In this document: piece by piece, positions 1 through 64,000 of the stretch | Position numbering within the stretch: the stretch's first letter is position 1 | How the letters are laid out: every line of letters begins with the position of its first letter | Assembly: GCA_964629085.1 (NCBI GenBank) | Contig: CAZVPR010000002.1 | Location: 20,428-84,427, forward strand | Length of the DNA: 64,000 nucleotides | Origin: an uncultured Anaerolineales bacterium | GTDB taxonomy: Bacteria; Chloroflexota; Anaerolineae; Anaerolineales; UBA11858 | Direction of reading: 5' to 3' | Made by a program: the position numbers and the translations under genes | Notes under the pieces: model-generated | Told to the model about the DNA's origin: nothing | Databases searched by the model: none | The model's input: only the letters and a program-made list of their open reading frames with translations

Positions 1-1
1 G

Positions 2-469
2 ATTTACTGTATCGGTGACAAGGTTGATGAATCTTTTGGTTTACCGGTGCAGTGGAACGAGTTCGTCAAGCATCCCATCCCCGAATTTCCCGTACAAGAT
101 TTGACTTATGAAGTTTACGACTCTGAAGATGCCAAACCCCTGGAAGGCATTTTTGTTACTGGTTGGGCGCGCGAGGCCAGCAGTGGTCTGGTGGGTTATG
201 CCCGCAAAGATGGAGAAAATGGTGCTGAAGCCGTACGTCAATACCTGGAGACAATTTCCCCACCTCAGAATTCGGTCAACTTGTTGAATGCCTTGCAAGA
301 ACGGCTGGTGAACCTATCCCATCCCGTAGTGGATAAAGCCCAAATTATGAGGCTGGATGAAATCGAGCGCGATGAGGCAGAAAGTCGAGGTCTGGAAGAT
401 TTCAAATTCGCATCGAACGAAGAAATGCTAAAGGCGCTCAATGGGAAAACAGAACTAGTGTTGGCCTGA
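2..469 (+). CDS. C-terminal fragment of an FprA/adrenodoxin-reductase-like NADPH:ferredoxin oxidoreductase (5' end outside window)
   Basis: The frame is open from position 2 (IYCIGDKVDESFGLPVQW) into ORF 47..469. The segment FVTGWAREASSGLVGYARKDG resembles the GW-x-(K/R)-x-x-x-G-x-(I/V)G block of FprA-type reductases. Stop TGA at 467-469. Confidence 0.5.
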   Translation: MYCIGDKVDESFGLPVQWNEFVKHPIPEFPVQDLTYEVYDSEDAKPLEGIFVTGWAREASSGLVGYARKDGENGAEAVRQYLETISPPQNSVNLLNALQERLVNLSHPVVDKAQIMRLDEIERDEAESRGLEDFKFASNEEMLKALNGKTELVLA

Positions 470-480
470 TACAACAAAAA

Positions 481-507
481 AGGAGCCCGTCGTTTTGGCG
501 GGCTCCT
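481..507. terminator. Hairpin between convergent genes (likely terminator, U-tract on the minus-strand side)
   Basis: Perfect 9-bp inverted repeat AGGAGCCCG (481-489) / CGGGCTCCT (499-507) with a 9-nt loop. The A-run ACAACAAAAA just upstream on + reads as a T-run after the hairpin on the minus strand. Confidence 0.6.
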
Positions 508-528
508 GTACATTTAGCAATGTCTTGC

Positions 529-969
529 TCAAGAGTGTTTGACTCGGGGGGTGATCATTAAGATAAACCCCACAGCGATAAAGCCTTCAGCAATGGTTAC
601 ACCCACAACTTGCAGTGGTCCGAACAGGGGAATCACTGGCCAGGGTTGCGTGCCGAAACCAAATACATCTGCCAGCCCCGATGTGACAGCCATAACATAG
701 CCAGTGCTCACCAGTCGCAAGCCGATGTCGGCGGCAATCGTGCGCTCACGGCCGATCCACTGCACCGAAAAACAAATATAACCCCCAAAACAAATCAGCG
801 CCAGACCCAACAGAAAAACGGAAATCTGCACAAAACCGACCACCGGGCTGCGGTCCAAACCGAACACACCCGGTTCCAGTCCCAGCACGACCAAAAACAC
901 CCCAACAGCGACTAAAATCAAACCTGCCCGCACGCGGCGGTTGCCGTTTATAGGTCTACCTTTGGCCAC
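529..969 (-). CDS. Small polytopic membrane protein, unknown function
   Basis: 146 aa with several long hydrophobic segments (LILVAVGVFLVVLGL, VVGFVQISVFLLGLALICFGGYICF, VVGVTIAEGFIAVGFILMI). The GTG start at 967-969 shares base 969 with the TAG stop (969-971) of the upstream dipeptidase gene, suggesting coupling. Confidence 0.5.
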   Translation of the reverse strand: MAKGRPINGNRRVRAGLILVAVGVFLVVLGLEPGVFGLDRSPVVGFVQISVFLLGLALICFGGYICFSVQWIGRERTIAADIGLRLVSTGYVMAVTSGLADVFGFGTQPWPVIPLFGPLQVVGVTIAEGFIAVGFILMITPRVKHS

Positions 970-2057
970 TACGATATTCCTTCCGGCAAACTGTTCTGTA
1001 GATATGTAATCCAGTTCTGTCCAAGCACAGCAGCGACATCATCTTCAGTATACCCTTTTTCTTGCAATAACAGTGTTAATTTCCTCAAATCGGCAATGGT
1101 ATCGATGCCGTCGGGCACACTCTGTAAGCCAAATCCGCCATCGAAATCACTGCCCAACCCGACGTGGCGAGCGTCTCCGGCCATTTGGCAGATATAGTCG
1201 ATCTGGGCAACGACATGATCAAGAGTCACCAGGTGTCTACCATCTCGCTCCGTCCATCCAGCCAACAGGAAGGGGTTAAACGGCACAATTCCGATGACAG
1301 CATCTCGCTCTAACAGGCCACGAATTACCCGATCCGATAAGAAGCGATTGCTCTCAGTGCCTTTTAGCAATGCCAGGGCATTGGCATGCGATGCAAGGAT
1401 TGATCCAGGATAAATATCTAGCGATTGCAGAACGGATTTTTGGTCCATATGGCTGATGTCCAAAGAAAAACCATGGTCGGCCATGGCATCGAGCAATTCG
1501 AACCCAGCTTTAGTTAGCGGGCCGGGTTCACCGGTGCCGCCGCAAAAACGCGTCCCCGTCCAGGCCGGTCCGATTAATCGGACTCCCCGATCCCACCACT
1601 CAGCCAGTTCCGATGGAAAGCGGACCGCCTCTGCCCCTTCCATGAGCACAACCAGGCCCACAGGCGGAGCAGCAGTTTCAGGTTGCCACTCTTCCAGGTG
1701 AGCGTTCAATTCGGCTTTGTTCTGAAGCAAGCGGAATTTGTCGGGAGACTCATCTACCAGGCGATGGTAAACATCCAGTTGGGCACTGTAGCGTTGAACT
1801 GCCTCGGTATCATCAGCATAACATTCTACGTCCCACTCGCCTAACTTCCGCCGGGCAGGGGCGGCGAACAAAGTCGAGAATATGATGGCTACTTTGCCTT
1901 GCTGGAAATCAGGCCAGCCCAATAAGGTGTCTCCATTATAGTTTGGAGCATCTTTACCGCGCTCTCGCTGGCGGGTTTCCTCAGCAGAAAGTGTGTAATC
2001 ACGTCCGAACGAAACGACGTTCCAGGCCAAATCTTGGTGTGAATCGACAATGATCAT
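969..2057 (-). CDS. Membrane (renal-type) dipeptidase, peptidase family M19
   Basis: 362 aa. N-terminal VDSHQDLAWN metal-ligand block and C-terminal GLGSDFDGG block are characteristic of the M19 TIM-barrel dipeptidases. Confidence 0.8.
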   Translation of the reverse strand: MIIVDSHQDLAWNVVSFGRDYTLSAEETRQRERGKDAPNYNGDTLLGWPDFQQGKVAIIFSTLFAAPARRKLGEWDVECYADDTEAVQRYSAQLDVYHRLVDESPDKFRLLQNKAELNAHLEEWQPETAAPPVGLVVLMEGAEAVRFPSELAEWWDRGVRLIGPAWTGTRFCGGTGEPGPLTKAGFELLDAMADHGFSLDISHMDQKSVLQSLDIYPGSILASHANALALLKGTESNRFLSDRVIRGLLERDAVIGIVPFNPFLLAGWTERDGRHLVTLDHVVAQIDYICQMAGDARHVGLGSDFDGGFGLQSVPDGIDTIADLRKLTLLLQEKGYTEDDVAAVLGQNWITYLQNSLPEGIS

Positions 2058-2060
2058 AAT

Positions 2061-3119
2061 CTATTTGTTTAGTATATTGGCTATTTGGCGGTCGATCTTA
2101 CCCATGGGGAATTCCGATAATTCATCCAATGAGGACCAACGCAAGTCAGCATGTTCCAATTGTTGAGGTTCGCCAGCGACCAGCGTGGAGCGGAAAGCGT
2201 GCAGCGTTACTCGAAAATGACTGTACGCATGCTCATAAACTCCGAGATGCTCTCCAACTTCGATTTGGACACCCAACTCCTCACAAATTTCTCGCTCCAG
2301 GCAGGCTTGCAGAGATTCCCCGGGCTTCTGTTTGCCTCCGGGGAATTCCCACATGCCAGCCAAAAGGCCATCTTGTGGTCGCTGGGCGATGAGCACATGA
2401 CCATTGCGCTGGATCACTGCCGCGGTCACAATGTGGTGTGGAATATCTGTTTTTGGTTTCTTCACCGGGCGTTGTTCCTGGATTCCTAACTTCAACGCTT
2501 CACAAAATTCTGCCGCCGGGCACTGGTCACATTTGGGATTGCGAGGAACACAAACTGTTGCGCCCAAATCCATCAAGGCCTGGTTATAATCTCCGGCCCG
2601 GCCCGCAGGCAGGTTTTCCTGCGCCAACTGGATAAATTCCTTTTCAGCCTGGCCCGCGCCCAAAGGTGCAGAAATGTTGAATACTCGCGATAATACCCGC
2701 CGAATGTTGCCATCCAATGCGGCTTCATCTTGATCAAAGGCAATGGATGCTATCGCTGCGGCAGTGTATTGGCCAATACCAGGCAACTTCTTCAATTCTG
2801 CTGCATCCTCCGGTAATCGTCCACCATAATCTGCAACAATCACTTGCGCTGCTTTGTGCACATTGCGGGCACGCGTGTAATATCCCAACCCCTCCCATAG
2901 TTTGAGCACTTCATTTTGATTCGCATTGGCCAGGCCGAAGACAGAGGGAAAGCGTTCCAGCCACCTCTCAAAATAGGGGATAACCGTTTCCACGCGTGTC
3001 TGCTGGCACATGATCTCAGAAATCCAAACTGCATAAGGATCACTGATCCCGCGCCAAGGGATATTTCGCTCCCTTTGCGCGTACCAATTCAGCAAGCTTT
3101 CGGCGAAAGATATCGACAT
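2061..3119 (-). CDS. mutY: A/G-specific adenine DNA glycosylase MutY
   Basis: 352 aa. HhH-GPD core (WISEIMCQQTRVETV, PGIGQYTAAAIASIAF), Fe-S cluster loop CVPRNPKCDQCPAAEFC, and a C-terminal NUDIX-like domain (WEFPGGKQKPGESLQACLEREICEELG). Confidence 0.9.
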   Translation of the reverse strand: MSISFAESLLNWYAQRERNIPWRGISDPYAVWISEIMCQQTRVETVIPYFERWLERFPSVFGLANANQNEVLKLWEGLGYYTRARNVHKAAQVIVADYGGRLPEDAAELKKLPGIGQYTAAAIASIAFDQDEAALDGNIRRVLSRVFNISAPLGAGQAEKEFIQLAQENLPAGRAGDYNQALMDLGATVCVPRNPKCDQCPAAEFCEALKLGIQEQRPVKKPKTDIPHHIVTAAVIQRNGHVLIAQRPQDGLLAGMWEFPGGKQKPGESLQACLEREICEELGVQIEVGEHLGVYEHAYSHFRVTLHAFRSTLVAGEPQQLEHADLRWSSLDELSEFPMGKIDRQIANILNK

Positions 3120-3201
3120 GACTTTGAAACAGTGGGATAAAACAAAAGACTGGATATCAGGAGTGATTCGCTAAAATTGTCTCTCCCGCATCCAATCTCA
3201 A

Positions 3202-3504
3202 TTACATTTGAAAACCGGGACGTTCGCTTACGGTTTTAAATTCCAGATCTTTTACATAATCTAACAAGCGAGCTGTGAGCCCATCCCATTCCTGGGACAA
3301 CATAATTCGGCGCAGCTCGGCGGCATCTTCAGAAGTTACGGCTGCCAGGATTTGTGGCTGATCCCCATATACCGTCACCCAGGCTTCGGTAGCTTCCAGG
3401 CCAAGGTCTTGAATCTCGGGCATGAACTCACGCACAACAAATTCGAAATATTCCTGTTCACGCCCGGGCACGATATTCCACGACATCAAAAGTTTTACAG
3501 CCAC
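3202..3504 (-). CDS. Hypothetical small cytoplasmic protein (100 aa)
   Basis: Clean ORF in the same minus-strand gene string, 14 bp downstream of the MBL-fold gene. No recognisable motif. Confidence 0.4.
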   Translation of the reverse strand: MAVKLLMSWNIVPGREQEYFEFVVREFMPEIQDLGLEATEAWVTVYGDQPQILAAVTSEDAAELRRIMLSQEWDGLTARLLDYVKDLEFKTVSERPGFQM

Positions 3505-3518
3505 GATAATCTCCTGGC

Positions 3519-4163
3519 CTAAGACTGGTAATCCAAGACCACAACCTGGGTTTCACTGGGCACAGATGATTGGGTCACGTTCAATTCTTCTTCCGGCGCG
3601 ACCTTGCCTAAGCCCATTTCTTTCAGGAATTTACTCAGGGGGTCGAGTTTGAGTTTGCATTCGCTGGTTTCATATTGCATTGGAATCACAATTCCTGGTT
3701 CCAGCAGGCTGATAACCTCAGCAGCCTTGGCCGCATTCAATCCGCCGCTCCCGCCCACCGGCACTAAGGCCACATTTACAGAACCCAGAGCTTCAATTTG
3801 TGATTGGCTGGGTACGCGGTGAAGATTTCCGAGGTGGGCAACTGAAACGCCCTCATAATCGAAAACATACAGGGTGTTTTTCAACTCGTCTTTTTTGCGC
3901 TTGGAACCGCCATTTGTGCTGACAGCGGTAATGAAAACATTGCCAATTTCGAATTCACCCGGCCCGCGCAGCACGCGCTCTTTCGAGCGGACCCCAGCTT
4001 CAAAATTGTATGGTGGTGCATCCTGGCTGATCGAAACGATGTGTCCGCGTAAGTTCAGTTCTTGATAGCCAACAACTTCATGGTCATAAGGATCTGTCAC
4101 AACTGTCGCCAGGCCGCGTGCGGTAAGTCGAAAACAGGAATGTCCATGCCAAGTAATTTTCAT
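3519..4163 (-). CDS. Metal-dependent hydrolase of the metallo-beta-lactamase fold (UPF0173-like)
   Basis: 214 aa. The MKITWHGHSCF start and overall length are typical of the UPF0173 MBL-fold family. Confidence 0.7.
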   Translation of the reverse strand: MKITWHGHSCFRLTARGLATVVTDPYDHEVVGYQELNLRGHIVSISQDAPPYNFEAGVRSKERVLRGPGEFEIGNVFITAVSTNGGSKRKKDELKNTLYVFDYEGVSVAHLGNLHRVPSQSQIEALGSVNVALVPVGGSGGLNAAKAAEVISLLEPGIVIPMQYETSECKLKLDPLSKFLKEMGLGKVAPEEELNVTQSSVPSETQVVVLDYQS

Positions 4164-4240
4164 GTACTACCTCCAAAATATCGGCCTGATTATACTTCAT
4201 AGGTAGGAAATTCGCCAAAATTCTGATATGATGGGCAACC

Positions 4241-5776
4241 ATGAAACGAAGAATATTGCCTATCTCATTGGTCCTTTTTTTATCTGTAGTTTTTGGTGCT
4301 GCGCTTACAGCATGCCAGGTTGAAGCGCCGCCACCCCCCACCGTGACACCCCCACCAACGGTGGAAATCGTCCTTCCTTCAAATACGGTAGAACCAACGG
4401 TTCCCCCCACAGATACCCCAGAACTAACCCAAACGCCAACTCAAACTGCAAGCCCCACCGCCACCACGCCTCCCCCGCCCGAACTGAATTATGCCATTTG
4501 GGCAGAATTCGATTATGGCAGGAAAATCTTGGCTGTCGAGCAAATCATCGATATTCCCAACAATTCTTCCACTGCTTTTAATGATCTTATATTGGTAATT
4601 CCACCCCTGCTTTTCGAAAACACATTCTATCTAAAATATATTGGCTGGGGTAGCGGCCAGGAGATCACCGATGCCCGCGAATATGGGGCGGTGATGACCA
4701 TCCCGCTGGCGGAACCCCTGGAACCGGGCATGATCAAAAAGATCAGGCTTTCTTACGAACTGCATCTGCCCGTAAACAATTCTTCTGCCCAGGCCGGCCC
4801 TAACCCCTTTGGCTATACAACCCGCCAGATCAACTTTGTAGATTGGTACCCTTTTGTGCCGCCTTACCGGGATGGCCAGGGCTGGGTGGTAAATGATCCC
4901 TGGGCCTATGGCGAATTCCTGGTTTACCCGGTTGCTAATTTCAATTTCACCCTCACGTTATTAAACACACCCCAGGCTGTAAACATCGCCGCCAGCGCCC
5001 CAGATACCGGAGATGGGGTCACCCACCATTATTACCTGGAACGAGGGCGCAATTTCGTCTGGTCGGTCAGCCCTTCGTATGAAGTTTTCGAAACGGATGT
5101 CAACGGCACAACCATCATGGGGTACGTATTTTCACCGGATTACGAGAGTGGGAAAAGCGCTTTCAATGCCACCGTGGATGCCTTCAAACTCTACACTGAT
5201 TTGTTTGGCCCTTATCCACACCCCATGTTGACCATGGTCGAGGCCGATTTCGACCACGGCATGGAATATCAGAGCCTTTTCTTCTTGAACAAAGGATTTT
5301 TTGCCTCCTTTGATGGCGCTAATGGGAGTTTTTTGGTCGCCATTGCTGCGCATGAAACTTCCCATCAATGGTGGTATGGCCTGGTTGCCAATGATCAGGC
5401 CAACGAACCCTGGCTGGATGAGGCTCTGGCGACCTACAGCGAGTACCTGTTTTATGAGTACTATTACCCTCAGGATATTGACGAGTTCTGGTGGGCTCGG
5501 CGGATTTTGCCCCAAAATCCATCTGGCTGGGTGAACACATCCATTTACAGCGCCGAGGGCTACCGCGAATATCGAGACGCGGTCTATTTGCAGGGCGCCA
5601 AGTTTTTGGTTGATCTGCGCGCCAAGATGGGTGATGAGACCTTCTTTGCATTTCTCAAAGACTATTCTGCAACATATACAGATCAAATTGCGACGGGAAA
5701 TGATTTCTTTTGGGTGCTTTCTAAATATCTAAAAACAGATCTTGGACCGTTATTAGAGACGTATTTCTTGCGATAG
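4241..5776 (+). CDS. Exported M1-family (gluzincin) metallopeptidase, probable lipoprotein
   Basis: 511 aa. Signal peptide ends in lipobox LTAC, followed by a Thr/Pro-rich linker (PPPPTVTPPPTV...TQTPTQTASPTATTPPPP). Zinc motif HETSH followed 19 residues later by E in WLDEALATY, i.e. HExxH-x18-E. Confidence 0.8.
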   Translation: MKRRILPISLVLFLSVVFGAALTACQVEAPPPPTVTPPPTVEIVLPSNTVEPTVPPTDTPELTQTPTQTASPTATTPPPPELNYAIWAEFDYGRKILAVEQIIDIPNNSSTAFNDLILVIPPLLFENTFYLKYIGWGSGQEITDAREYGAVMTIPLAEPLEPGMIKKIRLSYELHLPVNNSSAQAGPNPFGYTTRQINFVDWYPFVPPYRDGQGWVVNDPWAYGEFLVYPVANFNFTLTLLNTPQAVNIAASAPDTGDGVTHHYYLERGRNFVWSVSPSYEVFETDVNGTTIMGYVFSPDYESGKSAFNATVDAFKLYTDLFGPYPHPMLTMVEADFDHGMEYQSLFFLNKGFFASFDGANGSFLVAIAAHETSHQWWYGLVANDQANEPWLDEALATYSEYLFYEYYYPQDIDEFWWARRILPQNPSGWVNTSIYSAEGYREYRDAVYLQGAKFLVDLRAKMGDETFFAFLKDYSATYTDQIATGNDFFWVLSKYLKTDLGPLLETYFLR

Positions 5777-5843
5777 AACCATGGCTGAACACAAACTATT
5801 GAAAATTTAGGGGGACAGCTGTGCCCGGAGTATTGCTTTCCAG

Positions 5844-6695
5844 TTGATAGGCTTTCTGATTGTGATGGCCATTTTCATCACCCCCGCCATCATAGTTGCC
5901 GTGGCAATCGGCGACCGTAATTCTGGCTTCGGTTTATACATCAGCATCATCATTGGGCTGATGCTGGCCAGTATGGTCGGGGTGATTGTATGGGGCATCA
6001 ACAGCACTCGTAAGCGTGCCAAAAAGTTGGATGCCATCTTCACACCCTGGGGATTGACCGGAGAATCGTATTACTACAGCGGACGTCAATATCACGGAGA
6101 GGTCAAACGACGCCCTGTCGATGTTTATTTTCATCGCGGGCCAACCCTGGACATCTCCATCGAATCCCGGTTGGATGCCAGGGCATTTATTGTATTCAAA
6201 AGCGAAATCGGCAAATACTCTGCCAGCCTGGCCAACTTCGAAGATGTGGCCCTGAACAACCCTACCTTCCACAACTTCAGCATTTATGCTCAAGATCGAT
6301 ATTGGATGGAAAACATCCTGGACGGTGAAGCCGTCCGTCAGGCTCTGCGCCAATTGATGAGCGTCACTGGGGCCTACGAGCTGCGCAAGGTAATGATCCA
6401 GCCCAAGGAGCTCAAGTTCACTTTGCGCCGCATCCACATGGACGAGATCAACCCGGAGAACATGCAAGCCTGGTTCGATGATTTATTTACCTTCCTCAAA
6501 GCTGCTGAGGCGGCACCCACACCACAGGCTGCAACGTTAGCAACCCCCATTGAAGAAGATTCCGACCAGGTAGATCGCAAATCAATACCCATTTTGGCCT
6601 CTGCAGTAGCGTGCAGCGTAGCCGGCACCCTGGGCTTTTGCGCATTCGCCATCACGGTCATCAGCCTGATATTCCGTTCTGTGCTGGCACCATAA
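5844..6695 (+). CDS. Membrane-anchored hypothetical protein (N- and C-terminal TM segments)
   Basis: 283 aa with hydrophobic N-terminus (IGFLIVMAIFITPAIIVAVAIG, IIIGLMLASMVGVIVWGI) and C-terminus (ILASAVACSVAGTLGFCAFAITVISLIF). The start is uncertain: TTG 5844 or ATG 5865. Confidence 0.5.
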   Translation: MIGFLIVMAIFITPAIIVAVAIGDRNSGFGLYISIIIGLMLASMVGVIVWGINSTRKRAKKLDAIFTPWGLTGESYYYSGRQYHGEVKRRPVDVYFHRGPTLDISIESRLDARAFIVFKSEIGKYSASLANFEDVALNNPTFHNFSIYAQDRYWMENILDGEAVRQALRQLMSVTGAYELRKVMIQPKELKFTLRRIHMDEINPENMQAWFDDLFTFLKAAEAAPTPQAATLATPIEEDSDQVDRKSIPILASAVACSVAGTLGFCAFAITVISLIFRSVLAP

Positions 6696-6882
6696 ACTAG
6701 AAAAGCAATATTTGAACTGGAATCTCCCTATCCAATGGTGGGGAGCTTTTCTTTTGAGAACGATAATCTAACTACACGGCTCTTCAGATTTTTAACGCTG
6801 AACACCAGGGGGATTGCGGCTTTCGATTTTTCGCAGAAAATTGACCTGGTTGGAATCATTTTGAACATATACTGTTTTATTA

Positions 6883-6942
6883 GTGCATTTTCTTGATAGA
6901 TTTTCGGGATTTCCCAAATATGTGTTTCGGAACAGCACTAGG
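6883..6942. repeat. 60-bp direct repeat, copy 1 (partner at 7259-7318)
   Basis: GTGCATTTTCTTGATAGATTTTCGGGATTTCCCAAATATGTGTTTCGGAACAGCACTAGG matches 7259-7318 at 57 of 60 positions. Confidence 0.9.
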
Positions 6943-6992
6943 ATATAAACGAAAGACATATTCGGAGTTGAATAAACGCTTCGCTACGCCCT

Positions 6993-7075
6993 GCCCGCCA
7001 GAGGCGCGCACATCGAAGATGGCCCTATGGGCAGCGAGGCCCACCTTTGGTGGGCGCGCCTCTGGCATCTCAGGG
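6993..7075. repeat. Dispersed structured repeat family A, copy 1 (inverted copies at 30050-30152 and 44175-44287)
   Basis: The core GGCGCGCACATCGAAGATGGCCCTATGGGCAGCGAGGCCCACCTTTGGTGGGCGCGCC recurs, reverse-complemented and with a few mismatches, at the two other sites. It contains the internal hairpin CCACC-TTT-GGTGG and terminal GGCGCGC/GCGCGCC inverted ends. Confidence 0.85.
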
Positions 7076-7128
7076 TGACAGAATGTATGCGTTGTCATTA
7101 ACCAATCACCCACTACTTCATTTTCAAA

Positions 7129-7208
7129 CTCAAGGGGTTGATTTTTAAAATAGACCCCTTGAGTCAAACAAGTCAACCGGTTGAGTCGCGCGACTCAACC
7201 GGTTGACT
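7129..7208. repeat. Two adjacent perfect hairpins, including a 38-bp perfect palindrome
   Basis: CTCAAGGGGT (7129-7138) pairs with ACCCCTTGAG (7154-7163). AGTCAACCGGTTGAGTCGC|GCGACTCAACCGGTTGACT (7171-7208) is its own reverse complement, and each arm holds the nested palindrome GTCAACCGGTTGAC. Confidence 0.9.
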
Positions 7209-7258
7209 TTTAAAATGAACTGGTTTGTTTTTGCAAAACAAGGCGTTGATTCTTGCTC

Positions 7259-7318
7259 GTGCATTTTCTTGATAGATTTTCGAGATTTCCCAACTATGTG
7301 TTTCGGAACAGCATTAGG
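7259..7318. repeat. 60-bp direct repeat, copy 2 (partner at 6883-6942)
   Basis: 57 of 60 identity with 6883-6942, same orientation, 376 bp apart. Confidence 0.9.
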
Positions 7319-7320
7319 TT

Positions 7321-7394
7321 CCCTCACCCCTCCTTCGCTTCGCTGCGTTTTTCCGTTTTCAGCGTCCCATTGGGAGAGGGGCCAGGGTTGAGGG
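7321..7394. repeat. Dispersed hairpin repeat family B (CCCTCACCCC ... GGGAGAGGGG ... TGAGGG), copy 1
   Basis: It shares CCCTCACCCC, a CT-rich spacer and CCATTGGGAGAGGGGC with 34975-35038, and partly with 44661-44697. The ends form an imperfect inverted repeat. Confidence 0.8.
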
Positions 7395-7496
7395 AAAAAT
7401 AGCCACTTCGACTTACCAAATTACTCATGATTGTTATCGATTGCGTGACTTATTTCTCTCCAGGCGGGCTGACCACGGTCCGAATGCATTGAAAAC

Positions 7497-7524
7497 TGGA
7501 CAATCCCACATATTATTGTATAAT
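7497..7524 (+). promoter_or_regulatory. Sigma-70-like promoter for the 7565 gene
   Basis: TGGACA (7497-7502), 16-nt spacer, TATAAT (7519-7524). The Shine-Dalgarno (SD) sequence AAGGAGAG at 7553-7560 precedes ATG 7565. Confidence 0.55.
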
Positions 7525-7564
7525 GGACACGATTTATCCAATTACGAACCCCAAGGAGAGCACG

Positions 7565-9586
7565 ATGAAACAAGGAAAATCATCCAACTTGCTGCGGATT
7601 TTGGTCGCGGCAATGGTATGGGTATTGGCTTTTGCCATGTCGGCCTTCAATGGTCAGGCTGGGCCAGTACTGCAAGAGGAAGACCCCTATTTAGAAATTA
7701 TCAACGAAACCGAAACAACTTTGTGTTTATTCGGCGCCGTGCCCGATGGGGTAACTGAAATTGCCGAAGAGCATATTATCGCCGAACAAGAACTCGAATC
7801 TTATGACGATTTCTGGCTGGAAACCGGCCTGGAAGGTACCTTTACATTGATTGCAACCGATTGTGATGAATATTCGATCGTCGCTGAGGCCCCGGGAGTC
7901 ATTTTGGGGCAGGTGCCCGTCGTCTGGTGGGTCGGCTATGAAGTGGAATACCTGGGCGATGTTGTCGAGACTGAAGAGCAGGCGCCTGTTGAGGAAACAG
8001 AATCCAGCTCCACGGAATCCGCCGGCACCGGTTCTGCTGAAGTCAGCGCTGGCAGCGCCGACAGCGGCTTCCGCCCCGCGAGCCACGGCTTCAGTTTCGA
8101 AAATTATGGTGACAATATCCAGGTTGAGAACCTGACCGCAGTCGAGATGCAGCGTCTGTTTGGCGATAAGGTTTGCGCCAGTCAGGCCGGTGGTGAGTGC
8201 ATCTTGACGCCACCCGCCAAGCAGTGGATGAAAGAAATCAACAATTATATGGCCGGCGGACACTGTGAGGGTATGGCCGTGCTCAGTCTGTTGATGTACA
8301 GCAACCACGTCAATCCAGGCGACTTTGGTGCCACCAGCACGTATGATCTTTCCATAAACAACGAGGCTTTGCAGCGCGAGATCGCGTATTGGTGGACTAC
8401 GCAAGCCACCTGGCCAGCCGCAGCGGTAAAAATTAACGAATCGCCTCAGGCCGTCGTGAATGCCTTGATCGAAACCTATACCTCGTATCCTTCTCCAGAG
8501 GAAGAATGGGTTATGGGCATTTATATGGCCGACTTCAGCGGTGGCCATGCCATTACGCCCTTTGCCGTAGAAGATAAAGGAGAAGGCATCTATCATATTT
8601 TGGTCTATGATAACAACTGGCCCGACCAGAGCCGCGTTGTGGAAGTGGATTACGATGCCAACACCTGGCGCTACCAGGCTTCTACCAACCCTAACGAGCC
8701 CGAGTCGCTCTACGAAGGTGATCAAAGCACCCAAACCCTGGAGATCGTGGGCATCAACCAGCGCATGATGCAGCAAGAATGTGATTTCTGCGCCGGTGGT
8801 GGTGCTTCAGGCCAGATTCGTGGCGGGCGAGGCCTGGCGGCTGCCTCGCAAGAATTCAACCAGATCTGGCTCAACGGTCAGGCTGACCTGCAAATCATTA
8901 CTGAAGACGGCCAGCGCATCGGCTTCTTCGATGGTGAATTCATCAATGAGATTGAAGGCGCTCGTGGCGACAATATGAAGTTTGGCGTCGATATCTGGGA
9001 CATCAACAACGAGCCGGTCTATTTCATCCCCCTGGGGATTCAGTTCTCCATCACCGTGGATGCCAGCCGCGCTACTGAAGGCATTACCAATGATGTGGTC
9101 ATGATCGGCCCCGGATACGATCTGGTGGTTGCTGAACTTTACCTTGACCCAGGCACGTCCGACACGATCACCGTCTCTCCCGATGGCACCTTGCTGGCTT
9201 ACAGCACCGAGTACAACGACGCCCCGGACATGATCTTCGGCGTCGAGACTCCGGCAGCCGACTACGAATTCATCGTCGCCGCGCTGGACATCGAATCGGG
9301 CGCTGAGTTTGTCATCGAACTGGATATGGACGCAGGCTATCTGAGCGTCAACACGGATAACACGACCGAATATGGCGTCTACGAGATCGTCATGTACCGC
9401 ATCGACGATGAGGGCGAATCCTGGTTCAGCAATGACGATATTTACATGGAACCCGGCGATACCAGCTACTTCCTGTTCAGTGAGTGGGAAGGCCCTGGCA
9501 GCAGCTTATTCATCGACATCGACTACGGCAGCGATGGCTCTATCGATGAGAGCATCGAGTTAGCAGATGAGTACGAAGCTGAGTAA
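7565..9586 (+). CDS. Exported protein with a cryptic papain-like Cys/His/Asn pattern and a very acidic C-terminal region (function unknown)
   Basis: ATG 7565 is preferred over the track's 7523, which lies inside the -10 hexamer. Signal peptide MKQGKSSNLLRILVAAMVWVLAFAMSAFNG. Blocks GGHCEGMAVLS, SGGHAITPFAV and ILVYDNNWP occur in the order and spacing of clan-CA peptidase catalytic residues. Confidence 0.6.
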   Translation: MKQGKSSNLLRILVAAMVWVLAFAMSAFNGQAGPVLQEEDPYLEIINETETTLCLFGAVPDGVTEIAEEHIIAEQELESYDDFWLETGLEGTFTLIATDCDEYSIVAEAPGVILGQVPVVWWVGYEVEYLGDVVETEEQAPVEETESSSTESAGTGSAEVSAGSADSGFRPASHGFSFENYGDNIQVENLTAVEMQRLFGDKVCASQAGGECILTPPAKQWMKEINNYMAGGHCEGMAVLSLLMYSNHVNPGDFGATSTYDLSINNEALQREIAYWWTTQATWPAAAVKINESPQAVVNALIETYTSYPSPEEEWVMGIYMADFSGGHAITPFAVEDKGEGIYHILVYDNNWPDQSRVVEVDYDANTWRYQASTNPNEPESLYEGDQSTQTLEIVGINQRMMQQECDFCAGGGASGQIRGGRGLAAASQEFNQIWLNGQADLQIITEDGQRIGFFDGEFINEIEGARGDNMKFGVDIWDINNEPVYFIPLGIQFSITVDASRATEGITNDVVMIGPGYDLVVAELYLDPGTSDTITVSPDGTLLAYSTEYNDAPDMIFGVETPAADYEFIVAALDIESGAEFVIELDMDAGYLSVNTDNTTEYGVYEIVMYRIDDEGESWFSNDDIYMEPGDTSYFLFSEWEGPGSSLFIDIDYGSDGSIDESIELADEYEAE

Positions 9587-9601
9587 AATCTTAGTTTAAT
9601 A

Positions 9602-9691
9602 ACAGGAGTTACGCATTTGAGTTTGTATTTATCGAAAATTGACCCTTCGATACGCATTCACTACTCATGATGCGAACTGCATAACTCCTGT
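9602..9691. repeat. Long imperfect hairpin between convergent genes
   Basis: ACAGGAGTTACGCA (9602-9615) pairs with TGCATAACTCCTGT (9678-9691) with 1 mismatch in 14 bp. It lies between the stops of the 7565..9586 and 9765..11411 genes. Confidence 0.6.
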
Positions 9692-9764
9692 CAATAAACA
9701 ATATACAAGACCCTTTGGGAAACAAAATCCCAAAGGGTCTTTATTTATCACGTCAACTTACAGC

Positions 9765-11411
9765 TTACCAACCAACCGGGTCATTGACGACATCGCCGCG
9801 CGGCCACCAATTCAGGTTGATGCCTTCAACCAATTCCATGGCCCCCACCATAACAGGAATATTACTTCCATTACCATCGACATGCCCGCCGATCAGGTCA
9901 TATTGGGTGTAAGCATCGATGTAATAAGACCCAGGCGGCAGATCAAAGATAGTGTAGACACCGGCATCTTGTGCTGTGCCAAGCCAATACCAGAAACCGG
10001 TTTCCACGTTGGTTGCTACGATGTGCATTGGCGGAGAAGGTGCTACCGGGTAATTGGTGAAACCGGTGAGACCACCTGTTCCCGTCTGAGGTTCTGTTGC
10101 CGTCAGGGGCGAGATATAGATATAGATTTCATAATCAACCGGTTCGCTGGCAATCGATTTGACATCTATGTAGTACTCGCCATCTTGGGGCAAAATACCC
10201 TGCCAGCTTGAAGTAGCGGGATAATCCATATCCATGGGTGGCGTACCTTTCACGCCAATATCCATGACCACATTTTCGCGTGCTTCAACTCCATTTTTTG
10301 TCACAAATACGTCAACCAACATCTCTTGCCCTTGCATGGCGTAGAGCACATAGTCGTGAAGTTCACTTGGCTCCAGCCTGTTGTACATGGTGATATCTGA
10401 TGCCCCTGGTGCGAATGAAACCTGGAACTGCTCCGACAGGAATTCTGTCTCCGCTGTAGCAGCTCCCAACACATCCTGAGCGCAAATCAACATCGCTGTG
10501 ACAACGATCTGTTCGGGTTCAAGCGCGGCCAGACAATTGCCAATAGGCCCATCGATGCCGGAACACAGTTGAATATCTAGTGGGTCGACGGATGTAAATA
10601 CTTCACAGGTTTCATTATCACGCATGAAGCAAGACATTGAAGCTGTAGGTCCAAATCCACCATAGCCCAGGCAGGGCATGGTCATGTTTTCTGTCCAACC
10701 CTGACTCAGCATTATGCCTTGCAGCACTTCATAAACACTGTGAGCACCATCATAATGGAGGCCTTCCCCCAAACCAAATACCTGACAGCCTTTGCCTGTC
10801 TGCCCGCTCCAACTTTGATCGATAATGATGCCATCACTGATCCCCATGGGGATTCCCAGTGAGGCTTCAGCAGCCACTTGCAAATTCATGCAATGATCAT
10901 CCAGGGGTTGGAGTGCTTCACCCAGAAGGGCTGCCTTACATTCTGCAGTTGGTCCAGGAACTTCTGGGTACAGCCCATCGGGCGTAGCCGGGATGCCAAA
11001 CATCGGCCCACAATCTGAGAAACTCGGTGGTGCCAGTACGATGTCCATAACTGTTTGGCCAGCAGCAACGGCTACAATGCCCAGGTCCCAACCATCCGCT
11101 GAGGGGTAACCGATCCCCATGCTGGCGAAGAGCAGATATTCCCCAGGGGGTACTTGCAACGAAAAAGTACCCACGGTAGCGCTTTCCAGTGTTTCTGTGA
11201 AGACCCAAACGCCGGTTACGGGGTCCAGTGCGTAAACGGTCATGGCTGGGGTTGGAGCCGCATGTAAGTGCACCGTACCTGTGATCGTGCCCGGCTGACC
11301 CTCGGTATTGGCGTTGGCTGCTAATACGCCCGGAAATGTTGTCATCGCCATCAACAGCAGTGCAAGTAGGCTAAGCAGAATCGTTAGGGTTCGTAAATTC
11401 TTCGTGGTCAT
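9765..11411 (-). CDS. Exported Cys-rich hypothetical protein with carboxypeptidase-regulatory-like beta-sandwich ends
   Basis: 548 aa. Signal peptide MTTKNLRTLTILLSLLALLLMAMTTFPGVLA. The N-terminal (GTITGTVHL...GEYLLFA) and C-terminal (VYTIFDLPPGSYYIDAY) segments resemble CarboxypepD_reg-type domains. The central region has more than 10 Cys. Confidence 0.55.
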   Translation of the reverse strand: MTTKNLRTLTILLSLLALLLMAMTTFPGVLAANANTEGQPGTITGTVHLHAAPTPAMTVYALDPVTGVWVFTETLESATVGTFSLQVPPGEYLLFASMGIGYPSADGWDLGIVAVAAGQTVMDIVLAPPSFSDCGPMFGIPATPDGLYPEVPGPTAECKAALLGEALQPLDDHCMNLQVAAEASLGIPMGISDGIIIDQSWSGQTGKGCQVFGLGEGLHYDGAHSVYEVLQGIMLSQGWTENMTMPCLGYGGFGPTASMSCFMRDNETCEVFTSVDPLDIQLCSGIDGPIGNCLAALEPEQIVVTAMLICAQDVLGAATAETEFLSEQFQVSFAPGASDITMYNRLEPSELHDYVLYAMQGQEMLVDVFVTKNGVEARENVVMDIGVKGTPPMDMDYPATSSWQGILPQDGEYYIDVKSIASEPVDYEIYIYISPLTATEPQTGTGGLTGFTNYPVAPSPPMHIVATNVETGFWYWLGTAQDAGVYTIFDLPPGSYYIDAYTQYDLIGGHVDGNGSNIPVMVGAMELVEGINLNWWPRGDVVNDPVGW

Positions 11412-11971
11412 AAATCATCCTTTCGTATATTGAGACGGATTATTTCGAAAAACAAGTGTACCTTAGGCCATACGCCTGCTTTTCGTTTTACTACTGCGAA
11501 GGCGTTGGCCTGAGCAGTCGATTTCTGAAAATCTTAGTTGCTTCCAAAAGCCAAGTAGGGTAAATAGACAAAATACTGTTCAATGCTCTCCGTGCAATTG
11601 GGTTGTGTAACCGTGACCGGCGGCATCTCCCAGGCAAGCAGCCTGGACTATGAATAGGGTGTATTTCCAGTTTGATTTCTAAAGAAGGGGGAAATTCATG
11701 CCATGGACAATCACCCTCGCCCTCAATGGAACAATGATTAAACGAAAGATCTTTGACAACATAACGAAGGCCCTCTATCATTTAACGTTTTTATAGCTTG
11801 CCGGGGGCGTAGCGCAGGTATTATACAATAACAATGGCAAAAGCATGAGATCGAAATGTATTTATGACAATATTTGTCAATTTTATGCTATTGCCCATCC
11901 GAAAAATTTAAATAGGGGTGGTTATTTCGAGAAACATTCCCACATATAAATCTTACAACTTTAAAACAGCA

Positions 11972-12005
11972 TCTAAACAATTTCTGAACATCTTTTGGAT
12001 AAAGT
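11972..12005 (+). promoter_or_regulatory. Activator-box promoter 1: tandem CTAAACA-ATTT-CTGAACA plus TAAAGT hexamer
   Basis: TCTAAACAATTTCTGAACA (11972-11990) is identical to 33292-33310 and has 1 mismatch to 36768-36786. The 7-bp direct repeats start 11 bp apart (11973, 11984). A 9-nt spacer precedes TAAAGT (12000-12005). No -35-like hexamer is present. Confidence 0.6.
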
Positions 12006-12079
12006 TAGAACCAAGATAAATAGGTATCAGGCAACAACCGAATACCTAATAACGAATACTCAACGCCAAGGAGCGTTTA

Positions 12080-14350
12080 ATGACTACAGGAACACAAACC
12101 CTACCAACCAATACAGCCCGATCACAGGCCATGTCGATCAATTATCAAAAGATCATCGGTGTGGTAAGTCTGTTAGCCATTATCCTTCTGGGCGCGTTTT
12201 TTCGATTTTACAAACTTGGCGCTTACACCATTGGAAATACCTATTATGCGGCCGCAGTCAAATCGATGCTGACCTCCTGGCACAATTTCTTTTTCGTTTC
12301 CTTCGAGCCAGGTGGCACTGTGACGGTCGATAAGCCCCCCTTGGGATTTTGGGTTCAAGCGATTTCCGCCTACTTTTTTGGAGTCAATGGCTTTGCCCTG
12401 GCCTTTCCGCAGGCCCTGGCCGGGACGCTTTCCATCCCGGTGCTCTACCATCTGGTGCGCAAAAATTTCGGCATTTGGGCCGGGCTGATGGCAGCCCTGG
12501 TTCTGGCGTTAGTCCCTGTGACCATCGCCACCGAACGCAACAATACCATCGACGGGTTGCTTGTCTTCGTGCTGCTGTTGGCAGCCTGGGCTTTTCTCAA
12601 AGCTACTGAAACTGGTAAAACCCGTCATTTAATTCTGGGCGCAATTCTGGTGGGTCTGGGATTCAACATCAAGATGCTGCAAGCCTACATGGTGCTGCCG
12701 GCGTTCTATGCGCTGTATCTCTTTGGCGCTCGCAATGCCTGGTGGCAACGCATCCTACAGCTTGGCGCAGCAACCATCGTTTTGCTGGCGGTGTCCTTCG
12801 CCTGGGTGATCGCCGTTGACCTGACCCCTGCTGACCAGCGTCCTTATATCGGCAGCAGTGATAACAATACGGTTATGGAACTCATCGTCGGGCATAACGG
12901 ATTGAGCCGTTTGGGATTAAATGATAATCGCGGCCCCGGTGGGGGGGATGGCCCCAGGGATGGCGCTGCTCCCGGGGGCAATGCGAACCTACCTCAGGCG
13001 GGCTTCACCCCTCCCGGGCAGAATTCTGCTCCCGGTGGGAATCAAACCAATAACCGTCGACCGCCACAAGAAGCCTTCGATGCCTGTACAGGGCTGGCAG
13101 TTGGGGATGCCTGCACCGTCGACCTCCCTAATCAAGCTATAGAAGGCATCTGTTTTGCCCCCTCGCAAAATGAACTGGTCTGTGCTCCAGAAGACAGGCT
13201 GCCGCAACAGGCCAATGCCAATGCGCCCGGGCAGTTCCAACCGCCCTCCGGGGGTAACGGTCCAGGGAATGATGGCCCCGATGGAAACCGAGGCCCATCG
13301 ACAGGCGCAGGACAGCGCAATATGAACGGCGGTGAGACTGGGCAAGCGGGCGTACTGCGTCTGTTCGCAGAACCCCTGGTCACCGAGACCAGTTGGCTGC
13401 TCCCCCTGGTGCTTTTAGGCTTGCCTGTTGGTTTGATTGCTGCGGGCTGGTCATGGCCGCTGAACGGCAAACACAAGAGCATCTTGCTCTGGGCTGGTTG
13501 GCTGCTGCCTGCCATGGCATATTTCAGCTTTACCACGGGGTTGTGGCACCGTTACTACCTGATCATGTTGGGGCCGCCCATCGCTGCACTAGTTGGCATC
13601 AGCCTATGGAGCCTGGCAAAACACTGGCAGAAGAATCCCACCCTCGGTTGGATCCTGGCTGCCCTGCTGACCAGCCTGACCATCATCTTCGAAATCTACA
13701 CCTTCCAAAATTACCCTGATTATTCCACCTGGGTGAGCGTGATTTCCATCCTGATCGGGCTGGCAGGAATCGGCTTCCTGGCCATCAGCAAGTTGATCCC
13801 TCTGCACAAAATCGGCTTGAGCCTGCTGTTGCTGGCCATGTTGGTGGCCCCTTTCGCCTGGTCATTGCTGACCACACTCAACACCAACCCCAACGTAGGT
13901 CTGCCCACCGCTGGGATTTCAGCCTCCGACCAGACTCGTTCATCCTTCATGACCCCAGACGTATCTACGCTCAGCGCCAATGGGCAGGCAATTTTAGAAT
14001 ACACATTGGCCAACTCCGAACCCGACAATTATTTGCTGGCAACGCTCAATGCCCGCGGTGCAGCGCCCTATCTTCTGGAAAGCGACCGTAAAGTGCTGAC
14101 CTTCGGCGGCTTCGGTGGCCGTGATGACGTGATCGATCTGAATGAATTGATCGCTATGATCGATACTGGCGAACTACGCTACATCCTGGGCATCCCCCAA
14201 CAGAAACAGGAGATCGCTCAATGGATGGTCAATAACTGCTCCGTCGTAGACATTCCTGGCGTGACAGTCACAAATTCAGCCAATAATCAGAACAATCGCC
14301 CCGGACCTGGCGGGCAATCCAGTGAGGTGCTTTATGACTGCGGAAAGTAG
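12080..14350 (+). CDS. GT-C fold glycosyltransferase, family 39/83 (PMT/ArnT-like) with a large low-complexity insertion
   Basis: 756 aa with many TM helices. VDKPPLGFW motif in the first external loop. SD AAGGAG at 12068-12073. A G/P/N/Q-rich insertion of about 145 aa (nt ~12915-13350) contains the 4-Cys module PPQEAFDACTGLAVGDACTV...LVCAPED. Confidence 0.75.
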   Translation: MTTGTQTLPTNTARSQAMSINYQKIIGVVSLLAIILLGAFFRFYKLGAYTIGNTYYAAAVKSMLTSWHNFFFVSFEPGGTVTVDKPPLGFWVQAISAYFFGVNGFALAFPQALAGTLSIPVLYHLVRKNFGIWAGLMAALVLALVPVTIATERNNTIDGLLVFVLLLAAWAFLKATETGKTRHLILGAILVGLGFNIKMLQAYMVLPAFYALYLFGARNAWWQRILQLGAATIVLLAVSFAWVIAVDLTPADQRPYIGSSDNNTVMELIVGHNGLSRLGLNDNRGPGGGDGPRDGAAPGGNANLPQAGFTPPGQNSAPGGNQTNNRRPPQEAFDACTGLAVGDACTVDLPNQAIEGICFAPSQNELVCAPEDRLPQQANANAPGQFQPPSGGNGPGNDGPDGNRGPSTGAGQRNMNGGETGQAGVLRLFAEPLVTETSWLLPLVLLGLPVGLIAAGWSWPLNGKHKSILLWAGWLLPAMAYFSFTTGLWHRYYLIMLGPPIAALVGISLWSLAKHWQKNPTLGWILAALLTSLTIIFEIYTFQNYPDYSTWVSVISILIGLAGIGFLAISKLIPLHKIGLSLLLLAMLVAPFAWSLLTTLNTNPNVGLPTAGISASDQTRSSFMTPDVSTLSANGQAILEYTLANSEPDNYLLATLNARGAAPYLLESDRKVLTFGGFGGRDDVIDLNELIAMIDTGELRYILGIPQQKQEIAQWMVNNCSVVDIPGVTVTNSANNQNNRPGPGGQSSEVLYDCGK

Positions 14351-14786
14351 AACAAGTAACTTGGAAGGTGATAAAAACCTCCCAGGTTTAGAAACGATCA
14401 TTCAAGCCATCAAATATGCCACTGTAGGCGTATCCAACACGCTCATCGACGCGGCAGCTTACTTTGCCCTCACCCGTTGGCTGTGGCTGGGATCGCTGCC
14501 GGTGTTAGCCAAAGGAATAGCCTATGCCATCGGCATGGTGAACAGTTTCTACTGGAATCGAAATTGGACCTTCAAAAGTAAGGGCACGATATATCGTGTC
14601 CCAACCTGGAAGGCGGCTTTCCTGTTCACCCTGACACACATCGCGGCCTTGGGAATCAATGCTGGCGTGATGTTCTTGGGGCTAGAAGTCTTGGCGTTGA
14701 GTGAAATTCTCTCGCTAATTCTGGCAACCGGTGCTGCCTTCGGCTGGAATTTTATTTTGAACAAGTTGGTCGTTTTCAAGGCATGA
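14334..14786 (+). CDS. GtrA-family membrane protein (polyprenyl-phosphate-sugar flippase-like)
   Basis: 150 aa from ATG 14334 (SD GAGG 14324-14327), overlapping the GT39 stop. 4 TM segments and the YAIGMVNSFYWNRNWTFK signature of GtrA-like proteins. Confidence 0.8.
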   Translation: MTAESRTSNLEGDKNLPGLETIIQAIKYATVGVSNTLIDAAAYFALTRWLWLGSLPVLAKGIAYAIGMVNSFYWNRNWTFKSKGTIYRVPTWKAAFLFTLTHIAALGINAGVMFLGLEVLALSEILSLILATGAAFGWNFILNKLVVFKA

Positions 14787-14899
14787 TGATTCACCGCTAA
14801 GACGCAAAGAGCGCCAAGATGATTGTTTTTTCTACATTTTGTTTTCTTTAGAATTAACTTCGCGATCTTCGCAACTTCGCGTTAAACAAGGAGTAAATC

Positions 14900-15631
14900 A
14901 TGAAATCTTTATCCATTGTCATACCCGCTTATAATGAAGAAGCCAATCTGCACACCACCATAGCAGAGATATCCAGCGTGCTCTCTGACATGCCTATTGA
15001 TTATGAAATTATCCTGGTCAATGACGGCAGCCGCGACCGTACTGGAGAAATTGGCCGTGCGTTAGCCAAATCTGTGTACAACTTCCGTCTGGTAGAGCAT
15101 TACCCAAACCGCGGTTATGGCGGGGCGTTGAAATCTGGCTTCGACGCCGCGCAAAAGGAGTTGATCGCTTTCTTCCCCGCGGACAACCAATTCCACTTTG
15201 GTGAGATCATTGTCCTACTTGAACGCATGATCGTGACAGAAGCGGCTATTGTCTGCGGCTACCGTGCTCCTCGGCGCGATCCCTTGATGCGTAAAGTCAA
15301 CGCTTTTGGTTGGAACATGCTTGTCAGGGTATTATTTGGATATCTATGTCGTGACATCGATTGTGGTTTCAAACTCTTCCGGCGCGATATTCTCAACTGT
15401 GTGAACATCACATCTGATGGCGCGCTGATCGATACCGAATTCTTATCCAGCGCCCGACGCCTGGGTCTTCGCATCGAAGAGGTACCCGTGACTCACCGCC
15501 CGCGTGTTGGGGGCGAAGCAACGGGCGCAAATCTGCCTGTGATCATCAAAGCATTTCGCGATTTATGGAAATTGCTGCAGGAGCAGGCTGCCAATAACGG
15601 CTACCTGAAATGGCGTTTTGGATTACGGTAG
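14900..15631 (+). CDS. Family 2 glycosyltransferase, polyprenyl-phosphate sugar synthase type (DPM1/GtrB/ArnC-like)
   Basis: 243 aa. LSIVIPAYNEE, VNDGSRD and the FFPADNQ acidic motif of GT-A family 2. SD AAGGAG lies just upstream. Confidence 0.85.
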   Translation: MKSLSIVIPAYNEEANLHTTIAEISSVLSDMPIDYEIILVNDGSRDRTGEIGRALAKSVYNFRLVEHYPNRGYGGALKSGFDAAQKELIAFFPADNQFHFGEIIVLLERMIVTEAAIVCGYRAPRRDPLMRKVNAFGWNMLVRVLFGYLCRDIDCGFKLFRRDILNCVNITSDGALIDTEFLSSARRLGLRIEEVPVTHRPRVGGEATGANLPVIIKAFRDLWKLLQEQAANNGYLKWRFGLR

Positions 15632-15677
15632 AATAACTATACCCTTTTATCAGTATCATCCAATAAAGGAGTCATAG

Positions 15678-16610
15678 ATGACCAATAAATCTTCTCTTTC
15701 ACGGCGAGATTTTCTCGGCTTGATGGCAATGGGCGGATTCAACTTGACTTTTGGGAAGGCTTTACTAACGCTTACAGGCACCCAAGCCACATCAACGGGA
15801 ATTGATATGGCCATAGCCCGCGCGACCAGTTACAAACCGGCTGCCCTGGTTGAAGCAGCCATCGCCGCGCTGGGCGGCATGGAAAACTTCGTCAAGCCGG
15901 GCGATCATGTCATCATCAAGCCCAATATCGTCGCTGCCGATTATTCCTATGAATATGCGGCTTACACAAACCCTGAAGTGGTCGGCGCGCTCACGGCGCT
16001 GTGCGTCGCTGCTGGCGCCGGAAGTGTGCGTATGATGGATTCCCCTTCCACTAGCTCCGGTGAACAGGCTTACGCCCGCAGCGGCATCGGCGAGGCAGTG
16101 AAGGCAGCCGGTGGTCAAACCGAAGTCATGAGCCAGATCAAGTTCCGCAACGTCGATATTCCCGAGGGGCGCGATATCAAAAATTGGACGATTTATGGGG
16201 ATGTGCTCGATGCGGATGTGCTCATCAATGTGCCAATTGCCAAACACCATTCACTTGCCAAACTGACTCTGAGCATGAAAAACCTGATGGGTGTGATCAC
16301 AGATAGGGGAAAATTTCACCGCAAATTGGGGCAGCGCCTGGCCGATCTGGCCAGCCTGGTCCGTCCCACGCTGACGATTATGGATGCGGTCAACATCCTG
16401 ATGAATCGCGGCCCGCGCGGCGGCAACCTCAACGACGTCAAAGCGATGAACACAATCATTGCCAGCCAGGATTTCGTTGCCACTGGGGCCTACGCGGCCA
16501 CGTTCTTCGGCAAGACCGGCTCAGATATCGACGCACTGCGCCTCGGTGCTGAGATGGGGCTGGGCAGCCTCGATCTGAACGGCCTTTCGATCGAAGAAAT
16601 CAGCGTTTAA
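15678..16610 (+). CDS. Tat-exported DUF362-domain protein
   Basis: 310 aa. Twin-arginine signal SRRDFLGLMAMGG. The VKPGDHVIIKPNIV and PIAKHHSLAKLTLSMKNLMG blocks are typical of DUF362. Confidence 0.7.
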   Translation: MTNKSSLSRRDFLGLMAMGGFNLTFGKALLTLTGTQATSTGIDMAIARATSYKPAALVEAAIAALGGMENFVKPGDHVIIKPNIVAADYSYEYAAYTNPEVVGALTALCVAAGAGSVRMMDSPSTSSGEQAYARSGIGEAVKAAGGQTEVMSQIKFRNVDIPEGRDIKNWTIYGDVLDADVLINVPIAKHHSLAKLTLSMKNLMGVITDRGKFHRKLGQRLADLASLVRPTLTIMDAVNILMNRGPRGGNLNDVKAMNTIIASQDFVATGAYAATFFGKTGSDIDALRLGAEMGLGSLDLNGLSIEEISV

Positions 16611-16621
16611 GTGTTGAAACC

Positions 16622-18193
16622 GTGAGCATCCGGGAAGCCCCATTCACACCACCCAAAGATCAGCGAAAAAAGTGGAGCCGCTGGCGTAGATTGCGTCAGA
16701 TCGTGCAAATTCTGGCTTTATTGCTGTTTTTCTATCTGCTGATTGTCAACTGGCGCGCCGGCGCGGCTTCTGCTCAATCGGGAATATTCTTCCGGCTCAA
16801 CCCGTTGACCGCGCTGACAGCTATGCTGGCCAGTCGAGCCTGGATTCCCAAGTTGGGTTGGGCGCTGATCACAGTAATGGCGACGTTATTGCTGGGTCGC
16901 GTGTGGTGTGGCTGGCTTTGCCCCCAAGGGACTATCCTGGAATGGATTCGCTTCCCTGGGGCTTATCAACGCTCAAACAGGATCGCGCCCCGCTGGAGGT
17001 CGGTGAAATATCTTCTTCTGCTGGTCATTCTCGGCATGGCATTGATGGGCAGTATGACACTGCTACTCTTCGATCCCATCACCATCCTGACGCGCTTCAC
17101 GTCCACAAGTTTATTTCCGGCGTTCAACGATGGCATCACCCAACTTGAGTTCGCGCTTTATCGATATCCGCTTTTCCAACCGCCCATCAATTGGATCGAG
17201 AGCAATCTGCGCGGGGTAGTCTTGCCCTCCGTTCAATCAGCATTCAGGCAAAGCGTCCCCATTCTGGCACTTTTTGCAGGTATCCTGGCGCTCAACGCGC
17301 TGGCAGATCGATTTTGGTGCCGGTACCTGTGCCCACTGGGCGGAATGCTGGGGCTGCTCTCGAAAATTTCTTTGTTCAGGCCGTTCATCACCACCCAGTG
17401 CAATCACTGCGATCACTGCCTGAGTGAATGCAAGCTGGAGGCTATTCAGGCACACGATGGATCGGATATTGCTCCGCACGAAATTATCATCTCGGAATGC
17501 ACCATGTGTATTGATTGTCTGGCCAGTTGTCCGGAGAGCGGCATCACGTTCAGGGGCCAAACACAGCCGGTTTATTCACAAGATTTCGACCCTGACCGCC
17601 GTCAGGCTTTGTTGTCTTTGGGGGCTGGTGCAGTTGGCGCTCTGCTCATCGGCACGGATGCGGCGACAAAATCGCCCAGCCCAAGCTTGATTCGTCCGCC
17701 GGGCGTCGAAGACGAAGATGATTTTCTGGCCCACTGCATCCGGTGCAGTGAGTGCATGCAAGTCTGTGCCACATCAGGTTTACAACCAACCCTATTCGAG
17801 GCCGGTTTGGAGGGACTTTGGACACCGACATTGGTGCCGCGGCTGGGCCCTTGTGATTACAGTTGCACAGCTTGTGGCGAGGTTTGCCCCAGCGGTGCCA
17901 TCCCCCTGTTGGATTTGGAAACCAAGCGCCAGCAAATTATCGGACTGGCCGTTTTGGATCGCAACCGTTGTTTGCCTTGGGCTTATGCCACGCACTGCAT
18001 CGTCTGCGAGGAAATGTGCCCGGTGCCGGACAAAGCCGTGCGGTTAGAAGAAGTCACCGTGATCGACCCATGGGGGTATGAGGTGATTGTGCAACAGCCT
18101 TTTGTAGTGCGTGATTTGTGCACTGGCTGCGGCATTTGCGAATTTCATTGTCCTATGGAAGCCCAATCGGCCATCCAGGTTCAACGCCGGTAA
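16622..18193 (+). CDS. Membrane polyferredoxin: NapH-like N-terminal half fused to a NapG/MauM-like C-terminal half
   Basis: 523 aa with a GTG start. Two CX3CP motifs (WCGWLCPQG, WCRYLCPLG) sit between TM helices. Cluster motifs CNHCDHCLSEC and CTMCIDCLASCP follow. An internal Tat-like segment DRRQALLSLGAGAVGALLIG is then followed by CIRCSECMQVC, CTACGEVCP, CIVCEEMCP and CTGCGICEFHCP. Confidence 0.75.
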   Translation: MSIREAPFTPPKDQRKKWSRWRRLRQIVQILALLLFFYLLIVNWRAGAASAQSGIFFRLNPLTALTAMLASRAWIPKLGWALITVMATLLLGRVWCGWLCPQGTILEWIRFPGAYQRSNRIAPRWRSVKYLLLLVILGMALMGSMTLLLFDPITILTRFTSTSLFPAFNDGITQLEFALYRYPLFQPPINWIESNLRGVVLPSVQSAFRQSVPILALFAGILALNALADRFWCRYLCPLGGMLGLLSKISLFRPFITTQCNHCDHCLSECKLEAIQAHDGSDIAPHEIIISECTMCIDCLASCPESGITFRGQTQPVYSQDFDPDRRQALLSLGAGAVGALLIGTDAATKSPSPSLIRPPGVEDEDDFLAHCIRCSECMQVCATSGLQPTLFEAGLEGLWTPTLVPRLGPCDYSCTACGEVCPSGAIPLLDLETKRQQIIGLAVLDRNRCLPWAYATHCIVCEEMCPVPDKAVRLEEVTVIDPWGYEVIVQQPFVVRDLCTGCGICEFHCPMEAQSAIQVQRR

Positions 18194-18375
18194 AGCATTC
18201 AAAATCAATTGCTCCTGACGTAAGATACCGTTACAATTACTCATCTTTATTCCAGCAAAAGATAAGCACAGTTGATGTGGCTATTTTCGGAATTTACTGC
18301 AGCGGATCACAGATTTCACCGGATTTTTTGAATAGACGATGAAAGGTGAAATGATTGCAATAATCAGCGCTTTTA

Positions 18376-19002
18376 TTGAGTAGAATTATGTTGACCCAAA
18401 CAAAAGAAACATTGACTACAATGACACCGAAAAAAGCCCTGTCAATTCTAAAAGAAGGCAACCAACGGTTCGTGGAGAATCAGGTTGAAAAGCGCGATCT
18501 GTTGGAACAAATGCGCCAAACCAGCCAGGGGCAATTCCCGTTTGCCATAATCCTGGGATGCATTGATTCACGTGTCCCTCCAGAGCTAATTTTCGATTTG
18601 GGCATTGGAGATGCGTTCAGTATCAGGATTGCGGGCAACATTATCAACCAGGATATCCTCGGCAGTATGGAATTTGCCTGCAAAGTTAAAGGCTCAAAAC
18701 AGATCGTCGTGCTGGGTCACACAAGTTGCGGTGCTGTTCGAGGAGCACTCAATGAGGTTGACCTGGGCAATTTAACTGCTCTAGTTAGCAAAATAAACCC
18801 GGCGATTGAAGAAGTAAAAAAATTATCAAATAAAACCCAGGTCGATGTCGATGTCGACCAGGTTGCAGAAATGAATGTTAAAATGACTATCGAGCAAATC
18901 AAACGGAGAAGCCCAATTCTTCGTGAATTGTTTGAAAAAAACCAAATCGGCATTGCGGGCGCAATGTACGATGTGAGCACAGGCAAGGTTTCTTTCTTGT
19001 AA
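18376..19002 (+). CDS. Beta-class carbonic anhydrase
   Basis: Zinc ligands CIDSRV and GHTSCGAV, plus the KEGNQRF N-terminal block. The true start may be ATG 18388 or 18421. Confidence 0.85.
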   Translation: MSRIMLTQTKETLTTMTPKKALSILKEGNQRFVENQVEKRDLLEQMRQTSQGQFPFAIILGCIDSRVPPELIFDLGIGDAFSIRIAGNIINQDILGSMEFACKVKGSKQIVVLGHTSCGAVRGALNEVDLGNLTALVSKINPAIEEVKKLSNKTQVDVDVDQVAEMNVKMTIEQIKRRSPILRELFEKNQIGIAGAMYDVSTGKVSFL

Positions 19003-19044
19003 TTCGCCAGTTGTTTTACCAAATCAATTTCAAAGGCGCATTTC

Positions 19045-20121
19045 ATGCTGGAGTTTGAACATTCCCTATTTAAGTTATTGCTTCTGGTAGCGGTTTTGAA
19101 CGCCCGACCACCGGGACGCAAGTGGCTGCCGGCTATCATCGCCGGCGGTTTGTTGTTGGCCTTTCTTCCGCCCATAGTGACCGTGACCGTCCCCTGGGAT
19201 TTGGTACTCGGTCTGACCATTCCGCTATTGCTTTGGCAGAACGCCCGTCAGATCATCACTGCCCAATGGGTCGGCAGATGGAAAGATATCCTGATCTGGT
19301 TGGTAGCTGCGGCCTTGTTTGCGGTGGTATTTTGGAGCTTCAAAGGTCTGGAACCCTCAGTGGTGATCCTGTTTAGCCTGGTAGCTGCCAGCATGCTTTG
19401 GAGCGTCGGCAGGACGAAGAACACAACCAGCGTGGTCAGTTTGATCGGTCCCTTCACACTGATCTTTTTGCTCGCCGAAGTGGAGCCTTTGATTCAAAGC
19501 ACATCCCGTTATATTGGCGGGGTATTTAGCGGGTTGGCGATTGGCGCAGTAATCGCTTTGGGGGCGGTTCTGTTGAACAAGAGAAGCACGCCAAACGTTG
19601 GCAATGTTATTGCAATCGCTCAAATCTATCTGGCTTATGGTTTCGCCTTATTTGCCGGTGTTTCTGCCGTCGCTGCCAGTCTGGCCAGCGTGATTGTCTA
19701 TATCACTTTTGGCTTGTATTCAGACCTTTGGCCGGAAAAACGCGTCCAACCGACCCCTATAAATTCATGGGGCGGCTTTATCTATATCCTGGTAATCTTC
19801 ATCTTCCTTGGCTGGCAGGCACATTACCCACCCTCCAGCCTGATTTTTCTGGAAGTATTGGTTGGATTTGTGATCAGTTTATTTATCGCCCGGATTGGAC
19901 AATTCTTGAAATTAGATGCTTTCCCCGATGATCTCCCCCTTTGGCGGGTGGGATTCAAGGTGGCGTTGCTCCTGTTCCCAGCGCTATTAATTTGGCCTCA
20001 TGATACACTACAACAACCGGCATTGCTGGCCTATGCGTTTGGGATTGCGATCCTAAACCTGATCGTTGCCAGACTGACATTAACTTACTTTTTTGAAAGA
20101 ACTGAAGAAATTTACCAATGA
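19045..20121 (+). CDS. Polytopic membrane protein, distantly cation:proton-antiporter-like
   Basis: 358 aa with at least 9 hydrophobic helices. LGLTIPLLLWQNA resembles the LPPLLF block of CPA1 exchangers, but the match is weak. Its stop overlaps the ATPase start (ATGA at 20118-20121). Confidence 0.35.
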   Translation: MLEFEHSLFKLLLLVAVLNARPPGRKWLPAIIAGGLLLAFLPPIVTVTVPWDLVLGLTIPLLLWQNARQIITAQWVGRWKDILIWLVAAALFAVVFWSFKGLEPSVVILFSLVAASMLWSVGRTKNTTSVVSLIGPFTLIFLLAEVEPLIQSTSRYIGGVFSGLAIGAVIALGAVLLNKRSTPNVGNVIAIAQIYLAYGFALFAGVSAVAASLASVIVYITFGLYSDLWPEKRVQPTPINSWGGFIYILVIFIFLGWQAHYPPSSLIFLEVLVGFVISLFIARIGQFLKLDAFPDDLPLWRVGFKVALLLFPALLIWPHDTLQQPALLAYAFGIAILNLIVARLTLTYFFERTEEIYQ

Positions 20122-22868
20122 CAACATCGAACATCCCAAAACCGTGGCACACGTTTTCTGTGGAGACCACGCTCGAAAAACTGGCTGTTGAAACCGATAA
20201 GGGGCTTAGCCAGACCGAAATTACAAACCGTATAGAAAAGTTCGGTTTGAATGAATTGGTAGAACACGGGGCCAAAAACCCCTGGAAAATCCTGTTCGAC
20301 CAGTTCCGAGAGACCATGGTCGTGGTGCTGATCCTCGCCGCTATCGTATCGGCGCTGGTCAGCGACTGGAAAGACGCCATTGCCATCCTTGCCATTGTGA
20401 TCCTCAATGCCGTCCTGGGCTTCGTTCAGGAATTCCGCGCCGAGCAGGCTATGCAGGCGCTAAAGAAAATGGCCGCTCCATTGGTGCGGGTGCGCCGCGA
20501 TGGCAAAGTACTTGAAATCGAATCGGGGCAACTGGTGCCCGGCGACGTGATCTTGCTGGAGGCCGGCAACGCCGTTCCCGCTGACGCCCGGCTGATCGAA
20601 TCGGCCAGCCTGCGTGTTACCGAAGCCTCCCTGACCGGTGAATCCCATCCCATCGACAAAACGGTTGAAACCCTCGAGGGGGATGATTTGCCCTTGGGCG
20701 ACCGCCACAACCTGGTCTATATGGGCACGGTGGTCAATTATGGGCGCGGCGTGGCCGTTGTTGTCGAAACAGGCATGCAGACTCAATTGGGCCGCATCGC
20801 CGAATTGATCCAGTCCGTAGAGGGCGAACAAACTCCTTTACAAAGACGTATGGCGCAACTTGGAAAATCGCTGGCCTTTGCCTCACTGGGAATTGTAGCT
20901 GTGGTCTTCGCTTTGGGCTTAATGCGCGGTGAAGAGATCGGCGAGATGTTTATCACCTCGATTGCCATGGCCGTAGCCGCCATCCCCGAGGGCTTGCCCG
21001 CCGTCGTGACCATTTCCCTGGCTTTAGGCGCCCAACGTATGCTGCGCCGCCAGGCTCTGATCCGTAAACTGCCCGCCGTAGAAACCTTGGGTTCCGTTAC
21101 CACGATCTGCTCTGATAAGACTGGCACGCTGACTGAGAACCGCATGACCGTCACCATCCTGGATGTGATGGGTGAGACCGAACAAATCGATGCCATGCTC
21201 GAAAAGCACATTGCTGTGCTGGATGCTGAATTCCGCCCCAGCGAACGACCTCCCGTGCGCAGCCTGGGCCTGCTGCTCAAAGCGGCCGCCCTGGTCAATG
21301 ATGCTATTTTGCAGGAATCCCCCGAAGAAGATGATGCTTTCCGAGCGATCGGTGATCCTACCGAAGGTGCCTTGTTGATCGCGGCCGCCAAGACCGGCCT
21401 GTGGAAATCCGAACTGGATCAACGCTGGCCGCGCGTGGGCGAAGCTCCATTTACATCAGAACGCAAACGGATGACCACCGTTCACCAGGTCAATATCCCC
21501 ATCGATGCCCCCAGCGATGCACCCTGGCGAGACGCTCCCTATGTAGCGTTTTGCAAGGGCGCGGTCGATGAGATGCTTTCAATCACGGCCCAGGTTTGGG
21601 CTGGTGATCAGGCGGTACCCTTGGGCGATGAACTCAGAGAACGCATCCTGTCATCAAATAACGAGATGGCCGAAGACGGCCAGCGCGTGCTGGGGGTGGC
21701 TTTTCGCCCCCTGAACGAACTGCCTGAAAAAATCGATGAAGAATCGCTGGAAAAAGAGATGACCTTCATCGGCCTTACCGCCATGATCGACCCGCCGCGT
21801 CCTGAGGTTGAAGCTGCTGTGGATACCTGTCAGACAGCCGGCATCCGCCCGGTGATGATCACCGGCGACCACCCCCTGACGGCGCTGCGCATTGCCAAAG
21901 ACCTGGGTATCGCTGACGAAGACGCCCAGGCAGACAGCCAAATTCTTACCGGACAACAGCTTTCCCAAATGTCGGATGACGATCTTGAGGCTGTGGTTGA
22001 GGATGTCTCGGTTTATGCGCGCGTATCCCCAGAACACAAACTCAAAATCGTCCAGGCTCTGCAAACTCGCGGCCATATTGTGGCCATGACCGGAGACGGC
22101 GTCAATGATGCGCCCGCCCTGCGCCGCTCGGATATCGGCGTGGCTATGGGCATCACCGGTACAGACGTCTCTAAAGAAGCCTCTGATATGGTGTTGCTAG
22201 ATGACAACTTCGCCACCATTGTGCGAGCAGTCTCCGAAGGTCGTACGATTTACGACAACATTCGTAAATTCATCAAATACACCATGACCAGCAATGTGGG
22301 CGAGATTCTGGTCATGCTGCTGGCGCCTTTCTTTGGCATGCCGCTGCCGCTTACCGCGCTGCAAATCTTGTGGATCAACCTGGTCACCGATGGACTGCCT
22401 GGGTTGGCGCTGGGTCTGGAACCCTCCGAGCGGGATACCATGCGTCGTCCGCCTCACCCCCCCGGAGAAAGCATTTTCGCCCGCGGCCTGGGCGTGGCCG
22501 TCTTGTGGGTCGGGCCGTTGATGGGCGTCGTTGCCCTGGGTGTTGGCCTGTGGGGCTACCTGACCGGTAACCCTTATTGGCAAACAATGACCTTTACTAC
22601 CCTTACCCTGGCGCAGATGGGCAACGCGCTGGCGATTCGCTCCGATCACGACTCACTTTTCCAGATCGGATTGCTTTCCAACAAACCCATGCTTGGAGCC
22701 GTATTGCTGACCCTTGGCATGCAAATGGTGGTTACCTATTGGGGGCCGGCCCAAAATCTCTTCGGTACTCAGGCCTTGCCACCATTCGAGTTGGTCATCA
22801 GCCTGGCGGCCAGTACGCTGGTTTTCTGGGCCATCGAATTGGAAAAGCTCATCAAGCGGGGAAGATAA
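20118..22868 (+). CDS. P-type ATPase, type IIA (Ca2+-transporting, SERCA/PMCA-like)
   Basis: 916 aa. Motifs [15 protein letters not shown], phosphorylation site [18 protein letters not shown] and [11 protein letters not shown]. Confidence 0.9.
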
Positions 22869-22906
22869 ATTTTTTGCAAATTATTATTTCAATATCAATA
22901 CTTCCT

Positions 22907-22951
22907 TACTTCCTACTCCATATTTCCGATTTTCTAAAGGAGTAGGAAGTA
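22907..22951 (+). terminator. Hairpin downstream of the P-type ATPase gene
   Basis: TACTTCCTACTCC (22907-22919) pairs perfectly with GGAGTAGGAAGTA (22939-22951) around a 19-nt loop. There is no clear U-tract. Confidence 0.45.
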
Positions 22952-22978
22952 GGGAGTAAGGTTTAAGGTTTCTTTCCC

Positions 22979-24268
22979 ATGCTCCCAGATTTACTTCTTA
23001 TCACTTTTCTAATCCTGGCCAACGGCTTCTTCGCCGCTGCCGAGATGGCCGTGGTTTCAGCCCGGCAGTCGCGCTTGCAAACCCTGGCCGAAGAAGGCAA
23101 TGCCCGCGCCTCAAAAGCCCTGGGGTTGCGCGAAAATCCAGCCGAATTTTTGGCCACTGTGCAGGTCGGCATCACGCTAGTGGGTACCCTGGCCTCGGCA
23201 GTTGGCGGTGTGGAAGCTTCGCGCTGGCTGGCCCCACAGATCGCTCGTTTGCCTATGTTGGCACCTTATGCCGAACAGATTGCCCTGGGTTTGGTGGTAG
23301 TTACAATTGCCTTTGGCTCGCTGCTCTTTGGCGAATTGGTACCCAAACGCCTGGCCATCCGCAACCCGGAGAGATTGGCCATCACGGTGACGCGCACCTT
23401 CGAGGTCATGGCGCGCATTGTGAGAATTCCCATTCGCATCCTGATGGTTTCTGCCGATGCCGTGCTGCGCCTGTTCGGGCCCGAACATCCCCAAGATCAG
23501 GCCACCCGCCCCGAAGAGATCGAAGTGTTAGTGCGGCGCAGCGCCGCCGAAGGGATGATCTTGCCCTTGCAGGAGCGTCTGATCGAGCGCGTCTTTGATT
23601 ATGCTGACCGCAGCGTGCGCGATGAAATGACCCCACGAATGGAGATTATCGCCATTGAAACAGGCACCCCCCTGAACGAAGCCTTGGACCTGGGCAAGGA
23701 ACATGGCTATTCTCGATTCCCGGTATATCGCCAAAACCTGGATCACGTTCTCGGCTATGTGCACATCAAAGACCTGATCTGGTCGCCCCCCGACACGCCG
23801 CTAGAGAGCATCCTGCGTCCATTGGAATACATCCCCGAAGGTGCCAGCCTGCCGCAGGCTTTCAACCAGTTGACGCGCAGCGGTTACCAGATGGGCATGG
23901 TGCTGGACGAATACGGAGGCACGGAAGGCTTGATCACGTTGGAAAACCTATTGGAAACGATTGTCGGAGAAATCGAAGACGAACACAGTCCTATTGCTAC
24001 GGTACCCGAGGCGCGCGGTACTGGTGTTTGGGAAATTGCCGGGCATACTGCTATTGTTGAGGTGGCGGAACTTCTGGGTGTGGAATTTGAGGCGCAAGGG
24101 AAATACAACACCCTGGCGGGATTCATCATGGCGCAGTTAGGACAAATCCCCCAGGAGGGGGATTCGGTTCTTTGGAATGATTTTTGCTTCACCGTTGATG
24201 AGATGGAGCGTTTCCGGGTGGTGAGTGTGTGCGTGCGCTACATGCCCTCGGAATCGCAATTTGAGTAG
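22979..24268 (+). CDS. CNNM/HlyC/CorC-family transporter (DUF21 + CBS pair + CorC_HlyC)
   Basis: 429 aa. N-terminal 4-TM DUF21 (FFAAAEMAVVS), a CBS pair (VRDEMTPRMEI..., YSRFPVY) and C-terminal CorC (FCFTVDEMERFRV). Confidence 0.85.
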   Translation: MLPDLLLITFLILANGFFAAAEMAVVSARQSRLQTLAEEGNARASKALGLRENPAEFLATVQVGITLVGTLASAVGGVEASRWLAPQIARLPMLAPYAEQIALGLVVVTIAFGSLLFGELVPKRLAIRNPERLAITVTRTFEVMARIVRIPIRILMVSADAVLRLFGPEHPQDQATRPEEIEVLVRRSAAEGMILPLQERLIERVFDYADRSVRDEMTPRMEIIAIETGTPLNEALDLGKEHGYSRFPVYRQNLDHVLGYVHIKDLIWSPPDTPLESILRPLEYIPEGASLPQAFNQLTRSGYQMGMVLDEYGGTEGLITLENLLETIVGEIEDEHSPIATVPEARGTGVWEIAGHTAIVEVAELLGVEFEAQGKYNTLAGFIMAQLGQIPQEGDSVLWNDFCFTVDEMERFRVVSVCVRYMPSESQFE

Positions 24269-24283
24269 CAAACCTTTTATCAG

Positions 24284-25726
24284 CTATCCCTTCACATAGC
24301 GGCTATGGAAAGCGATCCATTTGGGCAAGATTTCCTCGAGCAGCTCTTTCGGGGGCAAAAAGGCAATCCTGAGGTGATGGGTAGCTTCTTTTTGCCCAAA
24401 ACCAGAGCCATTCACCGTGCATAAGCCAACGTCTTCCAACAAAGCCATGCAATAGTCATAATCCGTGGTGCCTTCGGGCAACGCATTTAACCGGGGGAAG
24501 AGATACATGCCGGCAGTCCTTCCAAAGCATTCCACCCCATCCATTTGTTTGAATGCTTCCCGGATCATGGTTGCCTTTTGATGCAACTCATCTAGGGTTC
24601 GCTGTTTTTCCTGATTGTACTGTCCATAAGAAGGGCTGCCTTCCTCGGGCGGGCTGACCATCAAATAGGTAAGGATCTGCCCGGCGGTATTCGAACACAA
24701 GCTCACGGAGGCCTGTTTGAGCAGCAAATCAGCGAAGTTCAAGTTGCTTCCGCTTATTTGGGGCGGATTCCTCACTTCAAGGTAGCCCCCTCGGTGTCCG
24801 CATTCCCCATAATACCCCTTCGAGATGCTGTGCAGGCTGAACAGCGGCACAGCTTCAGAACCCAGGATTTTGGCAAAGGACACGAATTCCCCAGAATAGA
24901 TATTTTCCTGATAAACCTCATCGGCGATGATCACCAGGCCGTGATCTTTTGCAAACGCAATCACTTCGCGAATGCTATTCTCATCTAAGATGGCGCCGGT
25001 TGGATTGCCGGGATTGATCACCACAATCCCCTTGACCTTGACTCCCTTTTCCTCAGCAGAAATCAGCGCGTCTTCCAACATTTCTCTGTCGAAAGTCCAT
25101 CCGTTATCCTCGTTGGGGTAATAATTTACCTGAACACCGCCCGCCTTTGTGATGGTCGCCGAATAGAGTGGATACTGCGGGATTGGGATCATGATGCCAT
25201 CCTGCGGGCCGGCGATGAGCAAATCCAGCACAGACTTGGCCCCCTCGCTGGCACCGCTGGTCAGAAAAATCAGCTCCGGGTCGGCAGCGACACCATCAGA
25301 ACTTTCGTAACCATCCCTTTTGTCGATAAATTCGGCGATGGCCTCTCGGATAAAGCGCAATCCCTTACTTTCGGTATAAGCCCCCATACCGGTGCCGATA
25401 TTTGCGAGGATCTGTTCGCTGATATCCAATACGTCATCAGGAATGAAATCATCTTCACGTAAATCGCTGAGCGGTGACTCTTCAAACAAACTCTTCAACT
25501 GCCGCTCACGCTTGATCTTGGCCGCATCTTCTACCAGGCTTAGCACCTGGCGGTAATACGTCATGGCGGGTTGACCCAAAGCCTGCGGATTACCGATATT
25601 GCAGAACACAACCGGCTTTCCTTCCTGCTTCAAAGCGGCTGCCCTTTGGGGGATCGGGCCTCTTACGGCGTATTCCATCTCGAGGATATTCTGATTGACT
25701 TCGATACCTGCTGCGGCAAGATTCAT
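24284..25726 (-). CDS. PLP-dependent aminotransferase, alanine aminotransferase (ALT)-like subgroup
   Basis: ATG 25726 (SD GGAG 10 nt upstream) is preferred over 25780. MEYAVRGPI, NPGNPTG, and SISKGYYGECGHRGGY with the PLP-lysine context, as in eukaryote-type ALT. Confidence 0.8.
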   Translation of the reverse strand: MNLAAAGIEVNQNILEMEYAVRGPIPQRAAALKQEGKPVVFCNIGNPQALGQPAMTYYRQVLSLVEDAAKIKRERQLKSLFEESPLSDLREDDFIPDDVLDISEQILANIGTGMGAYTESKGLRFIREAIAEFIDKRDGYESSDGVAADPELIFLTSGASEGAKSVLDLLIAGPQDGIMIPIPQYPLYSATITKAGGVQVNYYPNEDNGWTFDREMLEDALISAEEKGVKVKGIVVINPGNPTGAILDENSIREVIAFAKDHGLVIIADEVYQENIYSGEFVSFAKILGSEAVPLFSLHSISKGYYGECGHRGGYLEVRNPPQISGSNLNFADLLLKQASVSLCSNTAGQILTYLMVSPPEEGSPSYGQYNQEKQRTLDELHQKATMIREAFKQMDGVECFGRTAGMYLFPRLNALPEGTTDYDYCMALLEDVGLCTVNGSGFGQKEATHHLRIAFLPPKELLEEILPKWIAFHSRYVKG

Positions 25727-25902
25727 ATTGACGGGCTCCTGTTTTTTGAGAGTTACTTTGTCAAATCTGCAAAAGCCCACTAAGTATACTCGATGCTAAC
25801 AAAACCTAAAAACCATCTAAATATCTTTTGAACTTCTCTTTGTTAAGATCATCAAAATTCAAGAATTTAGAATCTATTTCACAAGAAATCATAATCAAAT
25901 TT

Positions 25903-25981
25903 GTTATTGCGAGGAGGCATCGCCAACGAAGCAATCTACAAACAAATATTCAGATTGCCTCGCGGGCGCGCCCGCAATAAC
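25903..25981. repeat. 79-nt imperfect hairpin repeat (GTTATTGCGAGG ... GCAATCT / AGATTGC ... CGCAATAAC)
   Basis: Outer arms GTTATTGCG (25903-25911) / CGCAATAAC (25973-25981), inner arms GCAATCT / AGATTGC. A related GTCATTGCGA...GCGGCAATCTC element occurs at ~30932-31015. Confidence 0.65.
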
Positions 25982-26009
25982 ATCATGCAAAATTGAAGAG
26001 GATATTAGA

Positions 26010-27650
26010 ATGCAAAAAACAAAAATGCTCGTTTTGGCTCTCGTACTACTCGTCAGCGGATTGGTGGCTCTCAACAACGCCCAATCCGCGGCCGCCTCAT
26101 CGCTGGCGGATATATTGGGTCAATTTACCAGCGAGGCTTGCCTCGACAATACAGCCGATGAGGGCCAGTGCAAAGATTGCTGCGACAGCCTTGATGCGGA
26201 CGGCAAAGCTCGCAAAGCCTGCCGCGATTCTTGCGCGGTACAGGATTTCGCTCAAAATATTGAATTGATCTCATTCGAAATCACATCTGTACTCGGACCT
26301 GGTGGCGACTACTCTGTTTGCTCGGCCAGCGGCGATGAACGTACCTGCAAGGATTGTTGTGACGATTCCAATTCAATAGCCGGCGGCGACCGGCGCTTTT
26401 GCCGCGATGCCTGTTCCGACGCAACCGGCGCACAGAACAACCAAAACCCCGCTCCACCCCCCGAGCAAGGACAACCACCCCAAGGTCAATCTCAAGGCCC
26501 CCGAGAAATGACTATCCAGCAAGCCATTTCCGATGAAGCCCAAATGAAGACCATCGCCTTTGACGCTTTGTCTTTCCTGACCGGAAGCTTGGGCGCCGAT
26601 TCCTTCTTCCCACCCGGAAAGGTGGCAGATTTCTGGGGTTTCCAATATTTGCGCGACAACGACCTCAGTGAGATGGGCCACAACACCGATTTCCTCACAA
26701 GTGCCGCGTTCAATATGCTGAACGTGCTGACACCTGCTCAGCGCGCCGAATTGATCGTGCTGGCCAAAAGCCAGGTGGATGAGATCAACCAGTATGGCTA
26801 CATGCGCTTCACCCTGATGGATGCTTTTCGGAGCTTGTTAGAAGGCGATCTGCCTGCTGGCACATCTGGGCTAAGCGAGGCGGCCGTCAAAGCTTACTCG
26901 TCAGATCTTTATCGCCTGGATGGTGAGATCAGCTTCGAGCGGGCGCAGGTGATGGGCAGCCTGTTGCACGCCCTGGATTCTGATCAACGCGCTTATCTGG
27001 ATGTTATGGTCGGTCAGGGTATGCTCGATTGGCCCGATGTAAATGAACCCGACGACATGCGCGGTTTGGCGCGCGATGTCAAGGTGGCCGTGATGACCTA
27101 CGCTGGCGATATGTTCAGTTGGTATGTCGGCTCTCTGGAAGCGGACGTCTACTTCTGCCCCGAGCGTCAAGGCACTTACTTCGGCGCTTTCTATATGAAA
27201 GACGCTCCAGCAGTCGGCAACCCCGGCTACAACATCGGCACCAACATCACCGCTGATTCGGGCCAGGCTTTGTTGGATACACTTAACCCAGAGCAGGCCA
27301 ATCTGATCACCAGCCTGGTGGATGTACAGCGCAGCGATCTGACTAGCATTGTGGACGTGCGCCAGCAAGTCGCAGTTGAACTGCGTAAGTTCATGGCTGG
27401 TGAATCCGCCGATTTGGCTTATGTACTCGGTCTGATGGAAAGATACGGAGAATTGGATGGCGCCATCGTTTATAACTACGCCAAGAATTTTGCCCGAGTA
27501 AAGCAGATGTTGAGCTCAGAACAACTGGCGCAATTGATGACTTTGCGAGAAGAATTACTTGGTGAGTTGATTTTCCCGTCTGGGGCTTATCTCTACTCTC
27601 AGCCCATCCCAATGCCAGAGATTGGGAATACGGACTTCTTGTTCCAATAA
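26010..27650 (+). CDS. Exported hypothetical protein with a duplicated N-terminal Cys motif
   Basis: 546 aa with a signal peptide. Two copies of C-K-D-C-C-D-x(n)-C-R-D-(S/A)-C (CKDCCDSLDADGKARKACRDSC; CKDCCDDSNSIAGGDRRFCRDAC). A Q/P/G linker is followed by a ~380-aa domain with no motif I recognise. Confidence 0.6.
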   Translation: MQKTKMLVLALVLLVSGLVALNNAQSAAASSLADILGQFTSEACLDNTADEGQCKDCCDSLDADGKARKACRDSCAVQDFAQNIELISFEITSVLGPGGDYSVCSASGDERTCKDCCDDSNSIAGGDRRFCRDACSDATGAQNNQNPAPPPEQGQPPQGQSQGPREMTIQQAISDEAQMKTIAFDALSFLTGSLGADSFFPPGKVADFWGFQYLRDNDLSEMGHNTDFLTSAAFNMLNVLTPAQRAELIVLAKSQVDEINQYGYMRFTLMDAFRSLLEGDLPAGTSGLSEAAVKAYSSDLYRLDGEISFERAQVMGSLLHALDSDQRAYLDVMVGQGMLDWPDVNEPDDMRGLARDVKVAVMTYAGDMFSWYVGSLEADVYFCPERQGTYFGAFYMKDAPAVGNPGYNIGTNITADSGQALLDTLNPEQANLITSLVDVQRSDLTSIVDVRQQVAVELRKFMAGESADLAYVLGLMERYGELDGAIVYNYAKNFARVKQMLSSEQLAQLMTLREELLGELIFPSGAYLYSQPIPMPEIGNTDFLFQ

Positions 27651-27696
27651 ACAGCTGGCAATTTGACAATTGGTTCAATTGGGGCGCAGATTACCG

Positions 27697-27735
27697 CAGG
27701 CACGCCCGCTCGCAGAGCCGCACAGCATGGCATCT
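27697..27735. repeat. 39-bp direct repeat, copy 1 (partner at 27880-27918)
   Basis: CAGGCACGCCCGCTCGCAGAGCCGCACAGCATGGCATCT matches the partner at 37 of 39 positions. It is embedded in the hairpin GGCGCAGAT (27683-27691) / ATCTGCGCC (27732-27740). Confidence 0.85.
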
Positions 27736-27879
27736 GCGCCCAAAATCAAAATGTCATTGTATAGGGTAAATAAATCAAAACTTCTCTGCCATACATCTGG
27801 CAAATTACCACAGATGAACCGGATAAATTGGATGTAAAAATAATCTGTGTTTGCCACGCTTTGCGCGCATTCTGCGGAC

Positions 27880-27918
27880 CAGGCACGCCCGCTCGCAGAG
27901 CCGCACAGCGTGGCGTCT
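27880..27918. repeat. 39-bp direct repeat, copy 2
   Basis: 37 of 39 identity with 27697-27735, same orientation, offset 183 bp. Confidence 0.85.
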
Positions 27919-28030
27919 TATTTATCTGTGGCGCATTTTTCGCACGTATCACGCAATATAATCCTCTTGTCGGTCAAATGTACGGTAGAGAAATCAAAAC
28001 TACTTAGTGGAGGGGCTGCGTTCCTGTATG

Positions 28031-29104
28031 TTATAAATTCAGCAATTCCGGTACCGGCTCATGATGCTTGGTCAATTCATGCGCCACATCATCCAGTTCT
28101 GTGTCAACAAACCAGGGGTCGACATGCACTACAATTTCAGTCAACCCTTCTATTTCATGAAATAACTTATGACGGACATCTTCTGCGACCCGATGCCCAT
28201 CAATTGTTGAAAGATTAGCATCCACTGCAATACAAACTTCGGCATGCAATTGATGGCCAACCCAGCGCATTCGCAACCGCTTCAGTTCTTTGACCTCCGC
28301 ATGATGCCCAATAACATGTTCAGCCCGATCTAAATTTTCCGGCTCAATGGCATCCATCAGACGATACCAGATTGATTTAGTGGCATCCCAGGTGATAAAC
28401 AGAATGGTAATTCCAATCAGAAACCCTATAATGGGGTCCACGATGGGAAAGCCCAACCAGGCCCCACCCGCAGCAATCAACACCGCCAGGGAGGTCAATC
28501 CATCCGTACGGGCGTGCAATCCATCAGCCATCATCGCCGCTGACCCGATGCGCCGACCCACACGAATCTGAAGGATCGCTACCAACTCATTGCCCAGGAA
28601 ACCGATCAAGGAGGCGGCTGCTACCCAACCCAGGTTAATTATCGGTTGGGGGTCGATCAGTCGTTGGAAAGATTCCCAAAACACCACCCCGGCACTGACC
28701 GCAATCGACAACACGATGAAAATCCCGGCGATATCTTCAGCTCTTCCAAAACCGTAATTGTAGCGCCGCGTAGGCAGGCGGCGCGCCAGGTAAAAGGCAA
28801 TCAGCAAGGGAATCGAATTCAACCCATCGCCAATATTGTGCGTAGTATCTGCCAGCAGAGAAACGCTGCCACTGAAATATACAATCACAATTTGCATAAT
28901 TGACGTTGCCAATAAAATCGCCAAAGCTATCCAAATCGTTCGAATCCCCTCTTGATTATTCTTGAAGGCTGTTTCAGCGGCAACGTGCCTGCGATCGTGA
29001 CTGTGGACGTGAAAGAGTGAACTTATCCTTTGGAAAAGGCCGTCCGAATGCTGGTGCTCAGCATCTCCTTGATGAGAATGATCGTGATTGTGATGGGATC
29101 CCAT
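28031..29104 (-). CDS. Cation diffusion facilitator (CDF) divalent-metal exporter with a His-rich N-terminus
   Basis: 357 aa. N-terminus MGSHHNHDHSHQGDAEHQH, six TM helices with HNIGDGLNS and DPIIG blocks, and a C-terminal cytoplasmic dimerisation domain. Confidence 0.85.
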   Translation of the reverse strand: MGSHHNHDHSHQGDAEHQHSDGLFQRISSLFHVHSHDRRHVAAETAFKNNQEGIRTIWIALAILLATSIMQIVIVYFSGSVSLLADTTHNIGDGLNSIPLLIAFYLARRLPTRRYNYGFGRAEDIAGIFIVLSIAVSAGVVFWESFQRLIDPQPIINLGWVAAASLIGFLGNELVAILQIRVGRRIGSAAMMADGLHARTDGLTSLAVLIAAGGAWLGFPIVDPIIGFLIGITILFITWDATKSIWYRLMDAIEPENLDRAEHVIGHHAEVKELKRLRMRWVGHQLHAEVCIAVDANLSTIDGHRVAEDVRHKLFHEIEGLTEIVVHVDPWFVDTELDDVAHELTKHHEPVPELLNL

Positions 29105-29115
29105 TTTGCAATCCT

Positions 29116-29766
29116 TTACAGGGGTTTGAGCCCCATGATGAAACTCAAAGAGCCATAGCGCATCTCTTTAAGTTCGATTTCGCCAAAGCCCTGCTCACTC
29201 AACATACGCTCTAGCTGTATGGCAAGCTTATTTTCACGAGTCGGGCGCCCGTGGATAAAATTGATCAGGCTAAAGCGGGTTGAATCCAATTCGATGATCG
29301 CCAACCTGCCGCCCGGTTTCAACACTCGATACACTTCAGCCACTCCTTTTAGCTTGAGTTCATTGGGGAGATGGTGAAACATCAGGCTGCTGAGCACTGC
29401 ATCGAAACTGCTATCGGAAAAAGACAGCTTTTCGATCACGCCCACGCGGAAATCCACAGATTGTTCCTTTTGAGTCGCTTTGCTTTTAGCCGCCGCGATC
29501 ATGTTTGGAGCCGGATCAATTCCGGCGACTTCCCCATTCGCGCCAACCCTTCTGGCCGCGGTCAGGGTCAGGTTGCCGGTGCCACAGCCAACATCGAGGA
29601 TATGTTCGCCCGGTTGGATTTTGGCCAGGGTCACAGCTTCTTCTCGTGCTTTTTGTTCCTTGCCCAGCGTTAGCAGATTGACAAGTTTGTCATAGAAAGG
29701 GGCCCAACTATTGATGATCCTCCCTTCCGTTTCGGGTACACCCTGAGAGTGGGGTTTTGTGTGCAT
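29116..29766 (-). CDS. Class I SAM-dependent methyltransferase (UbiE/COQ5-like)
   Basis: 216 aa. Motif I ILDVGCGTGNL, post-I GIDPAP, and motif III LKPGGRLAIIE. It lies 11 bp upstream of the CDF gene on the same strand. Confidence 0.75.
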   Translation of the reverse strand: MHTKPHSQGVPETEGRIINSWAPFYDKLVNLLTLGKEQKAREEAVTLAKIQPGEHILDVGCGTGNLTLTAARRVGANGEVAGIDPAPNMIAAAKSKATQKEQSVDFRVGVIEKLSFSDSSFDAVLSSLMFHHLPNELKLKGVAEVYRVLKPGGRLAIIELDSTRFSLINFIHGRPTRENKLAIQLERMLSEQGFGEIELKEMRYGSLSFIMGLKPL

Positions 29767-29801
29767 ATTTTTCTCCGTTTATTGTATAATTTATCAGATA
29801 A

Positions 29802-29851
29802 CGAACATAATGTTCGGTATCTAGTGTAATAATTTGCCTGACAGGTGTCAA
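29802..29851 (-). promoter_or_regulatory. Promoter of the methyltransferase-CDF operon with a palindromic operator at the start site
   Basis: Read on the minus strand: TTGACA (29851-29846), 17-nt spacer, TACACT (29828-29823). The perfect 7-1-7 palindrome CGAACAT-A-ATGTTCG (29802-29816) lies just downstream. A related site, CGTTATGTTCG, is at 29865-29875 upstream of the -35. Confidence 0.6.
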
Positions 29852-30049
29852 CAAATACTTCCTACGTTATGTTCGTTTTGGGACAATCTGGCAAAATTGT
29901 TCGGAAATTATGAGGTTTCAAATGCAATCAAGAATTGCCTCCAATGACTACCCAGAAGATTCAAATGTCGATATTTGAGACAAAATCGCCAGGATGTGGA
30001 TAATTTATAAGTGATCGCAGAATCAATTTGTCACTCTAAGATGCCCTTG

Positions 30050-30152
30050 CGAAGTATCCCCGCAGGGGGACAGGGGCAGTCGAAGGGTCGCCACAGGCGC
30101 GTCCACCAAAGGTTTGCCTCGCTGCTCATAGGGCCATCTTCGATGTGCGCGG
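30050..30152. repeat. Dispersed structured repeat family A, copy 2 (inverted relative to 6993-7075)
   Basis: The reverse complement of 30090-30152 reads CCGCGCACATCGAAGATGGCCCTATGAGCAGCGAGGCAAACCTTTGGTGGACGCGCCTGTGGC, near-identical to 7004-7066. Confidence 0.85.
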
Positions 30153-30181
30153 CTATATGCTAACCATTTGACGGAGAAACC

Positions 30182-30766
30182 ATGGAAAAAAAGAAACCCG
30201 ACCGGCGCATTCAACGCACACAGCATGCCTTGCGCAAAGCTTTGGTTGAGCTGATTTTGGAAAAGGGGTATCCCAAGGTCACCGTCCAAAACATCATCGA
30301 TCGCGCCAATGTTGGCCGGTCGACATTTTATGCTCACTTTTTAGATAAAGACGATTTATTAGTCAGCGGATTTCATGCCTGGGCCTTTGATCTCTCCCAA
30401 AACGTTGGTGATGGTCAATATTCCCGAGAAGACGATCACATCATTCACAGCCGAGATTTCTTTGAACATGCCGATCATCATCGGGATCTGTACCGGGCGA
30501 TGTTGGACAGCGGAGGTGGAGACTTGATTTTGGAGATCGGGCAAGAGCATATTCAACGTCAGATCGAGCAACATCTGCGAGAACTGCTGGGGGAGCAGGA
30601 TTTATCCATTCCGCTGCCATTTATCACGCATTATCTGGCGGGTGCCCTTTTATCTTTGATCAAATGGTGGATTCAAGAGGAGATTCCATTTGACGCGGTG
30701 CAGATGGATGCCATGTTTCAGGAAATGGCCACCCCCGGGATTCGCAATATTGTTGGGGGGCAGTGA
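30182..30766 (+). CDS. TetR/AcrR-family transcriptional regulator
   Basis: 194 aa. N-terminal HTH block RRIQRTQHALRKALVELILEKGYPKVTVQNIIDRANVGRSTFYAHF. Confidence 0.85.
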   Translation: MEKKKPDRRIQRTQHALRKALVELILEKGYPKVTVQNIIDRANVGRSTFYAHFLDKDDLLVSGFHAWAFDLSQNVGDGQYSREDDHIIHSRDFFEHADHHRDLYRAMLDSGGGDLILEIGQEHIQRQIEQHLRELLGEQDLSIPLPFITHYLAGALLSLIKWWIQEEIPFDAVQMDAMFQEMATPGIRNIVGGQ

Positions 30767-31283
30767 GGCATGAGGCGCTAACCTCAAGGGGGGCACCTGC
30801 AAACCCTAACCAGCATCAGCCTTTGGGCTTTCATGTTAGGGGCCTGGATTATCTTACAAATGCCGTCATTCTGAGTAAACCACTACGTGATTGCGCTGCT
30901 CACGCACAAAGTGCGGGAAGAAACTAGATTATGTGTCATTGCGATCCCTGAAAGGGAGCCCCTCGACACTTCCTTCGGTCGCAGGCTAAACTCCGCCGAC
31001 TGCGGCAATCTCATCCATGGGTGTTAGAGTCTGCCACGTCCCACCTTTGGCGGCTCTTCGTAGTGACATCAATGTTTGTTTCTTATTTTCGCCCACACAA
31101 TCGCCAGGGGTTGGACTCAGCATGACATTGTTTTTCCCTCAGTCATTGTGCCATGATTCCTATAAACCTAAGCGTTTCATGAGAAATCCCTGAAAGAGCA
31201 CAAAACGGCGTATCTTCATCCAAAATAGTAGGTTACACTTTAGAATAAATGACACCTGGGAAGCAGCCAAAGGAGGCAACAGC

Positions 31284-33179
31284 ATGTCGAAAGAGCAAAA
31301 ACTAGAAGGGGAAGTTTTTTACCCGGCCGAAGAGATCGTACAAAACGCCAATGTCCAAGATTACGACACCCTGTATCAATATTCCATTGATGATCCTGAA
31401 AGTTTTTGGGCCGAAAAAGCATCCGAGTTGGAATGGTATCGTCACTGGGACAAAGTTCTCGATGACAGCAAGGCCCCATTCTACAAGTGGTTTGTCGGGG
31501 CCAAAACCAACATCATTCAAAACGCCATTGATCGTCACTTGACCACCTGGCGGCGCAATAAACTGGCACTGATCTGGGAAGGTGAACCCGGAGATGTGCG
31601 CACATTTTCTTACCATGCTTTGGATCGCGAGGTCAGCAAGATGGCCAATATCCTCAAAAGCATGGGGGTTCAAAAAGGGGATATCGTCACCATTTATATG
31701 CCCCGCATTCCGGAGACCTTCTTTGCTATGCTGGCCTGTGCCAAGATCGGCGCGGGTCACAGTGTGGTGTATGGCGGCTTCAGCGTTGAGGCCCTTGCCG
31801 AGCGCATTGAGGATGCGCAAAGCCGGGTGCTGGTCACAGCCGATGGCGGCTGGCTGCGCGGCAAGATCATCGAACTGAAAAAAATCGCCGACGAGGCCAT
31901 GGCTCGCCAACCGACCATCGAAAGCTGCATCGTGGTCAAGCGTACGGAGCAAGAAATCTATATGGAAACCGGGCGTGATTACTGGTATCACGATCTGCTG
32001 GAATTGCCCATCGCCAGCCCAAAATGCGAAACCGAGCAAATGGACGCCGAAGATCTGCTCTTCATTCTCTACACATCGGGGACCACCGGCCGTCCTAAAG
32101 GCGTGCTGCACACCCACGGTGGGTATCAGGTCTACACCTACACCACGCTCACATCCGTCTTCGATATCAAAGATGAAGACCGCTGGTGGTGCGCCGCCGA
32201 CCCCGGCTGGATCACAGGGCACAGTTATATCGTCTACTCACCGCTGATCGCCGGCGCGACCAGCTTCATGTTTGAAGGTGCTGCCAATTATCCCTATCCC
32301 TACCGTTGGTGGCGCATGATCGAGAAGTACGGACTGACCATTCTTTACACCGCGCCGACCGCCATCCGCGGTTTGATGCGCTATGGCGACGCCTGGCCCC
32401 AACGATACGATCTCTCCAGTTTGCGCTTGCTCGGCAGTGTAGGAGAACCAATCAACCCCGAGGCCTGGAAATGGTATAACAAAGTGATCGGCAACGATGA
32501 ATGCCCCATTATGGACACTTGGTGGCAGACCGAAACGGGCGGTTTTGTAATCACCCCGCTGCCATCAACCCCGCTCAAACCAGGTTCCGCCACCAAACCC
32601 TTCTTCGGGCATGAAGTGGATGTCGTCGATGATGACGGCAAACCGGTCAAAGCTGGTGAGGAGGGTTACCTGGTGCTCAAACGCCCCTGGCCGGGGATGC
32701 TGCGCACCGTCTACGGCGACGATGAGCGTTATCAGCAGCAATACTGGAGCAAATTCGGGAATATGTACCAAACTGGTGACTCTGCTCGCAAAGACAAAGA
32801 CGGTTACATCTGGGTCATCGGACGTATGGACGATGTGCTCAAGGTCAGTGGCTATCGCTTGGGGACAGCCGAAGTCGAGAGCGCGCTGGTCAGCCATTCT
32901 GCCGTGGCTGAAGCCGCAGTAATCGGCCTGCCGCATGAAATCAAAGGCAACGCGGTGCACGCCTATGTGATTTTGAATGCCGGTCAAAATGGGAATGATG
33001 AATTAGCCAATGATCTGCTTGCCCACGTCCGGAAGGAGATGGGCCCCATCGCCAAACCAGAGAGCATCACATTTGTGGATAGCTTACCCAAGACTCGCAG
33101 CGGCAAAATCATGCGGCGCTTGCTCAAGGCCCAGGCCTTGGGGGAAGATGTTGGGGACACAAGCACACTCGACGAATAA
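31284..33179 (+). CDS. acs: Acetyl-CoA synthetase (AMP-forming acetate-CoA ligase)
   Basis: 631 aa. AMP-binding motif YTSGTTGRPKG, the WWQTETGG block, and C-terminal PKTRSGKIMRR with the acylation lysine. Confidence 0.9.
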   Translation: MSKEQKLEGEVFYPAEEIVQNANVQDYDTLYQYSIDDPESFWAEKASELEWYRHWDKVLDDSKAPFYKWFVGAKTNIIQNAIDRHLTTWRRNKLALIWEGEPGDVRTFSYHALDREVSKMANILKSMGVQKGDIVTIYMPRIPETFFAMLACAKIGAGHSVVYGGFSVEALAERIEDAQSRVLVTADGGWLRGKIIELKKIADEAMARQPTIESCIVVKRTEQEIYMETGRDYWYHDLLELPIASPKCETEQMDAEDLLFILYTSGTTGRPKGVLHTHGGYQVYTYTTLTSVFDIKDEDRWWCAADPGWITGHSYIVYSPLIAGATSFMFEGAANYPYPYRWWRMIEKYGLTILYTAPTAIRGLMRYGDAWPQRYDLSSLRLLGSVGEPINPEAWKWYNKVIGNDECPIMDTWWQTETGGFVITPLPSTPLKPGSATKPFFGHEVDVVDDDGKPVKAGEEGYLVLKRPWPGMLRTVYGDDERYQQQYWSKFGNMYQTGDSARKDKDGYIWVIGRMDDVLKVSGYRLGTAEVESALVSHSAVAEAAVIGLPHEIKGNAVHAYVILNAGQNGNDELANDLLAHVRKEMGPIAKPESITFVDSLPKTRSGKIMRRLLKAQALGEDVGDTSTLDE

Positions 33180-33204
33180 CAGAATCACCTTTGAGGTAAT
33201 TAGG

Positions 33205-33240
33205 AGCCGGTCTTTTGGGAAAAGACCGGCTTCTTGTTTG
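33205..33240 (+). terminator. Rho-independent terminator of acs
   Basis: Perfect 12-bp stem AGCCGGTCTTTT (33205-33216) / AAAAGACCGGCT (33220-33231) with loop GGG, followed by the T-rich TCTTGTTTG. Confidence 0.8.
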
Positions 33241-33291
33241 AGCAAGCCCTTCATAAATTACGCATATCGCATACATCAATTCCAAAAGCCT

Positions 33292-33325
33292 TCTAAACAA
33301 TTTCTGAACATGGTTTTGCTACTAT
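33292..33325 (+). promoter_or_regulatory. Activator-box promoter 2: CTAAACA-ATTT-CTGAACA plus TACTAT hexamer
   Basis: TCTAAACAATTTCTGAACA (33292-33310), 9-nt spacer TGGTTTTGC, TACTAT (33320-33325). ATG 33357 has SD AAGGAG. Confidence 0.6.
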
Positions 33326-33356
33326 TTTGGCAAGTTTATTCGTAAAGGAGCAAACC

Positions 33357-34973
33357 ATGAATATCAAAAAGAAAACTCTATTCGCAGCAATGGCATTCGT
33401 TTTTGCGATAACAGCAAGCAATCTCGTTTTTCCTCTGGTCACTGTCGTTGCCAAAACCGTCGAAGCCATACCAGAAACAGAGCCTTCAGGCGATGTTGAA
33501 ACTCAGGACGCGGCGATATTCAGTTACCCCATCGTCGACACCGGACAAGAATACTGCTACAGCGATAACGGCAGTATCCCTTGCCCGGAGGATGGACAAT
33601 CGTATTACGGCCAGGATGGTCAGGTGATCGGCAATCAAGCCCGCTACCAGGATAACGGCGACGGCACTGTGACCGACCTAGTGACCGGTTTGATGTGGCA
33701 GCAGGACCCCGGCGAAAAAATGACCTATGCCGAAGCCGCTTCCGGCGCGGACAGCTTCAGTTTGGCGGGCTACAATGATTGGAGATTACCCACCATCAAA
33801 GAGCTGTATTCGTTGATTGATTTCAGCGGCACCGATGTCAGCCGCTGTGTTGAAGAGGGCACCTGCACGGGCAACCCCTTCATCGATACTGATAATTTCG
33901 ATTTCGAATATGGGGACACCGCCGCCGGAGATCGCATCATCGACTCGCAGTGGGCTACCAGCACGATTTACGAAGGCAGTGTTATGAACGGCTCCCAGGC
34001 CATGTTCGGGGTCAACTTCGCCGATGGTCGCATCAAGGGCTACGGCACGGGAGTAGGCCGCGGCGGTCAAGCAAAAGGTTTCTTTGTGATCTACGTACGT
34101 GGGAACACGAGCTACGGAGAGAACAACTTTGCCGACAACGGCAATGGTTCGGTTACCGATAACGCTACTGGCCTGACCTGGATGCAATCCGACAGCGCCC
34201 AAGGCTTAGACTGGGAAGAAGCTCTCAATTATTGCTCGAGCCTCGACTATGCCGGGATCAGCGATTGGCGGCTGCCCAATGCTAAAGAGCTGCACAGCAT
34301 CGTCGATTACAGCCGCTCTCCAGACACAACCAACTCAGCAGCCATCGATCCAATCTTCAATGTAACTTCGATTACCAACGAAGCTGGTCAGACCGATTAC
34401 CCCGCTTTCTGGAGCAGCACGACCCACGCAAACTCCAATGGAATGACAGGCGCCGGTGTATACATCAACTTTGGTCGCTCGATGGGCAACATGAACAACA
34501 ACTGGATGGATGTGCATGGTGCTGGCGCACAACGCGCTGAAATGAAAAGCGGTGATCCCTCCATCTATTCAACCGGCCACGGGCCGCAAGGCGACGCCGT
34601 TCGGGTCTACAACTACGCTCGCTGTGTGACCGGCGGCACGACGGATGAAGTGATCACCGGCGGTGAGATCGACCCCAACGCTGTTGCCAATTCAGAATTC
34701 GCAAGTGGGTCGCCGCAGGCGCAAGCCGGTCAACAGACTGGGCAGCCCTCGGGAAATAATCTGGCCGGCGCGGCTGGCAGCAACCAGCTTTCCCAGTCCG
34801 GGCCGCCTCAGGAAGCCATTGATGCCTGCACCGGTTTGAGCGCAGGCGCCACTTGCTCCGTAGGCCCTGGCAGTGGAACCTGTGAGAATATCCAGAATCA
34901 ACTAGTTTGTGTGCCGGAAGGCGGCCCTCCGGGAGGAGGGCAGGGTCCACCCCAAGGAGGTGGGCAGCCATAA
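33357..34973 (+). CDS. Exported DUF1566 (Lcl C-terminal domain) protein ending in the 4-Cys module
   Basis: ATG 33357 is preferred (SD AAGGAG). Signal peptide. Two DUF1566 blocks (TGLMWQQD...DWRLPTIKELYSL; TGLTWMQSD...DWRLPNAKELHSI). A Q/G/N linker is followed by PPQEAIDACTGLSAGATCSVGPGSGTCENIQNQLVCVPE. Confidence 0.75.
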   Translation: MNIKKKTLFAAMAFVFAITASNLVFPLVTVVAKTVEAIPETEPSGDVETQDAAIFSYPIVDTGQEYCYSDNGSIPCPEDGQSYYGQDGQVIGNQARYQDNGDGTVTDLVTGLMWQQDPGEKMTYAEAASGADSFSLAGYNDWRLPTIKELYSLIDFSGTDVSRCVEEGTCTGNPFIDTDNFDFEYGDTAAGDRIIDSQWATSTIYEGSVMNGSQAMFGVNFADGRIKGYGTGVGRGGQAKGFFVIYVRGNTSYGENNFADNGNGSVTDNATGLTWMQSDSAQGLDWEEALNYCSSLDYAGISDWRLPNAKELHSIVDYSRSPDTTNSAAIDPIFNVTSITNEAGQTDYPAFWSSTTHANSNGMTGAGVYINFGRSMGNMNNNWMDVHGAGAQRAEMKSGDPSIYSTGHGPQGDAVRVYNYARCVTGGTTDEVITGGEIDPNAVANSEFASGSPQAQAGQQTGQPSGNNLAGAAGSNQLSQSGPPQEAIDACTGLSAGATCSVGPGSGTCENIQNQLVCVPEGGPPGGGQGPPQGGGQP

Positions 34974-34974
34974 A

Positions 34975-35038
34975 CCCTCACCCCTTCTCGCTTGCGCTTG
35001 ACTCCCTTCTCCCAATGGGAGAGGGGCTGGGGTGAGGG
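34975..35038. repeat. Dispersed hairpin repeat family B, copy 2 (intercistronic)
   Basis: CCCTCACCCC (34975-34984) and GGGGTGAGGG (35029-35038) are exact reverse complements. The interior CCAATGGGAGAGGGGC is shared with 7321-7394. Confidence 0.85.
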
Positions 35039-35055
35039 CAAAAAAGGAGCTTGTC

Positions 35056-36636
35056 ATGAAGAAAAAACCCTTTACCATTCTAACCATTCTGCTCAGTTTA
35101 TCGATCCTGGCCTGTGTATTTGCAGAAACCGTTGCCGGACAAGTACTCACAGGCGCCGATGGTCATCGCCAGGACGCTGATATCTCTGAGAGTACTGATA
35201 ATAATTCATCCATCCCCCTTCTCCTGGATTTTCCCACAGATACTTCACAAGCCAGCAATCAAATCACAGACGGGTATTACCTCTTTTCACCAATTCGCTC
35301 TACCGAGACCTACCTGATGGACTCCAATGGAGTGGCTGTTTTCACCTGGCAGAGCGATTACACTCCCGGTCACGCGGTCTATTTCTTAGATAACGGCAAC
35401 CTGCTGCGATCCGGAAGCCTGGGCCGCGGTACCTTCAGTGCCGGCGGCGTGGGCGGGGTCATTCAGGAGGTCGCCCCCGATAACAGCGTGGTTTGGGAAT
35501 TCCAATACGCCGATGGCCTGGTCCAACAGCACCACGATATCGAGCAATTGCCCAACGGCAACATTCTGTTGATCGCCTGGGAGTTGAAGACCCGAGAAGA
35601 AGCTATCGCCGCCGGACGTGACCCCAGCTTGCTAGATGAGGGCGAACTCTGGCCGGATCATGTTGTTGAGGTGGATCCTGCCACCCATGAGATCGTCTGG
35701 GAATGGCATGTCTGGGACCACCTCATTCAGGATTACGACTCCAGCAAGCCTAACTATGGCATGGTTGCGGACCACCCTGAACGGATCGATCTCAACTATA
35801 CCGTCAACCGTAAAGCTGGTGCCGATTGGAACCACACCAACTCGATCGATTACAATGCCGACCTCGACCAAATCATCCTCAGTGTGCTGGGGTTCGGCGA
35901 GATTTGGATCATCGACCATAATACGACTACGGAAGAAGCCGCTGGACCGGCCGGCGACCTGCTTTATCGCTGGGGTAATCCCGAGGCATATGACACTGGA
36001 ACCGCGCAGGATCAGCAACTTTTTGGTCAGCATGATGCCCAATGGATTCCCACTGAGTATCCTGGCGGCGGCAACATCTTGATCTTCAACAACGGCGACC
36101 GCCGCACGCGGGCTTACTCCTCCGTGGACGAGATTATGCCCCCCCTTAACAGCGATGGCAGTTATGCGCTCACAGCGGGTACTGCTGATAAGCCAGAGAC
36201 CACAACCTGGTCCTACGCTTCCCCCAACGATTTCTACGCCGATCATATCTCCGGTGCACAGCGCCTGCCCAATGGCAACACGCTGATCTGCAGCGGGACC
36301 GACGGGCGCTTCTTCGAAGTGACTCCCGCTGGGGAAATCGCCTGGGAATACAATTATGGCGCCGAGGTCTTCCGGGTCTCGCAGATCGCTGCCGATCATC
36401 CTGGTTTGGCAAGCCTAGCTCTGCAACCTGGTGATGTGCTGATCGGTGAGAGTGGTGTTCGAAACCAAAGCTCTGGGGGCCAACTCCAGGACAATGGTTC
36501 CCCTCCGCAACCGGCGATAAACGCCTGCAATGGCTTGGTCGAAGGAGACGCCTGCACAGTTCAACTACCCAAACGGACGGTAAACGGTTCTTGCCAGACT
36601 ATTCAGAACCAATTGGCCTGCGCACCAGACGGATAA
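35056..36636 (+). CDS. Exported arylsulfotransferase-like beta-propeller protein ending in the 4-Cys module
   Basis: ATG 35056 (SD GGAG). Signal peptide with a lipobox-like ILAC. The blocks DNGNLLRSG, VQQHHDIEQLPNGNILLIAWE, NHTNSIDYN and LPNGNTLIC resemble the ASST beta-propeller family. The C-terminus is PPQPAINACNGLVEGDACTVQLPKRTVNGSCQTIQNQLACAPDG. Confidence 0.55.
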   Translation: MKKKPFTILTILLSLSILACVFAETVAGQVLTGADGHRQDADISESTDNNSSIPLLLDFPTDTSQASNQITDGYYLFSPIRSTETYLMDSNGVAVFTWQSDYTPGHAVYFLDNGNLLRSGSLGRGTFSAGGVGGVIQEVAPDNSVVWEFQYADGLVQQHHDIEQLPNGNILLIAWELKTREEAIAAGRDPSLLDEGELWPDHVVEVDPATHEIVWEWHVWDHLIQDYDSSKPNYGMVADHPERIDLNYTVNRKAGADWNHTNSIDYNADLDQIILSVLGFGEIWIIDHNTTTEEAAGPAGDLLYRWGNPEAYDTGTAQDQQLFGQHDAQWIPTEYPGGGNILIFNNGDRRTRAYSSVDEIMPPLNSDGSYALTAGTADKPETTTWSYASPNDFYADHISGAQRLPNGNTLICSGTDGRFFEVTPAGEIAWEYNYGAEVFRVSQIAADHPGLASLALQPGDVLIGESGVRNQSSGGQLQDNGSPPQPAINACNGLVEGDACTVQLPKRTVNGSCQTIQNQLACAPDG

Positions 36637-36757
36637 GAAACCATGACGCGGTACCTCGGAAATTTGGTATTGGGTATTGGATAATCGGTATTCGTACCTC
36701 ATTACCCAATACCTAAAACCTGAACATTACCAAACGCTTACAAGCCCCCAACCCGGC

Positions 36758-36801
36758 CTGAACAGCTTCTAAGCAATTTCTGAACAACCTTTTGCTATGC
36801 T
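36758..36801 (+). promoter_or_regulatory. Activator-box promoter 3: three in-phase repeats CTGAACA / CTAAGCA / CTGAACA plus TATGCT hexamer
   Basis: Repeats start at 36758, 36769 and 36780 (11-bp phasing). The 9-nt spacer ACCTTTTGC precedes TATGCT (36796-36801). ATG 36842 has SD AGGAGG. Confidence 0.6.
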
Positions 36802-36841
36802 TATAGCAAGATACCAAAGCACGTGTATGCAGGAGGATGTC

Positions 36842-38299
36842 ATGAACAAGAATTTATTTTTCATCATGGTTTTAGTTAGCGCTTTGTTTATTGCACAAAT
36901 GGCGTGCTCAATACCCGGCTCATCCGAGGCACAGGTTGAAGGCTCCCAGCCTGTCAATGCGCTGGAAGAGAACGAAGAGGAAGGAATAGCAGATGTACCA
37001 GCGGCAACACAAGCACCTTCTCCACAACCGGGCCAGGGCAACAATCAGCCGGGCGGCGGCCAACAAAATCAGGGCAACCAGGGCAATAATCAACCGGGTG
37101 GTGGTCAACAACCGCAGGGAAACCAACCCTGCCAGGATGGCTTCATCGCCAATGGCAACATTGCCAACGGGCAAGTATTCGAATCAGACGAGAGTTTTCA
37201 AGTGATTTGGACATTGGAAAATACCGGCAATTGCACCTGGAACAGCGGTTATGTTCTGAAGATGCTTGGCGGCGATATTATTACTTCAGAAAGCGAACTA
37301 GCAGTGAGTGCAACGGTAAACCCTGGGAACACGACCACCCTTTCAGTAGACATGCAAGCCCCCTCAACGCCAGGCAATTATGTATCCGCCTGGAAAATGA
37401 CCGATGGACAGGGCCATGCCTTTGGGTTGGATTCTCCCCCTAATGCTCCCTTGCGGGTAGCTATCAAAGTCATCCCGGCAGGCAACCAGGGCAATCAATC
37501 CAACCCCACCCCCGAAGCGAATCCCGATGCGGCAGTAACCGGGAGCGGGCAAACCTTGCTCGACGGGCAGTGCTTCGACCTCAACAGCGGCCAGGAAGTC
37601 GCTTGCAACAACAGCGCCGCCGATGTGATGTATCAGTTCAACCCGGTAACCAGCGGAAAATTCCATGGCCAGAACAACACCAACCTGGCCAACAACCGTG
37701 ATGAAGAGCCCGATAAAGCAACTTGCGAAGCAGAAACGTATCCGCCCATGGCGCATTCAGCACTGGAAGACAAGTACTTTTGCTTCCAAATCAACAATAT
37801 CGTCAACACTACCTACGGCTGGATGCGAGTCGAACGCTTCGATCAAGACGGCGTCACCTTCGATTTCATGACCTTCAAGACTGACCCGCCTGTCGCTCAG
37901 CCGATCAACCCCAATGCCCTCTTCGTCGAGAGCCAGGGTGATCAGGTTACCATGTTAAAAGGCGAATGCTTCGATGTAGGGAATGGCCAACTCAACGAGC
38001 AGTGCACAGGCGTTTTCGCCGGCTTCCTGTACGAAGAAACTACCAAACGAAATATCACTGTCATGCAGATCAACCCCAGCGAAGTTACATATGCAGCTGC
38101 TTTGAGTTTTGAACCAAACAAATCGGATTGTGAAACTGCCAGTTATAACCAATCCCCTATCTGGCCCATCAAAGAAACGGAATACTATTGCTACCAATTC
38201 ACATCGGGAATCAATACTCATTACGGCTGGCTGCGCCCGACTTATTTTGACACCAACGGCATGACCTTTGATTATCTGACCTGGCAGGCGATGCCATGA
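36842..38299 (+). CDS. Exported protein: NBR1-FW-like Ig domain plus two copies of an unnamed 4-Cys ~120-aa domain
   Basis: ATG 36842 is preferred. Signal peptide and a Q/G/N-rich linker. WTLENTGNCTWNSGYVLKMLGGD...PGNYVSAWKMTDGQGHAFG matches the NBR1-like bacterial Ig fold. The C-terminal halves repeat: GQCFDLNSG...TYGWMRVERFDQDGVTFDFMTF and GECFDVGNG...HYGWLRPTYFDTNGMTFDYLTW. Confidence 0.55.
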   Translation: MNKNLFFIMVLVSALFIAQMACSIPGSSEAQVEGSQPVNALEENEEEGIADVPAATQAPSPQPGQGNNQPGGGQQNQGNQGNNQPGGGQQPQGNQPCQDGFIANGNIANGQVFESDESFQVIWTLENTGNCTWNSGYVLKMLGGDIITSESELAVSATVNPGNTTTLSVDMQAPSTPGNYVSAWKMTDGQGHAFGLDSPPNAPLRVAIKVIPAGNQGNQSNPTPEANPDAAVTGSGQTLLDGQCFDLNSGQEVACNNSAADVMYQFNPVTSGKFHGQNNTNLANNRDEEPDKATCEAETYPPMAHSALEDKYFCFQINNIVNTTYGWMRVERFDQDGVTFDFMTFKTDPPVAQPINPNALFVESQGDQVTMLKGECFDVGNGQLNEQCTGVFAGFLYEETTKRNITVMQINPSEVTYAAALSFEPNKSDCETASYNQSPIWPIKETEYYCYQFTSGINTHYGWLRPTYFDTNGMTFDYLTWQAMP

Positions 38300-38409
38300 A
38301 TGGTGGGAAGTTGATTGTTGATAATGGGCAGAATTGTGAGACACTGCCCACATGCTAACTTGCTTACTTGCCCACACGCCCACTTACAAACTTGCACTAT
38401 AATTAAACT

Positions 38410-39105
38410 ATGAACAAAACCATCCTCGTCGTAGACGACAAAGCCAATGTGCGCACCCTCTTGCGGGAATATCTGACCGAAGAGGGTTTTCACGTTGTGA
38501 CGGCCGAGAACGGCCAGGAGGCGCTATACGTCGCCCGCCACGAAAAACCCGATCTGGTCATCCTGGACATTATGATGCCCGAAATGGGCGGCTATGATTT
38601 CCTGCGTGCCTACCGCAAAGAGCAAGATACGCCGGTGATCATGTTAACCGCCAAGATCGAAGAATCCGACAAAGTACTCGGTTTAGAACTGGGCGCCGAC
38701 GACTACGTCACCAAGCCATTCGGCATGCGCGAGATTGTCGCCCGCATCCGGGCCGTGCTGAGGCGCACCGGCCAGACCGCGCCCCCCTCCGAGGTGCTGC
38801 GCGGTGCCGATATCACCCTCGACAAAGGAGGCCATACCGTCAAAGTCGGCGACGATTTCATCGACCTGACTCCCTCTGAATTTGATTTACTAGCCGTACT
38901 GCTGGAATCCCCAGGGCGAGTCTTCTCTCGACTGGATTTACTGGAAAAATTGCAGGGCACCGCTTTTGAGGGCGTGGAACGAACCATCGATGTCCACATC
39001 CGCAACTTGCGCACCAAGATCGAACCCGACCCCAGCCAGCCGCGCTATATTGAGACCGTTTTCGGTGTGGGATACCGATTCGGAGCGGGGAGCAGTGAGC
39101 GGTAA
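38410..39105 (+). CDS. OmpR/PhoB-family response regulator
   Basis: 231 aa. Receiver domain (ILVVDD, phospho-Asp in LVILDIMMP, LTAK) and winged-helix output (LTPSEFDLLAVLLESPGRVFSR..., IETVFGVGYRF). Confidence 0.95.
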   Translation: MNKTILVVDDKANVRTLLREYLTEEGFHVVTAENGQEALYVARHEKPDLVILDIMMPEMGGYDFLRAYRKEQDTPVIMLTAKIEESDKVLGLELGADDYVTKPFGMREIVARIRAVLRRTGQTAPPSEVLRGADITLDKGGHTVKVGDDFIDLTPSEFDLLAVLLESPGRVFSRLDLLEKLQGTAFEGVERTIDVHIRNLRTKIEPDPSQPRYIETVFGVGYRFGAGSSER

Positions 39106-39164
39106 GCCGAGAGCATTTGACCCTCATCCTCACCACTCTCCATTGTCCACTTCCCACTAAAATT

Positions 39165-40649
39165 ATGCGCTCATTAACTCCCAAACTACTGCTCGCCTTT
39201 GTCTGTGTCAGTCTGACGGTGGCAGTATTAGGCGCGGCGATCATTCGCTATACATCCCAAAAAGAATTCGAGGATTTAGCACTCAATAACGCCCGCAACA
39301 ATTTCATCAATCGGGCCAGTACCTATTACCGTACCACCGGTTCCTGGGAGGGCTACGCACCGATATTCTTTGGCCAGACCGCGGCTCAGGCGCAGAATCA
39401 ACCCAACCAACAGAGGCCCCCCCTCCAAGGGCAACCGCAGAATCAACCCCCAAATCAGCGTCCACAAGGTCAACCTGAACCTGATCCCAATGATCAACAA
39501 AGGCAACAAGGTCTCACATTTATATTGGTTGACGTGGATGGACGCATTGTGATTCCCGTGCGACCGTACCGAGTGGGGGAATTCGTGCCGGATGAGTTGC
39601 TTTCGGATAGTATCGACATTGAAATTCGCGGCGAGGTGGTTGGTAGCGTGATTACCCTCGGTGAGTTACCTCCCCTGGATCAACGCGAACTGCGTTTCCT
39701 GGAGCGCACCAATAATTCACTGATTTTCGCAACCCTGGGTGCCACCGCCATCGCCATGATCATCAGTTTGGTGCTGACGCGCGGCCTGACACGTCCGCTG
39801 CGAGAATTGACCGGCGCTATTCGATCGCTCCCTCAGGGCGGCATGGGCCAGCAGGTAAGCGTGCGAACCAGGGATGAGATCGGCCAACTGGCCCAAGCTT
39901 TCAACCTGATGAGCGCTGATCTGGCTCGGCTCAGTGAACAGCGCCGCCAAATGACTGCCGATATAGCCCACGACTTACGCAGCCCGCTGACTGTCATTGG
40001 AGGATACATCGAATCGATGCGCGATGGTGTACTACAGCCCACGCCCCAACGATTGAACGCCATTCACGATGAAGTGCAGCATCTGGAGCGCCTGGTAGAA
40101 GACCTGCGCACGCTTTCCCTGGCTGACGCCGGAGAACTCTCACTCAACCTGGCATCCATCTCGCCGGCCGGATTGCTAGAACAGGTCCAGGCTGCTTATC
40201 AGCACGCCGCCGAACGCAAGAACCTGACATTGGCGACGAGTGCCAATGGCAGACTGCCTACCTTCAATGCCGATCCCGACCGCATCATGCAGGTATTAGG
40301 CAACCTGGTCAGCAATGCCATCCGACATACGTCCGAAGGAGGAAAGATCAGTGTGCAGTGTGCAGTGTTCAGTGAGCAGGTGGCCTTTAGCAGTCAGCAG
40401 CCCTTCTCCCGTCATCCGTCCTCAGTCATCTTCACCATCAGTGACACGGGCTCTGGAATTCCCGCCGATGATTTGCCTCGCATCTTCGACCGTTTTTACC
40501 GTGTGGACGACTCGCGCCACGGCGGGGAGGGCGAATCCGGGCTGGGGCTGGCGATCGCCAAATCAATCGTCGAGATGCATGGGGGTACAATTGGGGTCGA
40601 GAGTGAGTTAGGGCGAGGGACGACCTTCACCATTTCATTACCCCTCTAA
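39165..40649 (+). CDS. Sensor histidine kinase (2 TM, Q/N/P-rich periplasmic domain, HAMP, HisKA, HATPase_c)
   Basis: ATG 39165 is preferred. H-box IAHDLRSPLT, N-box LGNLVSNAIRHT, and G-boxes DTGSGI and GLGLAIAK. Extra residues lie between the N-box and the G1-box. Confidence 0.9.
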   Translation: MRSLTPKLLLAFVCVSLTVAVLGAAIIRYTSQKEFEDLALNNARNNFINRASTYYRTTGSWEGYAPIFFGQTAAQAQNQPNQQRPPLQGQPQNQPPNQRPQGQPEPDPNDQQRQQGLTFILVDVDGRIVIPVRPYRVGEFVPDELLSDSIDIEIRGEVVGSVITLGELPPLDQRELRFLERTNNSLIFATLGATAIAMIISLVLTRGLTRPLRELTGAIRSLPQGGMGQQVSVRTRDEIGQLAQAFNLMSADLARLSEQRRQMTADIAHDLRSPLTVIGGYIESMRDGVLQPTPQRLNAIHDEVQHLERLVEDLRTLSLADAGELSLNLASISPAGLLEQVQAAYQHAAERKNLTLATSANGRLPTFNADPDRIMQVLGNLVSNAIRHTSEGGKISVQCAVFSEQVAFSSQQPFSRHPSSVIFTISDTGSGIPADDLPRIFDRFYRVDDSRHGGEGESGLGLAIAKSIVEMHGGTIGVESELGRGTTFTISLPL

Positions 40650-40679
40650 ATCTAAGCTATCAAACCTCCGCCCAGCCGC

Positions 40680-41171
40680 ATGGCTGCCAATAAATCCAGA
40701 ATGCCCGAAGCCACATATTTTAAAACGTTTGTCTATTTGTTGTGTTCGCTGGCAGTGATAATATCTGCCTGTAATTGCAGTCAGAGCGAAAATAATCCCA
40801 TAAGCACCCCAACCCCAACTGATGAGATGGTGCCAACCTCTAAACGGGAAGCTTATTACATCAATATGCCATCACAACCTGGGGTGGTGGTCTATAACCG
40901 GGTAGAGGCCTTCATTCAGGCCCATGATTTCATGGATGCATTCCAAGCCGCGCTGAGCGATGGCCAATTTTCAGAGGATGAGCTGGAGCAAATAGCCCAA
41001 TTAGCCGCCAACGCCGAAGCCAGCCTGTACAATACCGGCGACTGGCCGCTTTTTGAACACGCCCGGCAAATAGACAAACTTAGTAAACATGCCTTTCGGG
41101 GGGAATTGGCCCAAGCGGAGATTGGGATTGGCGAACTGAAAAGATCATTACCCCGCCGGCCGCGGCCTTGA
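40680..41171 (+). CDS. Small lipoprotein-like hypothetical protein downstream of the kinase
   Basis: 163 aa. Lipobox-like IISAC, a helical acidic body and a basic tail RRPRP. It starts 30 bp after the kinase stop on the same strand. Confidence 0.5.
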   Translation: MAANKSRMPEATYFKTFVYLLCSLAVIISACNCSQSENNPISTPTPTDEMVPTSKREAYYINMPSQPGVVVYNRVEAFIQAHDFMDAFQAALSDGQFSEDELEQIAQLAANAEASLYNTGDWPLFEHARQIDKLSKHAFRGELAQAEIGIGELKRSLPRRPRP

Positions 41172-41305
41172 GGCGATTTTCCAACAAAGCCACCCTGCCT
41201 CGGTACCAGAGGCAAGTTGAGTTGCTATCAGTACAACAGAAACCAAGGTTTTCCAGGAATTTTGATAAAGCCTGACATTTTGACAAGCGGTTTTTTCCAA
41301 ATTGC

Positions 41306-41698
41306 TTAAGATCCACTGCTGTCGAAGACCTGGATGCGGTGGTTGTTACCGTCCGCCACGTAGATGTTCCCGGCGCTGTCCACCGCCACGTCGGCTGGAT
41401 ATTTGAACTCCCCGTCCGCGCTGCCCCATGACCCCCACGTGCGTAGAAAAGTCCCGCTGCTATCGAAAACCTGGATGCGATAATTGAAGAAATCCGCTAC
41501 GAAGACGTTCCCGGAGCTGTTCACCGCCATGCCCCATGGGTAATGGAACTCCCCGTTCCCGCTGCCCCTTGACCCCCATTTTAGGATGAAGTCGCCTACA
41601 GCGGCGTAGGCAATCTGGGAAATGACCAGCGTCAGAATTAGCGTCAGGATGGTCGGCTTCGACCATCGTCGGGTTCGGTGGGGCTTTGGAGTTGGCAT
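41306..41698 (-). CDS. Short membrane-anchored NHL-repeat protein (only two full repeats)
   Basis: 130 aa. N-terminal anchor KPTILTLILTLVISQIAYA. NHL blocks GEFHYPWGMAVNSSGNVFVADFFNYRIQVFDSSG and GEFKYPADVAVDSAGNIYVADGNNHRIQVFDSSG. Confidence 0.7.
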   Translation of the reverse strand: MPTPKPHRTRRWSKPTILTLILTLVISQIAYAAVGDFILKWGSRGSGNGEFHYPWGMAVNSSGNVFVADFFNYRIQVFDSSGTFLRTWGSWGSADGEFKYPADVAVDSAGNIYVADGNNHRIQVFDSSGS

Positions 41699-41829
41699 GG
41701 AGGGTTGGGTTGGTCATCCTACCTGCTGATGTATTCACCCTCAGATACTGGGTGTCAATCTGCGACGTATGGTGTGCGTCATCTATTGAGAGCGCAAGCA
41801 GCCAAAGGGCCTCTGCTATAATCATCGGG

Positions 41830-42816
41830 ATGTCTGCACTAGAGAAGTACCTGGATCAGTCCCTGGAGGTACGCGCCAGCCTGATAGATGCTGACCACAC
41901 TCAAGCGTTGCGTTTGTTCAGCGGATTCTACAAAGGTTGTCCTGACCTCGTTGTCGATCTTTATGGGGAAACGTTGGTTTTGTTCAATTACGGGGAAAAT
42001 GGGGATATATTGGAATCCGCTCAGGAAATCCTTTTGGAAAAATTACCCTGGATTAAATGCGTGTTTCTTAAGACTCGCTCGGCGCGTGATCCTGTTCAAA
42101 GGAGGGGGGTGCTTGCCTTTGGACATTCACCAACCGAAAAAGTCCAGGAGCACGGCATCTGGCACGCCCTCGATTTGCAATTAAACCAGGATGCCAGCTT
42201 CTACCTGGATACTCGCAACTTGCGCAAATGGCTGCTGGACCATGCCTCTGGCTGGCGCGTGCTGAACACGTTCGCCTACACCGGCAGCCTGGGGGTTGCC
42301 GCGCTGGCCGGGGGTGCAGAATACGTGCTGCAGACCGATCTCAAGCGCAAGTTCCTGGAGCTGGCCCGAAAGAGCGGCATGCTCAACCGGCTGGATATCG
42401 GCAAAATGAAATTGAGGGCGAACGATTTCTTCAGCATGGTCGCCGAACTCAAACACAAAAGAGAGCTTTTCGACTGCGTGATCCTGGACCCGCCTTTCTT
42501 TTCCAGCACCAAGAAAGGCTCGGTGGATCTAGTCAAAGAAAGCACACGCCTGATCAACAAGGTGCGTCCCTTGGTGGCCGATGGCGGCTATCTGGTGGCA
42601 ATCAATAACGCCCTATTTCTCAGCGGGGCAGATTATATGCGCTCATTAGAAGAGCTGTCAAAAGACAGATATCTGTCCATCGAAGCAACGATCCCCATCC
42701 CCCCCGATATCACTGGCTTCCCAAACACAATTGTGAACACGCCGCCCACCGATCCAGCTCCCTTCAACCATCCCACCAAAATAGCCATCCTGAAAGTGCG
42801 GAGAAAAAACATGTAA
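41830..42816 (+). CDS. Class I SAM-dependent methyltransferase, RlmI/RlmK-like (PF10672-type)
   Basis: ATG 41830 is preferred; the upstream part of the track ORF overlaps the divergent NHL gene. VLNTFAYTGSLGVAALAGGA (motif I) and FDCVILDPPFF (motif IV). Confidence 0.6.
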   Translation: MSALEKYLDQSLEVRASLIDADHTQALRLFSGFYKGCPDLVVDLYGETLVLFNYGENGDILESAQEILLEKLPWIKCVFLKTRSARDPVQRRGVLAFGHSPTEKVQEHGIWHALDLQLNQDASFYLDTRNLRKWLLDHASGWRVLNTFAYTGSLGVAALAGGAEYVLQTDLKRKFLELARKSGMLNRLDIGKMKLRANDFFSMVAELKHKRELFDCVILDPPFFSSTKKGSVDLVKESTRLINKVRPLVADGGYLVAINNALFLSGADYMRSLEELSKDRYLSIEATIPIPPDITGFPNTIVNTPPTDPAPFNHPTKIAILKVRRKNM

Positions 42817-42893
42817 CGCAGAGATGCAGAGTACTATTATTTTTTTCCTGCACCTCTGCGTTATTATTTACCCAACCTATCAGACACTGGAGA

Positions 42894-44087
42894 ATGCACA
42901 TGTACACCAATAAAGCTTTACGTTACGGCATGTTCGGCTCGTTGTACTTTACCCAGGGCACCATCCTGAGTTATTTCACCGCCCTGAACGCGCTTTATTT
43001 TTTATCGCGCGGCCTGTCGATGACCGATGTGGGCGTCTTCGCCTCCATTGCCCTGATCCCGTTCGTGATTAAGATTTTCCTGGGGATACTCAGCGACAGG
43101 GTCAACCTGTTCGGAATGGGCCATCGCAAGCCTTATATCCTCCTGGGCCTCTTGGTGCAATTTGTGTGTCTGATCCTGGTCGCCTATGTTGATCCCGCTG
43201 AATACTACTGGGGCTTTGTTGGGGTAGCTTTCACCCTCCAGATGGGCATGGCGCTCTATGATACCTGTACGGACGGCCTGGCATTGGACACTACACCCCC
43301 GGAAGAAGAGGGCACCATTCAGGGCTTCATGGTGGGGGGACGGGCTTTGGCTGTGGTGGTGACAGCCTCGGTGGTGGGCCTGCTGGCCGAGTACGTCTCC
43401 TGGACGGCCGTTTTCTGGACCCTGGCAGTGATCACCCTGGTGCCGATTCCCCTGGTACTGGGCATCAAAGAAGATGAACGCACTGCCGGAGAAGAGTTCG
43501 ATTGGTCAGCCTTTGGGGCCTTCAAACAGAAAACCGTAATCTTTCTGGCCTTATTGGGATTCCTGTTCTTCTTCATCATCCAGGGAGCCAATCCGTTGGT
43601 GAACGCTTTCCTGCAAACCGATTTCGGCATCTCCTTGAGCATGGCTGGATATTTCACTACGATTTGGGGAATCGGCGTGGTGCTGGGCGGCGTGTTTGGC
43701 GGAAGGCTGTACGGCCGCATCGGCATGCGCAACGCCACCCTGCTGGCCATGGGTGTGGGTCTGGTTGGCATTTTGTTGTTGGCGTTTATCAGCAGCCCCG
43801 GTATGGCCTGGCCGTTAATAGCACTTTATGGTTTGGCCTACGGCACGCAACAGACGGTCTTCTTTGCCCTGGCAATGAAATACACCGAGAAGCGCATTGC
43901 CGCGTCGATGTTCTCGATCTTGATGGCGGTAACCAACGTGGCCCAGGGTGCGGGCATGGCCATCAGCGGTATCTCTGCCGATGCTGTAGGCTTCCGCTGG
44001 ACGTTTGCCATCCTGGCGTTATTGAATATCCTGGCTTTGCCGCTATTGCCGGTGATTTTTGGAAAGAGAGGCTCTTCGCAAACGTAG
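42894..44087 (+). CDS. MFS transporter
   Basis: 397 aa, 12 predicted TM helices, and the loop 2-3 motif GILSDRVNLFGMGHRKPY. Confidence 0.8.
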   Translation: MHMYTNKALRYGMFGSLYFTQGTILSYFTALNALYFLSRGLSMTDVGVFASIALIPFVIKIFLGILSDRVNLFGMGHRKPYILLGLLVQFVCLILVAYVDPAEYYWGFVGVAFTLQMGMALYDTCTDGLALDTTPPEEEGTIQGFMVGGRALAVVVTASVVGLLAEYVSWTAVFWTLAVITLVPIPLVLGIKEDERTAGEEFDWSAFGAFKQKTVIFLALLGFLFFFIIQGANPLVNAFLQTDFGISLSMAGYFTTIWGIGVVLGGVFGGRLYGRIGMRNATLLAMGVGLVGILLLAFISSPGMAWPLIALYGLAYGTQQTVFFALAMKYTEKRIAASMFSILMAVTNVAQGAGMAISGISADAVGFRWTFAILALLNILALPLLPVIFGKRGSSQT

Positions 44088-44174
44088 GAGTAAACTTACC
44101 GTAAAAACGCCCCGATCGCAAAGAAATATTTTGGGTAGAGGATGATTTGTAAGTGATGATTAAAATGATTATCA

Positions 44175-44287
44175 CCCTGAGATATCCCAAAGGGGGCCTG
44201 TAGGGGAAGGGTCACCATAGGCGCGTCCACCGAAGGTGTGCCTCGCTGCCCATAGGGCCATCTACGATGTGCGCGCCCCTGGCGGGC
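44175..44287. repeat. Dispersed structured repeat family A, copy 3 (inverted, with internal extra segment)
   Basis: The reverse complement reads GCCCGCCAGGGGCGCGCACATCGTAGATGGCCCTATGGGCAGCGAGGCACACCTTCGGTGGACGCGCCTATGG...ATATCTCAGGG, collinear with 6993-7075. Confidence 0.85.
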
Positions 44288-44396
44288 CTCAGCATGACAT
44301 CATCACCTACTTTGTGGCCACTACCAAATTTTTCAGTATTAAATGATTTTTCCTTGGTGTTCTTCGCAACTTCGCGGTGAGAAACAGGATGTTTGC

Positions 44397-44424
44397 TTGA
44401 CTTATGCTCAGCCTTCGGTATAAT
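44397..44424 (+). promoter_or_regulatory. Sigma-70-like promoter of the serS leader
   Basis: TTGACT (44397-44402), 16-nt spacer, TATAAT (44419-44424). Confidence 0.7.
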
Positions 44425-44430
44425 CACCCC

Positions 44431-44765
44431 ACTCAGCACGGAGCCGAGTAATCGTGTAACTTTTCAGAGAGCCGCCGGTCGGTGTGAGGCGGCAGGCCAA
44501 GCGATGAAATCCCCTCCGTCCCGTGGCGCAAGTTTGAGACTGTGTCACGAGCAGTTCCTGCAGGGATAATGATTGTAAAGATGTAGCATGCTACGTCTTT
44601 ACCCAAACAACTATTGTCGTAAGGGAACCGGGTTCGCCCGTTAGCGCGAGTTTGAGTTCGCCCTCACCCCCAGTTCCTCTCCCCGAGGGAGAGGGGGGAA
44701 GAGCGGAGAAAGCAGGTGGCACCACGAGCGCCCCCCTCGTCCTGCATGGAGAGGGGGGTATTTTT
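44431..44765 (+). promoter_or_regulatory. T-box riboswitch leader controlling serS
   Basis: Stem I distal elements: AGAGAG (44466-44471), then the helix GCCGCC/GGCGGC enclosing the loop GGTCGGTGTGA. The T-box core GGTGGCACCACG is at 44715-44726. The terminator has stem CCCCCCTC (44731-44738) / GAGGGGGG (44751-44758) followed by TATTTTT. serS begins at 44842. Confidence 0.7.
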
Positions 44766-44841
44766 GTGCAAAAGGGTGTATTCCCATCACCCTTTTGCCA
44801 CCCCAGTGCATGGCACTGGGGAATAACTAACTTTATCGGAG

Positions 44842-46122
44842 GTGCACATGATAGACATCAATCTTATCCGCGAAAAACCTGACGTCGTCCGGGATGCGCT
44901 CAAAAAGCGCCAGGAAGACCCCGCTCCTGTCGACCAGGTGCTTGAAATGGACGCGCAGCGCCGCGACCTGATTCAAAACGTCGAGGCTCTCAAAGCAGAA
45001 CGTAACACCGTCTCTAAAGAGATCGGCAAGATGAAGGACCCTGACGAGCGGCAGGCCAAAATCGAGGCCATGCGCGCTGTTGGGGATCAGATCAGCAACA
45101 TCGATGAAGAATTGCGTGAGGTACAGGCCTCGCTGGATGCCCTCATGTCCACGCTGCCCAATATCCCCGGCGCGCAGACTCCTTTGGGGGTGGATGAATC
45201 TGAAAACGTAGTCCTGAAAACTTCGGGTGTGAAGCCTGAATTCGATTTCGCGCCCAAGCCTCACTGGGAATTAGGCCCTGCCTTAGGCATCATCGATTTC
45301 GAGCGCGGCGTCAAGATCACCGGCTCACGTTTTTACGTGCTCAGTGGTGCGGGGGCGCGCTTACAGAGAGCGCTGATCGCCTTCATGCTCGATCTGCACA
45401 TCAAGCAGGGTTACACCGAAAAGTACACGCCCTTCATGGTGCGCACCGAGACGGTCTACGGTTCCGGGCAGTTGCCCAAATTCGCCGACAATCTCTACAA
45501 GGACCACGAAGAAGAACTCTACTTCGTTCCCACTGCCGAAGTACCGCTGACCGGATACCACATGGACGAGATTATCGATGAGGAAAACCTACCCCTGTAC
45601 TACACGGCCTATACACCTTGCTTCCGCCGAGAGAAGATGAGCGCCGGTCGAGATGTGCGCGGCATCAAGCGCGGCCACCAGTTCGACAAGGTGGAGATGT
45701 ACATGTTCACCAAGCCCGAAGATTCTCCGGCCGCCTTCGAGAAAATGTTCGCCGACGCCGAAGAGACTGCCGAATTGCTGGGGCTGCCTTACCGCACGCA
45801 CCAGCTTTGCACCGGCGACTTGGGCTTTGGCGCCAGCATTACTTATGACCTGGAAGTTTGGGCCGCGGGCTGCGGTGAGTGGCTGGAAGCCTCCTCAGTT
45901 TCAAATGTGACCGATTTCCAGGCCCGCCGCGCTAACATTCGCTATCGACCTGAAGAAGGCGGCAAACCCCGTTTTCTGCACACGCTCAATGGCTCCGGGT
46001 TGGGGCTGCCGCGCGTGATGATCGCCGTCATCGAGAACTACCAGCAAGCCGATGGCTCAGTGGTTGTCCCCGAAGTGCTACGCCCCTGGATGGGCGACAT
46101 TGAAGTGATCAAGCCGGGTTAA
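44842..46122 (+). CDS. serS: Seryl-tRNA synthetase
   Basis: 426 aa. N-terminal coiled-coil arm and class II motifs ([25 protein letters not shown]). Confidence 0.95.
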
Positions 46123-46160
46123 GCAACCACTGGTGTTAAATACCGTAAATAGAATTAAGA

Positions 46161-46209
46161 TATCAGGTATTCGGAATTGAGTATTACCCTTCATTCCGAA
46201 TACCTGATA
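46161..46209 (+). terminator. Strong hairpin downstream of serS
   Basis: Perfect 17-bp stem TATCAGGTATTCGGAAT (46161-46177) / ATTCCGAATACCTGATA (46193-46209). No U-tract follows, so its role as a terminator is uncertain. Confidence 0.5.
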
Positions 46210-46237
46210 CCCCATACCAGCGAAAAAGGAGCTATAC

Positions 46238-46735
46238 GTGCCTGATTGGTTATCATCAACAGTCAATGTTCTTCTTGTAATCACGGTGATCGTGGGCCAG
46301 CTTGGCCTGGTGATCCCCATATTTCCCGGTAACATCATCATCTGGGTGGCGACACTAATTTACGGTATTGTGTATGGTTTTGGTCAATTGGGAGCCATCC
46401 TCTTTGCAGCCATCACCATCCTGACCATCCTGGCTATGACGGCGGACAACATTTTAATGGGCGCAAAAGCCAAAGAAAAAGGCGCGGCCTGGAGTTCGAT
46501 CATCATGGCGTTGGCGTCAGCCGTAGTGTTCACATTTGTTTTCCCGCCGATCGGCGGCATCATCGCCGCACCATTGGTACTCTTCTTGTTAGAGTTCCGC
46601 CGCTTGGGAGATAGTAAACAGGCTACCGAGGTGGTCAAAGCCCTTGCGCTTGGATTGGGACTTTCCTTTGTGGCACGCTTCGTTTTAGGGTTGATCCAAA
46701 TTGGATTGTGGGGGGCTTGGGCGTATTGGGGGTAA
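46238..46735 (+). CDS. DUF456-like small membrane protein
   Basis: 165 aa. GTG start with SD AAGGAG (46226-46231). Four hydrophobic helices and a general resemblance to DUF456. Confidence 0.45.
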   Translation: MPDWLSSTVNVLLVITVIVGQLGLVIPIFPGNIIIWVATLIYGIVYGFGQLGAILFAAITILTILAMTADNILMGAKAKEKGAAWSSIIMALASAVVFTFVFPPIGGIIAAPLVLFLLEFRRLGDSKQATEVVKALALGLGLSFVARFVLGLIQIGLWGAWAYWG

Positions 46736-46802
46736 CGCCTTCGGCGGACTGGGGACCGGAGGCGGAAGACGGAGATACGATCTCCAATCGGTCTTCCGTC
46801 AA

Positions 46803-47384
46803 CTAGGCCGAAGGCCGAAAAAAGGTCATGCCAACACCCATGCGATCGAAGGCTTCTTCGATCCAATGCTGCACAATTGCAGAGCTATTCTCCCAGATTT
46901 CGAACATTACCGGAATTGCACGTGTGTCTGCTATCAGGGCCAGGGCTCGAGCCGCCTCACCCCGGGCACGCTGAGCCCCATTCTTCAAAACTTCCATCAG
47001 GGGGATAACCGCTTGCTCCCCGATAGCAACCAAAGCATCGGCTGCTAAGCGAGAAAGTAAACGATCTCTATCATCGAGAATTTCAATAAGTGTGGTTGTT
47101 GCCTCAGGAGAAGGATTCTCTTTGATGGCCAGAGCGGCGCATTGGCACACGGTCAGGTCATCATCCTGCAAACTCTTTAGGAGCAAAGTTTGCGCTTTGG
47201 GTACGGCGATCCCCGCCAAACTGCGCGTCGCCCACCAACGTTGATCTGCATCTGACGAGGATAACAATTCTTCCAGCGCAGGTAGAGCATCTTTCCCAAA
47301 CCTGACCAATTCAAGCGCGGCGGCTTCAGCCCGCTCATCGTCCCCGGATATAAGGTTGGAGATTTGAGATTGGATGTTGATCAT
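46803..47384 (-). CDS. HEAT-repeat (PBS-lyase-like) protein
   Basis: 193 aa. Repeated DxxVRxxAAxALGxIG-like units (ERAEAAALELVRFG, QRWWATRSLAGI, VCQCAALAI, SRLAADALVAIG, RARGEAARALALI). Confidence 0.7.
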   Translation of the reverse strand: MINIQSQISNLISGDDERAEAAALELVRFGKDALPALEELLSSSDADQRWWATRSLAGIAVPKAQTLLLKSLQDDDLTVCQCAALAIKENPSPEATTTLIEILDDRDRLLSRLAADALVAIGEQAVIPLMEVLKNGAQRARGEAARALALIADTRAIPVMFEIWENSSAIVQHWIEEAFDRMGVGMTFFRPSA

Positions 47385-47429
47385 TCAGAGAGAGGTCCGA
47401 CTTTTCTAAAAAGTCGGACTTCTATTCGA

Positions 47430-47648
47430 TTATTTTTCAGGCGGCGGAATGGGCAATTCTTCTTTAGCCGTTTCAATCCACCTGTCGCCCTCGTCGATCA
47501 ACATAACTGGAATATCTTCACGGATGGGATACTTGCGCCCACAATCCTGGCAGATGAACCAGGTTTCTTTGTAATATTCCAGCAAGCCTTCCGTATCCCG
47601 CACACAGGCTGGACAACGCAGAATTTCGATTAGCTCTTTACTGACCAT
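47430..47648 (-). CDS. Trm112-family small zinc-ribbon-like protein
   Basis: 72 aa. LIEILRCPAC...FICQDCGRKYPIREDIPVMLIDE is the Trm112/UPF0434 pattern. Confidence 0.8.
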   Translation of the reverse strand: MVSKELIEILRCPACVRDTEGLLEYYKETWFICQDCGRKYPIREDIPVMLIDEGDRWIETAKEELPIPPPEK

Positions 47649-47850
47649 TGGTTTCTCCTCGTTGATTCTAATAAAAGAAGTTTATAACATATCACCGCGG
47701 AGACGCCAAGTTCACAGAGAAAAAATTAACCGAGAGCATCCAATGAGACAGGCATTCCTATTTTAAATCTCTGCGCTCTCTGTGTCTGGCCCGTCGTAGG
47801 CGCGCAAAGCAGCGAGGCCCACCTACGGCGTGCGGAAATTTTTTTAATGT

Positions 47851-48477
47851 TTAAACATCCTCAAAACGGATATTGATGTTGGTGGTGCCGTTTCCAAGGT
47901 CAACGCCCTGAACAACAACCGCTTTGCCATTCTCGTGTCCATCGAAAACCATACTGAAGGTGGTCTCGGTGATGGCGGTATTGAGCGTGCGCTCGGTCAG
48001 AGCCATGTCACCCAATGCACCCCGATAAAACTCAATGGCCTCTTCGACAGTCAGGCTGGTAGCAAAATTGACCTGGTCGCCGCCACCCGTAAAGTTCTGG
48101 ACATCATCGGGTAGAGGGAATTCTGTGTCGTATTCCTGGGCCTCAGCTTCGTCTGCAGGTGCCTCAGCAGCCTCATCAGTAGCTTCAGCTTCACCCGATG
48201 AATCTTCTTCGGCAGCTTCCGCAGGCGCTTCCGATTCTTCTGCATCAGTACCTTCAGCATCAGCAGCAGCTTCGGCTTCGGTTTCCTCTGCCTCCTCACC
48301 GTCGGCATCCTCACCGTCGGCATCCTCCGCAGGCTCTTCAGCCTCTTCGGCTTGGGCTGGTTCTTCGGCCGGGGCCTCAGGCTCGGGCTCATTGCTTGAT
48401 CCACCTACAACGGAGCAAGCCAAGCTCACAATCAGAAGAGTTACTACTATCAAAAGTAATGATTGTTTCGATTTCAT
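47851..48477 (-). CDS. Exported protein with a long acidic low-complexity region
   Basis: ATG 48477 is preferred (AAGGA 8 nt upstream). Signal peptide ending SLAC. An E/A/D-rich tract of about 90 aa is followed by a ~90-aa globular C-terminus. Confidence 0.55.
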   Translation of the reverse strand: MKSKQSLLLIVVTLLIVSLACSVVGGSSNEPEPEAPAEEPAQAEEAEEPAEDADGEDADGEEAEETEAEAAADAEGTDAEESEAPAEAAEEDSSGEAEATDEAAEAPADEAEAQEYDTEFPLPDDVQNFTGGGDQVNFATSLTVEEAIEFYRGALGDMALTERTLNTAITETTFSMVFDGHENGKAVVVQGVDLGNGTTNINIRFEDV

Positions 48478-48516
48478 GTTTTTTTCCTTTGGCATATACG
48501 AATAAAGAAATCCTGG

Positions 48517-49356
48517 TCAGCGGCAGGCTTCTCGCCAGGCATCCAAATCCCAATTCTTCTTGAGAAAATCAAAATTGAGATCATTGGCCCGAGGACAGAA
48601 ATCGCTGCGCTCGAGTTCGTATTCTACCCCAAAAACTGCTTTTCCGAATTGCACAAACGGTAAAAGAAGATCACATTCGTCATAATAAAAGCATTCTTCA
48701 TTGAGCGCCCAATCGAAATAGGGCAGCAAGTCTTCGATCTGATCGAGATCATTCTTCAGACCTATGGAAAGGCCGCGGCTATGAGCGCTTTCAGCAAGCC
48801 AGATATTGAATTCGAGTTGATCCTGATAGCTGAGGAGAAAACCACTCTCATTGGCAAATCCATCGACATTATCCGGCTCAACACCATCACAACCCAGTTC
48901 CACCGCCAAATCCAGGCGCGCCTCTAATAAAGGCGCCAGAGCTTCAATCTGACGGATATCCAACCAGCTTTCATCTGGCCATTCATCGAGGGGTTTACCA
49001 ATGACGGCTTTCGGGAAATTTGCAGCATCATCCCGCCAATTTTCCCAACTTCCAGCGCTGAAATAACAGATCACAATTCGGCCCTCTTCGTGTAACGCTT
49101 GGACTACATCTTCAGGAACCAGATATAGATCGACATCATACATCTGCACATCGAATGATGTATCGATCTCCCCGGTCAACTGCCACTGCCAGGTTGTTCC
49201 CGGAGCTGGCTGCCACCAGACTGCCTCCACGGATACACCTGGGACATCTGGATCGGGGTCGGCGCGGGGGGGCATTGCTATCATCCACGAGTTTGCCTGA
49301 GTTATTCCTAAAATTAGCACTTGCATTACCGATAACAACAATTTTCTCTTCATCAA
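48517..49356 (-). CDS. Glycoside hydrolase family 114-like (endo-alpha-1,4-polygalactosaminidase-type TIM barrel)
   Basis: 279 aa. TWQWQLTG, VICYFSAGSWENWRDD, WLDIR and GCDGVEPDNVD blocks, as in GH114/PelA-hydrolase-type enzymes. Confidence 0.65.
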   Translation of the reverse strand: MMKRKLLLSVMQVLILGITQANSWMIAMPPRADPDPDVPGVSVEAVWWQPAPGTTWQWQLTGEIDTSFDVQMYDVDLYLVPEDVVQALHEEGRIVICYFSAGSWENWRDDAANFPKAVIGKPLDEWPDESWLDIRQIEALAPLLEARLDLAVELGCDGVEPDNVDGFANESGFLLSYQDQLEFNIWLAESAHSRGLSIGLKNDLDQIEDLLPYFDWALNEECFYYDECDLLLPFVQFGKAVFGVEYELERSDFCPRANDLNFDFLKKNWDLDAWREACR

Positions 49357-49809
49357 ATATTCCTTTGCTTTGCTTTTTGTTGCCCCTGATCAGTGATAAC
49401 TGTTACAACAACCAATCCAAAACAACTCATCGGACACTTTTATTCGGCGATTCTCTACCGTACATGTGTGACCTAAAAAAGATCATGTAGCCTGATTCAT
49501 ACAAAAAATGCACCACAGATGAATAGGATGAACACAGATAATTTACTTTTTTCCCGCCCATGACGTTCTTGTCATCCGTGGCAATTTTCTAGATCTACGG
49601 TTGAAAATTTCATTGGGTACGAATTTTGCAAGTTATACGAATTCAGAATATATTTTCTCAACAAAAAATATTCGTGACATTTGTGAAATTCGATTTCATT
49701 CATGATCACCTCAGCTTGATCGGTTGTCAATTCAAAATCGGAAAATTAAAAGCAGCTTCCTTTTCGATCCTTCCCCCATTCGCTCTACGTGACTATAGAT
49801 GGCCCCTTT

Positions 49810-52800
49810 TTATTGAAAGGTTATCGGCTCAATACGTACATTTTCGGGGCCGACCAGGGATTGCAGTTCGGCCACCAGTTCAGGATTTAGATAAGTGGTG
49901 TAGTTGGGGAAATCGAGCAGGAAGCCGCGGCCATATTCAAAAATATGGAAGGCAAAGCGATCCTGTCCCGGCGAACTGATCAAACTGCCGAAGACACGCC
50001 GGAGCAGAAGGTTATCCCTCACCCGGCCTAATTTGGGCCGCAAGATGATGGTGGCCATTTGAACATCACCGCTGGTCTCGCGGGACGGCAATACAGGCGC
50101 AGTTGGAGGGATCGATTCTGGTTCAATACCGTCATTATCCACAACTGGATCCACCGGCACCGGCTTGACTTCGGACTCTTGAATCTGGTGAGCAGCATGA
50201 AAATCCTCTGCCAGAGAGAGAGCTTCTTCTAACAGTGACTTTTCGCCCTCGAGTTCAGGCTCTGGTTGTTCGCCTTCGGGTTCAAGTTCCGGATGCAGTT
50301 CTTGATGTTGTTCTTCAGGTTCTGCTTCCTTTGCCGCGATGGGTTCAGGTTCTTCGATACCATTGACGTCGTTCCAGCCATCGGGAAAGGCTTCGGGGGG
50401 GGGTGGGAAGCCATCATCCTGCCAGTCATCCGATTCCGCGTCCACGTCCGTGTCGGCCTCGTAAACAGGTTTTTCATCGGCAACTTTGGGTTGCGGTTGT
50501 GATACAGACGTGGGTTTGGGCTTTGACGCCACGGGTTGCGCCATTTCCTCAAAGAAAGGTTCTTCGAAACTGGCAGCTGGAGGCGATGTCGGCTTTAAAG
50601 GCGTGATATGGTTCATTTCAGTCGTGACTTTATCAACCAGGATTTTGGGCTCGCCGCGCGAGGCATCCACTTTGCCATCGACCAGCACGATCTTGTCGAA
50701 ATCAATCACTTCCTGATACTTGCTCCAGGTGCGGGGGAAAACCACCAGATCAATATTTCCCTGCATATCTTCGAGGGTGACAAAAGCCATCGGCTGGCCT
50801 TTTTTGGTGGTGTGTGGACGAATGCGGCTGACAACCCCCGCCACGCGCACAATGTGCCCATCACCGGCTTCGAGCAGTTCCGTTGAGAAATGACTGATAT
50901 TCTGGGTGATGGCATCCATCACTGGGCTCAGAGGATGATCGGACACATACAGGCCAATCAACTCTCGTTCCCAATCGAGTTGTTCACGGCGGGGTATCTC
51001 GCCGACGAATTCTGGCAATTCGATAGTATCCACTAAGCCGGTCTGCGATCCGAACATGGACATCTGCCCGGAGTCAGCAGCGGCGAAATGGGATGAACTC
51101 AATGAAACGATGCGATCAAGCGCATCCAACAAGGCAGGCCGAGTGCCAAAGAAATCCAATGCCCCAACTTTGATCAGGCATTCCAGGGAGCGCTTGCCAA
51201 CCTTGCGCAAATCTGCCCGCCGGACGAATTCATTCAAGTCGCTGAACGGGCCTTCTTGCCGCGCTTCAAGCAGAATCTCCACCGGGCCTTGGCCCACGTT
51301 TTTGACGGCACCCAGGCCAAAACGGATTCTTTGACCGGAAACAGGAGACGGTGGACGGGCCGCCCGGTCTTCGGTCTTCGGTTTCCCGTCCTCTATTGTA
51401 AAATCCCAACCACTAGCGTTAATATCCGGCGGTAATACCTCGATGCCCATACGGCGGCAATCAGCCACATACACGGCCACTTTGTCGGTGTCGCTTAAGA
51501 AGACCGATAACAGGGCGGTCATATATTCAACCGGGTAGTGAGCCTTGAGATGGGCCGTCTGCACGGAGATGACGCCGTAATCGGCGGCGTGTCCCTTGGG
51601 GAAACCATAACGGGCGAAAGCTTCCCAATTGTCGAAGATCTGATCAGCGACATCTTTAGTAACCCCGTTTTCCATTGCCCCAATGACGAAGCGATCGCGT
51701 TGTTTGAGTAGCTCTTTTTCTTTCTTCTTGGCAACCGTCTTGCGCAGGAAATCAGCTTCGGAGGCTGTATATCCAGCCAATTCCATGGCCGAATACATAA
51801 TCTGTTCTTGATAGACCGTGATGCCATACGTTTCTTCGAGGATCGGTTCCAGCTTGGGGTGCAGGTACTCAATCTCCTCCTCACCATGCATGCGCCGGAT
51901 GTAACTAGGGATGAAGTCCATCGGTCCTGGACGGAAGAGCGCTACCATAGCGATAACGTGATCCAGGTTTTGAGGCTTCATCTCCACCAGGTTGCGGCGC
52001 ATACCCGCGCCCTCAACCTGGAAAACACCCGCAGTTTCGCCGCGTCCCAGAAGTTCAAAAGTTTCGGGATCGTCCAATGGGATATTGTCTAGATTAAAAT
52101 CGATCCCGTGCCGTTCTCGGATCAGGTCGCAGGCCTTGGCCATCACCGTCAATGTGGAGAGGCCCAAGAAATCGACTTTGAGCAAGCCCTGCTCGTCGAT
52201 GACCGACATCTCGAACTGGGTGACGGTCTCGATGGGGCTGTCTTGCGCACTGCCCGTGGGACGATGCAGCGGCAGATACTCGACAATTGGTTTGTCGGTG
52301 ACCACGACGCCAGCGGCGTGCGTCCCGGCGTTGCGGGTGACCCCCTCCATGCCTTTGGCGGTATCCACCAGGTCGCGAATATAGTCGGCCGATTTGTAGG
52401 CTTGTTTGAACTCGGGGACTTCTTCCAGCGCCTGGGCAATGGAAACAGGCTTGCCAGGAATGGCCGGGATCAACTTGGCCACTCGGTCCACCTCACTGAG
52501 GGGGATATCCTTGACACGGCCGACATCACGGATGGCGGCGCGCGCTTTCATGGTTCCAAAGGTGATGATCTGCGCAACTTTATCGCTGCCGTAGCGCTGG
52601 GCGCAATACTCCATCAACTCAGCGCGGCGGTCGTCGCGGAAATCCAAATCGATATCGGGCATGGAGACGCGGCTCGGGTTGAGGAAACGCTCGAAGATCA
52701 GGCCGTGCTCGATGGGGTCAACCAGAGTAATCTCCAGGGTGTAGGCCACAATCGATCCGGCGGCAGAACCACGCGCGTTGTAAAGAATATTTTTTTTCTG

Positions 52801-53844
52801 CGCATATTGGCAAAGATCCCAAACGATCAAGAAGTAAGCATCGAAACCCATATCATGGATAATGCCTAATTCATAATCCAGGCGCTCCTGGTAAACCTGA
52901 TCACCAGCCCGGTTACCATAACGCTTGTGCAAACCCTGTTCGCATAATTCTCGCAGATAGGTTTCGGCCGTCAGTCCTTCCGGAACCGGGAAATCAGGCA
53001 GGTGATAGCCCTTGAAACCCAGGTCAATCTCACAGCGTTCGGCAATCAGCAAGGTGTTGCTGATCGCTTCCGGCACCTCGGCAAAAATGTTGGCCATTTC
53101 CGCTGCGGAGCGTAAATAGTAAGTACTGTCCGACATGCGCATGCGCTTGGGATCGGAAAGCAGCGTCCCGGTCTGCACGGCCAGCAAAATGTCCTGCAAT
53201 TTCGCATCAGAAGAATTGACGTAATGGACATCATTGGTGGCGACATAATTGGCCTGGTAGTGCGGGCCCATCTCCAACAATGCTTTGTTGATTTGTTCTA
53301 ATTCTGGAATTTCGTGCTGCTGCAGCTCGATGAAGAAATTTTTACGCCCAAAGACCTCATAGTACCAATCTAACTTTGCGCGTGCTCCAGCCAGATCACC
53401 TTTTTCTATCGCCCGAGGGATTTCAGCGGCCATACAGCCAGAAGTGCAGATTAAGCCCTCGGAGTGCGCCGCCAGGAAATCGTGATCGATGCGCGGAAAA
53501 TAATAGAAGCCCTCTAGCTGAGCCGCCGAGGCAATCTTGAGCAAGTTCTGATATCCAGTCTGGTTTTCCGCTAACAACAGCAAGTGTGAAGATTTCTTGT
53601 CAAATTGCGAGTCACGGTCCTGCATCCCCCGGGCTGCCATGTAGGCCTCGACGCCGATGATGGGCTTAATGCCATGTTTGGTGGCGGCGTTGTAAAAATC
53701 AATCACCCCAAACATGGTGCCGTGGTCGGTGATGGCGATCGCGGGCATCTCCAACTCTTTGGCACGTTTGACCAAGGCATCGATATTGCTGAAACCATCC
53801 AAGAGGGAGTATTCGGTGTGACAGTGCAGGTGGACGAAGGACAT
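49810..53844 (-). CDS. dnaE: DNA polymerase III alpha subunit (DnaE) with a ~270-aa C-terminal extension
   Basis: 1344 aa. PHP domain start MSFVHLHCHTEYSLLDG, palm/fingers blocks (GTHAAGVVV, FLGLSTLT), and OB fold (VAGVVSRIRPHTTKKGQPMAFVTLED). An acidic/Pro-rich tail and a final ~85-aa ordered segment follow. Confidence 0.95.
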   Translation of the reverse strand: MSFVHLHCHTEYSLLDGFSNIDALVKRAKELEMPAIAITDHGTMFGVIDFYNAATKHGIKPIIGVEAYMAARGMQDRDSQFDKKSSHLLLLAENQTGYQNLLKIASAAQLEGFYYFPRIDHDFLAAHSEGLICTSGCMAAEIPRAIEKGDLAGARAKLDWYYEVFGRKNFFIELQQHEIPELEQINKALLEMGPHYQANYVATNDVHYVNSSDAKLQDILLAVQTGTLLSDPKRMRMSDSTYYLRSAAEMANIFAEVPEAISNTLLIAERCEIDLGFKGYHLPDFPVPEGLTAETYLRELCEQGLHKRYGNRAGDQVYQERLDYELGIIHDMGFDAYFLIVWDLCQYAQKKNILYNARGSAAGSIVAYTLEITLVDPIEHGLIFERFLNPSRVSMPDIDLDFRDDRRAELMEYCAQRYGSDKVAQIITFGTMKARAAIRDVGRVKDIPLSEVDRVAKLIPAIPGKPVSIAQALEEVPEFKQAYKSADYIRDLVDTAKGMEGVTRNAGTHAAGVVVTDKPIVEYLPLHRPTGSAQDSPIETVTQFEMSVIDEQGLLKVDFLGLSTLTVMAKACDLIRERHGIDFNLDNIPLDDPETFELLGRGETAGVFQVEGAGMRRNLVEMKPQNLDHVIAMVALFRPGPMDFIPSYIRRMHGEEEIEYLHPKLEPILEETYGITVYQEQIMYSAMELAGYTASEADFLRKTVAKKKEKELLKQRDRFVIGAMENGVTKDVADQIFDNWEAFARYGFPKGHAADYGVISVQTAHLKAHYPVEYMTALLSVFLSDTDKVAVYVADCRRMGIEVLPPDINASGWDFTIEDGKPKTEDRAARPPSPVSGQRIRFGLGAVKNVGQGPVEILLEARQEGPFSDLNEFVRRADLRKVGKRSLECLIKVGALDFFGTRPALLDALDRIVSLSSSHFAAADSGQMSMFGSQTGLVDTIELPEFVGEIPRREQLDWERELIGLYVSDHPLSPVMDAITQNISHFSTELLEAGDGHIVRVAGVVSRIRPHTTKKGQPMAFVTLEDMQGNIDLVVFPRTWSKYQEVIDFDKIVLVDGKVDASRGEPKILVDKVTTEMNHITPLKPTSPPAASFEEPFFEEMAQPVASKPKPTSVSQPQPKVADEKPVYEADTDVDAESDDWQDDGFPPPPEAFPDGWNDVNGIEEPEPIAAKEAEPEEQHQELHPELEPEGEQPEPELEGEKSLLEEALSLAEDFHAAHQIQESEVKPVPVDPVVDNDGIEPESIPPTAPVLPSRETSGDVQMATIILRPKLGRVRDNLLLRRVFGSLISSPGQDRFAFHIFEYGRGFLLDFPNYTTYLNPELVAELQSLVGPENVRIEPITFQ

Positions 53845-54057
53845 AGGCCAATTGGTTTGTTGGTGGGTTTGTTTGTTGGGCTGTTGATTGGCAATGCACC
53901 AACCAGCAAACTATCCAACCAATCGCGATTATAGCACAAGGGTTCGAAGAATCCGGATTGTGGACTTAAAGAATCCAATTTTTTAAGCTTCAAAACTTGG
54001 CATAGAACATAAGTTCGAATATAATGGAAAAGATTTTTTCACAAAAGGAGAAAGCGC

Positions 54058-54768
54058 ATGTCTTCCACCCTCTTTTCCGGCTTTTCCAAAGAGACAATTC
54101 AATTCTTTAGCGATCTATCAGATAACAACAATAAACCCTGGTTTACGGAACATAAACCCGATTTCGAAAATTATGTCATGGGGCCGGCGCGAGACTTTGT
54201 GGTCGCGATGGGAGAGAAACTGAAAGAGGTAGCCCCCAGGGTGAACGCCGACCCGCGCGTCAACAAATCCATCTTCCGCATTTACCGTGACACGCGTTTC
54301 AGCAAAGACAAAACCCCCTACAAGACCAATCTTGGATTGTGGTTTTGGGTCGGACAAGGAGCCAAATTTGAAAACCCTGGATACTACTTTCACCTGGACG
54401 CTCATGACTTGATGCTGGGCTGCGGGTTGTACTCTTTCGCGAAACCGATTCTGAAGGCATACCGTGATGCTGCAGTTCATCCCGAACTGGGACCCGCACT
54501 GGCAAAGTCCGTTGTTGAAGTCGCTGGAAAAGGCTACAACTTCGGCCAAAAGACCTACAAGCGTGTGCCGCGCGGCTACGATCCCGACCACGAAAATGCC
54601 GAACTGCTGCTCTACAGCGGTTTGACCGCCGGCACGGAAATGGATCACCCCGAAGAATTGTATTCGCCGGCGTTGATCGACTACTGCCTGGAACGTTATC
54701 GAGAAATGGCCCCCATCGTGAATTGGTTGCAAACCATGATTGAGAAAGCTGAATTAGGCACAACATGA
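54058..54768 (+). CDS. DUF2461 (TIGR02453) family protein
   Basis: 236 aa. FFSDLSDNNNKPWFTEHKPDFENYV and RIYRDTRFSKDKTPYKT blocks. Confidence 0.8.
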   Translation: MSSTLFSGFSKETIQFFSDLSDNNNKPWFTEHKPDFENYVMGPARDFVVAMGEKLKEVAPRVNADPRVNKSIFRIYRDTRFSKDKTPYKTNLGLWFWVGQGAKFENPGYYFHLDAHDLMLGCGLYSFAKPILKAYRDAAVHPELGPALAKSVVEVAGKGYNFGQKTYKRVPRGYDPDHENAELLLYSGLTAGTEMDHPEELYSPALIDYCLERYREMAPIVNWLQTMIEKAELGTT

Positions 54769-55259
54769 ACTTCCATGAAAAGAAATCTCTCCCCAAATAC
54801 AAATATGGCGCGGCGCGCACGATGGTTTACTTGCGCGGCCTATACTTGCAGGAATGCCATGAAACCTGGAAACAGGCCAAAACTGCAAAAATCGAATTGC
54901 CGGAAACGGATGATCCAGCCTATATTTCTCTGGAAGCCTTGCTATCCCACGTGCTAAGGGCGGATCGCGCCTACATAACCTGGATTTGCAAGCAATTGGA
55001 ATTATCCGACCCTCAAATCAATCCGGCTCCCGAAATTGAAGTGATCGCCGAGGAAGCCGAAGATTACATTGCCCATCTGATTGAACGCTGGGGGATGCCT
55101 CTTGCAGATGTCGAAGAAGGACGCTTCCACAGAGAAGAATATGTCTCCAATTGGGGTGTGCGCTATTGTATCGACGCCATGTTAGAACATGCCGTTATGC
55201 ACCCTATTTTGCATGGAGAACAGTTAGAGGAATTATTGTTCGAGCAATCTGGCGTGTAA
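54765..55259 (+). CDS. Hypothetical protein, possibly DinB-like four-helix bundle
   Basis: 164 aa. The start overlaps the upstream stop (ATGA). His-containing helices (LLSHVL, HAVMHPILHGEQL) give only a weak resemblance to DinB. Confidence 0.35.
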   Translation: MNFHEKKSLPKYKYGAARTMVYLRGLYLQECHETWKQAKTAKIELPETDDPAYISLEALLSHVLRADRAYITWICKQLELSDPQINPAPEIEVIAEEAEDYIAHLIERWGMPLADVEEGRFHREEYVSNWGVRYCIDAMLEHAVMHPILHGEQLEELLFEQSGV

Positions 55260-55381
55260 CCCCCTGCAATTTCTCTCAGAATCACCGAGAGCCGGGTTCG
55301 CCATACCCGGCTCTCTCTAAGGAGGAGAAGAAGAGAAATCGCCCTTCGATCATAAATATATCAACAATCGTAAAATAGTGC

Positions 55382-55411
55382 TTGACGCAAACCCTACGAT
55401 TACCCTACGAT
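55382..55411 (+). promoter_or_regulatory. Candidate promoter with a tandem 11-bp repeat upstream of the ABC operon
   Basis: TTGACG (55382-55387), then CCCTACGAT twice (55392-55400, 55403-55411). The second copy supplies TACGAT 18 nt after the -35. Confidence 0.4.
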
Positions 55412-55444
55412 AACCCATCACTTTTGAAAGTTCAGGCAAAACCT

Positions 55445-56449
55445 ATGGAATTAGCAATTCGCACGGAAAAAATGGGCAGAATCTACAAGATTCGCGGCGG
55501 GAAAAAATCCGATCCCAAGGAACTCACTGCCCTGAAAGATGTCAACTTGGAAATCCCCAAAGGGGAATTATTCGGGCTGCTAGGTCCGAATGGCGCTGGC
55601 AAAACCACGCTAATAAAAATTCTCACCACTTTGCTGGCTCCCACCTCAGGTCAGGCCTGGGTGTCAGGCTTCGATGTTAACGCTGCGCCCCAGGAAGTAC
55701 GTGCCCGCATCAACATGGTCTCAGGCGGTGAATCCTCCGGGTACGGCCTGCTGACGGTGCGCGAAAACCTGTGGATGTTCAGCCAGTTCTATGGCATTCC
55801 CTCCAAAGAGGCCAACCGGCGCATCAAACAATTGCTGGAGGTCGTCGGGCTTGAGGATCGCTTGAACACCAAGTCTTCCGACCTTTCCACCGGCCTGCGC
55901 CAGAAGATGAACATCGTGCGCGGCTTTATGACCGATCCTGATGTGCTCTTTCTTGACGAGCCTACCCTGGGCCTGGATGTAGGCGCATCACGCGATGTAC
56001 GCGGCTTTATCCGCCAGTGGATTGACGATGAACCCAAACGTACGCTGCTGCTGACGACGCACTACATGGTCGAAGCGGATGAGCTATGCGACCGGGTGGC
56101 GATCATCAACAAGGGACGCGTGCTGGCCTGTGATACACCCGCAAATTTGAAACAACGACTTCAGCAGGATGTGATCTTTAAGATGGAGCTCAGCCCCTTG
56201 AACGGATTAAGTGCGGACTCCTTTGAGGGGTTGCCCGGAGTCAGGAAAGCGATTCATGCTCCCAAAGATGGCGCCGCCGAATTGGACCTGATCCTGGAGA
56301 AAGACGACGCCCTGGGAGGCGTGATCAATATGATGACCTCCAACGACATCCACATTCTCAACCTGCAAAAGCGCGAGCCTACTCTCGAAGATGTCTTTGT
56401 CGACCTGGTCGGGCACAGCATGGAGGAGGCGGCAGCCAGTGGACAATGA
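55445..56449 (+). CDS. ABC transporter ATP-binding protein (ABC-2/DrrA-like)
   Basis: ATG 55445 is preferred; the track's TTG 55382 coincides with the putative -35. Walker A GPNGAGKTT, signature LSTGLRQKM, Walker B LFLDEPTLGLD. Confidence 0.9.
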   Translation: MELAIRTEKMGRIYKIRGGKKSDPKELTALKDVNLEIPKGELFGLLGPNGAGKTTLIKILTTLLAPTSGQAWVSGFDVNAAPQEVRARINMVSGGESSGYGLLTVRENLWMFSQFYGIPSKEANRRIKQLLEVVGLEDRLNTKSSDLSTGLRQKMNIVRGFMTDPDVLFLDEPTLGLDVGASRDVRGFIRQWIDDEPKRTLLLTTHYMVEADELCDRVAIINKGRVLACDTPANLKQRLQQDVIFKMELSPLNGLSADSFEGLPGVRKAIHAPKDGAAELDLILEKDDALGGVINMMTSNDIHILNLQKREPTLEDVFVDLVGHSMEEAAASGQ

Positions 56450-57305
56450 ACAGTTTTCAGGTAATCGTAATCAGATTCCAGTAAAGAGGAACACCGGCTT
56501 TCGGTTGTTTGTGCAAACGGTGCTGGCGCGGGCTTACCCGCGCATCATCGGGCAGCAGCGCGAGAAGTCCTGGTTATTCTTCGATATTTTCCTGCCCATG
56601 CTGGCTGTTTCGGCTTATGTGTTTGTCTATCGCGCCATCGGCGCGCCGGAGGAATATGTCGGCTTTGTGGTCATGGGCGGCGCGATGACCGCTTTCTGGA
56701 TGAATGTGCTCTGGAGCATGTCCAGCCAGTTGTACTGGGAAAAAGAAATGGGCAATCTGGCGTTGTATGTGATGGCGCCCAACTCGATGATGGCTATCCT
56801 TTTAGGAATGGCGCTGGGCGGCCTGGTAGCGACGACGCTGCGTGCATTAGCGATCACGGTTTTGGGCAGTTGGATTTTCAAGATTCCGTACGCGGTCACC
56901 AGCTATAGCCAGCTATTCCTGGTGTTTATGCTGGCTATGATCGCCTTATATGGCATGGGGATGTTATTCGCTTCCCTGTTCCTGCTGCTAAGCCGGGAAG
57001 CCTGGCATCTTTCTAACCTGGCGCAAGAGCCAGTCTACCTGTTTTCGGGCTTTTACTTCCCTATAAAAAGTTTCAACTTTTGGGTGGCGGCCAGCGCTTC
57101 GATTATCCCGCTGACCTTGGGCCTGGATGCTATGCGCCAACTGGTATTTCCCTCGGGGCCAGCGCTGGGCTTCCTCAGCGTACCTTTGGAAATCGGTATC
57201 TTATCCGTGTTGTGCGTGATCTTTCTGACCGCGGCAAAATTTTTGCTCAGCTATATGGAGAGATTGGCAATTCGCGAAGGTCGGCTGACGGATAGCAGGA
57301 GGTAG
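56391..57305 (+). CDS. ABC-2 type transporter permease (first of two)
   Basis: Six hydrophobic helices. The true start may be the in-frame GTG 56439, which overlaps the ATPase stop. Confidence 0.7.
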   Translation: MSLSTWSGTAWRRRQPVDNEQFSGNRNQIPVKRNTGFRLFVQTVLARAYPRIIGQQREKSWLFFDIFLPMLAVSAYVFVYRAIGAPEEYVGFVVMGGAMTAFWMNVLWSMSSQLYWEKEMGNLALYVMAPNSMMAILLGMALGGLVATTLRALAITVLGSWIFKIPYAVTSYSQLFLVFMLAMIALYGMGMLFASLFLLLSREAWHLSNLAQEPVYLFSGFYFPIKSFNFWVAASASIIPLTLGLDAMRQLVFPSGPALGFLSVPLEIGILSVLCVIFLTAAKFLLSYMERLAIREGRLTDSRR

Positions 57306-57357
57306 TCAAGTAAACATGTATGCATTGCTTACCTGTTTACTCTAAACTTAATAGATT

Positions 57358-58257
57358 ATGGACAGCACAAAACGAACCTCACTAAATATCCGAACTATAT
57401 TACCCGATCGCCAAACTTTCACGCGCTCATTCCGCATGGCGACATGGCTGGGTTGGCAGATCGAATCCAATTGGACAGATCCTTTCCTGTTTGCGGTTTA
57501 CTCCATCGTCAAACCCCTGGCTGGGGCCGCGATCCTGGTGGTGATGTACAGCATCATCACCGGTGGGGATTTCGACACGCTGATCTTTCCGTACATTTAC
57601 CTGGGCAACGCTTTTTACATTTATGTGGGTCAGGTGATGACCGGCATTTCCTGGGCCGTTATCGATGACCGCGAACACTACAAAACGCTCAAATACATGT
57701 ATGTAGCCCCCATCCACGTTCCAACGTATTTGCTCGGACGCGGCGTGGCGCGTTTCATCGTTGCTTCGATATCTGTGCTGATCACCATCCTGGTTGGCGT
57801 GACATTCTTGCACGTTCAAATCGATTTAGCCGCGGTGAACTGGGGGTTATTCTTCGTTTCACTTTTTGTTGGGGTCATCATGCTGGCCATGATGGGACTG
57901 ATCCTGGCAGGTATCGCGATGACCATTGCCAATCATGTCTGGTTCCTGGGCGATGTGGCCGCAGGGGCGTTATATCTTTTCAGCGGGGCCATTTTCCCAC
58001 TGGATGTTCTGCCAGCCGCAATACGCCCCATCGGATTTATTATGCCCATCACGTATTGGTTGGAATTGTTGCGGCGATCGCTGGTTGGTTCAGTCGCGGA
58101 GGCCTTTCCTACGCTTTCAAGATTTAGTAATGCCCAATTGATGGGCATTCTATTGGGGTTGACAGCAATTTTTGCTGTTCTTTCTGCTGTGATCTTCTTA
58201 TGGTGTGAGCACCGGGCACGCGAGCGCGGCATGATCGATATGGTCACGAATTATTGA
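57358..58257 (+). CDS. ABC-2 type transporter permease (second of two)
   Basis: 299 aa, six hydrophobic helices, with layout similar to the preceding permease. Confidence 0.7.
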   Translation: MDSTKRTSLNIRTILPDRQTFTRSFRMATWLGWQIESNWTDPFLFAVYSIVKPLAGAAILVVMYSIITGGDFDTLIFPYIYLGNAFYIYVGQVMTGISWAVIDDREHYKTLKYMYVAPIHVPTYLLGRGVARFIVASISVLITILVGVTFLHVQIDLAAVNWGLFFVSLFVGVIMLAMMGLILAGIAMTIANHVWFLGDVAAGALYLFSGAIFPLDVLPAAIRPIGFIMPITYWLELLRRSLVGSVAEAFPTLSRFSNAQLMGILLGLTAIFAVLSAVIFLWCEHRARERGMIDMVTNY

Positions 58258-58295
58258 AAATCCAAAAAATATTGCGCAATGGAAAAGTGTGAGGT

Positions 58296-58811
58296 ATGAA
58301 AAAGACATTGTATTTCGGTAGTGTAGCCACACAGACTCTCGGTTCCATCTTTTTCGCGGTAAGCATAAATGGTTTGATTTCGTTGTCGCTTGATGACGAG
58401 CAGGAGAATTTCTCTCAACGAATAGCAGATCGTTTCGGGGCAGAAGTTGTCTGGGATCAGGAGCGCACAAAAGCAGTAACACGCCAAATTACAGAATATC
58501 TGGATGGCGCCCGAAAAGCTTTTGACTTGCCCATCGACTGGTCAATCATGAGCCCATTTCAAGAAAAAGTTTTACGCGCAACAGCAAATATTCCTAGCGG
58601 AAAAGTTCGGACCTATGGCGAGATCGCGGCGATCATCGGCAAACCGCGCGCAGCTCAAGCTGTTGGGCGCGCCGAAGCAACCAACCCAATTCCAATTGTG
58701 ATCCCATGCCATCGGGTCGTGGCCGCGAATGGCGGTCTGCATGGTTACAGCGCCCGCGGCGGATTGGCAACCAAAGCCTGGTTGCTAAAACTGGAAGGCT
58801 ATCTGGTGTGA
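58296..58811 (+). CDS. ogt: Methylated-DNA-protein-cysteine methyltransferase
   Basis: 171 aa. Active-site IPCHRVV and TYGEIAAIIGKPRAAQAVGRA helix-turn-helix block. Confidence 0.9.
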   Translation: MKKTLYFGSVATQTLGSIFFAVSINGLISLSLDDEQENFSQRIADRFGAEVVWDQERTKAVTRQITEYLDGARKAFDLPIDWSIMSPFQEKVLRATANIPSGKVRTYGEIAAIIGKPRAAQAVGRAEATNPIPIVIPCHRVVAANGGLHGYSARGGLATKAWLLKLEGYLV

Positions 58812-58874
58812 AATTTTGGCGCGCAAAATTGACAGGGCAGCCAATTCACCCTGCTATTATCGGTGATGAACAAT

Positions 58875-59240
58875 CTATTCTTCTAGAATTTCCTCAGTTG
58901 GTTCAGGTTCACCTGATTTGCGGTCAAGCATCTGCATCTGCGAGGCGACAACTTTGGTGAAGTAGCGTGTCTCACCTTCACTTTCAAAACGATCGGTTTG
59001 CAAACGCCCCTCCAGAAAAACCAGGCTGCCTTTCTTGAGATACTGTTGGCAGATTTCTGCTAAACGCCCCCATGCTTCGACGTTGAACCAATCAGTAGCT
59101 TCTTTGTTTTCACCGCTACTCTTCCAGCGACGGTTCACAGCTACACTGAATGCGGAAACTTGCTTTCCTGATGATGTGTAGCGCATTTCGGGGTCTTTCC
59201 CCAAATTACCAATGAGTTGTACACGATTGAGACCAGGCAT
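58875..59240 (-). CDS. ssb: Single-stranded DNA-binding protein
   Basis: 121 aa. OB-fold start LNRVQLIGNLGKDPEMRYT. Short acidic tail ending EEILEE. Confidence 0.85.
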   Translation of the reverse strand: MPGLNRVQLIGNLGKDPEMRYTSSGKQVSAFSVAVNRRWKSSGENKEATDWFNVEAWGRLAEICQQYLKKGSLVFLEGRLQTDRFESEGETRYFTKVVASQMQMLDRKSGEPEPTEEILEE

Positions 59241-59392
59241 ATACCCTTCCTTATGATTTGCAATCTAATTTATCTATTATTGTAACGAAAGTTTTGAATT
59301 TGTCAATTACTTTGTTGCCTGTAAATTCAAAGGCTGGTATCCTTGGGAAACGTCAGGCGTCGAAATATTATTACATTGGGAAATGAGGACGT

Positions 59393-60040
59393 ATGTACAT
59401 AGCAATCGAAGGTGTAATTGGCGTTGGAAAAACCACACTAGCGCGTTTGTTAAAACCTGCTTTTGAGGCATCGTTATTACTGGAAGTCTTCGAAGAGAAT
59501 CCATTTCTTTCAAATTTCTATATTGATCGCGATCGTTATGCTTTTCAAACGCAGGTTTTCTTTTTGCTCAGTCGATTCCATCAGCAAAACGCTGTCTCGG
59601 GAATGTTAGAGACGAAAAAGAATCTAATCGCCGACTACACTTTCAAGAAAGATGCCTTGTTCGCCAGTATTAACCTCAAGGGGGATGAACTCGACACCTA
59701 TTATCAAGTTCATGAGGCTTTGGCAGAAAAAATCCCTTTGCCAGATTTGATCGTCTATCTTCAAGGTAGCACAGATGTTCTGATGCAGCGGATCGCTCAT
59801 CGCGACCGGCCTTATGAGCGGGGTATGGATGTAGCCTACATTGACGAATTAAATCAGGCCTATGAGAAATACTTTGGTGATGGGTATAATGGACCTAAGA
59901 TACTTATCATCAATACGGATGACCTGAATTACGTAGCAAACCTTGAAGATTTGAAACAGGTTGAAAATCGCATTCGCCAGGCTTTGGAGATAGCTCCATT
60001 TCAAACCACGTTACCCCTAGACCTCAAAAATTATCGCTAG
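59393..60040 (+). CDS. Deoxynucleoside kinase
   Basis: 215 aa. P-loop IEGVIGVGKTT, ENPFLSNFY...YAFQTQVFFLLSR and DRPYER blocks of the dNK/dCK/dGK family. Confidence 0.85.
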   Translation: MYIAIEGVIGVGKTTLARLLKPAFEASLLLEVFEENPFLSNFYIDRDRYAFQTQVFFLLSRFHQQNAVSGMLETKKNLIADYTFKKDALFASINLKGDELDTYYQVHEALAEKIPLPDLIVYLQGSTDVLMQRIAHRDRPYERGMDVAYIDELNQAYEKYFGDGYNGPKILIINTDDLNYVANLEDLKQVENRIRQALEIAPFQTTLPLDLKNYR

Positions 60041-60082
60041 ATGATTCTATTTCGTCCTGCTTCGAAATTAGGATGAGAGACC

Positions 60083-61087
60083 ATGCAAATTAATACAGAA
60101 ACTCTCAAGCAATTTGCGAATACAACTGTTGAAAAATATACGCGCGCAAATTTCGACATTATGGCTGCGTATTTGAGGGGTTCGATGGTAATGGGGGATG
60201 ATCCATTTTTGGGAGGAACCACGGATGTTGATCTGGTATTTATCCATTCGGATGCACCTACCACCTCGCGAGAGATTCTGCGCTTGACCGATGAGGTACA
60301 TCTGGATATTGAACACCACGCGCAAAAGGAATATCTGAAAGGCAGAGATTTGAGAGTTGATCCCTGGATGGGTCCGAGTCTGTATAACGCACAAGTTCTT
60401 TTTGACCCTCAGCATTTCCTCGATTTCACCATCGCCACGGTGCGGGGCATGTTCTATCGATCCGATCATATTATCCTGCGCTCCCGGCCACTCCTGGAAG
60501 CAGCGCGTCAACGCTGGTTAGAGATGCAAGAGGCATCCGAGACTACAGATGAAAATCAATTGGATGAATATCTGTTTTGCATCGAAAACACGGCCAATGC
60601 CCTGGCTCTCCTGGTCGGAGAACCGTTGCCGGAACGGCGCATGTTATCCTGGTTTGCTCAACGTGTCGAAATACTCAATCGCGGGGGAATGTATGCTGGG
60701 ATGCTGGGGTTGTTGGGTGCCCCAAAAGTTAAAGTTGATACGCTGAAAGAGTGGATATCGATTTGGGAAAAAACTTTCGATTCAATTTCTGATGACGATC
60801 GGCCTGTTCGAATTCACCCCTATCGAAAGCAATATTATTTGCACGCCTTCAAAGCGATCCTTTTCGGCGATCAGCCCAAAGATGTGCTCTGGCCACTGAT
60901 CCGTTCTTGGGCATCCTTGGCAAAAGAAGTGCAAGACCAGGAGGCACTTACTACCCAATGGATTGATGTTGTCCAACAGTTGGGTCTATCTAATGAAGAA
61001 TTTGGAGAAAGGCTTGCAGGATTGGACGCCTATCTGGATCAGGCAGAAGAGGTCACCGAAATCTGGGCCATGGAAAATGGCGCATAA
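60083..61087 (+). CDS. Hypothetical protein with an N-terminal minimal nucleotidyltransferase-fold motif
   Basis: 334 aa. LRGSMVMGD...TDVDLVFIH fits hG[GS]-x(9-13)-DhDh of Pol-beta-superfamily NTases. The long helical C-terminal part has no motif I recognise. Confidence 0.4.
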   Translation: MQINTETLKQFANTTVEKYTRANFDIMAAYLRGSMVMGDDPFLGGTTDVDLVFIHSDAPTTSREILRLTDEVHLDIEHHAQKEYLKGRDLRVDPWMGPSLYNAQVLFDPQHFLDFTIATVRGMFYRSDHIILRSRPLLEAARQRWLEMQEASETTDENQLDEYLFCIENTANALALLVGEPLPERRMLSWFAQRVEILNRGGMYAGMLGLLGAPKVKVDTLKEWISIWEKTFDSISDDDRPVRIHPYRKQYYLHAFKAILFGDQPKDVLWPLIRSWASLAKEVQDQEALTTQWIDVVQQLGLSNEEFGERLAGLDAYLDQAEEVTEIWAMENGA

Positions 61088-61163
61088 AATAAAGAGGCAA
61101 AACCCTGAAAATTCCTTTCCCCGCAGCAACTACGGGGTACGCCTTTGACGTTCAAGTAGAATA

Positions 61164-61190
61164 AACTGGCCTTAGCTCGGCCAGTTTTTC
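61164..61190. terminator. Bidirectional terminator hairpin between convergent genes
   Basis: AACTGGCC (61164-61171) / GGCCAGTT (61179-61186), loop TTAGCTC, T-run 61185-61189 on +. It abuts the kinase stop codon. Confidence 0.6.
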
Positions 61191-62217
61191 ATTTGGGGAA
61201 AACTCTAGGTAACAACACCTTGAAGGTAGACCCTTTCCCAGGACCAGCAGATTCAGCCCAAATTTCCCCGCCATGTAATTCCACCATCCCCTTGGAAATT
61301 GCCAACCCTAATCCCAAACCTTCATACCGCCGCGTCATGTGGTGCTCGACTTGATAGAACTGGTCAAAGATCCGGTCCAGTTTATCTGAAGGGATGCCTA
61401 TGCCATAGTCCGTAACTGCGATCAGGACATCTTTGTCATCCGGATTCACTTGAATTTTGATCTCACCACCTTTGGGTGAAAACCGGAGTGCGTTATTTAG
61501 TAGTCTCAAGAAAACATTATTTATGCGAGAATCTACTTCCACATACACATCGGATGTCGGCAAATCGAAGTCAATTATATGATTGGTGATAGATTTGGAT
61601 ACTTCATCATGCACACTTTGGATGATCTCTTGAATCAAGAGAACTTTTAAATCTAACTCCGTTGCTCCCGTATACAGCAAATTCATATGGGTCATATCTT
61701 CCAAAAGAGACCTGAGTCGTAAAGCGGCATTCAACAAAGTTTCCGTAATGTCTTTTAGCTCATCATCCACTTCCGCTTTCAGAAAAGTGGCGTATCCCAA
61801 AATCAATCCCAAAGGTGTTCTTAACTCGTGGGATGCCACAGCCAGAAAATCGGCTTTAACTTGATCTGCCTGGCGAATTTTTTGAAGAGATTTGATGTGA
61901 TGAAATGCGATTGCAGTTTGGGTGGCTACAAATGACAGCAGCTTGTCATCTGTCTCTGTGAATTCTCCCTGGTTTTTGTTGAGCACCTGCAGTGTACCAA
62001 CGATTTGATCTTCATAGCGAATAGGGACATCCAAAAAATCCGTCGCCCCACTTTCTGAAATCGAACTGTAGCTCTCCTGCTCATAAAATAACACGCGTAC
62101 GTCACAACACGCAAGCAAATCGCTGGTGTTTTCCTTGACCAATTGAATCAATGATTCGATATTCTTGGCAGAATTCAATTGCTGGCTGATTTCCAAAAGG
62201 CGCTCTATTGCGACCAT
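61189..62217 (-). CDS. Cytoplasmic GAF-domain sensor histidine kinase
   Basis: 342 aa with no TM segment. GAF-like N-terminus, H-box VASHELRTPL, N-box LLNNALRFS, and G-boxes DYGIGI and GLGLAISK. Confidence 0.85.
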   Translation of the reverse strand: MVAIERLLEISQQLNSAKNIESLIQLVKENTSDLLACCDVRVLFYEQESYSSISESGATDFLDVPIRYEDQIVGTLQVLNKNQGEFTETDDKLLSFVATQTAIAFHHIKSLQKIRQADQVKADFLAVASHELRTPLGLILGYATFLKAEVDDELKDITETLLNAALRLRSLLEDMTHMNLLYTGATELDLKVLLIQEIIQSVHDEVSKSITNHIIDFDLPTSDVYVEVDSRINNVFLRLLNNALRFSPKGGEIKIQVNPDDKDVLIAVTDYGIGIPSDKLDRIFDQFYQVEHHMTRRYEGLGLGLAISKGMVELHGGEIWAESAGPGKGSTFKVLLPRVFPK

Positions 62218-62223
62218 AAACCA

Positions 62224-62964
62224 CTACCGCTCAAATCGAGACTCATCCAGGAGGTCGTTATAATCCATTTCTTGCTTGACAATTGCAGATTCACCGTCAT
62301 CCAGCGACTGATAGCGCACTTCCGCTGCTTGCAGATTTTGCGACGATGCTTGCGGCACAATGGCCCACTTGCCACAGTGGGGACAGCGCTAGAGCTTTCC
62401 AACCACTAGATTTGGAGCTAGCATATGCCGCGCATATGGCAACCGGCAGCGCGGGCAAACGGCTCCCCCGGCCAACCCATAATTACCTATAACAAATTCC
62501 TTCTTGCGGCCAATCAATCCACCACCCAAGGTACCCAAGACCGCAATCACGCCAATCACAACAAACACTGGGACAATCAATTTCCCTACACTACTCCAGG
62601 CATCTTCAGCACTGATAAATTCACGTCGAAATTCACTGGAAGATAACGATGATTGATCAGCCCGAAAGCCAACAGCTGAAAAAGTGTGATCGCCAGGTTC
62701 GAAGTCCGCGGTATTGAATTTAAACCGGAAAGGCGGTTGTGTTGAGGTCTGCACCAGTTGCCCGTCAATATAGAATTCGACGCGTACTAAATCGTCGGGA
62801 GACCGTACAACCAGGGAAAAACTGCCCTGAATTTGCCCGGCGGCCGCATACCCGAAATCCTTGTTCAAACCAAGGATCAATGGTTCGGCATCCTCTTGAG
62901 CTGCGCTGGGCGCAAGCAAGAAGAGCAGAAATGCAACCTGGAGAATAGCAAATGTTATTTTCAT
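62224..62964 (-). pseudogene. Type-I membrane protein (Ig-like ectodomain, TM, cytoplasmic CPRC...CPHC zinc ribbon) interrupted by an in-frame TAG at 62389-62391
   Basis: The track ORF 62389..62964 ends ...GAVCPRCRLPYARHMLAPNLVVGKL-TAG. The same frame continues RCPHCGKWAIVPQASSQNLQAAEVRYQSLDDGESAIVKQEMDYNDLLDESRFER to TAG 62224-62226, 6 nt before the kinase ATG. Confidence 0.55.
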
Positions 62965-63040
62965 TGGATTACAATCAGTGAAATAGCGCAGCTACTATTC
63001 TACCCCCAAATTTCAGGTTTTATTGAGCAGTTTTATGGAA

Positions 63041-63067
63041 GGGGCTGAGGCCTTGTGTATCAGCCCC
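63041..63067 (-). terminator. Hairpin just downstream of the ABC-2 permease gene
   Basis: Perfect 8-bp stem GGGGCTGA (63041-63048) / TCAGCCCC (63060-63067), 7 nt after the permease stop. There is no clear U-tract. Confidence 0.45.
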
Positions 63068-63074
63068 TTCACAT

Positions 63075-63869
63075 CTACTTCCAGCGCGTCAGAATCGATT
63101 CGCGTTGGAATAGCTGTGTGGCAAAGGCAAACAAGCCGACGTCCAAAACCAGTAAACCGATCGCCATCCATAGGATGATCTGTTCATTGATGAATATCAA
63201 TCCTGTGGATTGACCCACGAATAAGCCGACCAACGGCAGCACAAAGACAGCTGAGATCTGTTCTGCCACCCGGGGGTCTGTCACCCGAGAAGAAATCATC
63301 ACCGCCAGGCTGACACCGGCCAGGGCTAATAAGGGCCCCACCACAAAGATGGCGCTCAGCCACAAAGGGTCAAACAATTTCCCCAACACCCCCGGGCTGA
63401 CCACCAGGAAACTGGCACCAAGCATGTAGAGAAAGAAACTCAGCCAGGTGGCAATCACTGCCGGGATCGAGGCTGCCAACGCCTTACCAATCAGCAGTTC
63501 CAGCGTGGTAATGGGCGTTGCCAGCAACGGTTCTAACGTGCGAGCTGTCTTTTCCCCAACGATGCTGTAAGACGCAAAAGTAATCGGCACGATCATGGGC
63601 ACCATCATGAACAAGAGCATGAATTGGGAGACAACGAAATACTGCATGCAGCCCTCGCCATCGAGATTGCCACACATCTCCAAGAAATTTGGCGGCAAGT
63701 CCGACATGGACATGGCATCGCTGATATCCCCAGATGACTTGGTGAAGTATAGAATTGCCAGCGGCATAATCGTAAACAACAGCGGCAGAAAGGCTACTGT
63801 GAAAATCACAAAACGGTTTCTAAATACTTCCGCCCATTCTTTTTGAACCAACACCCAAATCTTATCCAT
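63075..63869 (-). CDS. ABC-2 type transporter permease
   Basis: ATG 63869 (MDKIWVLVQKEWAEVFRNRF) is preferred. It overlaps the upstream stop as ATGGATAA. Six hydrophobic helices. Confidence 0.7.
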   Translation of the reverse strand: MDKIWVLVQKEWAEVFRNRFVIFTVAFLPLLFTIMPLAILYFTKSSGDISDAMSMSDLPPNFLEMCGNLDGEGCMQYFVVSQFMLLFMMVPMIVPITFASYSIVGEKTARTLEPLLATPITTLELLIGKALAASIPAVIATWLSFFLYMLGASFLVVSPGVLGKLFDPLWLSAIFVVGPLLALAGVSLAVMISSRVTDPRVAEQISAVFVLPLVGLFVGQSTGLIFINEQIILWMAIGLLVLDVGLFAFATQLFQRESILTRWK

Positions 63870-64000
63870 TATTCTCCGCCTCCGCGGCCTGGTCGACAAG
63901 CCGCAAATAGACATCTTCAAGACGTCTGCGCAGCTCTCCGACAAACTGAATTTCTGCCCCGGCTTCAACTAGGGCCTGCACTAATTGAGGATTACGGGCT
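63862..64000 (-). CDS. C-terminal end of an ABC transporter ATP-binding protein (5' end outside window)
   Basis: The minus-strand frame reads ARNPQLVQALVEAGAEIQFVGELRRRLEDVYLRLVDQAAEAENNG-stop. The LEDVYL tail and coupling to a permease are typical of ABC-2 ATPases. Confidence 0.55.
   Translation of the reverse strand, partial: ARNPQLVQALVEAGAEIQFVGELRRRLEDVYLRLVDQAAEAENNG

Follow-up and report, generated by a model that had tools for sequence, protein, structure and literature searches.

A conserved, probably pho-box-like promoter cassette upstream of a GT39-GtrA-GT2 glycosylation operon in Anaerolineae, and its predicted two-component regulator

Analysis of 64 kb of DNA (the window, meaning the whole stretch analysed) from an uncultured marine Anaerolineales bacterium, represented solely by metagenomes, revealed a 55-bp cassette of in-phase direct repeats and a -10-like hexamer upstream of a GT39-GtrA-GT2 gene string, and the same cassette lies upstream of the orthologous genes in other Anaerolineae. 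Proteins identical to those of the window were found on marine metagenome contigs only. With a probability of roughly 0.75, the box is the operator of a pho-box-like, activator-dependent promoter that is bound by the response regulator encoded at 38410-39105 and drives GT39-GtrA-GT2. Most likely, one sensor-regulator pair would switch on this operon together with several secreted proteins.

Anaerolineae are abundant and mostly uncultured, and to our knowledge almost nothing is known about their transcriptional regulation. Activator sites of the OmpR/PhoB type are themselves a textbook mechanism. The analysis provides a concrete promoter architecture kept across a class, plus a predicted regulator-operator pair, with DNA-protein pairs for heterologous assays. 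It also defines a predicted regulon of a surface glycosylation machine, secreted lectin-like and Ig-like proteins, and a Spy/CpxP-like protein, which a Tat-exported redox module joins in some lineages. This regulon would tie several 'hypothetical' secreted families to one envelope response and offers a handle on the acceptor of YkcB-type GT-C enzymes.

Architecture of the promoter and its copies in the window

The features are listed in Table 1. The 19-mer TCTAAACAATTTCTGAACA occurs exactly at 11972-11990 (+) and 33292-33310 (+), with a copy carrying one mismatch at 36768-36786 (+). A dimeric response regulator of the OmpR family is predicted to bind the core box. Its organization is that of a pho-box-like site, with tandem direct repeats one helical turn (10–11 bp) apart and a position that replaces the -35 element at a fixed short distance (~10 bp) from the -10. 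Under sigma-70-like promoter rules, which these comparisons assume for Chloroflexota, there is no -35 at box 1: the hexamer 17 bp upstream of the -10 (11977-11982, ACAATT) matches TTGACA at 1/6 positions, the family consensus at this place (ACAACT) agrees with TTGACA at 2/6, the -10 is poor relative to TATAAT (4/6), and compared with a canonical extended -10 its TG is shifted one base away from the hexamer.

Table 1. Coordinates of the promoter elements and genes in the window
Feature	Coordinates	Strand	Remarks
Fourth, distal in-phase repeat CTTACAA	11952-11958	+	Fits family consensus tttACa
Third in-phase repeat TAAAACA	11962-11968	+	11 bp upstream of CTAAACA (11973-11979)
Core box (box 1) T-CTAAACA-ATTT-CTGAACA	11972-11990	+	Two 7-bp direct repeats, 11-bp period
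-10-like hexamer TAAAGT	12000-12005	+	Exactly 9 nt past the box
Hairpin in predicted 5' leader	12021-12048	+	-14.6 kcal/mol, z = -3.06
Shine-Dalgarno AAGGAG	12068-12073	+	6 nt ahead of the GT39 ATG
GT39, a GT-C glycosyltransferase	12080-14350	+	PMT_2 (PF13231) and YkcB_C (PF24878)
GtrA-family flippase (PF04138)	14334-14786	+	Start overlaps GT39 stop by 17 nt
GT2, polyprenyl-phosphate sugar synthase-like glycosyltransferase (PF00535)	14900-15631	+	After 113-bp gap
DUF362 protein	15678-16610	+	Twin-arginine signal SRRDFLG; after 46-bp gap
NapH-like/NapG-like fused polyferredoxin	16622-18193	+	After 11-bp gap
Fourth promoter of the same design	25795-25849	+	GCTAACA / CTAAAAA / CTAAATA / TTGAACT in phase, 9 nt, TAAGAT
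p546 secreted protein	26010-27650	+	Cys-rich N-terminus; C-terminal LTXXQ-type (Spy/CpxP-like) motifs
Box 2	33292-33325	+	Exact copy, 9 nt, TACTAT
Lcl_C (DUF1566) secreted protein	33357-34973	+	Four-Cys mini-domain at C-terminus; downstream of box 2
Arylsulfotransferase-like protein	35032-36636	+	Second gene after box 2
Box 3 CTGAACA-GCTT-CTAAGCA-ATTT-CTGAACA	36758-36801	+	Three in-phase repeats, 9 nt, TATGCT
Secreted protein with NBR1-type Ig-like domain	36827-38299	+	First gene past box 3
OmpR/PhoB-family response regulator	38410-39105	+	Receiver PF00072 and winged helix Trans_reg_C PF00486
Membrane histidine kinase HAMP-HisKA-HATPase	39117-40649	+	Uncharacterised extracytoplasmic sensor region

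Allowing up to three mismatches, the window contains 3 box matches, compared with 0.05 expected from dinucleotide-preserving shuffles, and 0/100 such shuffles reach 3. A weight matrix built solely from 35 orthologous sites of other genomes, with the window left out, recovered exactly four sites, namely box 1 (57.6 bits), box 3 (46.1 bits), the 25795-25849 site (43.6 bits), and box 2 (38.7 bits); shuffled sequences scored 5.1 at most. Each of these sites precedes a gene and lies on the gene strand. The 25795-25849 site was missing from the list of the initial annotation. The position of the box at 11972-11990 and all other coordinates in that annotation proved correct. Its view that the motif is not a local duplication holds as well, the three loci failing to align beyond ~55 bp.

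Conservation of the cassette in Anaerolineae

The 55-bp cassette is present upstream of GT39 orthologues (42–83% protein identity) in ~36 distinct Anaerolineae genomes or loci. In the footprint of 36 unique orthologous sites, high information content is confined to positions -21 to +33, counted from the start of the box, and drops to about zero beyond them. The two gene-proximal repeats (CTAAACA-ATTT-CTGAACA) are almost invariant, the third-repeat position is weakly conserved (..aAc.a), tttACa is conserved at -21 to -16, and the family consensus of the -10 is TAtacT. The cross-species footprint thus includes the third in-phase repeat, which the initial annotation had described as a degenerate third site, plus a fourth. 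TAAAGT at 12000-12005, previously proposed as the -10, also finds support, since all 52 of the box matches having TAnnnT within 8–10 nt have it at 9 nt.

Perfect box matches in Chloroflexota loci lie on the gene strand in 27/27 cases, and the sole minus-strand perfect match comes from a Clostridium locus and has no -10. Analogous clusters exist in Clostridia, with different half-sites. Among the metagenome contigs with the exact 19-mer, 10 also have the -10, and these 10 boxes precede Lcl_C-like, NBR1-like, or GT39 genes or, in loci L109 and L111, the regulator gene. Judged by sequence comparison, the box is a genuine regulatory site that has been kept throughout a Chloroflexota class.

The linked regulator-kinase pair

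A receiver plus winged-helix regulator is genomically linked to the sites, as in pho-box systems. Orthologues of the window regulator (65–80% identical), together with the kinase, are encoded directly downstream of GT39-GtrA(-GT2) in 15 loci, and the box is directly upstream of the regulator orthologues in L109 and L111. The orthologues share an almost unchanged recognition helix, ERTIDVHIRNLRTKIE. Gene callers place the kinase start at 39165. Based on this gene neighbourhood and the autoregulatory placement, we propose that the regulator at 38410-39105 binds the box.

The box is found upstream of GT39 orthologues where the regulator is kept, as the initial annotation required: it is present there in 14 of the 15 regulator-encoding loci, and the 15th has a variant site. 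The counts for box against regulator presence in the same locus are 14/17/1/12 (only p = 0.03), and the regulator is often encoded away from the box locus, as in the window. In one relative (L013/L020), GT39-GtrA-GT2, NBR1-Ig, Lcl_C, and the regulator-kinase pair are gathered in a cluster that contains several boxes, uniting the two loci that are separated in the window. This single multi-box cluster supports the earlier suggestion of a regulator shared with the genes at 33–38 kb. In L030 and L034, the regulator beside a canonical box is just 48% identical to that of the window. The regulator of L037 has HISNLR in place of HIRNLR and occurs with the variant site GTTTACA-AAAT-CGTAACA; this one informative case of co-variation between recognition helix and half-site is too few to serve as evidence.

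Genes under predicted control of the box

The components of a three-component glycosylation system (GT-C, GtrA, and GT2) are encoded by consecutive genes at 12080-15631, with the coordinates and gaps of the string through polyferredoxin as first annotated. GT39 has a conserved N-terminus (MTT.TQTLPTN in orthologues) and contains a four-Cys mini-domain in an extracytoplasmic loop. The 17-nt overlap of the GtrA start with the GT39 stop, which is kept in relatives, suggests translational coupling of the two genes. GT2 weakly matches the ArnC, AglJ, and PpgS models, and the order GT39-GtrA-GT2 is kept in L011 and L015-L020.

No terminator-like hairpin was found on the + strand in the gaps 14786-14900, 15631-15678, and 16610-16622. 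Given this result and the gaps of only 46 and 11 bp, DUF362 and polyferredoxin are probably transcribed by read-through from GT2 in the window genome. Their membership in the regulon, raised as a possibility in the initial annotation, is supported by relatives in which DUF362 has its own box and promoter (L016, box at 4002; L019, box at 13700), located inside a ~150-bp insert that is absent from the window. The loss of this box in the window and in L011 coincides with fusion to GT2.

The other boxes precede genes for secreted proteins. The match of p546 to PF07813 (E = 0.014) falls short of the Pfam cut-off, and many of its homologues do carry PF07813; in L025 the p546 orthologue is preceded by a separate box, and in L020 it is part of the GT39 operon. 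The position of the 25795-25849 box ahead of a Spy/CpxP-like protein suggests an envelope-stress regulon. A box precedes the Lcl_C orthologues of L015, L020, L025, L042, L083, L097, L103, L108, and L112, and the NBR1-Ig orthologue in L102 also has a box upstream. The four-Cys mini-domain is common to the GT39 loop, the Lcl_C C-terminus, and p546-like proteins, and the Lcl_C, NBR1-Ig, and Spy/CpxP-like proteins all have P/Q/G/N-rich linkers.

Proposed mechanism

In the proposed mechanism, the kinase would sense a cell-envelope signal and phosphorylate the regulator, and head-to-tail regulator dimers on the repeats would recruit RNA polymerase. Transcription is predicted to start near 12012, to run through GT39-GtrA-GT2, and very probably to continue through DUF362 and polyferredoxin in the window genome. 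The same regulator would drive the promoters at 25795-25849, 33292-33325, and 36758-36801, with box 3 driving NBR1-Ig and then the regulator and kinase genes, resulting in positive autoregulation. The expected output is a lipid-linked-sugar cell-surface glycosylation machine made together with secreted or lipid-anchored proteins, a pattern that would fit an envelope-remodelling or envelope-stress response.

A far broader interpretation, which is speculative and more probably wrong than right, is a class-wide 'decorate what you secrete' module in Anaerolineae. One kinase would co-induce a protein-O-glycosylation machine (PMT-like GT-C, GtrA, and GT2) and its secreted or lipid-anchored substrates (Lcl_C, NBR1-Ig, and Spy/CpxP-like), to which some lineages would add a DUF362 iron-sulfur redox module exported by Tat. 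The four-Cys mini-domain could be the tag by which the enzyme docks on or recognises its substrates. Because of the analogous Clostridia clusters, such a module might represent a widespread envelope-stress pathway of single-membrane bacteria.

Comparison with known systems

The pho box is an established promoter design, with the half-site CTGTCAT in E. coli; the B. subtilis PhoP site comprises four TT(A/T/C)ACA repeats. The window motif shares with the sites of E. coli PhoB and B. subtilis PhoP the 7-bp direct repeats, the 4-bp A/T-rich spacer, and the 11-bp period. Like the pho box, it replaces the -35 and stops about 10 bp short of the -10, the distance being 9 nt in the window, and its extra in-phase repeats upstream recall promoters with two pho boxes. 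Both PhoB and the window regulator have a winged helix, and the recognition helix resembles that of PhoB. The half-site, however, is CT(A/G)AACA rather than CTGTCAT, and the regulator scores 225.6 bits against the TIGR02154 cut-off of 296.2, so it is no PhoB orthologue by this test. No PAS domain was detected in the window kinase, and phosphate-acquisition genes are missing among the box-downstream genes, which are GT39, Lcl_C, NBR1-Ig, DUF362, Spy/CpxP-like, and the regulator.

The PmrA/PmrB (BasR/BasS)-arn (pmrHFIJKLM) system of Enterobacteria resembles the window locus in its OmpR-family regulator, direct repeats at -35, surface lipid-carrier glycosylation, and envelope-sensing kinase. The enzyme set is also alike, with a GT-C transferase, a small flippase, and a GT2 enzyme that makes the polyprenyl-phosphate sugar. 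The motif differs from that of the window, the PmrA box being CTTAAT-N5-CTTAAT. BasR chains match the window regulator with E ~5e-28, compared with 7e-55 for MtrA, and RegX3, KdpE, and BaeR also rank above BasR; the regulator reaches no equivalog cut-off and does not qualify as a PmrA/BasR orthologue. Unlike ArnT, the window GT39 scores 34.5 bits with NF009784 (cut-off 567) and consists of PMT_2 and YkcB_C domains, and the locus is without the aminoarabinose biosynthesis genes of the arn operon. Lipid A synthesis is not known from Anaerolineae, so the acceptor must differ from that of the arn system.

The same set of parts makes up the Gram-positive three-component transmembrane glycosylation systems (CsbB-GtcA-YfhO, YkcC-YkcB, and GtlA-GtcA-GtlB; review PMC8035078), which likewise combine a GT-A/GT2 enzyme, a GtrA-type flippase, and a PMT_2 GT-C. 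The window GT39 also has the YkcB_C domain of YkcB and differs from these systems in the extra four-Cys loop module of its GT-C. According to that review, the acceptor of YkcBC is itself unknown, and the passages searched in it do not mention two-component control. By analogy, the window GT39-GtrA-GT2 is a putative system for transferring a sugar from a polyprenyl-phosphate carrier to an extracytoplasmic acceptor.

The envelope-stress regulons CpxAR-cpxP and BaeSR-spy resemble the window system in that BaeS is the closest named model of the window kinase, one predicted regulon member has LTXXQ motifs, and the two-component genes are autoregulated, as predicted for the window. In contrast, the window matches are all far under the equivalog cut-offs, the LTXXQ match of p546 (E = 0.014) misses the Pfam cut-off, and the window regulon is centred on a glycosylation module. 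The pair also differs from MtrAB, scoring 227.1 against 300 for MtrA and 162.7 against 450 for MtrB (equivalog cut-offs). No description of the motif or the regulon was found in the literature searched.

Alternative explanations

The alternative with the most weight, which we consider possible but doubtful, concerns transcript extent: DUF362 and polyferredoxin, and possibly GT2, could have constitutive promoters of their own outside box 1 control, the operon ending earlier. The T-rich 113-bp GtrA-GT2 gap could hold an internal promoter, as could a weak sigma-70-like match at 15605-15634 (9/12), although promoter-like matches are no commoner in the operon region than in shuffles (8 versus 8.2 expected) and no terminators were found in the gaps, two of which, at 46 and 11 bp, could not hold a 55-bp cassette. 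The clusters of L013/L020 and of the P0009 contig lack DUF362 and polyferredoxin, and in L016 and L019 the two genes make up a transcription unit of their own. That separate unit, however, carries the same box, so regulon membership appears to be conserved, and the box was lost in the window and L011 along with the fusion to GT2. Who binds the box is a separate matter. A different OmpR/PhoB-family regulator encoded elsewhere, for example a global PhoB/PhoP-like or MtrA-like one, with the local pair as just one of its targets, is unlikely: regulators 65–80% identical to that of the window are encoded with the kinase immediately downstream of box-controlled genes in 15 loci, in L109 and L111 the regulator gene itself comes directly after the box, and no phosphate-acquisition genes follow any box. 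The four repeats (TnAACA, 11-bp period) do resemble the B. subtilis PhoP site, and the closest named models of the window regulator are MtrA and PhoB, but it remains under both equivalog cut-offs (227.1 versus 300 and 225.6 versus 296.2). The only 48% identical regulator at the canonical box in L030/L034 and the 17 box-positive loci with no regulator orthologue within reach also speak for another binder.

Regarding direction, the preferred reading is activation. PhoB-type class II activation relies on a fixed short geometry between site and -10, and two-component operons are commonly positively autoregulated. Repression, with the bound regulator occluding the promoter, would suit a site overlapping -22 to -40, where bound proteins can block RNA polymerase. 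We rate it as improbable in view of the missing -35 (TTGACA matched at 1/6 in the window and 2/6 in the consensus), the rigid 9-nt spacing, which is the geometry of PhoB-type class II activation, and the usual positive autoregulation of such operons. That the element is not a regulator site at all but an ECF-type promoter, a mobile repeat, or a leader RNA element is hardly credible. TGAACA does hold the 'AAC' typical of ECF -35 elements, and the cassette occurs four times in 64 kb; yet TGAACA and TAAACA lie 9 and 20 nt from the -10, compared with 16–18 nt for the sigma-70 family, four in-phase direct repeats are unlike a sigma motif, inverted termini are absent, and homology stops at 55 bp. 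Moreover, the element is always oriented like the gene that it precedes, the orthologous position is kept class-wide, and conservation stops at the -10, placing the element outside the transcript.

Several specific candidates were rejected: an ECF or sigma-70 -35/-10 pair, by the spacing of 9 or 20 nt; a sigma-54 promoter (TGAACA-N-TTTTGC versus TGGCAC-N5-TTGC), with the GG absent and the spacing one base off; a local duplication or mobile repeat, with flanks that do not align and no inverted termini; and a leader RNA or riboswitch, as an Rfam search of the window gave no match and conservation ends at the -10.

Features downstream of the -10

The hairpin in the predicted 5' leader (12021-12048) is more stable than expected, 0/200 shuffles folding equally well. 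A CAAG(A/T)T motif occurs ~20 nt past boxes 1–3 of the window and also in L011 and L020, and is not found in the wider family.

Architecture and conservation of the box promoters

Sequence comparison indicated that the 19-mer TCTAAACAATTTCTGAACA (box 1) upstream of the GT39 gene, which encodes a GT-C glycosyltransferase, belongs to a predicted regulator-dependent promoter that is conserved class-wide. A search of the window allowing up to three mismatches returned three matches, all on the + strand (boxes 1–3, listed in the table); dinucleotide-preserving shuffles gave a mean of 0.05 matches, with 0 of 100 reaching three. The box core consists of two 7-bp direct repeats and a 4-bp A/T-rich spacer (CTAAACA-ATTT-CTGAACA), giving a period of 11 bp, and two further repeats lie in phase upstream of box 1. 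Each box is followed at 9 nt by a TAnnnT hexamer (TAAAGT, TACTAT, and TATGCT for boxes 1, 2, and 3, respectively); boxes 2 and 3 also have a TG where an extended -10 would carry it. A -35 element is absent; ACAATT, the hexamer located 17 bp 5' of the box 1 -10, matches TTGACA at one position. Upon aligning the three box loci, similarity was confined to approximately 55 bp, indicating that the copies are not duplication remnants. The view of the initial annotation that the motif is no local duplication artefact thus holds, and its positions for box 1, TAAAGT, and TAAAACA were all correct on re-reading.

Features of the window, with weight-matrix scores where a site was scored
Feature	Position	Strand	Remarks
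In-phase repeat CTTACAA	11952-11958	+	upstream of box 1
In-phase repeat TAAAACA	11962-11968	+	upstream of box 1
Box 1	11972-11990	+	exact 19-mer; matrix site 11973, 57.6 bits
TAAAGT	12000-12005		-10 of box 1
GT39 (PMT_2 + YkcB_C)	12080-14350	+	first gene
GtrA	14334-14786	+	17-nt overlap with GT39
GT2	14900-15631	+	113-bp gap before
DUF362	15678-16610	+	46-bp gap before
Polyferredoxin	16622-18193	+	11-bp gap before
Fourth promoter	25795-25849	+	GCTAACA / CTAAAAA / CTAAATA / TTGAACT in phase, 9 nt, TAAGAT; matrix site 25817, 43.6 bits
p546 (secreted protein)	26010-27650		behind fourth promoter
Box 2	33292-33310	+	exact 19-mer; matrix site 33293, 38.7 bits
Lcl_C protein	33357-34973
Box 3	36768-36786	+	one mismatch; matrix site 36769, 46.1 bits
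NBR1-Ig protein	36827-38299
Regulator	38410-39105		receiver + Trans_reg_C
Kinase	39117-40649		HAMP-HisKA-HATPase

The interpretation of the box is supported by comparative genomics, for which we used 80 loci with GT39 relatives from species-representative genomes, plus contigs of closer relatives. GT39 homologues place the window in an uncultured marine Anaerolineales bacterium (Chloroflexota), and identical proteins were seen in metagenome contigs only. In approximately 36 distinct Chloroflexota loci, whose GT39 proteins are 42–83% identical to that of the window, the box (≤2 mismatches) lies 24–318 bp upstream of the GT39 start. The family consensus, tttACa-aaat-..aAc.a-.aT-CTaAACA-ActT-CTgAACA-tCTtTttg.-TAtacT, has high information content from -21 to +33 relative to the box and essentially zero elsewhere, forming a clean phylogenetic footprint. 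The spacing to TAnnnT was exactly 9 nt in all 52 box matches with such a hexamer within 8–10 nt. Perfect matches in Chloroflexota loci numbered 27, each of them on the gene strand; the sole perfect match on the minus strand, in a Clostridium locus, has no -10. When the window was scanned with a weight matrix built from 35 orthologous sites outside it, exactly four positions stood out, all scoring far above the best shuffle at 5.1 bits. The consensus and the scan together bear out TAAAACA, described in the initial annotation as a degenerate third in-phase site, as a real repeat, and add a fourth repeat as well as a fourth promoter, unmentioned before, which is built like the others and lies ahead of p546.

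Clusters of GT2-GtrA-GT39-regulator-kinase in Clostridium (loci L070, L077, L081, L085, and L087) stand behind four in-phase repeats (TTGTAGT/TTGTGAT/CTGTAAC/CTGTGAC), followed at ~10 nt by TAAAAT. TTCACA-type repeats of the same geometry occur in other loci (among L071, L082, L084; L056, L061, L062, L073; Thermoflexales and others), indicating that the promoter design recurs across phyla with different half-sites.

The predicted GT39 5' leader contains a stable hairpin (12021-12048; -14.6 kcal/mol, z = -3.06, 0 of 200 shuffles folding as well), seemingly only partially conserved in the related locus L011. Upstream of box 1 are a near-consensus sigma-70-like promoter (11753-11781, + strand, TTGACA-17-TATCAT, 11/12) and a perfect palindrome (11865-11879, TGACAA-TAT-TTGTCA), with TTGTCAT-N8-ATGACAA in the equivalent region of L011; they might represent an additional promoter that works without the box, and an operator for a different regulator.

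The candidate regulator and its kinase

An OmpR-family response regulator gene adjoins the first gene of box 3 and is followed by a membrane histidine kinase gene. Regulator orthologues (65–80% identical) with the kinase are located directly 3' of GT39-GtrA(-GT2) in 15 loci (L015, L020, L023, L026, L037, L038, L040, L042, L043, L044, L054, L055, L058, L083, and L092). The co-variation of box and GT39 orthologues, a check proposed in the initial annotation, was analyzed in these relatives: 14 of the 15 loci carry a strong box, and L038 carries a variant site with the same geometry. L043 has GT39, GtrA, regulator, and kinase side by side in what resembles an autoregulated operon, possibly the ancestral state. 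In L013/L020 (GT39 70% identical), one cluster comprises, in this order, GT39, GtrA, GT2, a p546-like protein, NBR1-Ig, GGDEF, Lcl_C, regulator, and kinase, with boxes before GT39, the GGDEF gene, and Lcl_C, uniting two loci that stand 21 kb apart in the window. This joining of both loci, regulator, kinase, and boxes supports the earlier proposal that the GT39 string shares a regulator with the secreted proteins at 33-38 kb.

The exact 19-mer had 19 matches in metagenome contigs, 10 of them also with TAnnnT at 9 nt; these 10 are located 5' of Lcl_C-like, NBR1-like, and GT39 genes and, in L109 and L111, directly 5' of the regulator gene itself. The regulator's recognition helix ERTIDVHIRNLRTKIE is almost invariant among orthologues. 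From the linkage and the autoregulatory placement, we infer that the regulator binds the box. Statistically, box and regulator show a modest association within a locus (14/17/1/12, p = 0.03), since the regulator gene frequently sits at a different site. The regulator adjoining the box in L030 and L034 is just 48% identical to that of the window.

A sigma-70-like match (TTGACA-17-GATTAT, 38247-38275) near the 3' end of the NBR1-Ig gene or a perfect TATAAT (38396-38401), 9 nt 5' of the regulator ATG, could provide basal, box-independent expression of regulator and kinase.

The promoter is designed like a pho box, with repeats of 7 + 4 bp, no -35, and a -10 at a fixed short distance, and its predicted mechanism is similar too; the biological logic of the system recalls that of the arn operon under PmrA-PmrB. 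It belongs to neither family, since the regulator is below every named equivalog cut-off (nearest models MtrA, PhoB, RpaB, and YycF), the transferase, at 34.5 bits versus a cut-off of 567, is not ArnT, and no target is a phosphate-acquisition gene. The nearest solved structures of the regulator are MtrA, RegX3, KdpE, and BaeR, and the best named model for the kinase is BaeS. A literature search found no description of the box motif or regulon. The proposed mechanism itself is conventional; the finding opens up regulation in an uncultured lineage and connects a glycosylation machine with several secreted proteins that had no characterisation.

Extent of the GT39 transcript

The gene string and gaps of the initial annotation were correct, and the GtrA-GT39 overlap is kept in relatives. 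No + strand terminator-like hairpin was found in the GtrA-GT2, GT2-DUF362, and DUF362-polyferredoxin gaps, whose folds are no more stable than shuffled sequence, and promoter-like matches in the region did not exceed shuffles (8 versus 8.2 expected). The related loci L016 and L019 contain ~150 bp of inserted sequence between GT2 and DUF362, with a box and -10 of its own (CTAAACAATTCCTGAATA-9 nt-TATGAT), whereas this gap is just 41–46 bp, without a box, in the window and L011. We read DUF362 and polyferredoxin as conserved regulon members that were joined to the upstream operon in the window's lineage, where co-transcription is likely. Both are missing from the L013/L020 cluster and the P0009 contig, which makes them accessory rather than core.

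DUF362 carries a signal for twin-arginine export (SRRDFLG), and the polyferredoxin is a fused NapH-like and NapG-like protein; the pair has the appearance of a module for iron-sulfur electron transfer outside the cytoplasm, co-regulated with glycosylation. Ion-transport genes accompany the GT39 locus in conserved synteny in the window (18376-22868), L011 (16190-22232), and the P0009 contig: an Mrp antiporter, a 358-aa protein that matches no Pfam family significantly, and a type II P-type cation ATPase. The weight-matrix scan found no box ahead of these genes in the window.

Products of the predicted regulon

The core genes GT39, GtrA, and GT2 encode the parts of a transmembrane glycosylation system, in which, as a review outlines, GT2 loads sugar onto polyprenyl phosphate, GtrA is the flippase, and the GT-C enzyme acts outside the membrane (PMC8035078). 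The same review describes the acceptor of the Bacillus subtilis YkcBC pair as still unidentified. Other genes under predicted box control encode exported proteins, namely Lcl_C/DUF1566, arylsulfotransferase-like, NBR1-type Ig-domain, and p546 proteins. In p546, a signal peptide is combined with Cys-rich modules and a recurring L(T/N/S)xxQ motif, and its match to Pfam LTXXQ is below the cut-off (E = 0.014); many of its homologues, some of them fused to Lcl_C, do have PF07813 and bear the name Spy/CpxP-type chaperone. The regulon is most coherently read as a response that remodels the envelope or counters envelope stress.

Some Chloroflexota proteins join the conserved p546 C-terminal domain to Lcl_C, which links two regulon families at the protein level, and others join it to PEBP domains (homologues P0207, P0217, P0234, and P0237). 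A four-Cys mini-domain of ~40 aa without a Pfam match (PPQEA[IL]xAC.GL..G..C.V....G.C......LVC.P), flanked by P/Q/G/N-rich linkers, is present in the GT39 extracytoplasmic loop (~13058-13190), at the C-terminal end of the Lcl_C protein behind box 2 (34806-34973), and in p546-like proteins of relatives (L016 10319, L019 18861/19107).

Follow-up and report, generated by a model that had tools for sequence, protein, structure and literature searches.

According to current descriptions, bacterial PMT/ArnT-like GT-C glycosyltransferases do not have the soluble domain found in external loop 4 (EL4) of eukaryotic protein O-mannosyltransferases (PMTs), and how the bacterial enzymes choose their acceptors is largely unknown. 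To our knowledge, the loop of ArnT at the EL4 position is short and without an inserted domain. In eukaryotic PMTs, the MIR domain sits in EL4 and has been implicated in acceptor handling, and in the PMT of M. tuberculosis a WW-like hairpin at the C-terminal end of EL4 binds Pro-containing acceptor peptides (PMC12331936). For YkcBC, the system of the YkcB-type enzymes, the acceptor and the sugar are unknown (PMC8035078).

The window analyzed here, a stretch of 64,000 nucleotides (64 kb) from an uncultured marine Anaerolineae bacterium, encodes a YkcB-type enzyme whose EL4 holds a small four-cysteine module.

A YkcB-Type GT-C Enzyme and Its Neighboring Genes

The GT-C gene occupies positions 12080–14350 of the forward strand and encodes a protein of 756 aa, whose sequence agrees exactly with the one quoted in the first-pass annotation; translation from the ATG at 12131, the start of the identical JGI protein P0001, gives 739 aa. 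A length of 650–800 aa is usual in the YkcB-like subfamily. Pfam PMT_2 (PF13231) matches residues 84–242 (E = 7.4e-33, 114.5 bits, cut-off 26.1) and YkcB_C (PF24878) residues 639–718 (E = 6.3e-16, 58.5 bits, cut-off 27), with only a weak TMEM260-like Pfam match besides. The AF2 model (pLDDT 81, pTM 0.84) has 13 transmembrane (TM) helices by its helix list, the same number as ArnT, and an external C-terminal domain. A Foldseek comparison of this model with the PDB returned ArnT (5ezm), STT3, AglB, PglB and Pmt1/2/4 as top folds, with probability 1.00. Domain content and fold agree with the first-pass annotation, which had called the protein a PMT/ArnT-like GT-C enzyme. Residues D67, K68, P69 and P70 of the D-K-P-P-L motif in external loop 1 are invariant across 116 homologues, and by family membership the acidic residue of this motif is probably catalytic.

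ArnT (GT83) is the top solved structure (5ezm, E = 8.6e-07) and resembles the window enzyme in its C-terminal soluble domain, its polyprenyl-phosphate-sugar donor and its ArnC-like GT2. Membership in ArnT sensu stricto was rejected: NCBIfam NF009784 reaches 34.5 bits where 567 are required, the match is limited to residues 81–252, and no arn operon surrounds the gene. A GT39 protein O-mannosyltransferase sensu stricto was rejected as well, with neither Pfam PMT (PF02366) nor MIR matching the protein. NCBI records assign the name "glycosyltransferase family 39" automatically.

Two genes, overlapping or adjacent, lie immediately downstream on the same strand in the order GT-C, GtrA, GT2. The first (14322–14786; Pfam GtrA_DPMS_TM, 8.9e-26) encodes a GtrA-family membrane protein and overlaps the end of the GT-C gene, a pairing kept in most related loci. 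The second (14900–15631; Pfam Glycos_transf_2, 6.2e-28) encodes a GT2 polyprenyl-phosphate glycosyltransferase, putatively for donor synthesis, whose nearest NCBIfam relatives are ArnC, AglJ, PpgS and dolichyl-P hexose transferase, all under their own cut-offs. Because PMT_2 and YkcB_C occur together, GtrA and GT2 follow, and the fold is of the ArnT/STT3/PMT type, sequence and model assign the enzyme as the extracytoplasmic transferase of a three-part polyprenyl-phosphate-sugar system (GT-C, GtrA and GT2) of the YkcBC type. YkcB-YkcC of Bacillus subtilis and B. velezensis share the PMT_2 plus YkcB_C architecture, the adjacent GT2 gene and the EL4 flanks R-P-[YF]-[IV]-G-S-S ... G-[YH]-N-G-x-x-R and G-x-x-R-L-F. 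Unlike the window, the Bacillus YkcBC locus has no separate GtrA gene.

EL4 Carries a Folded Module between Two Disordered Tethers

EL4 lies between TM7 and TM8 (12824–13390, forward strand; residues 232–420 of the 739-aa form, according to the AF2 helices). Its flanks are basic (GARNAWWQR ahead of TM7, GKHK past TM8), and six TM helices separate it from the external C-terminal domain. Because the positive-inside rule on both flanks and the even helix count lead to the same orientation, EL4 is placed on the extracytoplasmic side. The segment first singled out as an extracytoplasmic insertion between TM blocks, 12915–13350 (residues 262–406, LGLNDN...ETGQAG), indeed falls within this outward loop.

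Five parts can be distinguished in EL4. The conserved N-terminal part (12824–12928, TPADQRPYIGSSDNNTVMELIVGHNGLSRLG) includes ten residues invariant among 116 homologues (P238, G241, S242, S243, L251, H255, N256, G257, R260 and L261), and its motif can be aligned also in Bacillus, Clostridium, Streptomyces and Halocatena. Tether 1 (12929–13057, residues 267–309) leads to the four-Cys mini-domain (13058–13204, residues 310–358), a PPQEA helix followed by a three-stranded sheet, and tether 2 (13205–13333, residues 359–401) leads on to the conserved C-terminal part (13334–13390, ETGQAGVLRLFAEPLVTET). In the latter, G404, R410, P415 and L416 are invariant and E402, A406, G407, L411, F412 and E414 are kept in 90% or more of these 116 homologues; its G..RLF motif is found across phyla. 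Both tethers are predicted to be disordered (pLDDT <50) and are rich in Gly, Pro, Asn and Gln. Identity to homologues is 0.20–0.31 in tether 1, against 0.68–0.74 in the N-terminal core, and 0.17–0.24 in tether 2, with 34%–36% gaps. Over the module-bearing homologues the tethers contain 20% Gly, 16% Pro, 12% Asn and 10% Gln and are poor in Ser and Thr, in keeping with the Gly/Pro/Asn-rich flanks first reported.

The segment had also been described as a lineage-specific insertion of about 145 aa that ArnT/PMT-like enzymes lack. This description has to be narrowed. A low-complexity loop occupies the EL4 site in all homologues examined: 54–116 aa in 51 module-less Chloroflexota proteins (median 86 aa in module-less Anaerolineae) and 21–106 aa among Bacillus, Clostridium, Streptomyces, Halocatena and Chlorohelix. 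The loop of B. velezensis YkcB, at 106 aa, is Cys-free and rich in Gly, Ser and Pro, where the window enzyme has Gly, Pro, Asn and Gln plus the Cys module; in Halocatena, Streptomyces and Clostridium it measures 21–42 aa. A loop of about 85 aa is the family norm, and an equivalent is present in other phyla, which on the annotation's own terms refutes the description in part. The part of the description that stands is the module itself: the alignments indicate that only these ~49 aa are clade-specific and that the low-complexity loop is family-wide. The module is present in 65 of the 116 aligned homologues, with identity down to about 50%, and absent from the other 51; by locus, the GT-C enzyme carries it in 63 of 84 (59 of 80 genome loci).

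The Module Is Conserved and Probably Held by Two Disulfides

Within its 49 aa, the module has a single helix, three strands and four cysteines. It is predicted at pLDDT 89–96 within the full-length model and 81.5 when folded in isolation. Because its pLDDT is near 90, against <50 for the tethers, and it folds by itself, it is best described as a folded domain on disordered tethers. Among 426 domains, the cysteine pattern is CCCC in 413, CxCx in 12 and CCCx in 1, so that C2 and C4 are lost jointly in 12 of 13 variants. This co-loss points to disulfides C1-C3 and C2-C4, and in view of the CxCx variants a Cys4 metal site was deemed unlikely.

The invariant positions in an alignment of 30 sequences are P5, A11, C12, C21, G32, C34, C44 and P46; in a wider one of 40 sequences P5, A11, C12, G32, C34 and P46 remain so, with C21 and C44 at 90% or above. 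Conserved positions are chiefly structural (Pro, Cys, Gly, Leu and Ala, plus one Glu). Neither alignment shows an obvious binding patch of conserved aromatic or charged residues, a conserved His, Met or acidic cluster, or an invariant Ser, Thr or Asn. Thr is frequent in the CTV/CSF strand. A carbohydrate-binding module was considered less likely, as aromatic residues are not conserved, and a WW domain was rejected: the module has no Trp/aromatic signature and no WW domain appeared among the PDB fold matches, the three-stranded topology alone being shared.

If EL4 of this family tolerates low-complexity sequence of any length, the module could be a neutral or merely stabilizing passenger: a robust disulfide knot that became fixed there as a spacer, or as a plug resistant to proteases, and does not contribute to specificity. 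Loops in the family measure anywhere from 21 to 188 aa and share no conserved sequence, 51 of the 116 close homologues function without the module, and the module is promiscuous and mobile, occurring in many architectures. The pattern of conservation makes such a passenger rather improbable. Module identity to homologues (0.57–0.58) is at the level of the C-terminal core of the enzyme in homologues that are 50%–85% identical, while the adjacent tethers drift freely. GT-type modules moreover retain motifs of their own, LPNRD[VI][ED]G and C.P.DR, and duplication in place has occurred several times, giving tandem modules in the GT-C enzymes of P0065, L047, L074 and L076. In L076, a MAG labelled A. 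thermophila, the gene for the two-module GT-C is followed by one for a tagged Lcl_C protein.

Two Secreted Proteins of the Window Bear the Same Module

When the six-frame translation of the window was searched with a profile of the three Cys modules, three copies and no more came up: the one in EL4 (13049–13204, E = 2.7e-31) and two more at 34788–34931 (E = 3.9e-25) and 36487–36633 (E = 8.1e-30). The next-best match has E = 0.89. The latter two form the C-termini of a secreted Lcl_C (DUF1566) protein (33327–34973; Pfam Lcl_C, 3e-44) and of a secreted arylsulfotransferase-like (ASST-like) β-propeller protein (35032–36636; Pfam Arylsulfotrans, 2.9e-26), both encoded on the forward strand. The first-pass annotation was therefore right to place the same module on secreted proteins, here at 33–37 kb.

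It had further suggested domain capture by recombination. Three copies inside one 64-kb window, and a slight same-genome surplus of similarity between GT and tag modules, would fit a recent capture from a tagged gene of the same genome. The codons refute such a recent event, and we regard it as extremely improbable. Nucleotide identity among the three copies is 57%–62%, and identical residues share identical codons at only 10 of 23, 5 of 24 and 6 of 21 positions in the pairwise comparisons. Orthologues from dozens of MAGs have the module at this same site, and identities within the GT (0.57) and tag (0.56) groups exceed that between them (0.48). Conservation at the level of the enzyme core in 65 of 116 homologues, together with the divergent synonymous codons of the window copies, indicates that the module is an old component of the GT-C enzyme and was not recently captured. 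GT-tag similarity is 0.50 within and 0.47 between genomes (permutation p = 0.003), a small difference confounded by clade structure; this excess may hint, weakly, at self-association or gene conversion. GT and tag modules also have clade-specific residues in common, namely QN[EQ]L in the window and PPNSSQL in a freshwater clade.

A Large Module Family Linked to Two-Component Systems

The family to which the module belongs, defined here as "PPxEA four-Cys", has about 50 aa and the pattern PP-x-E-A-[LIV]-x-A-C, ~8 residues, C, ~10–14 residues, G-x-C, ~7–11 residues, [LV]-x-C-x-P. By exhaustive profile search it comprises at least 2519 protein clusters at 50% identity; this size is visible only to such a search, and a word-indexed search with the module profile gave only 28 small proteins. 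Modules occur free, in tandem arrays of up to 13–27 copies, and fused to Lcl_C, YHYH and ASST-like exoproteins. The carriers appear to be extracytoplasmic throughout: the free proteins (~80–130 aa) have signal-like N-termini, the tagged proteins of the window have hydrophobic ones, and the GT copy lies in the outward EL4.

Pfam and NCBIfam scans of the three window modules, 40 module sequences and free or arrayed proteins found no family. Pfam DUF7406 (PF24155) was rejected, with one sub-threshold match (22.6 against 28.4 bits) in the tandem-array protein P0188 and none in the 40 module sequences. A PDB sequence search with the module profile gave nothing under E 1, and the best Foldseek hit of the isolated module model in the PDB, the small disulfide-rich antifungal protein NFAP2 (E = 0.44), was not taken as a match. 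In the literature, neither the module nor an EL4 insertion in Chloroflexota GT-C enzymes was found described. Judged by sequence, the module belongs to a family of secreted modules that is very large and so far unannotated.

An OmpR-type response regulator (RR, 38410–39105) and a HAMP histidine kinase (HK, 39117–40649), both identified by Pfam and together spanning 38410–40649 of the forward strand, follow the tagged genes of the window, and locus L113 has the same layout (YHYH*-LclC*-ASST*-RR-HK, with asterisks for tagged proteins). Of the 79 module loci, 29 include a two-component system. Among 54 stand-alone loci, 23 have the free module gene oriented divergently from an OmpR-RR/HAMP-HK operon, as do three of the four loci looked up individually, and in L094, L156 and L166 an RR-HK pair adjoins the module-bearing GT-C gene itself. 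The window HK is 28%–30% identical to HKs beside free modules, partly across the sensor region.

This association could mean that the module is sensory or regulatory, binding some small ligand, ion or redox signal in the envelope and switching the conformation of EL4 to gate activity with no recruitment of proteins. The divergent layout resembles cpxP-cpxRA or zraP-zraSR, and free modules are, like CpxP and ZraP, small proteins with a signal peptide. In ArnT-like enzymes, PL4/EL4 is a mobile loop that becomes ordered upon substrate binding. CpxP and ZraP are, on the other side, all-helical LTxxQ proteins without disulfides, and the module has no sequence or predicted-fold relation to them. The co-loss of cysteines speaks for structural disulfides and against a Cys4 metal site, the module offers no conserved His, Met or acidic cluster, long arrays better suit a scaffold or avidity role, and disordered tethers of 43 residues would mechanically uncouple the module from the catalytic core. 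We consider a sensor unlikely.

A Possible Docking Domain for Partners of the Enzyme

The reading that we prefer, with a probability of about 40%, is that the module serves, on its tethers, as a recognition (docking) domain for partners or acceptors of the enzyme. In a large Anaerolineae clade, a 49-aa, autonomously folding α/β module was long ago inserted midway into the disordered EL4 stretch typical of the family. On its two tethers of ~43 residues it is held outside the membrane, near the conserved parts of EL4 bordering the active site, where it may catch partners or acceptors and keep them close to the catalytic face. Exoproteins of the Lcl_C, ASST-like and YHYH types, on which the module occurs or which adjoin a free copy, would be the likely partners, and capture could proceed by module-module association or via a ligand bound by all module carriers.

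Several observations support docking. The conservation of the module at the level of the C-terminal core, next to tethers at 0.17–0.31 identity, points to selection. Gene order is consistent with a functional link between the enzyme and the tagged proteins, which had been proposed from the window and is plausible: other Anaerolineae encode Lcl_C, ASST-like and YHYH proteins, often tagged, beside GT-C. Lcl_C orthologues adjoin GT-C in ten loci (L012, L017, L023, L030, L033, L034, L061, L065, L076 and L102) and ASST homologues adjoin GT-C/GtrA in L023 and L065. Module-tagged Lcl_C or YHYH genes lie directly 3′ of GT-C on the same strand in nine (L033, L034, L041, L047, L053, L067, L076, L102 and L103), untagged Lcl_C or ASST genes adjoin GT-C in five more (L012, L017, L030, L061 and L065), and in other taxa the gene directly after a free module gene encodes Lcl_C (six cases), YHYH (three) or GT-C (one). 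The clade-specific residues common to GT and tag modules and the same-genome similarity excess are also in favor, this last signal being weakened by its small size and by clade structure.

Other observations weaken docking. In the window, 19 kb separate the tagged genes from GT-C, and most free-module loci of other phyla have no GT-C gene nearby, so the basic function of the module would be independent of the enzyme. Module presence in enzyme and neighbor is not strictly correlated: L017 has it in the GT only and L023 in the neighbor only, and the table for GT and neighboring protein reads 7/1/1/2, a small and phylogenetically non-independent sample. The mainly structural nature of the conserved positions, with no obvious binding patch, likewise counts against docking.

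A tag and similar linkers common to the enzyme and neighboring exoproteins could also be explained if the module or its tethers were a pseudo-substrate, glycosylated in cis, with the tag marking secreted proteins as substrates. In L023, the N-terminal module of the Lcl_C protein is followed by a classical Thr/Pro-rich linker, and Thr is frequent in the CTV/CSF strand of the module. Such a role is nonetheless very unlikely, given that the GT-C tethers are Ser/Thr-poor, that the module has no invariant Ser, Thr or Asn, and that free modules abound in loci without GT-C.

Precedents in the same loop lend the docking reading further support. Eukaryotic Pmt1/2/4 and POMT1/2 share with the window enzyme the GT-C fold and the N-terminal TM core (Foldseek 6p25, 9i5k and 9e61) and likewise have a folded soluble domain inserted in EL4 on the non-cytoplasmic side. 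They differ in having 11 TM helices, where the window enzyme has 13 plus a C-terminal domain, and in belonging to Pfam PMT, not PMT_2. MIR is a β-trefoil several times larger than the module, and the two have no similarity in sequence or fold; the module would be its non-homologous functional counterpart. The M. tuberculosis PMT hairpin offers a small β element in the EL4 of a bacterial GT-C enzyme, and the putative partners in the window have Pro-rich linkers; that hairpin, however, belongs to the conserved EL4 C terminus, whereas the window module is a tethered insert without a WW signature.

A broader proposal takes the module as a self- or partner-recognizing docking unit of a previously undescribed envelope system under two-component control. 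On the cell surface, exoproteins of the Lcl_C (lectin-like), YHYH and ASST-like types would be brought together by free, arrayed or fused copies, and in Anaerolineae the GT-C enzyme would have gained a copy of its own in EL4 that docks tagged clients for glycosylation. We regard this full scheme as improbable.

A conserved, folded and tethered EL4 domain throughout a large Anaerolineae clade leads to a concrete hypothesis of how acceptors are recruited, one open to testing by deletion, and the recurrence of the module on or beside a small set of exoproteins provides candidate partners. The wider family, without a Pfam, NCBIfam or PDB counterpart, shows a strong and unexplained link to OmpR-type two-component systems in several phyla. 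If the docking system is real, it would represent a bacterial form of tag-directed protein glycosylation, convergent with MIR-assisted O-mannosylation.

Glycosyltransferase Gene and Its Neighbors

The open reading frame enclosing the Cys-module segment (12080–14350, + strand; 756 aa) carries the Pfam domains PMT_2 (residues 84–242, 7.4e-33) and YkcB_C (residues 639–718, 6.3e-16; both in 756-aa numbering). An identical protein, P0001 (739 aa, start ATG at 12131), is encoded on nine JGI marine-metagenome contigs in the same gene order, and all other residue numbers refer to this form. A GtrA-family gene (14322–14786) overlaps the stop codon of GT-C, and the second gene after GT-C encodes a GT2 protein (14900–15631), whose nearest curated relatives, all below cut-off, are the polyprenyl-phosphate sugar synthases ArnC, AglJ and PpgS and a dolichyl-P hexose transferase. 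The layout of GT-C, GtrA and GT2 has been reviewed for Gram-positive envelope glycosylation, where the entry for B. subtilis YkcBC gives both its sugar and its acceptor as unknown (PMC8035078). Every testable feature places the enzyme in the PMT_2/YkcB-like GT-C subfamily. It is neither ArnT nor a PMT sensu stricto, and the "GT39" label of database records is only an automatic name; the NCBIfam ArnT equivalog reaches 34.5 bits, far short of its cut-off of 567.

Divergently upstream lies a gene for a 548-aa secreted Cys-rich protein with CarboxypepD_reg-like domains (9765–11411, − strand). It lacks the module, and its synteny with GT-C is retained on JGI contigs L001–L003. GT2 is followed by a DUF362 protein (Npun_F2552-like, sub-threshold) and a multi-4Fe-4S ferredoxin-domain protein (15678–16610 and downstream; 8531–11046 in L001); a DUF362 gene again lies 3′ of GT2 at two other loci (L007 and L009).

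A Folded Module in External Loop 4

An AF2 model of GT-C built on 116 homologues (pLDDT 81, pTM 0.84) matches ArnT, STT3/AglB/PglB and Pmt1/2/4 in the PDB. When the positive-inside rule is applied to the model helices, and helix 70–83 (14 residues) is counted as interfacial, 13 TM segments result. The basic clusters are VRKNF, KATETGKTRH, GARNAWWQR, GKHK, AKHWQK and SKLIPLHK, and the conserved polar motifs DKPPL, ERNNTID and FNIKMLQ map outside the membrane. TM7, running in to out, leads into loop 232–420, and TM8 returns from out to in; between this loop and the C-terminal soluble domain are six helices. That domain has an invariant Cys and another that is ≥90% conserved. From this helix order and the six intervening helices, the loop is therefore EL4; its predicted extracytoplasmic location is well supported by sequence and model.

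Within the loop, residues 310–358 are folded confidently (block pLDDT 89–96) as a short helix (313–318) and three strands (327–353), and residues 267–309 and 359–401 have pLDDT <50. When modelled alone from 40 module sequences, the module adopts the same helix and three strands (pLDDT 81.5); a PDB search returned no significant structural neighbor for it (best E 0.44). The enzyme displays, outside the membrane, a folded, conserved, probably disulfide-stabilized mini-domain on two disordered tethers of ∼43 residues, placed between the conserved N- and C-terminal segments of EL4.

Eukaryotic PMTs bear a MIR domain in EL4 and bacterial PMTs are described as being without the MIR fragment; in the M. 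tuberculosis PMT, the C-terminal hairpin of EL4 binds Pro-containing acceptor peptides (PMC12331936). The likeness of the present insertion to MIR is functional at most, and it is homologous neither to MIR nor to WW domains. No description of the module, or of a domain inserted into EL4 of a bacterial GT-C enzyme, was found in our incomplete coverage of the literature.

The Insertion Has Two Parts

The 116 aligned homologues are all from Chloroflexota, mostly Anaerolineae MAGs. Four Cys are present in the EL4 loop of 65 (median 131 aa, range 110–188), and the loops of the other 51 are Cys-free (median 86 aa, range 54–116); both groups are rich in P/G/Q/N. Cross-phylum relatives, taken from plasmid and megaplasmid records, keep the conserved flanks of EL4, and the low-complexity stretch that joins these contains no Cys. 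The loop measures 106 aa in Bacillus velezensis YkcB (where GT2 is next), 42 aa in Clostridium butyricum, 24 aa in both Streptomyces and Ca. Chlorohelix and 21 aa in the archaeon Halocatena, and 650–800 aa is the normal protein length in the YkcB-like subfamily. The ∼145-aa segment originally taken for an insertion is therefore composite. Its disordered connector is variable and family-wide, and only the ∼49-aa module is, within the relatives sampled, confined to a large Chloroflexota clade.

Age and Origin of the Module

To judge by sequence conservation, the module in GT-C is old and under selection. Between the window protein and 64 module-bearing homologues, identity is 0.74 in the N-terminal core, 0.57 in the module, 0.57 in the C-terminal half and 0.24–0.31 in the tethers; for the 36 most distant, the values are 0.68, 0.58, 0.47 and 0.17–0.20, respectively. 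In the enzymes of P0065, L047, L074 and L076 (one protein and three loci), the EL4 loop holds two tandem modules.

A profile of Cys segments, searched against the six-frame translation of the window, finds exactly three copies (13049–13204, 34788–34931 and 36487–36633; E 1e-25 to 1e-31), the next-best match having E of about 0.9; this bears out the Cys segment and its two further copies noticed earlier. The second copy is the C terminus of a secreted Lcl_C/DUF1566 protein (33327–34973) and the third that of a secreted arylsulfotransferase-like (ASST-like) β-propeller protein (35032–36636). An OmpR-type response regulator (RR; 38410–39105) and a HAMP histidine kinase (HK; 39117–40649) lie 3′ of these tagged genes. 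A third secreted protein (36797–38299), encoded after the tagged ASST-like gene and before the RR, is Cys-rich and has a G/Q/N-rich linker followed by an N_BRCA1_IG (Ig-like) domain; it contains no module copy. In the HK, a Q/N/P-rich low-complexity stretch (QAQNQPNQQRPPLQGQPQNQPPNQRPQGQPEPDPNDQQRQQG) at approximately aa 85–125 falls within the predicted extracytoplasmic sensor region and is akin to the GT-C tethers and to the linkers in the tagged proteins. The organism's external proteins seem to have such linkers as a rule.

The three copies share 57%–62% nucleotide identity and use the same codon at only 10/23, 5/24 and 6/21 identical residues. The codon comparison thus gives no sign of recent transfer, and recent recombinational capture, raised in the first-pass annotation, is effectively excluded. 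Module identity is higher among GT copies (0.57) and among tags (0.56) than between GT and tag (0.48). GT–tag identity is 0.50 within a genome versus 0.47 otherwise (genome-label permutation p 0.003), a small difference, confounded by clade structure, that is compatible with co-evolution or with an old gene conversion. It shows in clade-specific residues that GT and tag modules have in common: just ahead of the last Cys, each copy in the window (13058–13204, 34800–34931 and 36496–36633) has the strand QN[EQ]L, and GT and tag copies alike of a second clade have PPNS[ST]QL (PPNSSQL in a freshwater clade; loci compared: L041, L047, L067, L076, L102 and L103).

An Unannotated Module Family

The module has no sequence match in Pfam, NCBIfam or the PDB. 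The sole trace is a sub-threshold Pfam match to DUF7406 (22.6 bits versus 28.4) at residues 39–59 of a tandem-array protein, P0188, and DUF7406 might be a distant relative. When 1.84 billion cluster representatives were searched exhaustively with the profile, 2519 proteins scored E ≤ 1e-3, of which 592 scored E ≤ 1e-10. Among these are many tandem arrays (2–27 units); others, from Myxococcota, Bacteroidota (Mesonia mobilis) and elsewhere, are proteins of ∼80–95 aa consisting of a signal peptide and one module. One 444-aa member, P0219, has five module-like repeats and looks eukaryote-like in composition and linkers (KDAPTDAPKD repeats). All four Cys are kept in 413 of 426 near-full-length domains and C4 alone is lost in one; the remaining 12 lack exactly C2 and C4. 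This pattern points to C1–C3 and C2–C4 disulfides rather than to a four-Cys metal site.

Genomic Associations and Possible Function

Across 80 genome loci with GT-C homologues, all from Chloroflexota, GtrA usually adjoins GT-C and GT2 often does. Directly after GT-C comes a module-tagged Lcl_C gene at L033, L034 and L076 and a tagged YHYH gene at L041, L047, L053 and L067; Lcl_C and/or ASST-like genes, tagged or untagged, adjoin GT-C/GtrA at L012, L017, L023, L030, L061 and L065. These exoprotein neighbors of GT-C belong to the families tagged at 33–37 kb in the window. At L017, the Lcl_C orthologue (8006–9691) beside a module-bearing GT-C lacks the Cys module at its C terminus and ends in a helical motif (AAAQLGVTEEALRAALG.PPPDF) that occurs twice and whose PP..EAL..A start resembles the first helix of the module; this may be an alternative C-terminal tag. 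At L023, an Lcl_C protein (8531–9865) has the module right behind its signal peptide, then a Thr/Pro-rich linker (PTATATPSTTPTPTATPTPTPTPTPSTSTAS) of a type characteristic of O-glycosylated regions, and the adjacent GT-C has no module.

Scanning metagenomes with the module pattern yielded 79 loci, many of them short, with the module inserted in EL4 of GT-C (18 loci), fused to Lcl_C (7), YHYH (5) or ASST (1), or free or arrayed (54). The unfused gene directly 3′ of a free module gene (n = 10) encodes Lcl_C in six cases, YHYH in three and GT-C in one, and in Anaerolineae the Lcl_C and YHYH families bear the module as a C-terminal fusion: a fusion/neighbor ("Rosetta stone") relation. Outside Chloroflexota, a free module gene of ∼120 aa immediately precedes unfused Lcl_C at L104, L105, L116, L125, L153 and L161 and unfused YHYH at L129, L143 and L171; L085 (Mesonia mobilis) belongs with these loci. 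This suggests that the module and Lcl_C/YHYH form a functional unit independent of the glycosyltransferase.

We infer, with a probability of about 0.4, that the module would be a tethered recognition domain capturing partners or acceptors of the enzyme, the most economical candidates being the Lcl_C, YHYH and ASST-like exoproteins, which either contain the module or have their genes next to it. Several observations argue against recognition. Most free-module loci have no GT-C nearby, 19 kb separate the tagged genes from GT-C in the window, and the presence of the module in the enzyme and in a neighbor protein is not strictly coupled. The conserved module residues also look structural. It is rather unlikely that the module is a stabilizing passenger, selectively tolerated, and improbable that the module or the tethers act as glycosylation acceptors.

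An OmpR-type RR and a HAMP HK are found in 29 of the 79 module loci and usually run divergently to the free module gene; three of four individually examined loci have this layout as well. Such pairs lie beside free, arrayed or fused module genes at L085, L089, L091, L094, L104, L105, L111–L113, L115, L125, L128, L138, L147, L156 and L171. L113 has the window layout (tagged Lcl_C and ASST genes, then RR and HK), preceded there by a tagged YHYH gene as an extra. A ligand or redox sensor tied to these two-component systems is a doubtful alternative to tethered recognition, though one with some claim to attention. Of more interest, as a by-product of this analysis, is the unannotated module family together with its link to two-component systems.

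Follow-up and report, generated by a model that had tools for sequence, protein, structure and literature searches.

A conserved gene pair encoding a Tat-exported DUF362 protein and a polytopic polyferredoxin, a candidate extracytoplasmic redox unit

A gene for an exported DUF362 protein and a gene for a membrane-bound polyferredoxin form a conserved two-gene operon. We consider it rather probable that this operon encodes an extracytoplasmic redox unit that is self-contained, with the polyferredoxin feeding electrons to the exported DUF362 enzyme. The fusion architecture of the polyferredoxin is already known; the partnership with DUF362 is the new part, and no description of it came up in literature searches with DUF362, PF04015, COG2006 and NapH/NapG-like terms.

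A conserved two-gene locus

The pair was analysed in a 64-kb stretch of Chloroflexota DNA (the window), where both genes lie on the + strand. The first (15678..16610, ATG start) encodes a Tat-exported DUF362 protein of 310 aa with a match to Pfam PF04015, and is preceded by an AAGGAG ribosome-binding site at 15666..15671 (+), read from the sequence, 6 nt 5' of the start codon. After an intergenic gap of 11 nt follows the second gene (16622..18193, GTG start), which encodes the 523-aa polytopic polyferredoxin, a NapH-NapG fusion with NCBIfam and Pfam matches. Both ORFs are present as the original prediction had placed them, with all of its quoted motifs in the translations, and a protein identical to the DUF362 protein of the window exists in public assemblies.

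To assess linkage from the side of the polyferredoxin, loci were seeded with conserved peptide patterns of the fusion and the best 80 hits were kept, a selection that may favour typical members. DUF362 was encoded immediately upstream on the same strand in 74 of these 80 genome loci and downstream in one, so that it adjoins the fusion in 75 of the 78 informative loci (two are cut at a contig end). Seeding with DUF362 placed the fusion directly downstream in 60 of 66 informative metagenome loci. Conserved linkage, on which the original prediction had staked its case, is strong in both seeding directions. The pair was found in at least 10 phyla, its hosts including Chloroflexota, Nitrospirota, Desulfobacterota, Acidobacteriota, Verrucomicrobiia, Actinomycetes, Ignavibacteria, Leptospira, Hydrogenedentes, Aminicenantes and others. 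Complete genomes with the pair include OY969431.1, CP070825.1 and OY843751.1, and cultured carriers are to be found among Anaerolinea, Geobacter-type and Leptospira strains. The two genes overlap or are separated by 50 nt or less in 48 of 71 pairs, and the pairwise distances of the two proteins are correlated (r=0.90, Mantel p=0.001, calculated without species-tree control). One gene stands without the other in approximately 4-9% of loci (L020, L054, L062, L116, L143 and L161).

Even relatives of 74-77% identity differ in what flanks the pair, which itself is retained, and all-against-all neighbour clustering across the 80 loci gave no third conserved neighbour. The minor neighbours are DUF6599, in 10 loci, and, in some Chloroflexi, a further DUF362 of divergent sequence; mixed proteins at varied positions and on both strands make up the cluster after these. 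No nap gene recurs as a neighbour among the 80 related loci. The PMT_2-GtrA-GT2 glycosylation genes upstream of the pair in the window were considered as part of the unit and rejected, a transposase occupying that place in a relative of 74% identity. Across the 64-kb window we found no nap (napA, napB, napC or napD), cytochrome, molybdoenzyme or other reductase genes, which extends to the whole window the earlier remark that no reductase catalytic subunit of a known type is nearby. Rfam riboswitches were absent from the window and from seven diverse loci, and promoter and terminator scans remained at or below shuffled expectation.

Tight operon linkage would also be expected of a dedicated maturation factor, and DUF362 might serve as an assembly or export helper of the polyferredoxin, or the polyferredoxin as that of DUF362, with no redox partnership between them. 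We regard this as highly improbable: known Tat proofreading chaperones lack a signal peptide and are cytoplasmic, unlike the exported DUF362, and the large DUF362 family has an invariant polar pocket of the kind typically seen in active sites and is found elsewhere in fusion with Fe-S or carbohydrate-binding modules.

A polyferredoxin with NapH-like and NapG-like halves

The NapH-like membrane module, delineated by BLASTP and hydropathy, covers residues 14-310 (16661..17551, +) and comprises four predicted transmembrane helices and a cytoplasmic Fe-S region. It aligns with E. coli K-12 NapH over residues 14-310 at 23% identity (E=2e-14), and the NCBIfam NapH models TIGR02163 (E=5e-26) and PRK09477 (E=1e-21) match within residues 14-313, with scores well below their cut-offs (91.8 bits vs 213 and 77.3 bits vs 234, respectively). 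All NapH features are present and conserved: the four helices, the two CX3CP motifs and the two C-terminal cytoplasmic [4Fe-4S] motifs. The first CX3CP motif, WCGWLCPQG, lies at residues 95-103 (16904..16930, +), and the second, WCRYLCPLG, at residues 232-240 (17315..17341, +); their cysteines and prolines (C96, C100, P101 and C233, C237, P238) are each conserved in at least 95% of 82 family members. The two CxxCxxCxxxC motifs (17399..17533, +), CNHCDHCLSEC at residues 260-270 and CTMCIDCLASCP at residues 293-304, match the C-terminal end of E. coli NapH in the alignment, and all eight of their cysteines are at least 95% conserved. Compared with E. coli NapH, the window protein has approximately 42 extra residues in the outer loop that joins helix 3 to helix 4. 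Five hydrophobic segments were identified in the fusion (residues 24-42, 82-100, 131-149, 210-228 and 329-347), and its N-terminus is basic, with nine K/R in 27 residues, which together are consistent with the proposed topology.

The fifth of these segments is preceded by an internal twin-arginine motif, and the two together (residues 325-347; 17594..17662, +) form a predicted Tat-dependent anchor on the grounds of conservation, hydropathy and NapG alignment. Residues 325-344 read DRRQALLSLGAGAVGALLIG, in which D-R-R at 325-327 precedes the hydrophobic segment. Neither R326 nor R327 varies in alignment A1, and the internal RR is found in 79 of 82 polyferredoxin family members, the remaining three having KR or RK. 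Helix 5 is less hydrophobic than TM1 and TM3, with a Kyte-Doolittle mean of 1.58 vs 2.27 for TM1 and 2.53 for TM3. Within 12 residues past it the window fusion has one Lys, compared with two to five basic residues in the majority of relatives. The original prediction interpreted this segment as the Tat signal of NapG, retained as an internal membrane-spanning linker, and the alignment with E. coli NapG supports this reading, beginning right past the RR and running through the NapG signal peptide.

The NapG-like domain proper, defined by alignment to E. coli NapG, occupies residues 358-520 (17693..18181, +) and is predicted to be on the outer face of the membrane. It contains four cysteine clusters, CIRCSECMQVC (372-382), CTACGEVCP (415-423), CIVCEEMCP (459-467) and CTGCGICEFHCP (500-511), and its 16 cysteines all align with those of E. 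coli K-12 NapG (residues 327-520, 35% identity, E=3e-25). The NapG matches together span residues 325-521; among them, NCBIfam PRK09476 matches residues 325-520 with E=4e-30 and a score of 104.8 bits, well below its cut-off of 269. Across the 82 family members these 16 cysteines, and all 28 of the fusion, are at least 95% conserved. NapH and NapG matches in one 523-aa ORF confirm the single-polypeptide NapH-NapG fusion that had been described from the first reading.

This protein is a member of the "polytopic polyferredoxin" (PFD) family described by Tooke et al. 2017 (eLife), and its fusion architecture is not new: a dual Sec/Tat-inserted family had already been published (PMC5449189). In that work, experiments on the homologue of MLMS-1, a delta proteobacterium, showed that Tat inserts the internal twin-arginine helix, and Chloroflexi members, Anaerolinea thermolimosa among them, are included in its list (PMC5449189). 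The window fusion is 38% identical to the MLMS-1 protein Q1NSB0 over residues 55-311 (E=1e-39), taking the sequence as printed in the supplement of that paper, and full-length homologues are approximately 500 aa long. The two proteins share the NapH-like four-helix module with its cytoplasmic Fe-S sites, the RR directly before helix 5, and the NapG-like four-cluster domain that follows. The PFD paper covers membrane insertion only, with no DUF362, gene context or physiological role (PMC5449189).

The DUF362 protein and its possible kinship with LarA

The DUF362 protein carries a twin-arginine motif, S-R-R-D-F-L, at residues 8-13 of its signal peptide (15699..15716, +; residues 8-20 read SRRDFLGLMAMGG), which is conserved in orthologues. 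In 72 phylum-diverse orthologues, R9 is kept in all, R10 in 67 and F12 in 69, in agreement with the N-terminal Tat signal originally proposed. A Tat regular expression matches 67 of the 74 DUF362 neighbours, the remainder being RK variants or 5'-truncated, and RR is present in 104 of 122 full-length DUF362 representatives at 50% identity. The short Pfam TAT_signal model did not score on the window protein. Behind the signal, 23 of 23 Chloroflexi orthologues have a lipobox-like cysteine (21 by pattern and two by eye), compared with only 5 of 48 outside Chloroflexi; in Chloroflexi it is consistent with an anchored extracytoplasmic protein.

The DUF362 domain fills the Pfam envelope at residues 78-274 (15909..16499, +), matching profile positions 1-199 of 200 with E=1e-46 and 160 bits vs a cut-off of 24. 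It belongs to a very large family, with 8,832 clusters at 50% identity within profile reach and 732 at E<=1e-30. Across the 72 orthologues, K81-P82-N83, T97, D121, K189, H191, K201, H214 and D236 are invariant. Divergent paralogues, where alignable, also keep T97, D121, K189, H191, K201, H214 and D236, whereas K81 and N83 are not uniformly kept. The same 72 orthologues have neither a conserved cysteine nor a recognisable redox-cofactor motif in DUF362, which counts against its acceptance of electrons. DUF362 domains are often fused to, or nest, Fe-S domains (PMC5742341, PMC7955657). AlphaFold2 modelled the two proteins with low confidence only (mean pLDDT 53.9 for DUF362 and 40.2 for the fusion), probably because the alignments were shallow, and topology and pocket geometry are therefore read from sequence.

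The invariant polar residues raise the question of whether DUF362 resembles LarA. DUF362 and the N-terminal domain of LarA, DUF2088, are both in Pfam clan CL0471 (PMC11770544, PMC7955657), a relation at the level of the clan only. LarA1 uses R75, H108, H174, K184 and H200, of which R75, K184 and H200 bind the cofactor and H108 and H174 are catalytic; K81, D121, H191, K201 and H214 of DUF362 may correspond to these five; the His-to-Lys spacing is 10 in both and the Lys-to-His spacing is 13 in DUF362 vs 16 in LarA1, although this correspondence is read from spacing alone. A LarA-like DUF362 protein might hold a tethered nickel-pincer-type or single-metal cofactor and catalyse an isomerisation or epimerisation with no net electron transfer, and the polyferredoxin would then only activate, repair or keep reduced the cofactor outside the cell, in the way proposed for NosR and NosZ. 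Universal Tat export would suit a cofactor loaded in the cytoplasm. We nevertheless find this quite unlikely. Besides DUF362 itself, the protein has no Pfam match even at E<=10, DUF2088 included, and PDB searches with three DUF362 profiles (full Chloroflexi, phylum-diverse and a 76-residue core motif) gave nothing meaningful and did not reach LarA. Given a length of 310 aa with DUF362 at residues 78-274, there is no room for a second domain, and the C-terminal domain of LarA is absent, as are larB, larC and larE from the window. A relaxed HMM scan of all fetched loci for LarA relatives returned only DUF362 paralogues. A transmembrane wire of seven clusters also looks excessive for occasional repair. 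No linkage of a LarA enzyme with a polyferredoxin is known.

A more speculative scheme, which we deem improbable, goes further: DUF362 might retain the lysine tether and histidine ligand of a nickel-pincer-type or similar organometallic cofactor, and the polyferredoxin might recharge that cofactor one electron at a time, making this exported LarA relative an extracytoplasmic hydride-transfer reductase. Such an enzyme would work outside the cytoplasm, where NAD(P)H is unavailable. If true, Tat substrates would gain a new class and the pincer cofactor a new use.

A proposed electron path and its direction

Returning to the polyferredoxin as the electron donor of DUF362, we propose that Sec would insert the first four, NapH-like helices, with the two CX3CP motifs and with two [4Fe-4S] sites on the cytoplasmic side. 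The NapG-like C-terminal domain may fold and acquire four [4Fe-4S] clusters in the cytoplasm before the internal RR and the weakly hydrophobic helix 5 engage Tat, which would carry the domain to the outer face and leave the helix as an anchor. The DUF362 protein would be exported pre-folded via Tat to the same side of the membrane as the NapG-like domain; the Tat motifs on DUF362 and before helix 5 of the fusion would place both partners in the same compartment. Menaquinol or a cytoplasmic donor might supply electrons to the NapH-like part, and these would cross the membrane along the Fe-S chain and be handed to DUF362, which would reduce an extracytoplasmic substrate through its invariant Lys/His/Asp pocket (K189, H191, K201, H214 and D236). 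In this scheme, we infer that the two proteins dock physically, that electrons flow and which way they do, that DUF362 is catalytic and that it has any cofactor, and we assume that the flow is outward by analogy with NapGH.

NapGH, the quinol dehydrogenase that serves the periplasmic nitrate reductase in E. coli and in Wolinella succinogenes, resembles the fusion in that both halves are homologous, with all Fe-S cysteines and both CX3CP motifs, and in its topology, with NapH in the membrane and NapG brought outside via Tat. It differs in consisting of two polypeptides with a nitrate reductase as partner, whereas the window has one polypeptide with DUF362. More broadly, NapH-like proteins have been described as modular conduits wiring extracytosolic oxidoreductases (Meheust et al. 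2021, eLife, PMC8238504). NosR, PceC/RdhC and relatives are built alike, with a NapH-like Fe-S conduit between a membrane or cytosolic electron pool and an adjacently encoded extracytosolic oxidoreductase (PMC8238504). Their outer carrier, however, is an ApbE-flavinylated FMN-binding domain, in contrast to the Tat-placed NapG-like tetra-cluster ferredoxin domain of the window protein; no FMN_bind or ApbE match was found in the fusion or in any ORF of the window. MsrPQ and its fused form Sco3746 offer a parallel in arrangement, with a membrane electron-donor module and a Tat-exported extracytoplasmic catalytic partner, both split and fused, but there is no relation in fold or cofactor (heme b and molybdopterin vs Fe-S and DUF362).

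The sequences fix no direction of flow, and the evidence from linkage and localisation fits the reverse route equally well, in which DUF362 would be an extracytoplasmic dehydrogenase or oxidase whose electrons pass via the NapG-like and NapH-like chain to the quinone pool or a cytoplasmic acceptor. NapH-like conduits have been reported with oxidases too, for example in alcohol oxidase clusters (PMC8238504). The characterised relatives NapGH, NosR and PceC send electrons outward, and the hosts are mostly anaerobes of sediment and groundwater, settings in which additional reductases are common. Neither argument is strong, and we judge the reverse route to be unlikely.

Whichever way electrons would run, the linkage gives two poorly understood proteins a testable partner each. 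The large DUF362 family has neither an assigned function nor a solved structure within reach of sequence search, and the first description of the dual Sec/Tat polyferredoxins left their physiological role open. The pairing of the two, both predicted to be on the outer face of the membrane, in at least 10 mostly anaerobic phyla points to an extracytoplasmic redox reaction, widespread but so far absent from pathway maps, and the pair provides a clean two-gene system for how Tat-inserted Fe-S domains pass electrons to a client enzyme.

Gene pair and fused polyferredoxin

The two genes lie adjacent on the forward strand at the positions originally predicted, and all motifs quoted in that prediction were found in the translations. 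The DUF362 ORF (15678-16610, +, 310 aa) begins with ATG, has an AAGGAG site 6 nt upstream, and encodes a full-length PF04015 domain (Pfam, E=1e-46; score 160 bits, cut-off 24). The polyferredoxin ORF (16622-18193, +, 523 aa) begins with GTG 11 nt past the DUF362 stop. Gene callers differ over its start (16622-16693), giving 500 aa (JGI) or 523 aa (NCBI); the family alignment indicates that the GTG at 16622 is better than the shorter JGI form, because the 523-aa form retains the invariant W18, R22, and R23. Close homologues, from Anaerolineales and Chloroflexota MAGs, carry no public names beyond "DUF362 domain-containing protein" and "4Fe-4S binding protein/polyferredoxin".

The first 313 residues of the polyferredoxin match NapH models and residues 325-521 match NapG models, with scores well below the curated equivalog cut-offs. 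In BLASTP comparisons with the E. coli K-12 proteins (NC_000913.3), residues 14-310 share 23% identity with NapH (E=2e-14) and residues 327-520 share 35% identity with NapG (E=3e-25). The NapG alignment starts just past the twin arginine and spans the NapG signal peptide, with all 16 cysteines paired; it thus bears out the original interpretation, in which DRRQALLSLGAGAVGALLIG is a NapG Tat signal that the fusion has kept. Hydropathy analysis gave five segments (24-42, 82-100, 131-149, 210-228, and 329-347), of which the fifth falls below the first and third in hydrophobicity, and a highly basic N-terminus. Compared with E. coli NapH, the outer loop joining helices 3 and 4 is extended by an insert of about 42 residues. 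Family-conserved D151, P152, R158, and P166 are located in this loop (residues 150-209). Either the NapG-like domain or DUF362 might dock there.

The fusion architecture itself has been published: Tooke et al. 2017 (eLife, PMC5449189) introduced the "polytopic polyferredoxins", explicitly as fusions of NapH and NapG, whose five transmembrane domains are accompanied by Fe-S clusters on either side of the membrane and by a conserved twin arginine immediately before TMD5. The family ranges over Chloroflexi, Nitrospirae, and Euryarchaeota, with Anaerolinea thermolimosa among its members, and Tat-dependent export was demonstrated via reporter fusions for the protein Q1NSB0 of delta proteobacterium MLMS-1 (PMC5449189). 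Residues 55-311 of the window polyferredoxin share 38% identity (E=1e-39) with the transmembrane region of Q1NSB0 as printed in the supplement of that paper. Among 82 family members from the loci described below, RR precedes helix 5 in 79, with KR or RK in the other three, and all 28 cysteines (4 in CX3CP motifs, 8 cytoplasmic, 16 NapG-like) are at least 95% conserved. On this sequence identity and the RR and cysteine conservation, we assign the window polyferredoxin to the published family. PMC5449189 makes no mention of DUF362 or gene context, and no description of the pairing was found in the searched literature; what is new is thus the conserved, phylum-spanning pairing of the polyferredoxin with a Tat-exported DUF362, not the fusion.

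Linkage and genomic surroundings

The linkage of the two genes in other genomes, which the original prediction had set as its own refutation test, was upheld when seeded from either gene. Seeded with fusion alignment A1, a scan that covered each GTDB species with one genome yielded at least 310 relatives, and the top 80 loci were analysed by calling ORFs and searching them with HMMs built from homologue matches; they cover Chloroflexota, Nitrospirota, Desulfobacterota, Acidobacteriota, Verrucomicrobiia, Actinomycetes, Ignavibacteria, Leptospira, Hydrogenedentes, Aminicenantes, and others. In 74 of these 80, a DUF362 gene lies directly upstream of the fusion on the same strand, and in one it lies downstream; two loci end at a contig edge, and DUF362 is truly absent beside the fusion in three (L020, L054, and L062). 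A metagenome scan seeded with the DUF362 alignment A2 found the fusion directly downstream in 60 of the 66 loci with enough downstream sequence, together with a few solitary Tat-lipoprotein DUF362 genes (L116, L143, and L161). The two genes overlap or are separated by at most 50 nt in 48 of 71 complete pairs, and their pairwise distances correlate (r=0.90, Mantel p=0.001; the statistic carries no species-tree control).

When all neighbours within 8 kb were clustered, no third conserved neighbour emerged beyond DUF6599 and a second DUF362. DUF6599 occurs in 10 loci, nearly all Chloroflexi; the 10 include one Nitrospira locus (L047) and the DUF362-less L062. The second, divergent DUF362 lies near the pair in some Chloroflexi. 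Some Chloroflexi have a longer operon, in the order divergent DUF362, orthologous DUF362, DUF6599, polyferredoxin (L001, 4973-9605; L002, 4945-9548; also L003-L006), whose divergent DUF362 has its own Tat signal and lipobox.

The window itself is an ordinary chromosomal stretch encoding DNA polymerase III alpha, seryl-tRNA synthetase, SSB, transporters, and two-component systems. Across the 64 kb, Pfam was run on nearly every ORF of at least 110 aa and matched no nap, cytochrome, molybdoenzyme, lar, ApbE, or FMN-binding gene; Rfam gave no match in the window or in seven diverse loci. Four sizeable ORFs had no Pfam match at E<=1e-4: 5844-6695 (283 aa, with a hydrophobic, helix-like N-terminus), 7523-9586 (687 aa), 26010-27650 (546 aa, with a signal-peptide-like start), and 60083-61087 (334 aa). 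A run of three genes for proteins with signal-like N-termini (Lcl_C domain, arylsulfotransferase-like, and N_BRCA1_IG domain) stands ahead of response regulator and histidine kinase genes (33327-40649, +).

Three glycosylation genes run head to tail immediately upstream of the pair (12080-15631, +), ending 46 nt before the DUF362 start. They encode a PMT_2/YkcB-like glycosyltransferase (756 aa), a GtrA-like protein whose gene overlaps that of the PMT_2/YkcB-like enzyme by 29 nt, and a polyprenyl-phosphate glycosyltransferase of the GT2 type. All three are kept in a relative of 77% identity (L164). The 74%-identity relatives (L166 and L167) have a DDE-type transposase in their place, and the downstream genes also differ, so that only the DUF362-polyferredoxin pair is constant among these loci. 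L166 (8967-12050) and L167 (6784-9867) also carry, a few kb downstream from the pair, a large BrxC/PglY-like and DUF6079 gene of phage-defence type. This gene and the transposase flanking the pair suggest a variable region around the module.

Export and conserved residues of DUF362

A twin-arginine pattern was found in 67 of 74 partner DUF362 proteins; RK variants account for five of the others, and the remaining two are truncated at the 5' end. Across the 72 aligned proteins R9 never varies, and 67 keep R10. Among 122 full-length representatives with at most 50% mutual identity, 104 have RR and five RK/KR, and T-R-A-E-F-L replaces the twin arginine in a handful. The diverse representatives P0256, P0268, P0271, P0291, and P0332 carry T-R-A-E-F-L or S-R-A-D-F-L, leaving one arginine within a signal that otherwise resembles a Tat signal. 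Twin-arginine signals on both partners place DUF362 and the polyferredoxin C-terminal domain, by predicted Tat targeting, on the same outer membrane face.

A lipobox-like cysteine follows the signal in 23/23 Chloroflexi orthologues (21 by pattern, 2 by eye) and in 5/48 from other phyla. Chloroflexi orthologues (L003-L023) often have a long Pro/Thr-rich linker past the Tat signal. In the corresponding stretch (15678-15800), the window DUF362 and its nearest relatives (P0002-P0008) have neither this cysteine nor the linker; these proteins may be released or retained via an uncleaved signal.

Fe-S binding domains often accompany DUF362, sometimes nested within it, and CBM9 and dockerin modules are also found with it (PMC5742341, PMC7955657). 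The phylum-diverse orthologue alignment has no conserved cysteine; K81-P82-N83, T97, D121, K189, H191, K201, H214, and D236 are invariant across phyla, a set that looks like an active site. Divergent paralogues, where alignable, keep all invariants from T97 onward, and K81/N83 not uniformly. DUF362 and the N-terminal domain of the lactate racemase LarA belong to the same Pfam clan, CL0471 (PMC11770544). LarA1 binds its nickel-pincer cofactor via R75, K184, and H200, with catalysis via H108 and H174. The DUF362 invariants are similarly spaced: H191-K201 spans 10 residues, as does H174-K184 in LarA1, and K201-H214 spans 13 residues, against 16 for K184-H200. This resemblance in spacing to LarA cofactor and catalytic residues is a lead for the quite unlikely alternative that DUF362 is a LarA-like cofactor enzyme merely maintained by the polyferredoxin wire; HMM searches (Pfam DUF2088, the LarA N-terminal domain, and DUF362 profiles against PDB) gave no bridge between the two families.

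Proposed electron flow through the pair

We consider it probable that the pair is a self-contained two-gene extracytoplasmic redox unit, in which electrons would cross the membrane through the polyferredoxin as conductor and the Tat-exported DUF362 would be the client performing the chemistry. NapH-like proteins are modular conduits for extracytosolic oxidoreductases (PMC8238504). The wiring proposed here is likewise to an extracytosolic oxidoreductase, with a NapG-like tetra-cluster domain as outer carrier instead of the flavinylated domain there. By analogy with NapGH, we favour outward flow, in which a quinol or cytoplasmic donor would pass electrons to the polyferredoxin and on to DUF362 acting as a reductase. 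Inward flow, although unlikely, is a rival to be taken seriously, and a pure assembly role is very unlikely. Through the pairing, two orphan families each gain a concrete partner and direct experiments.
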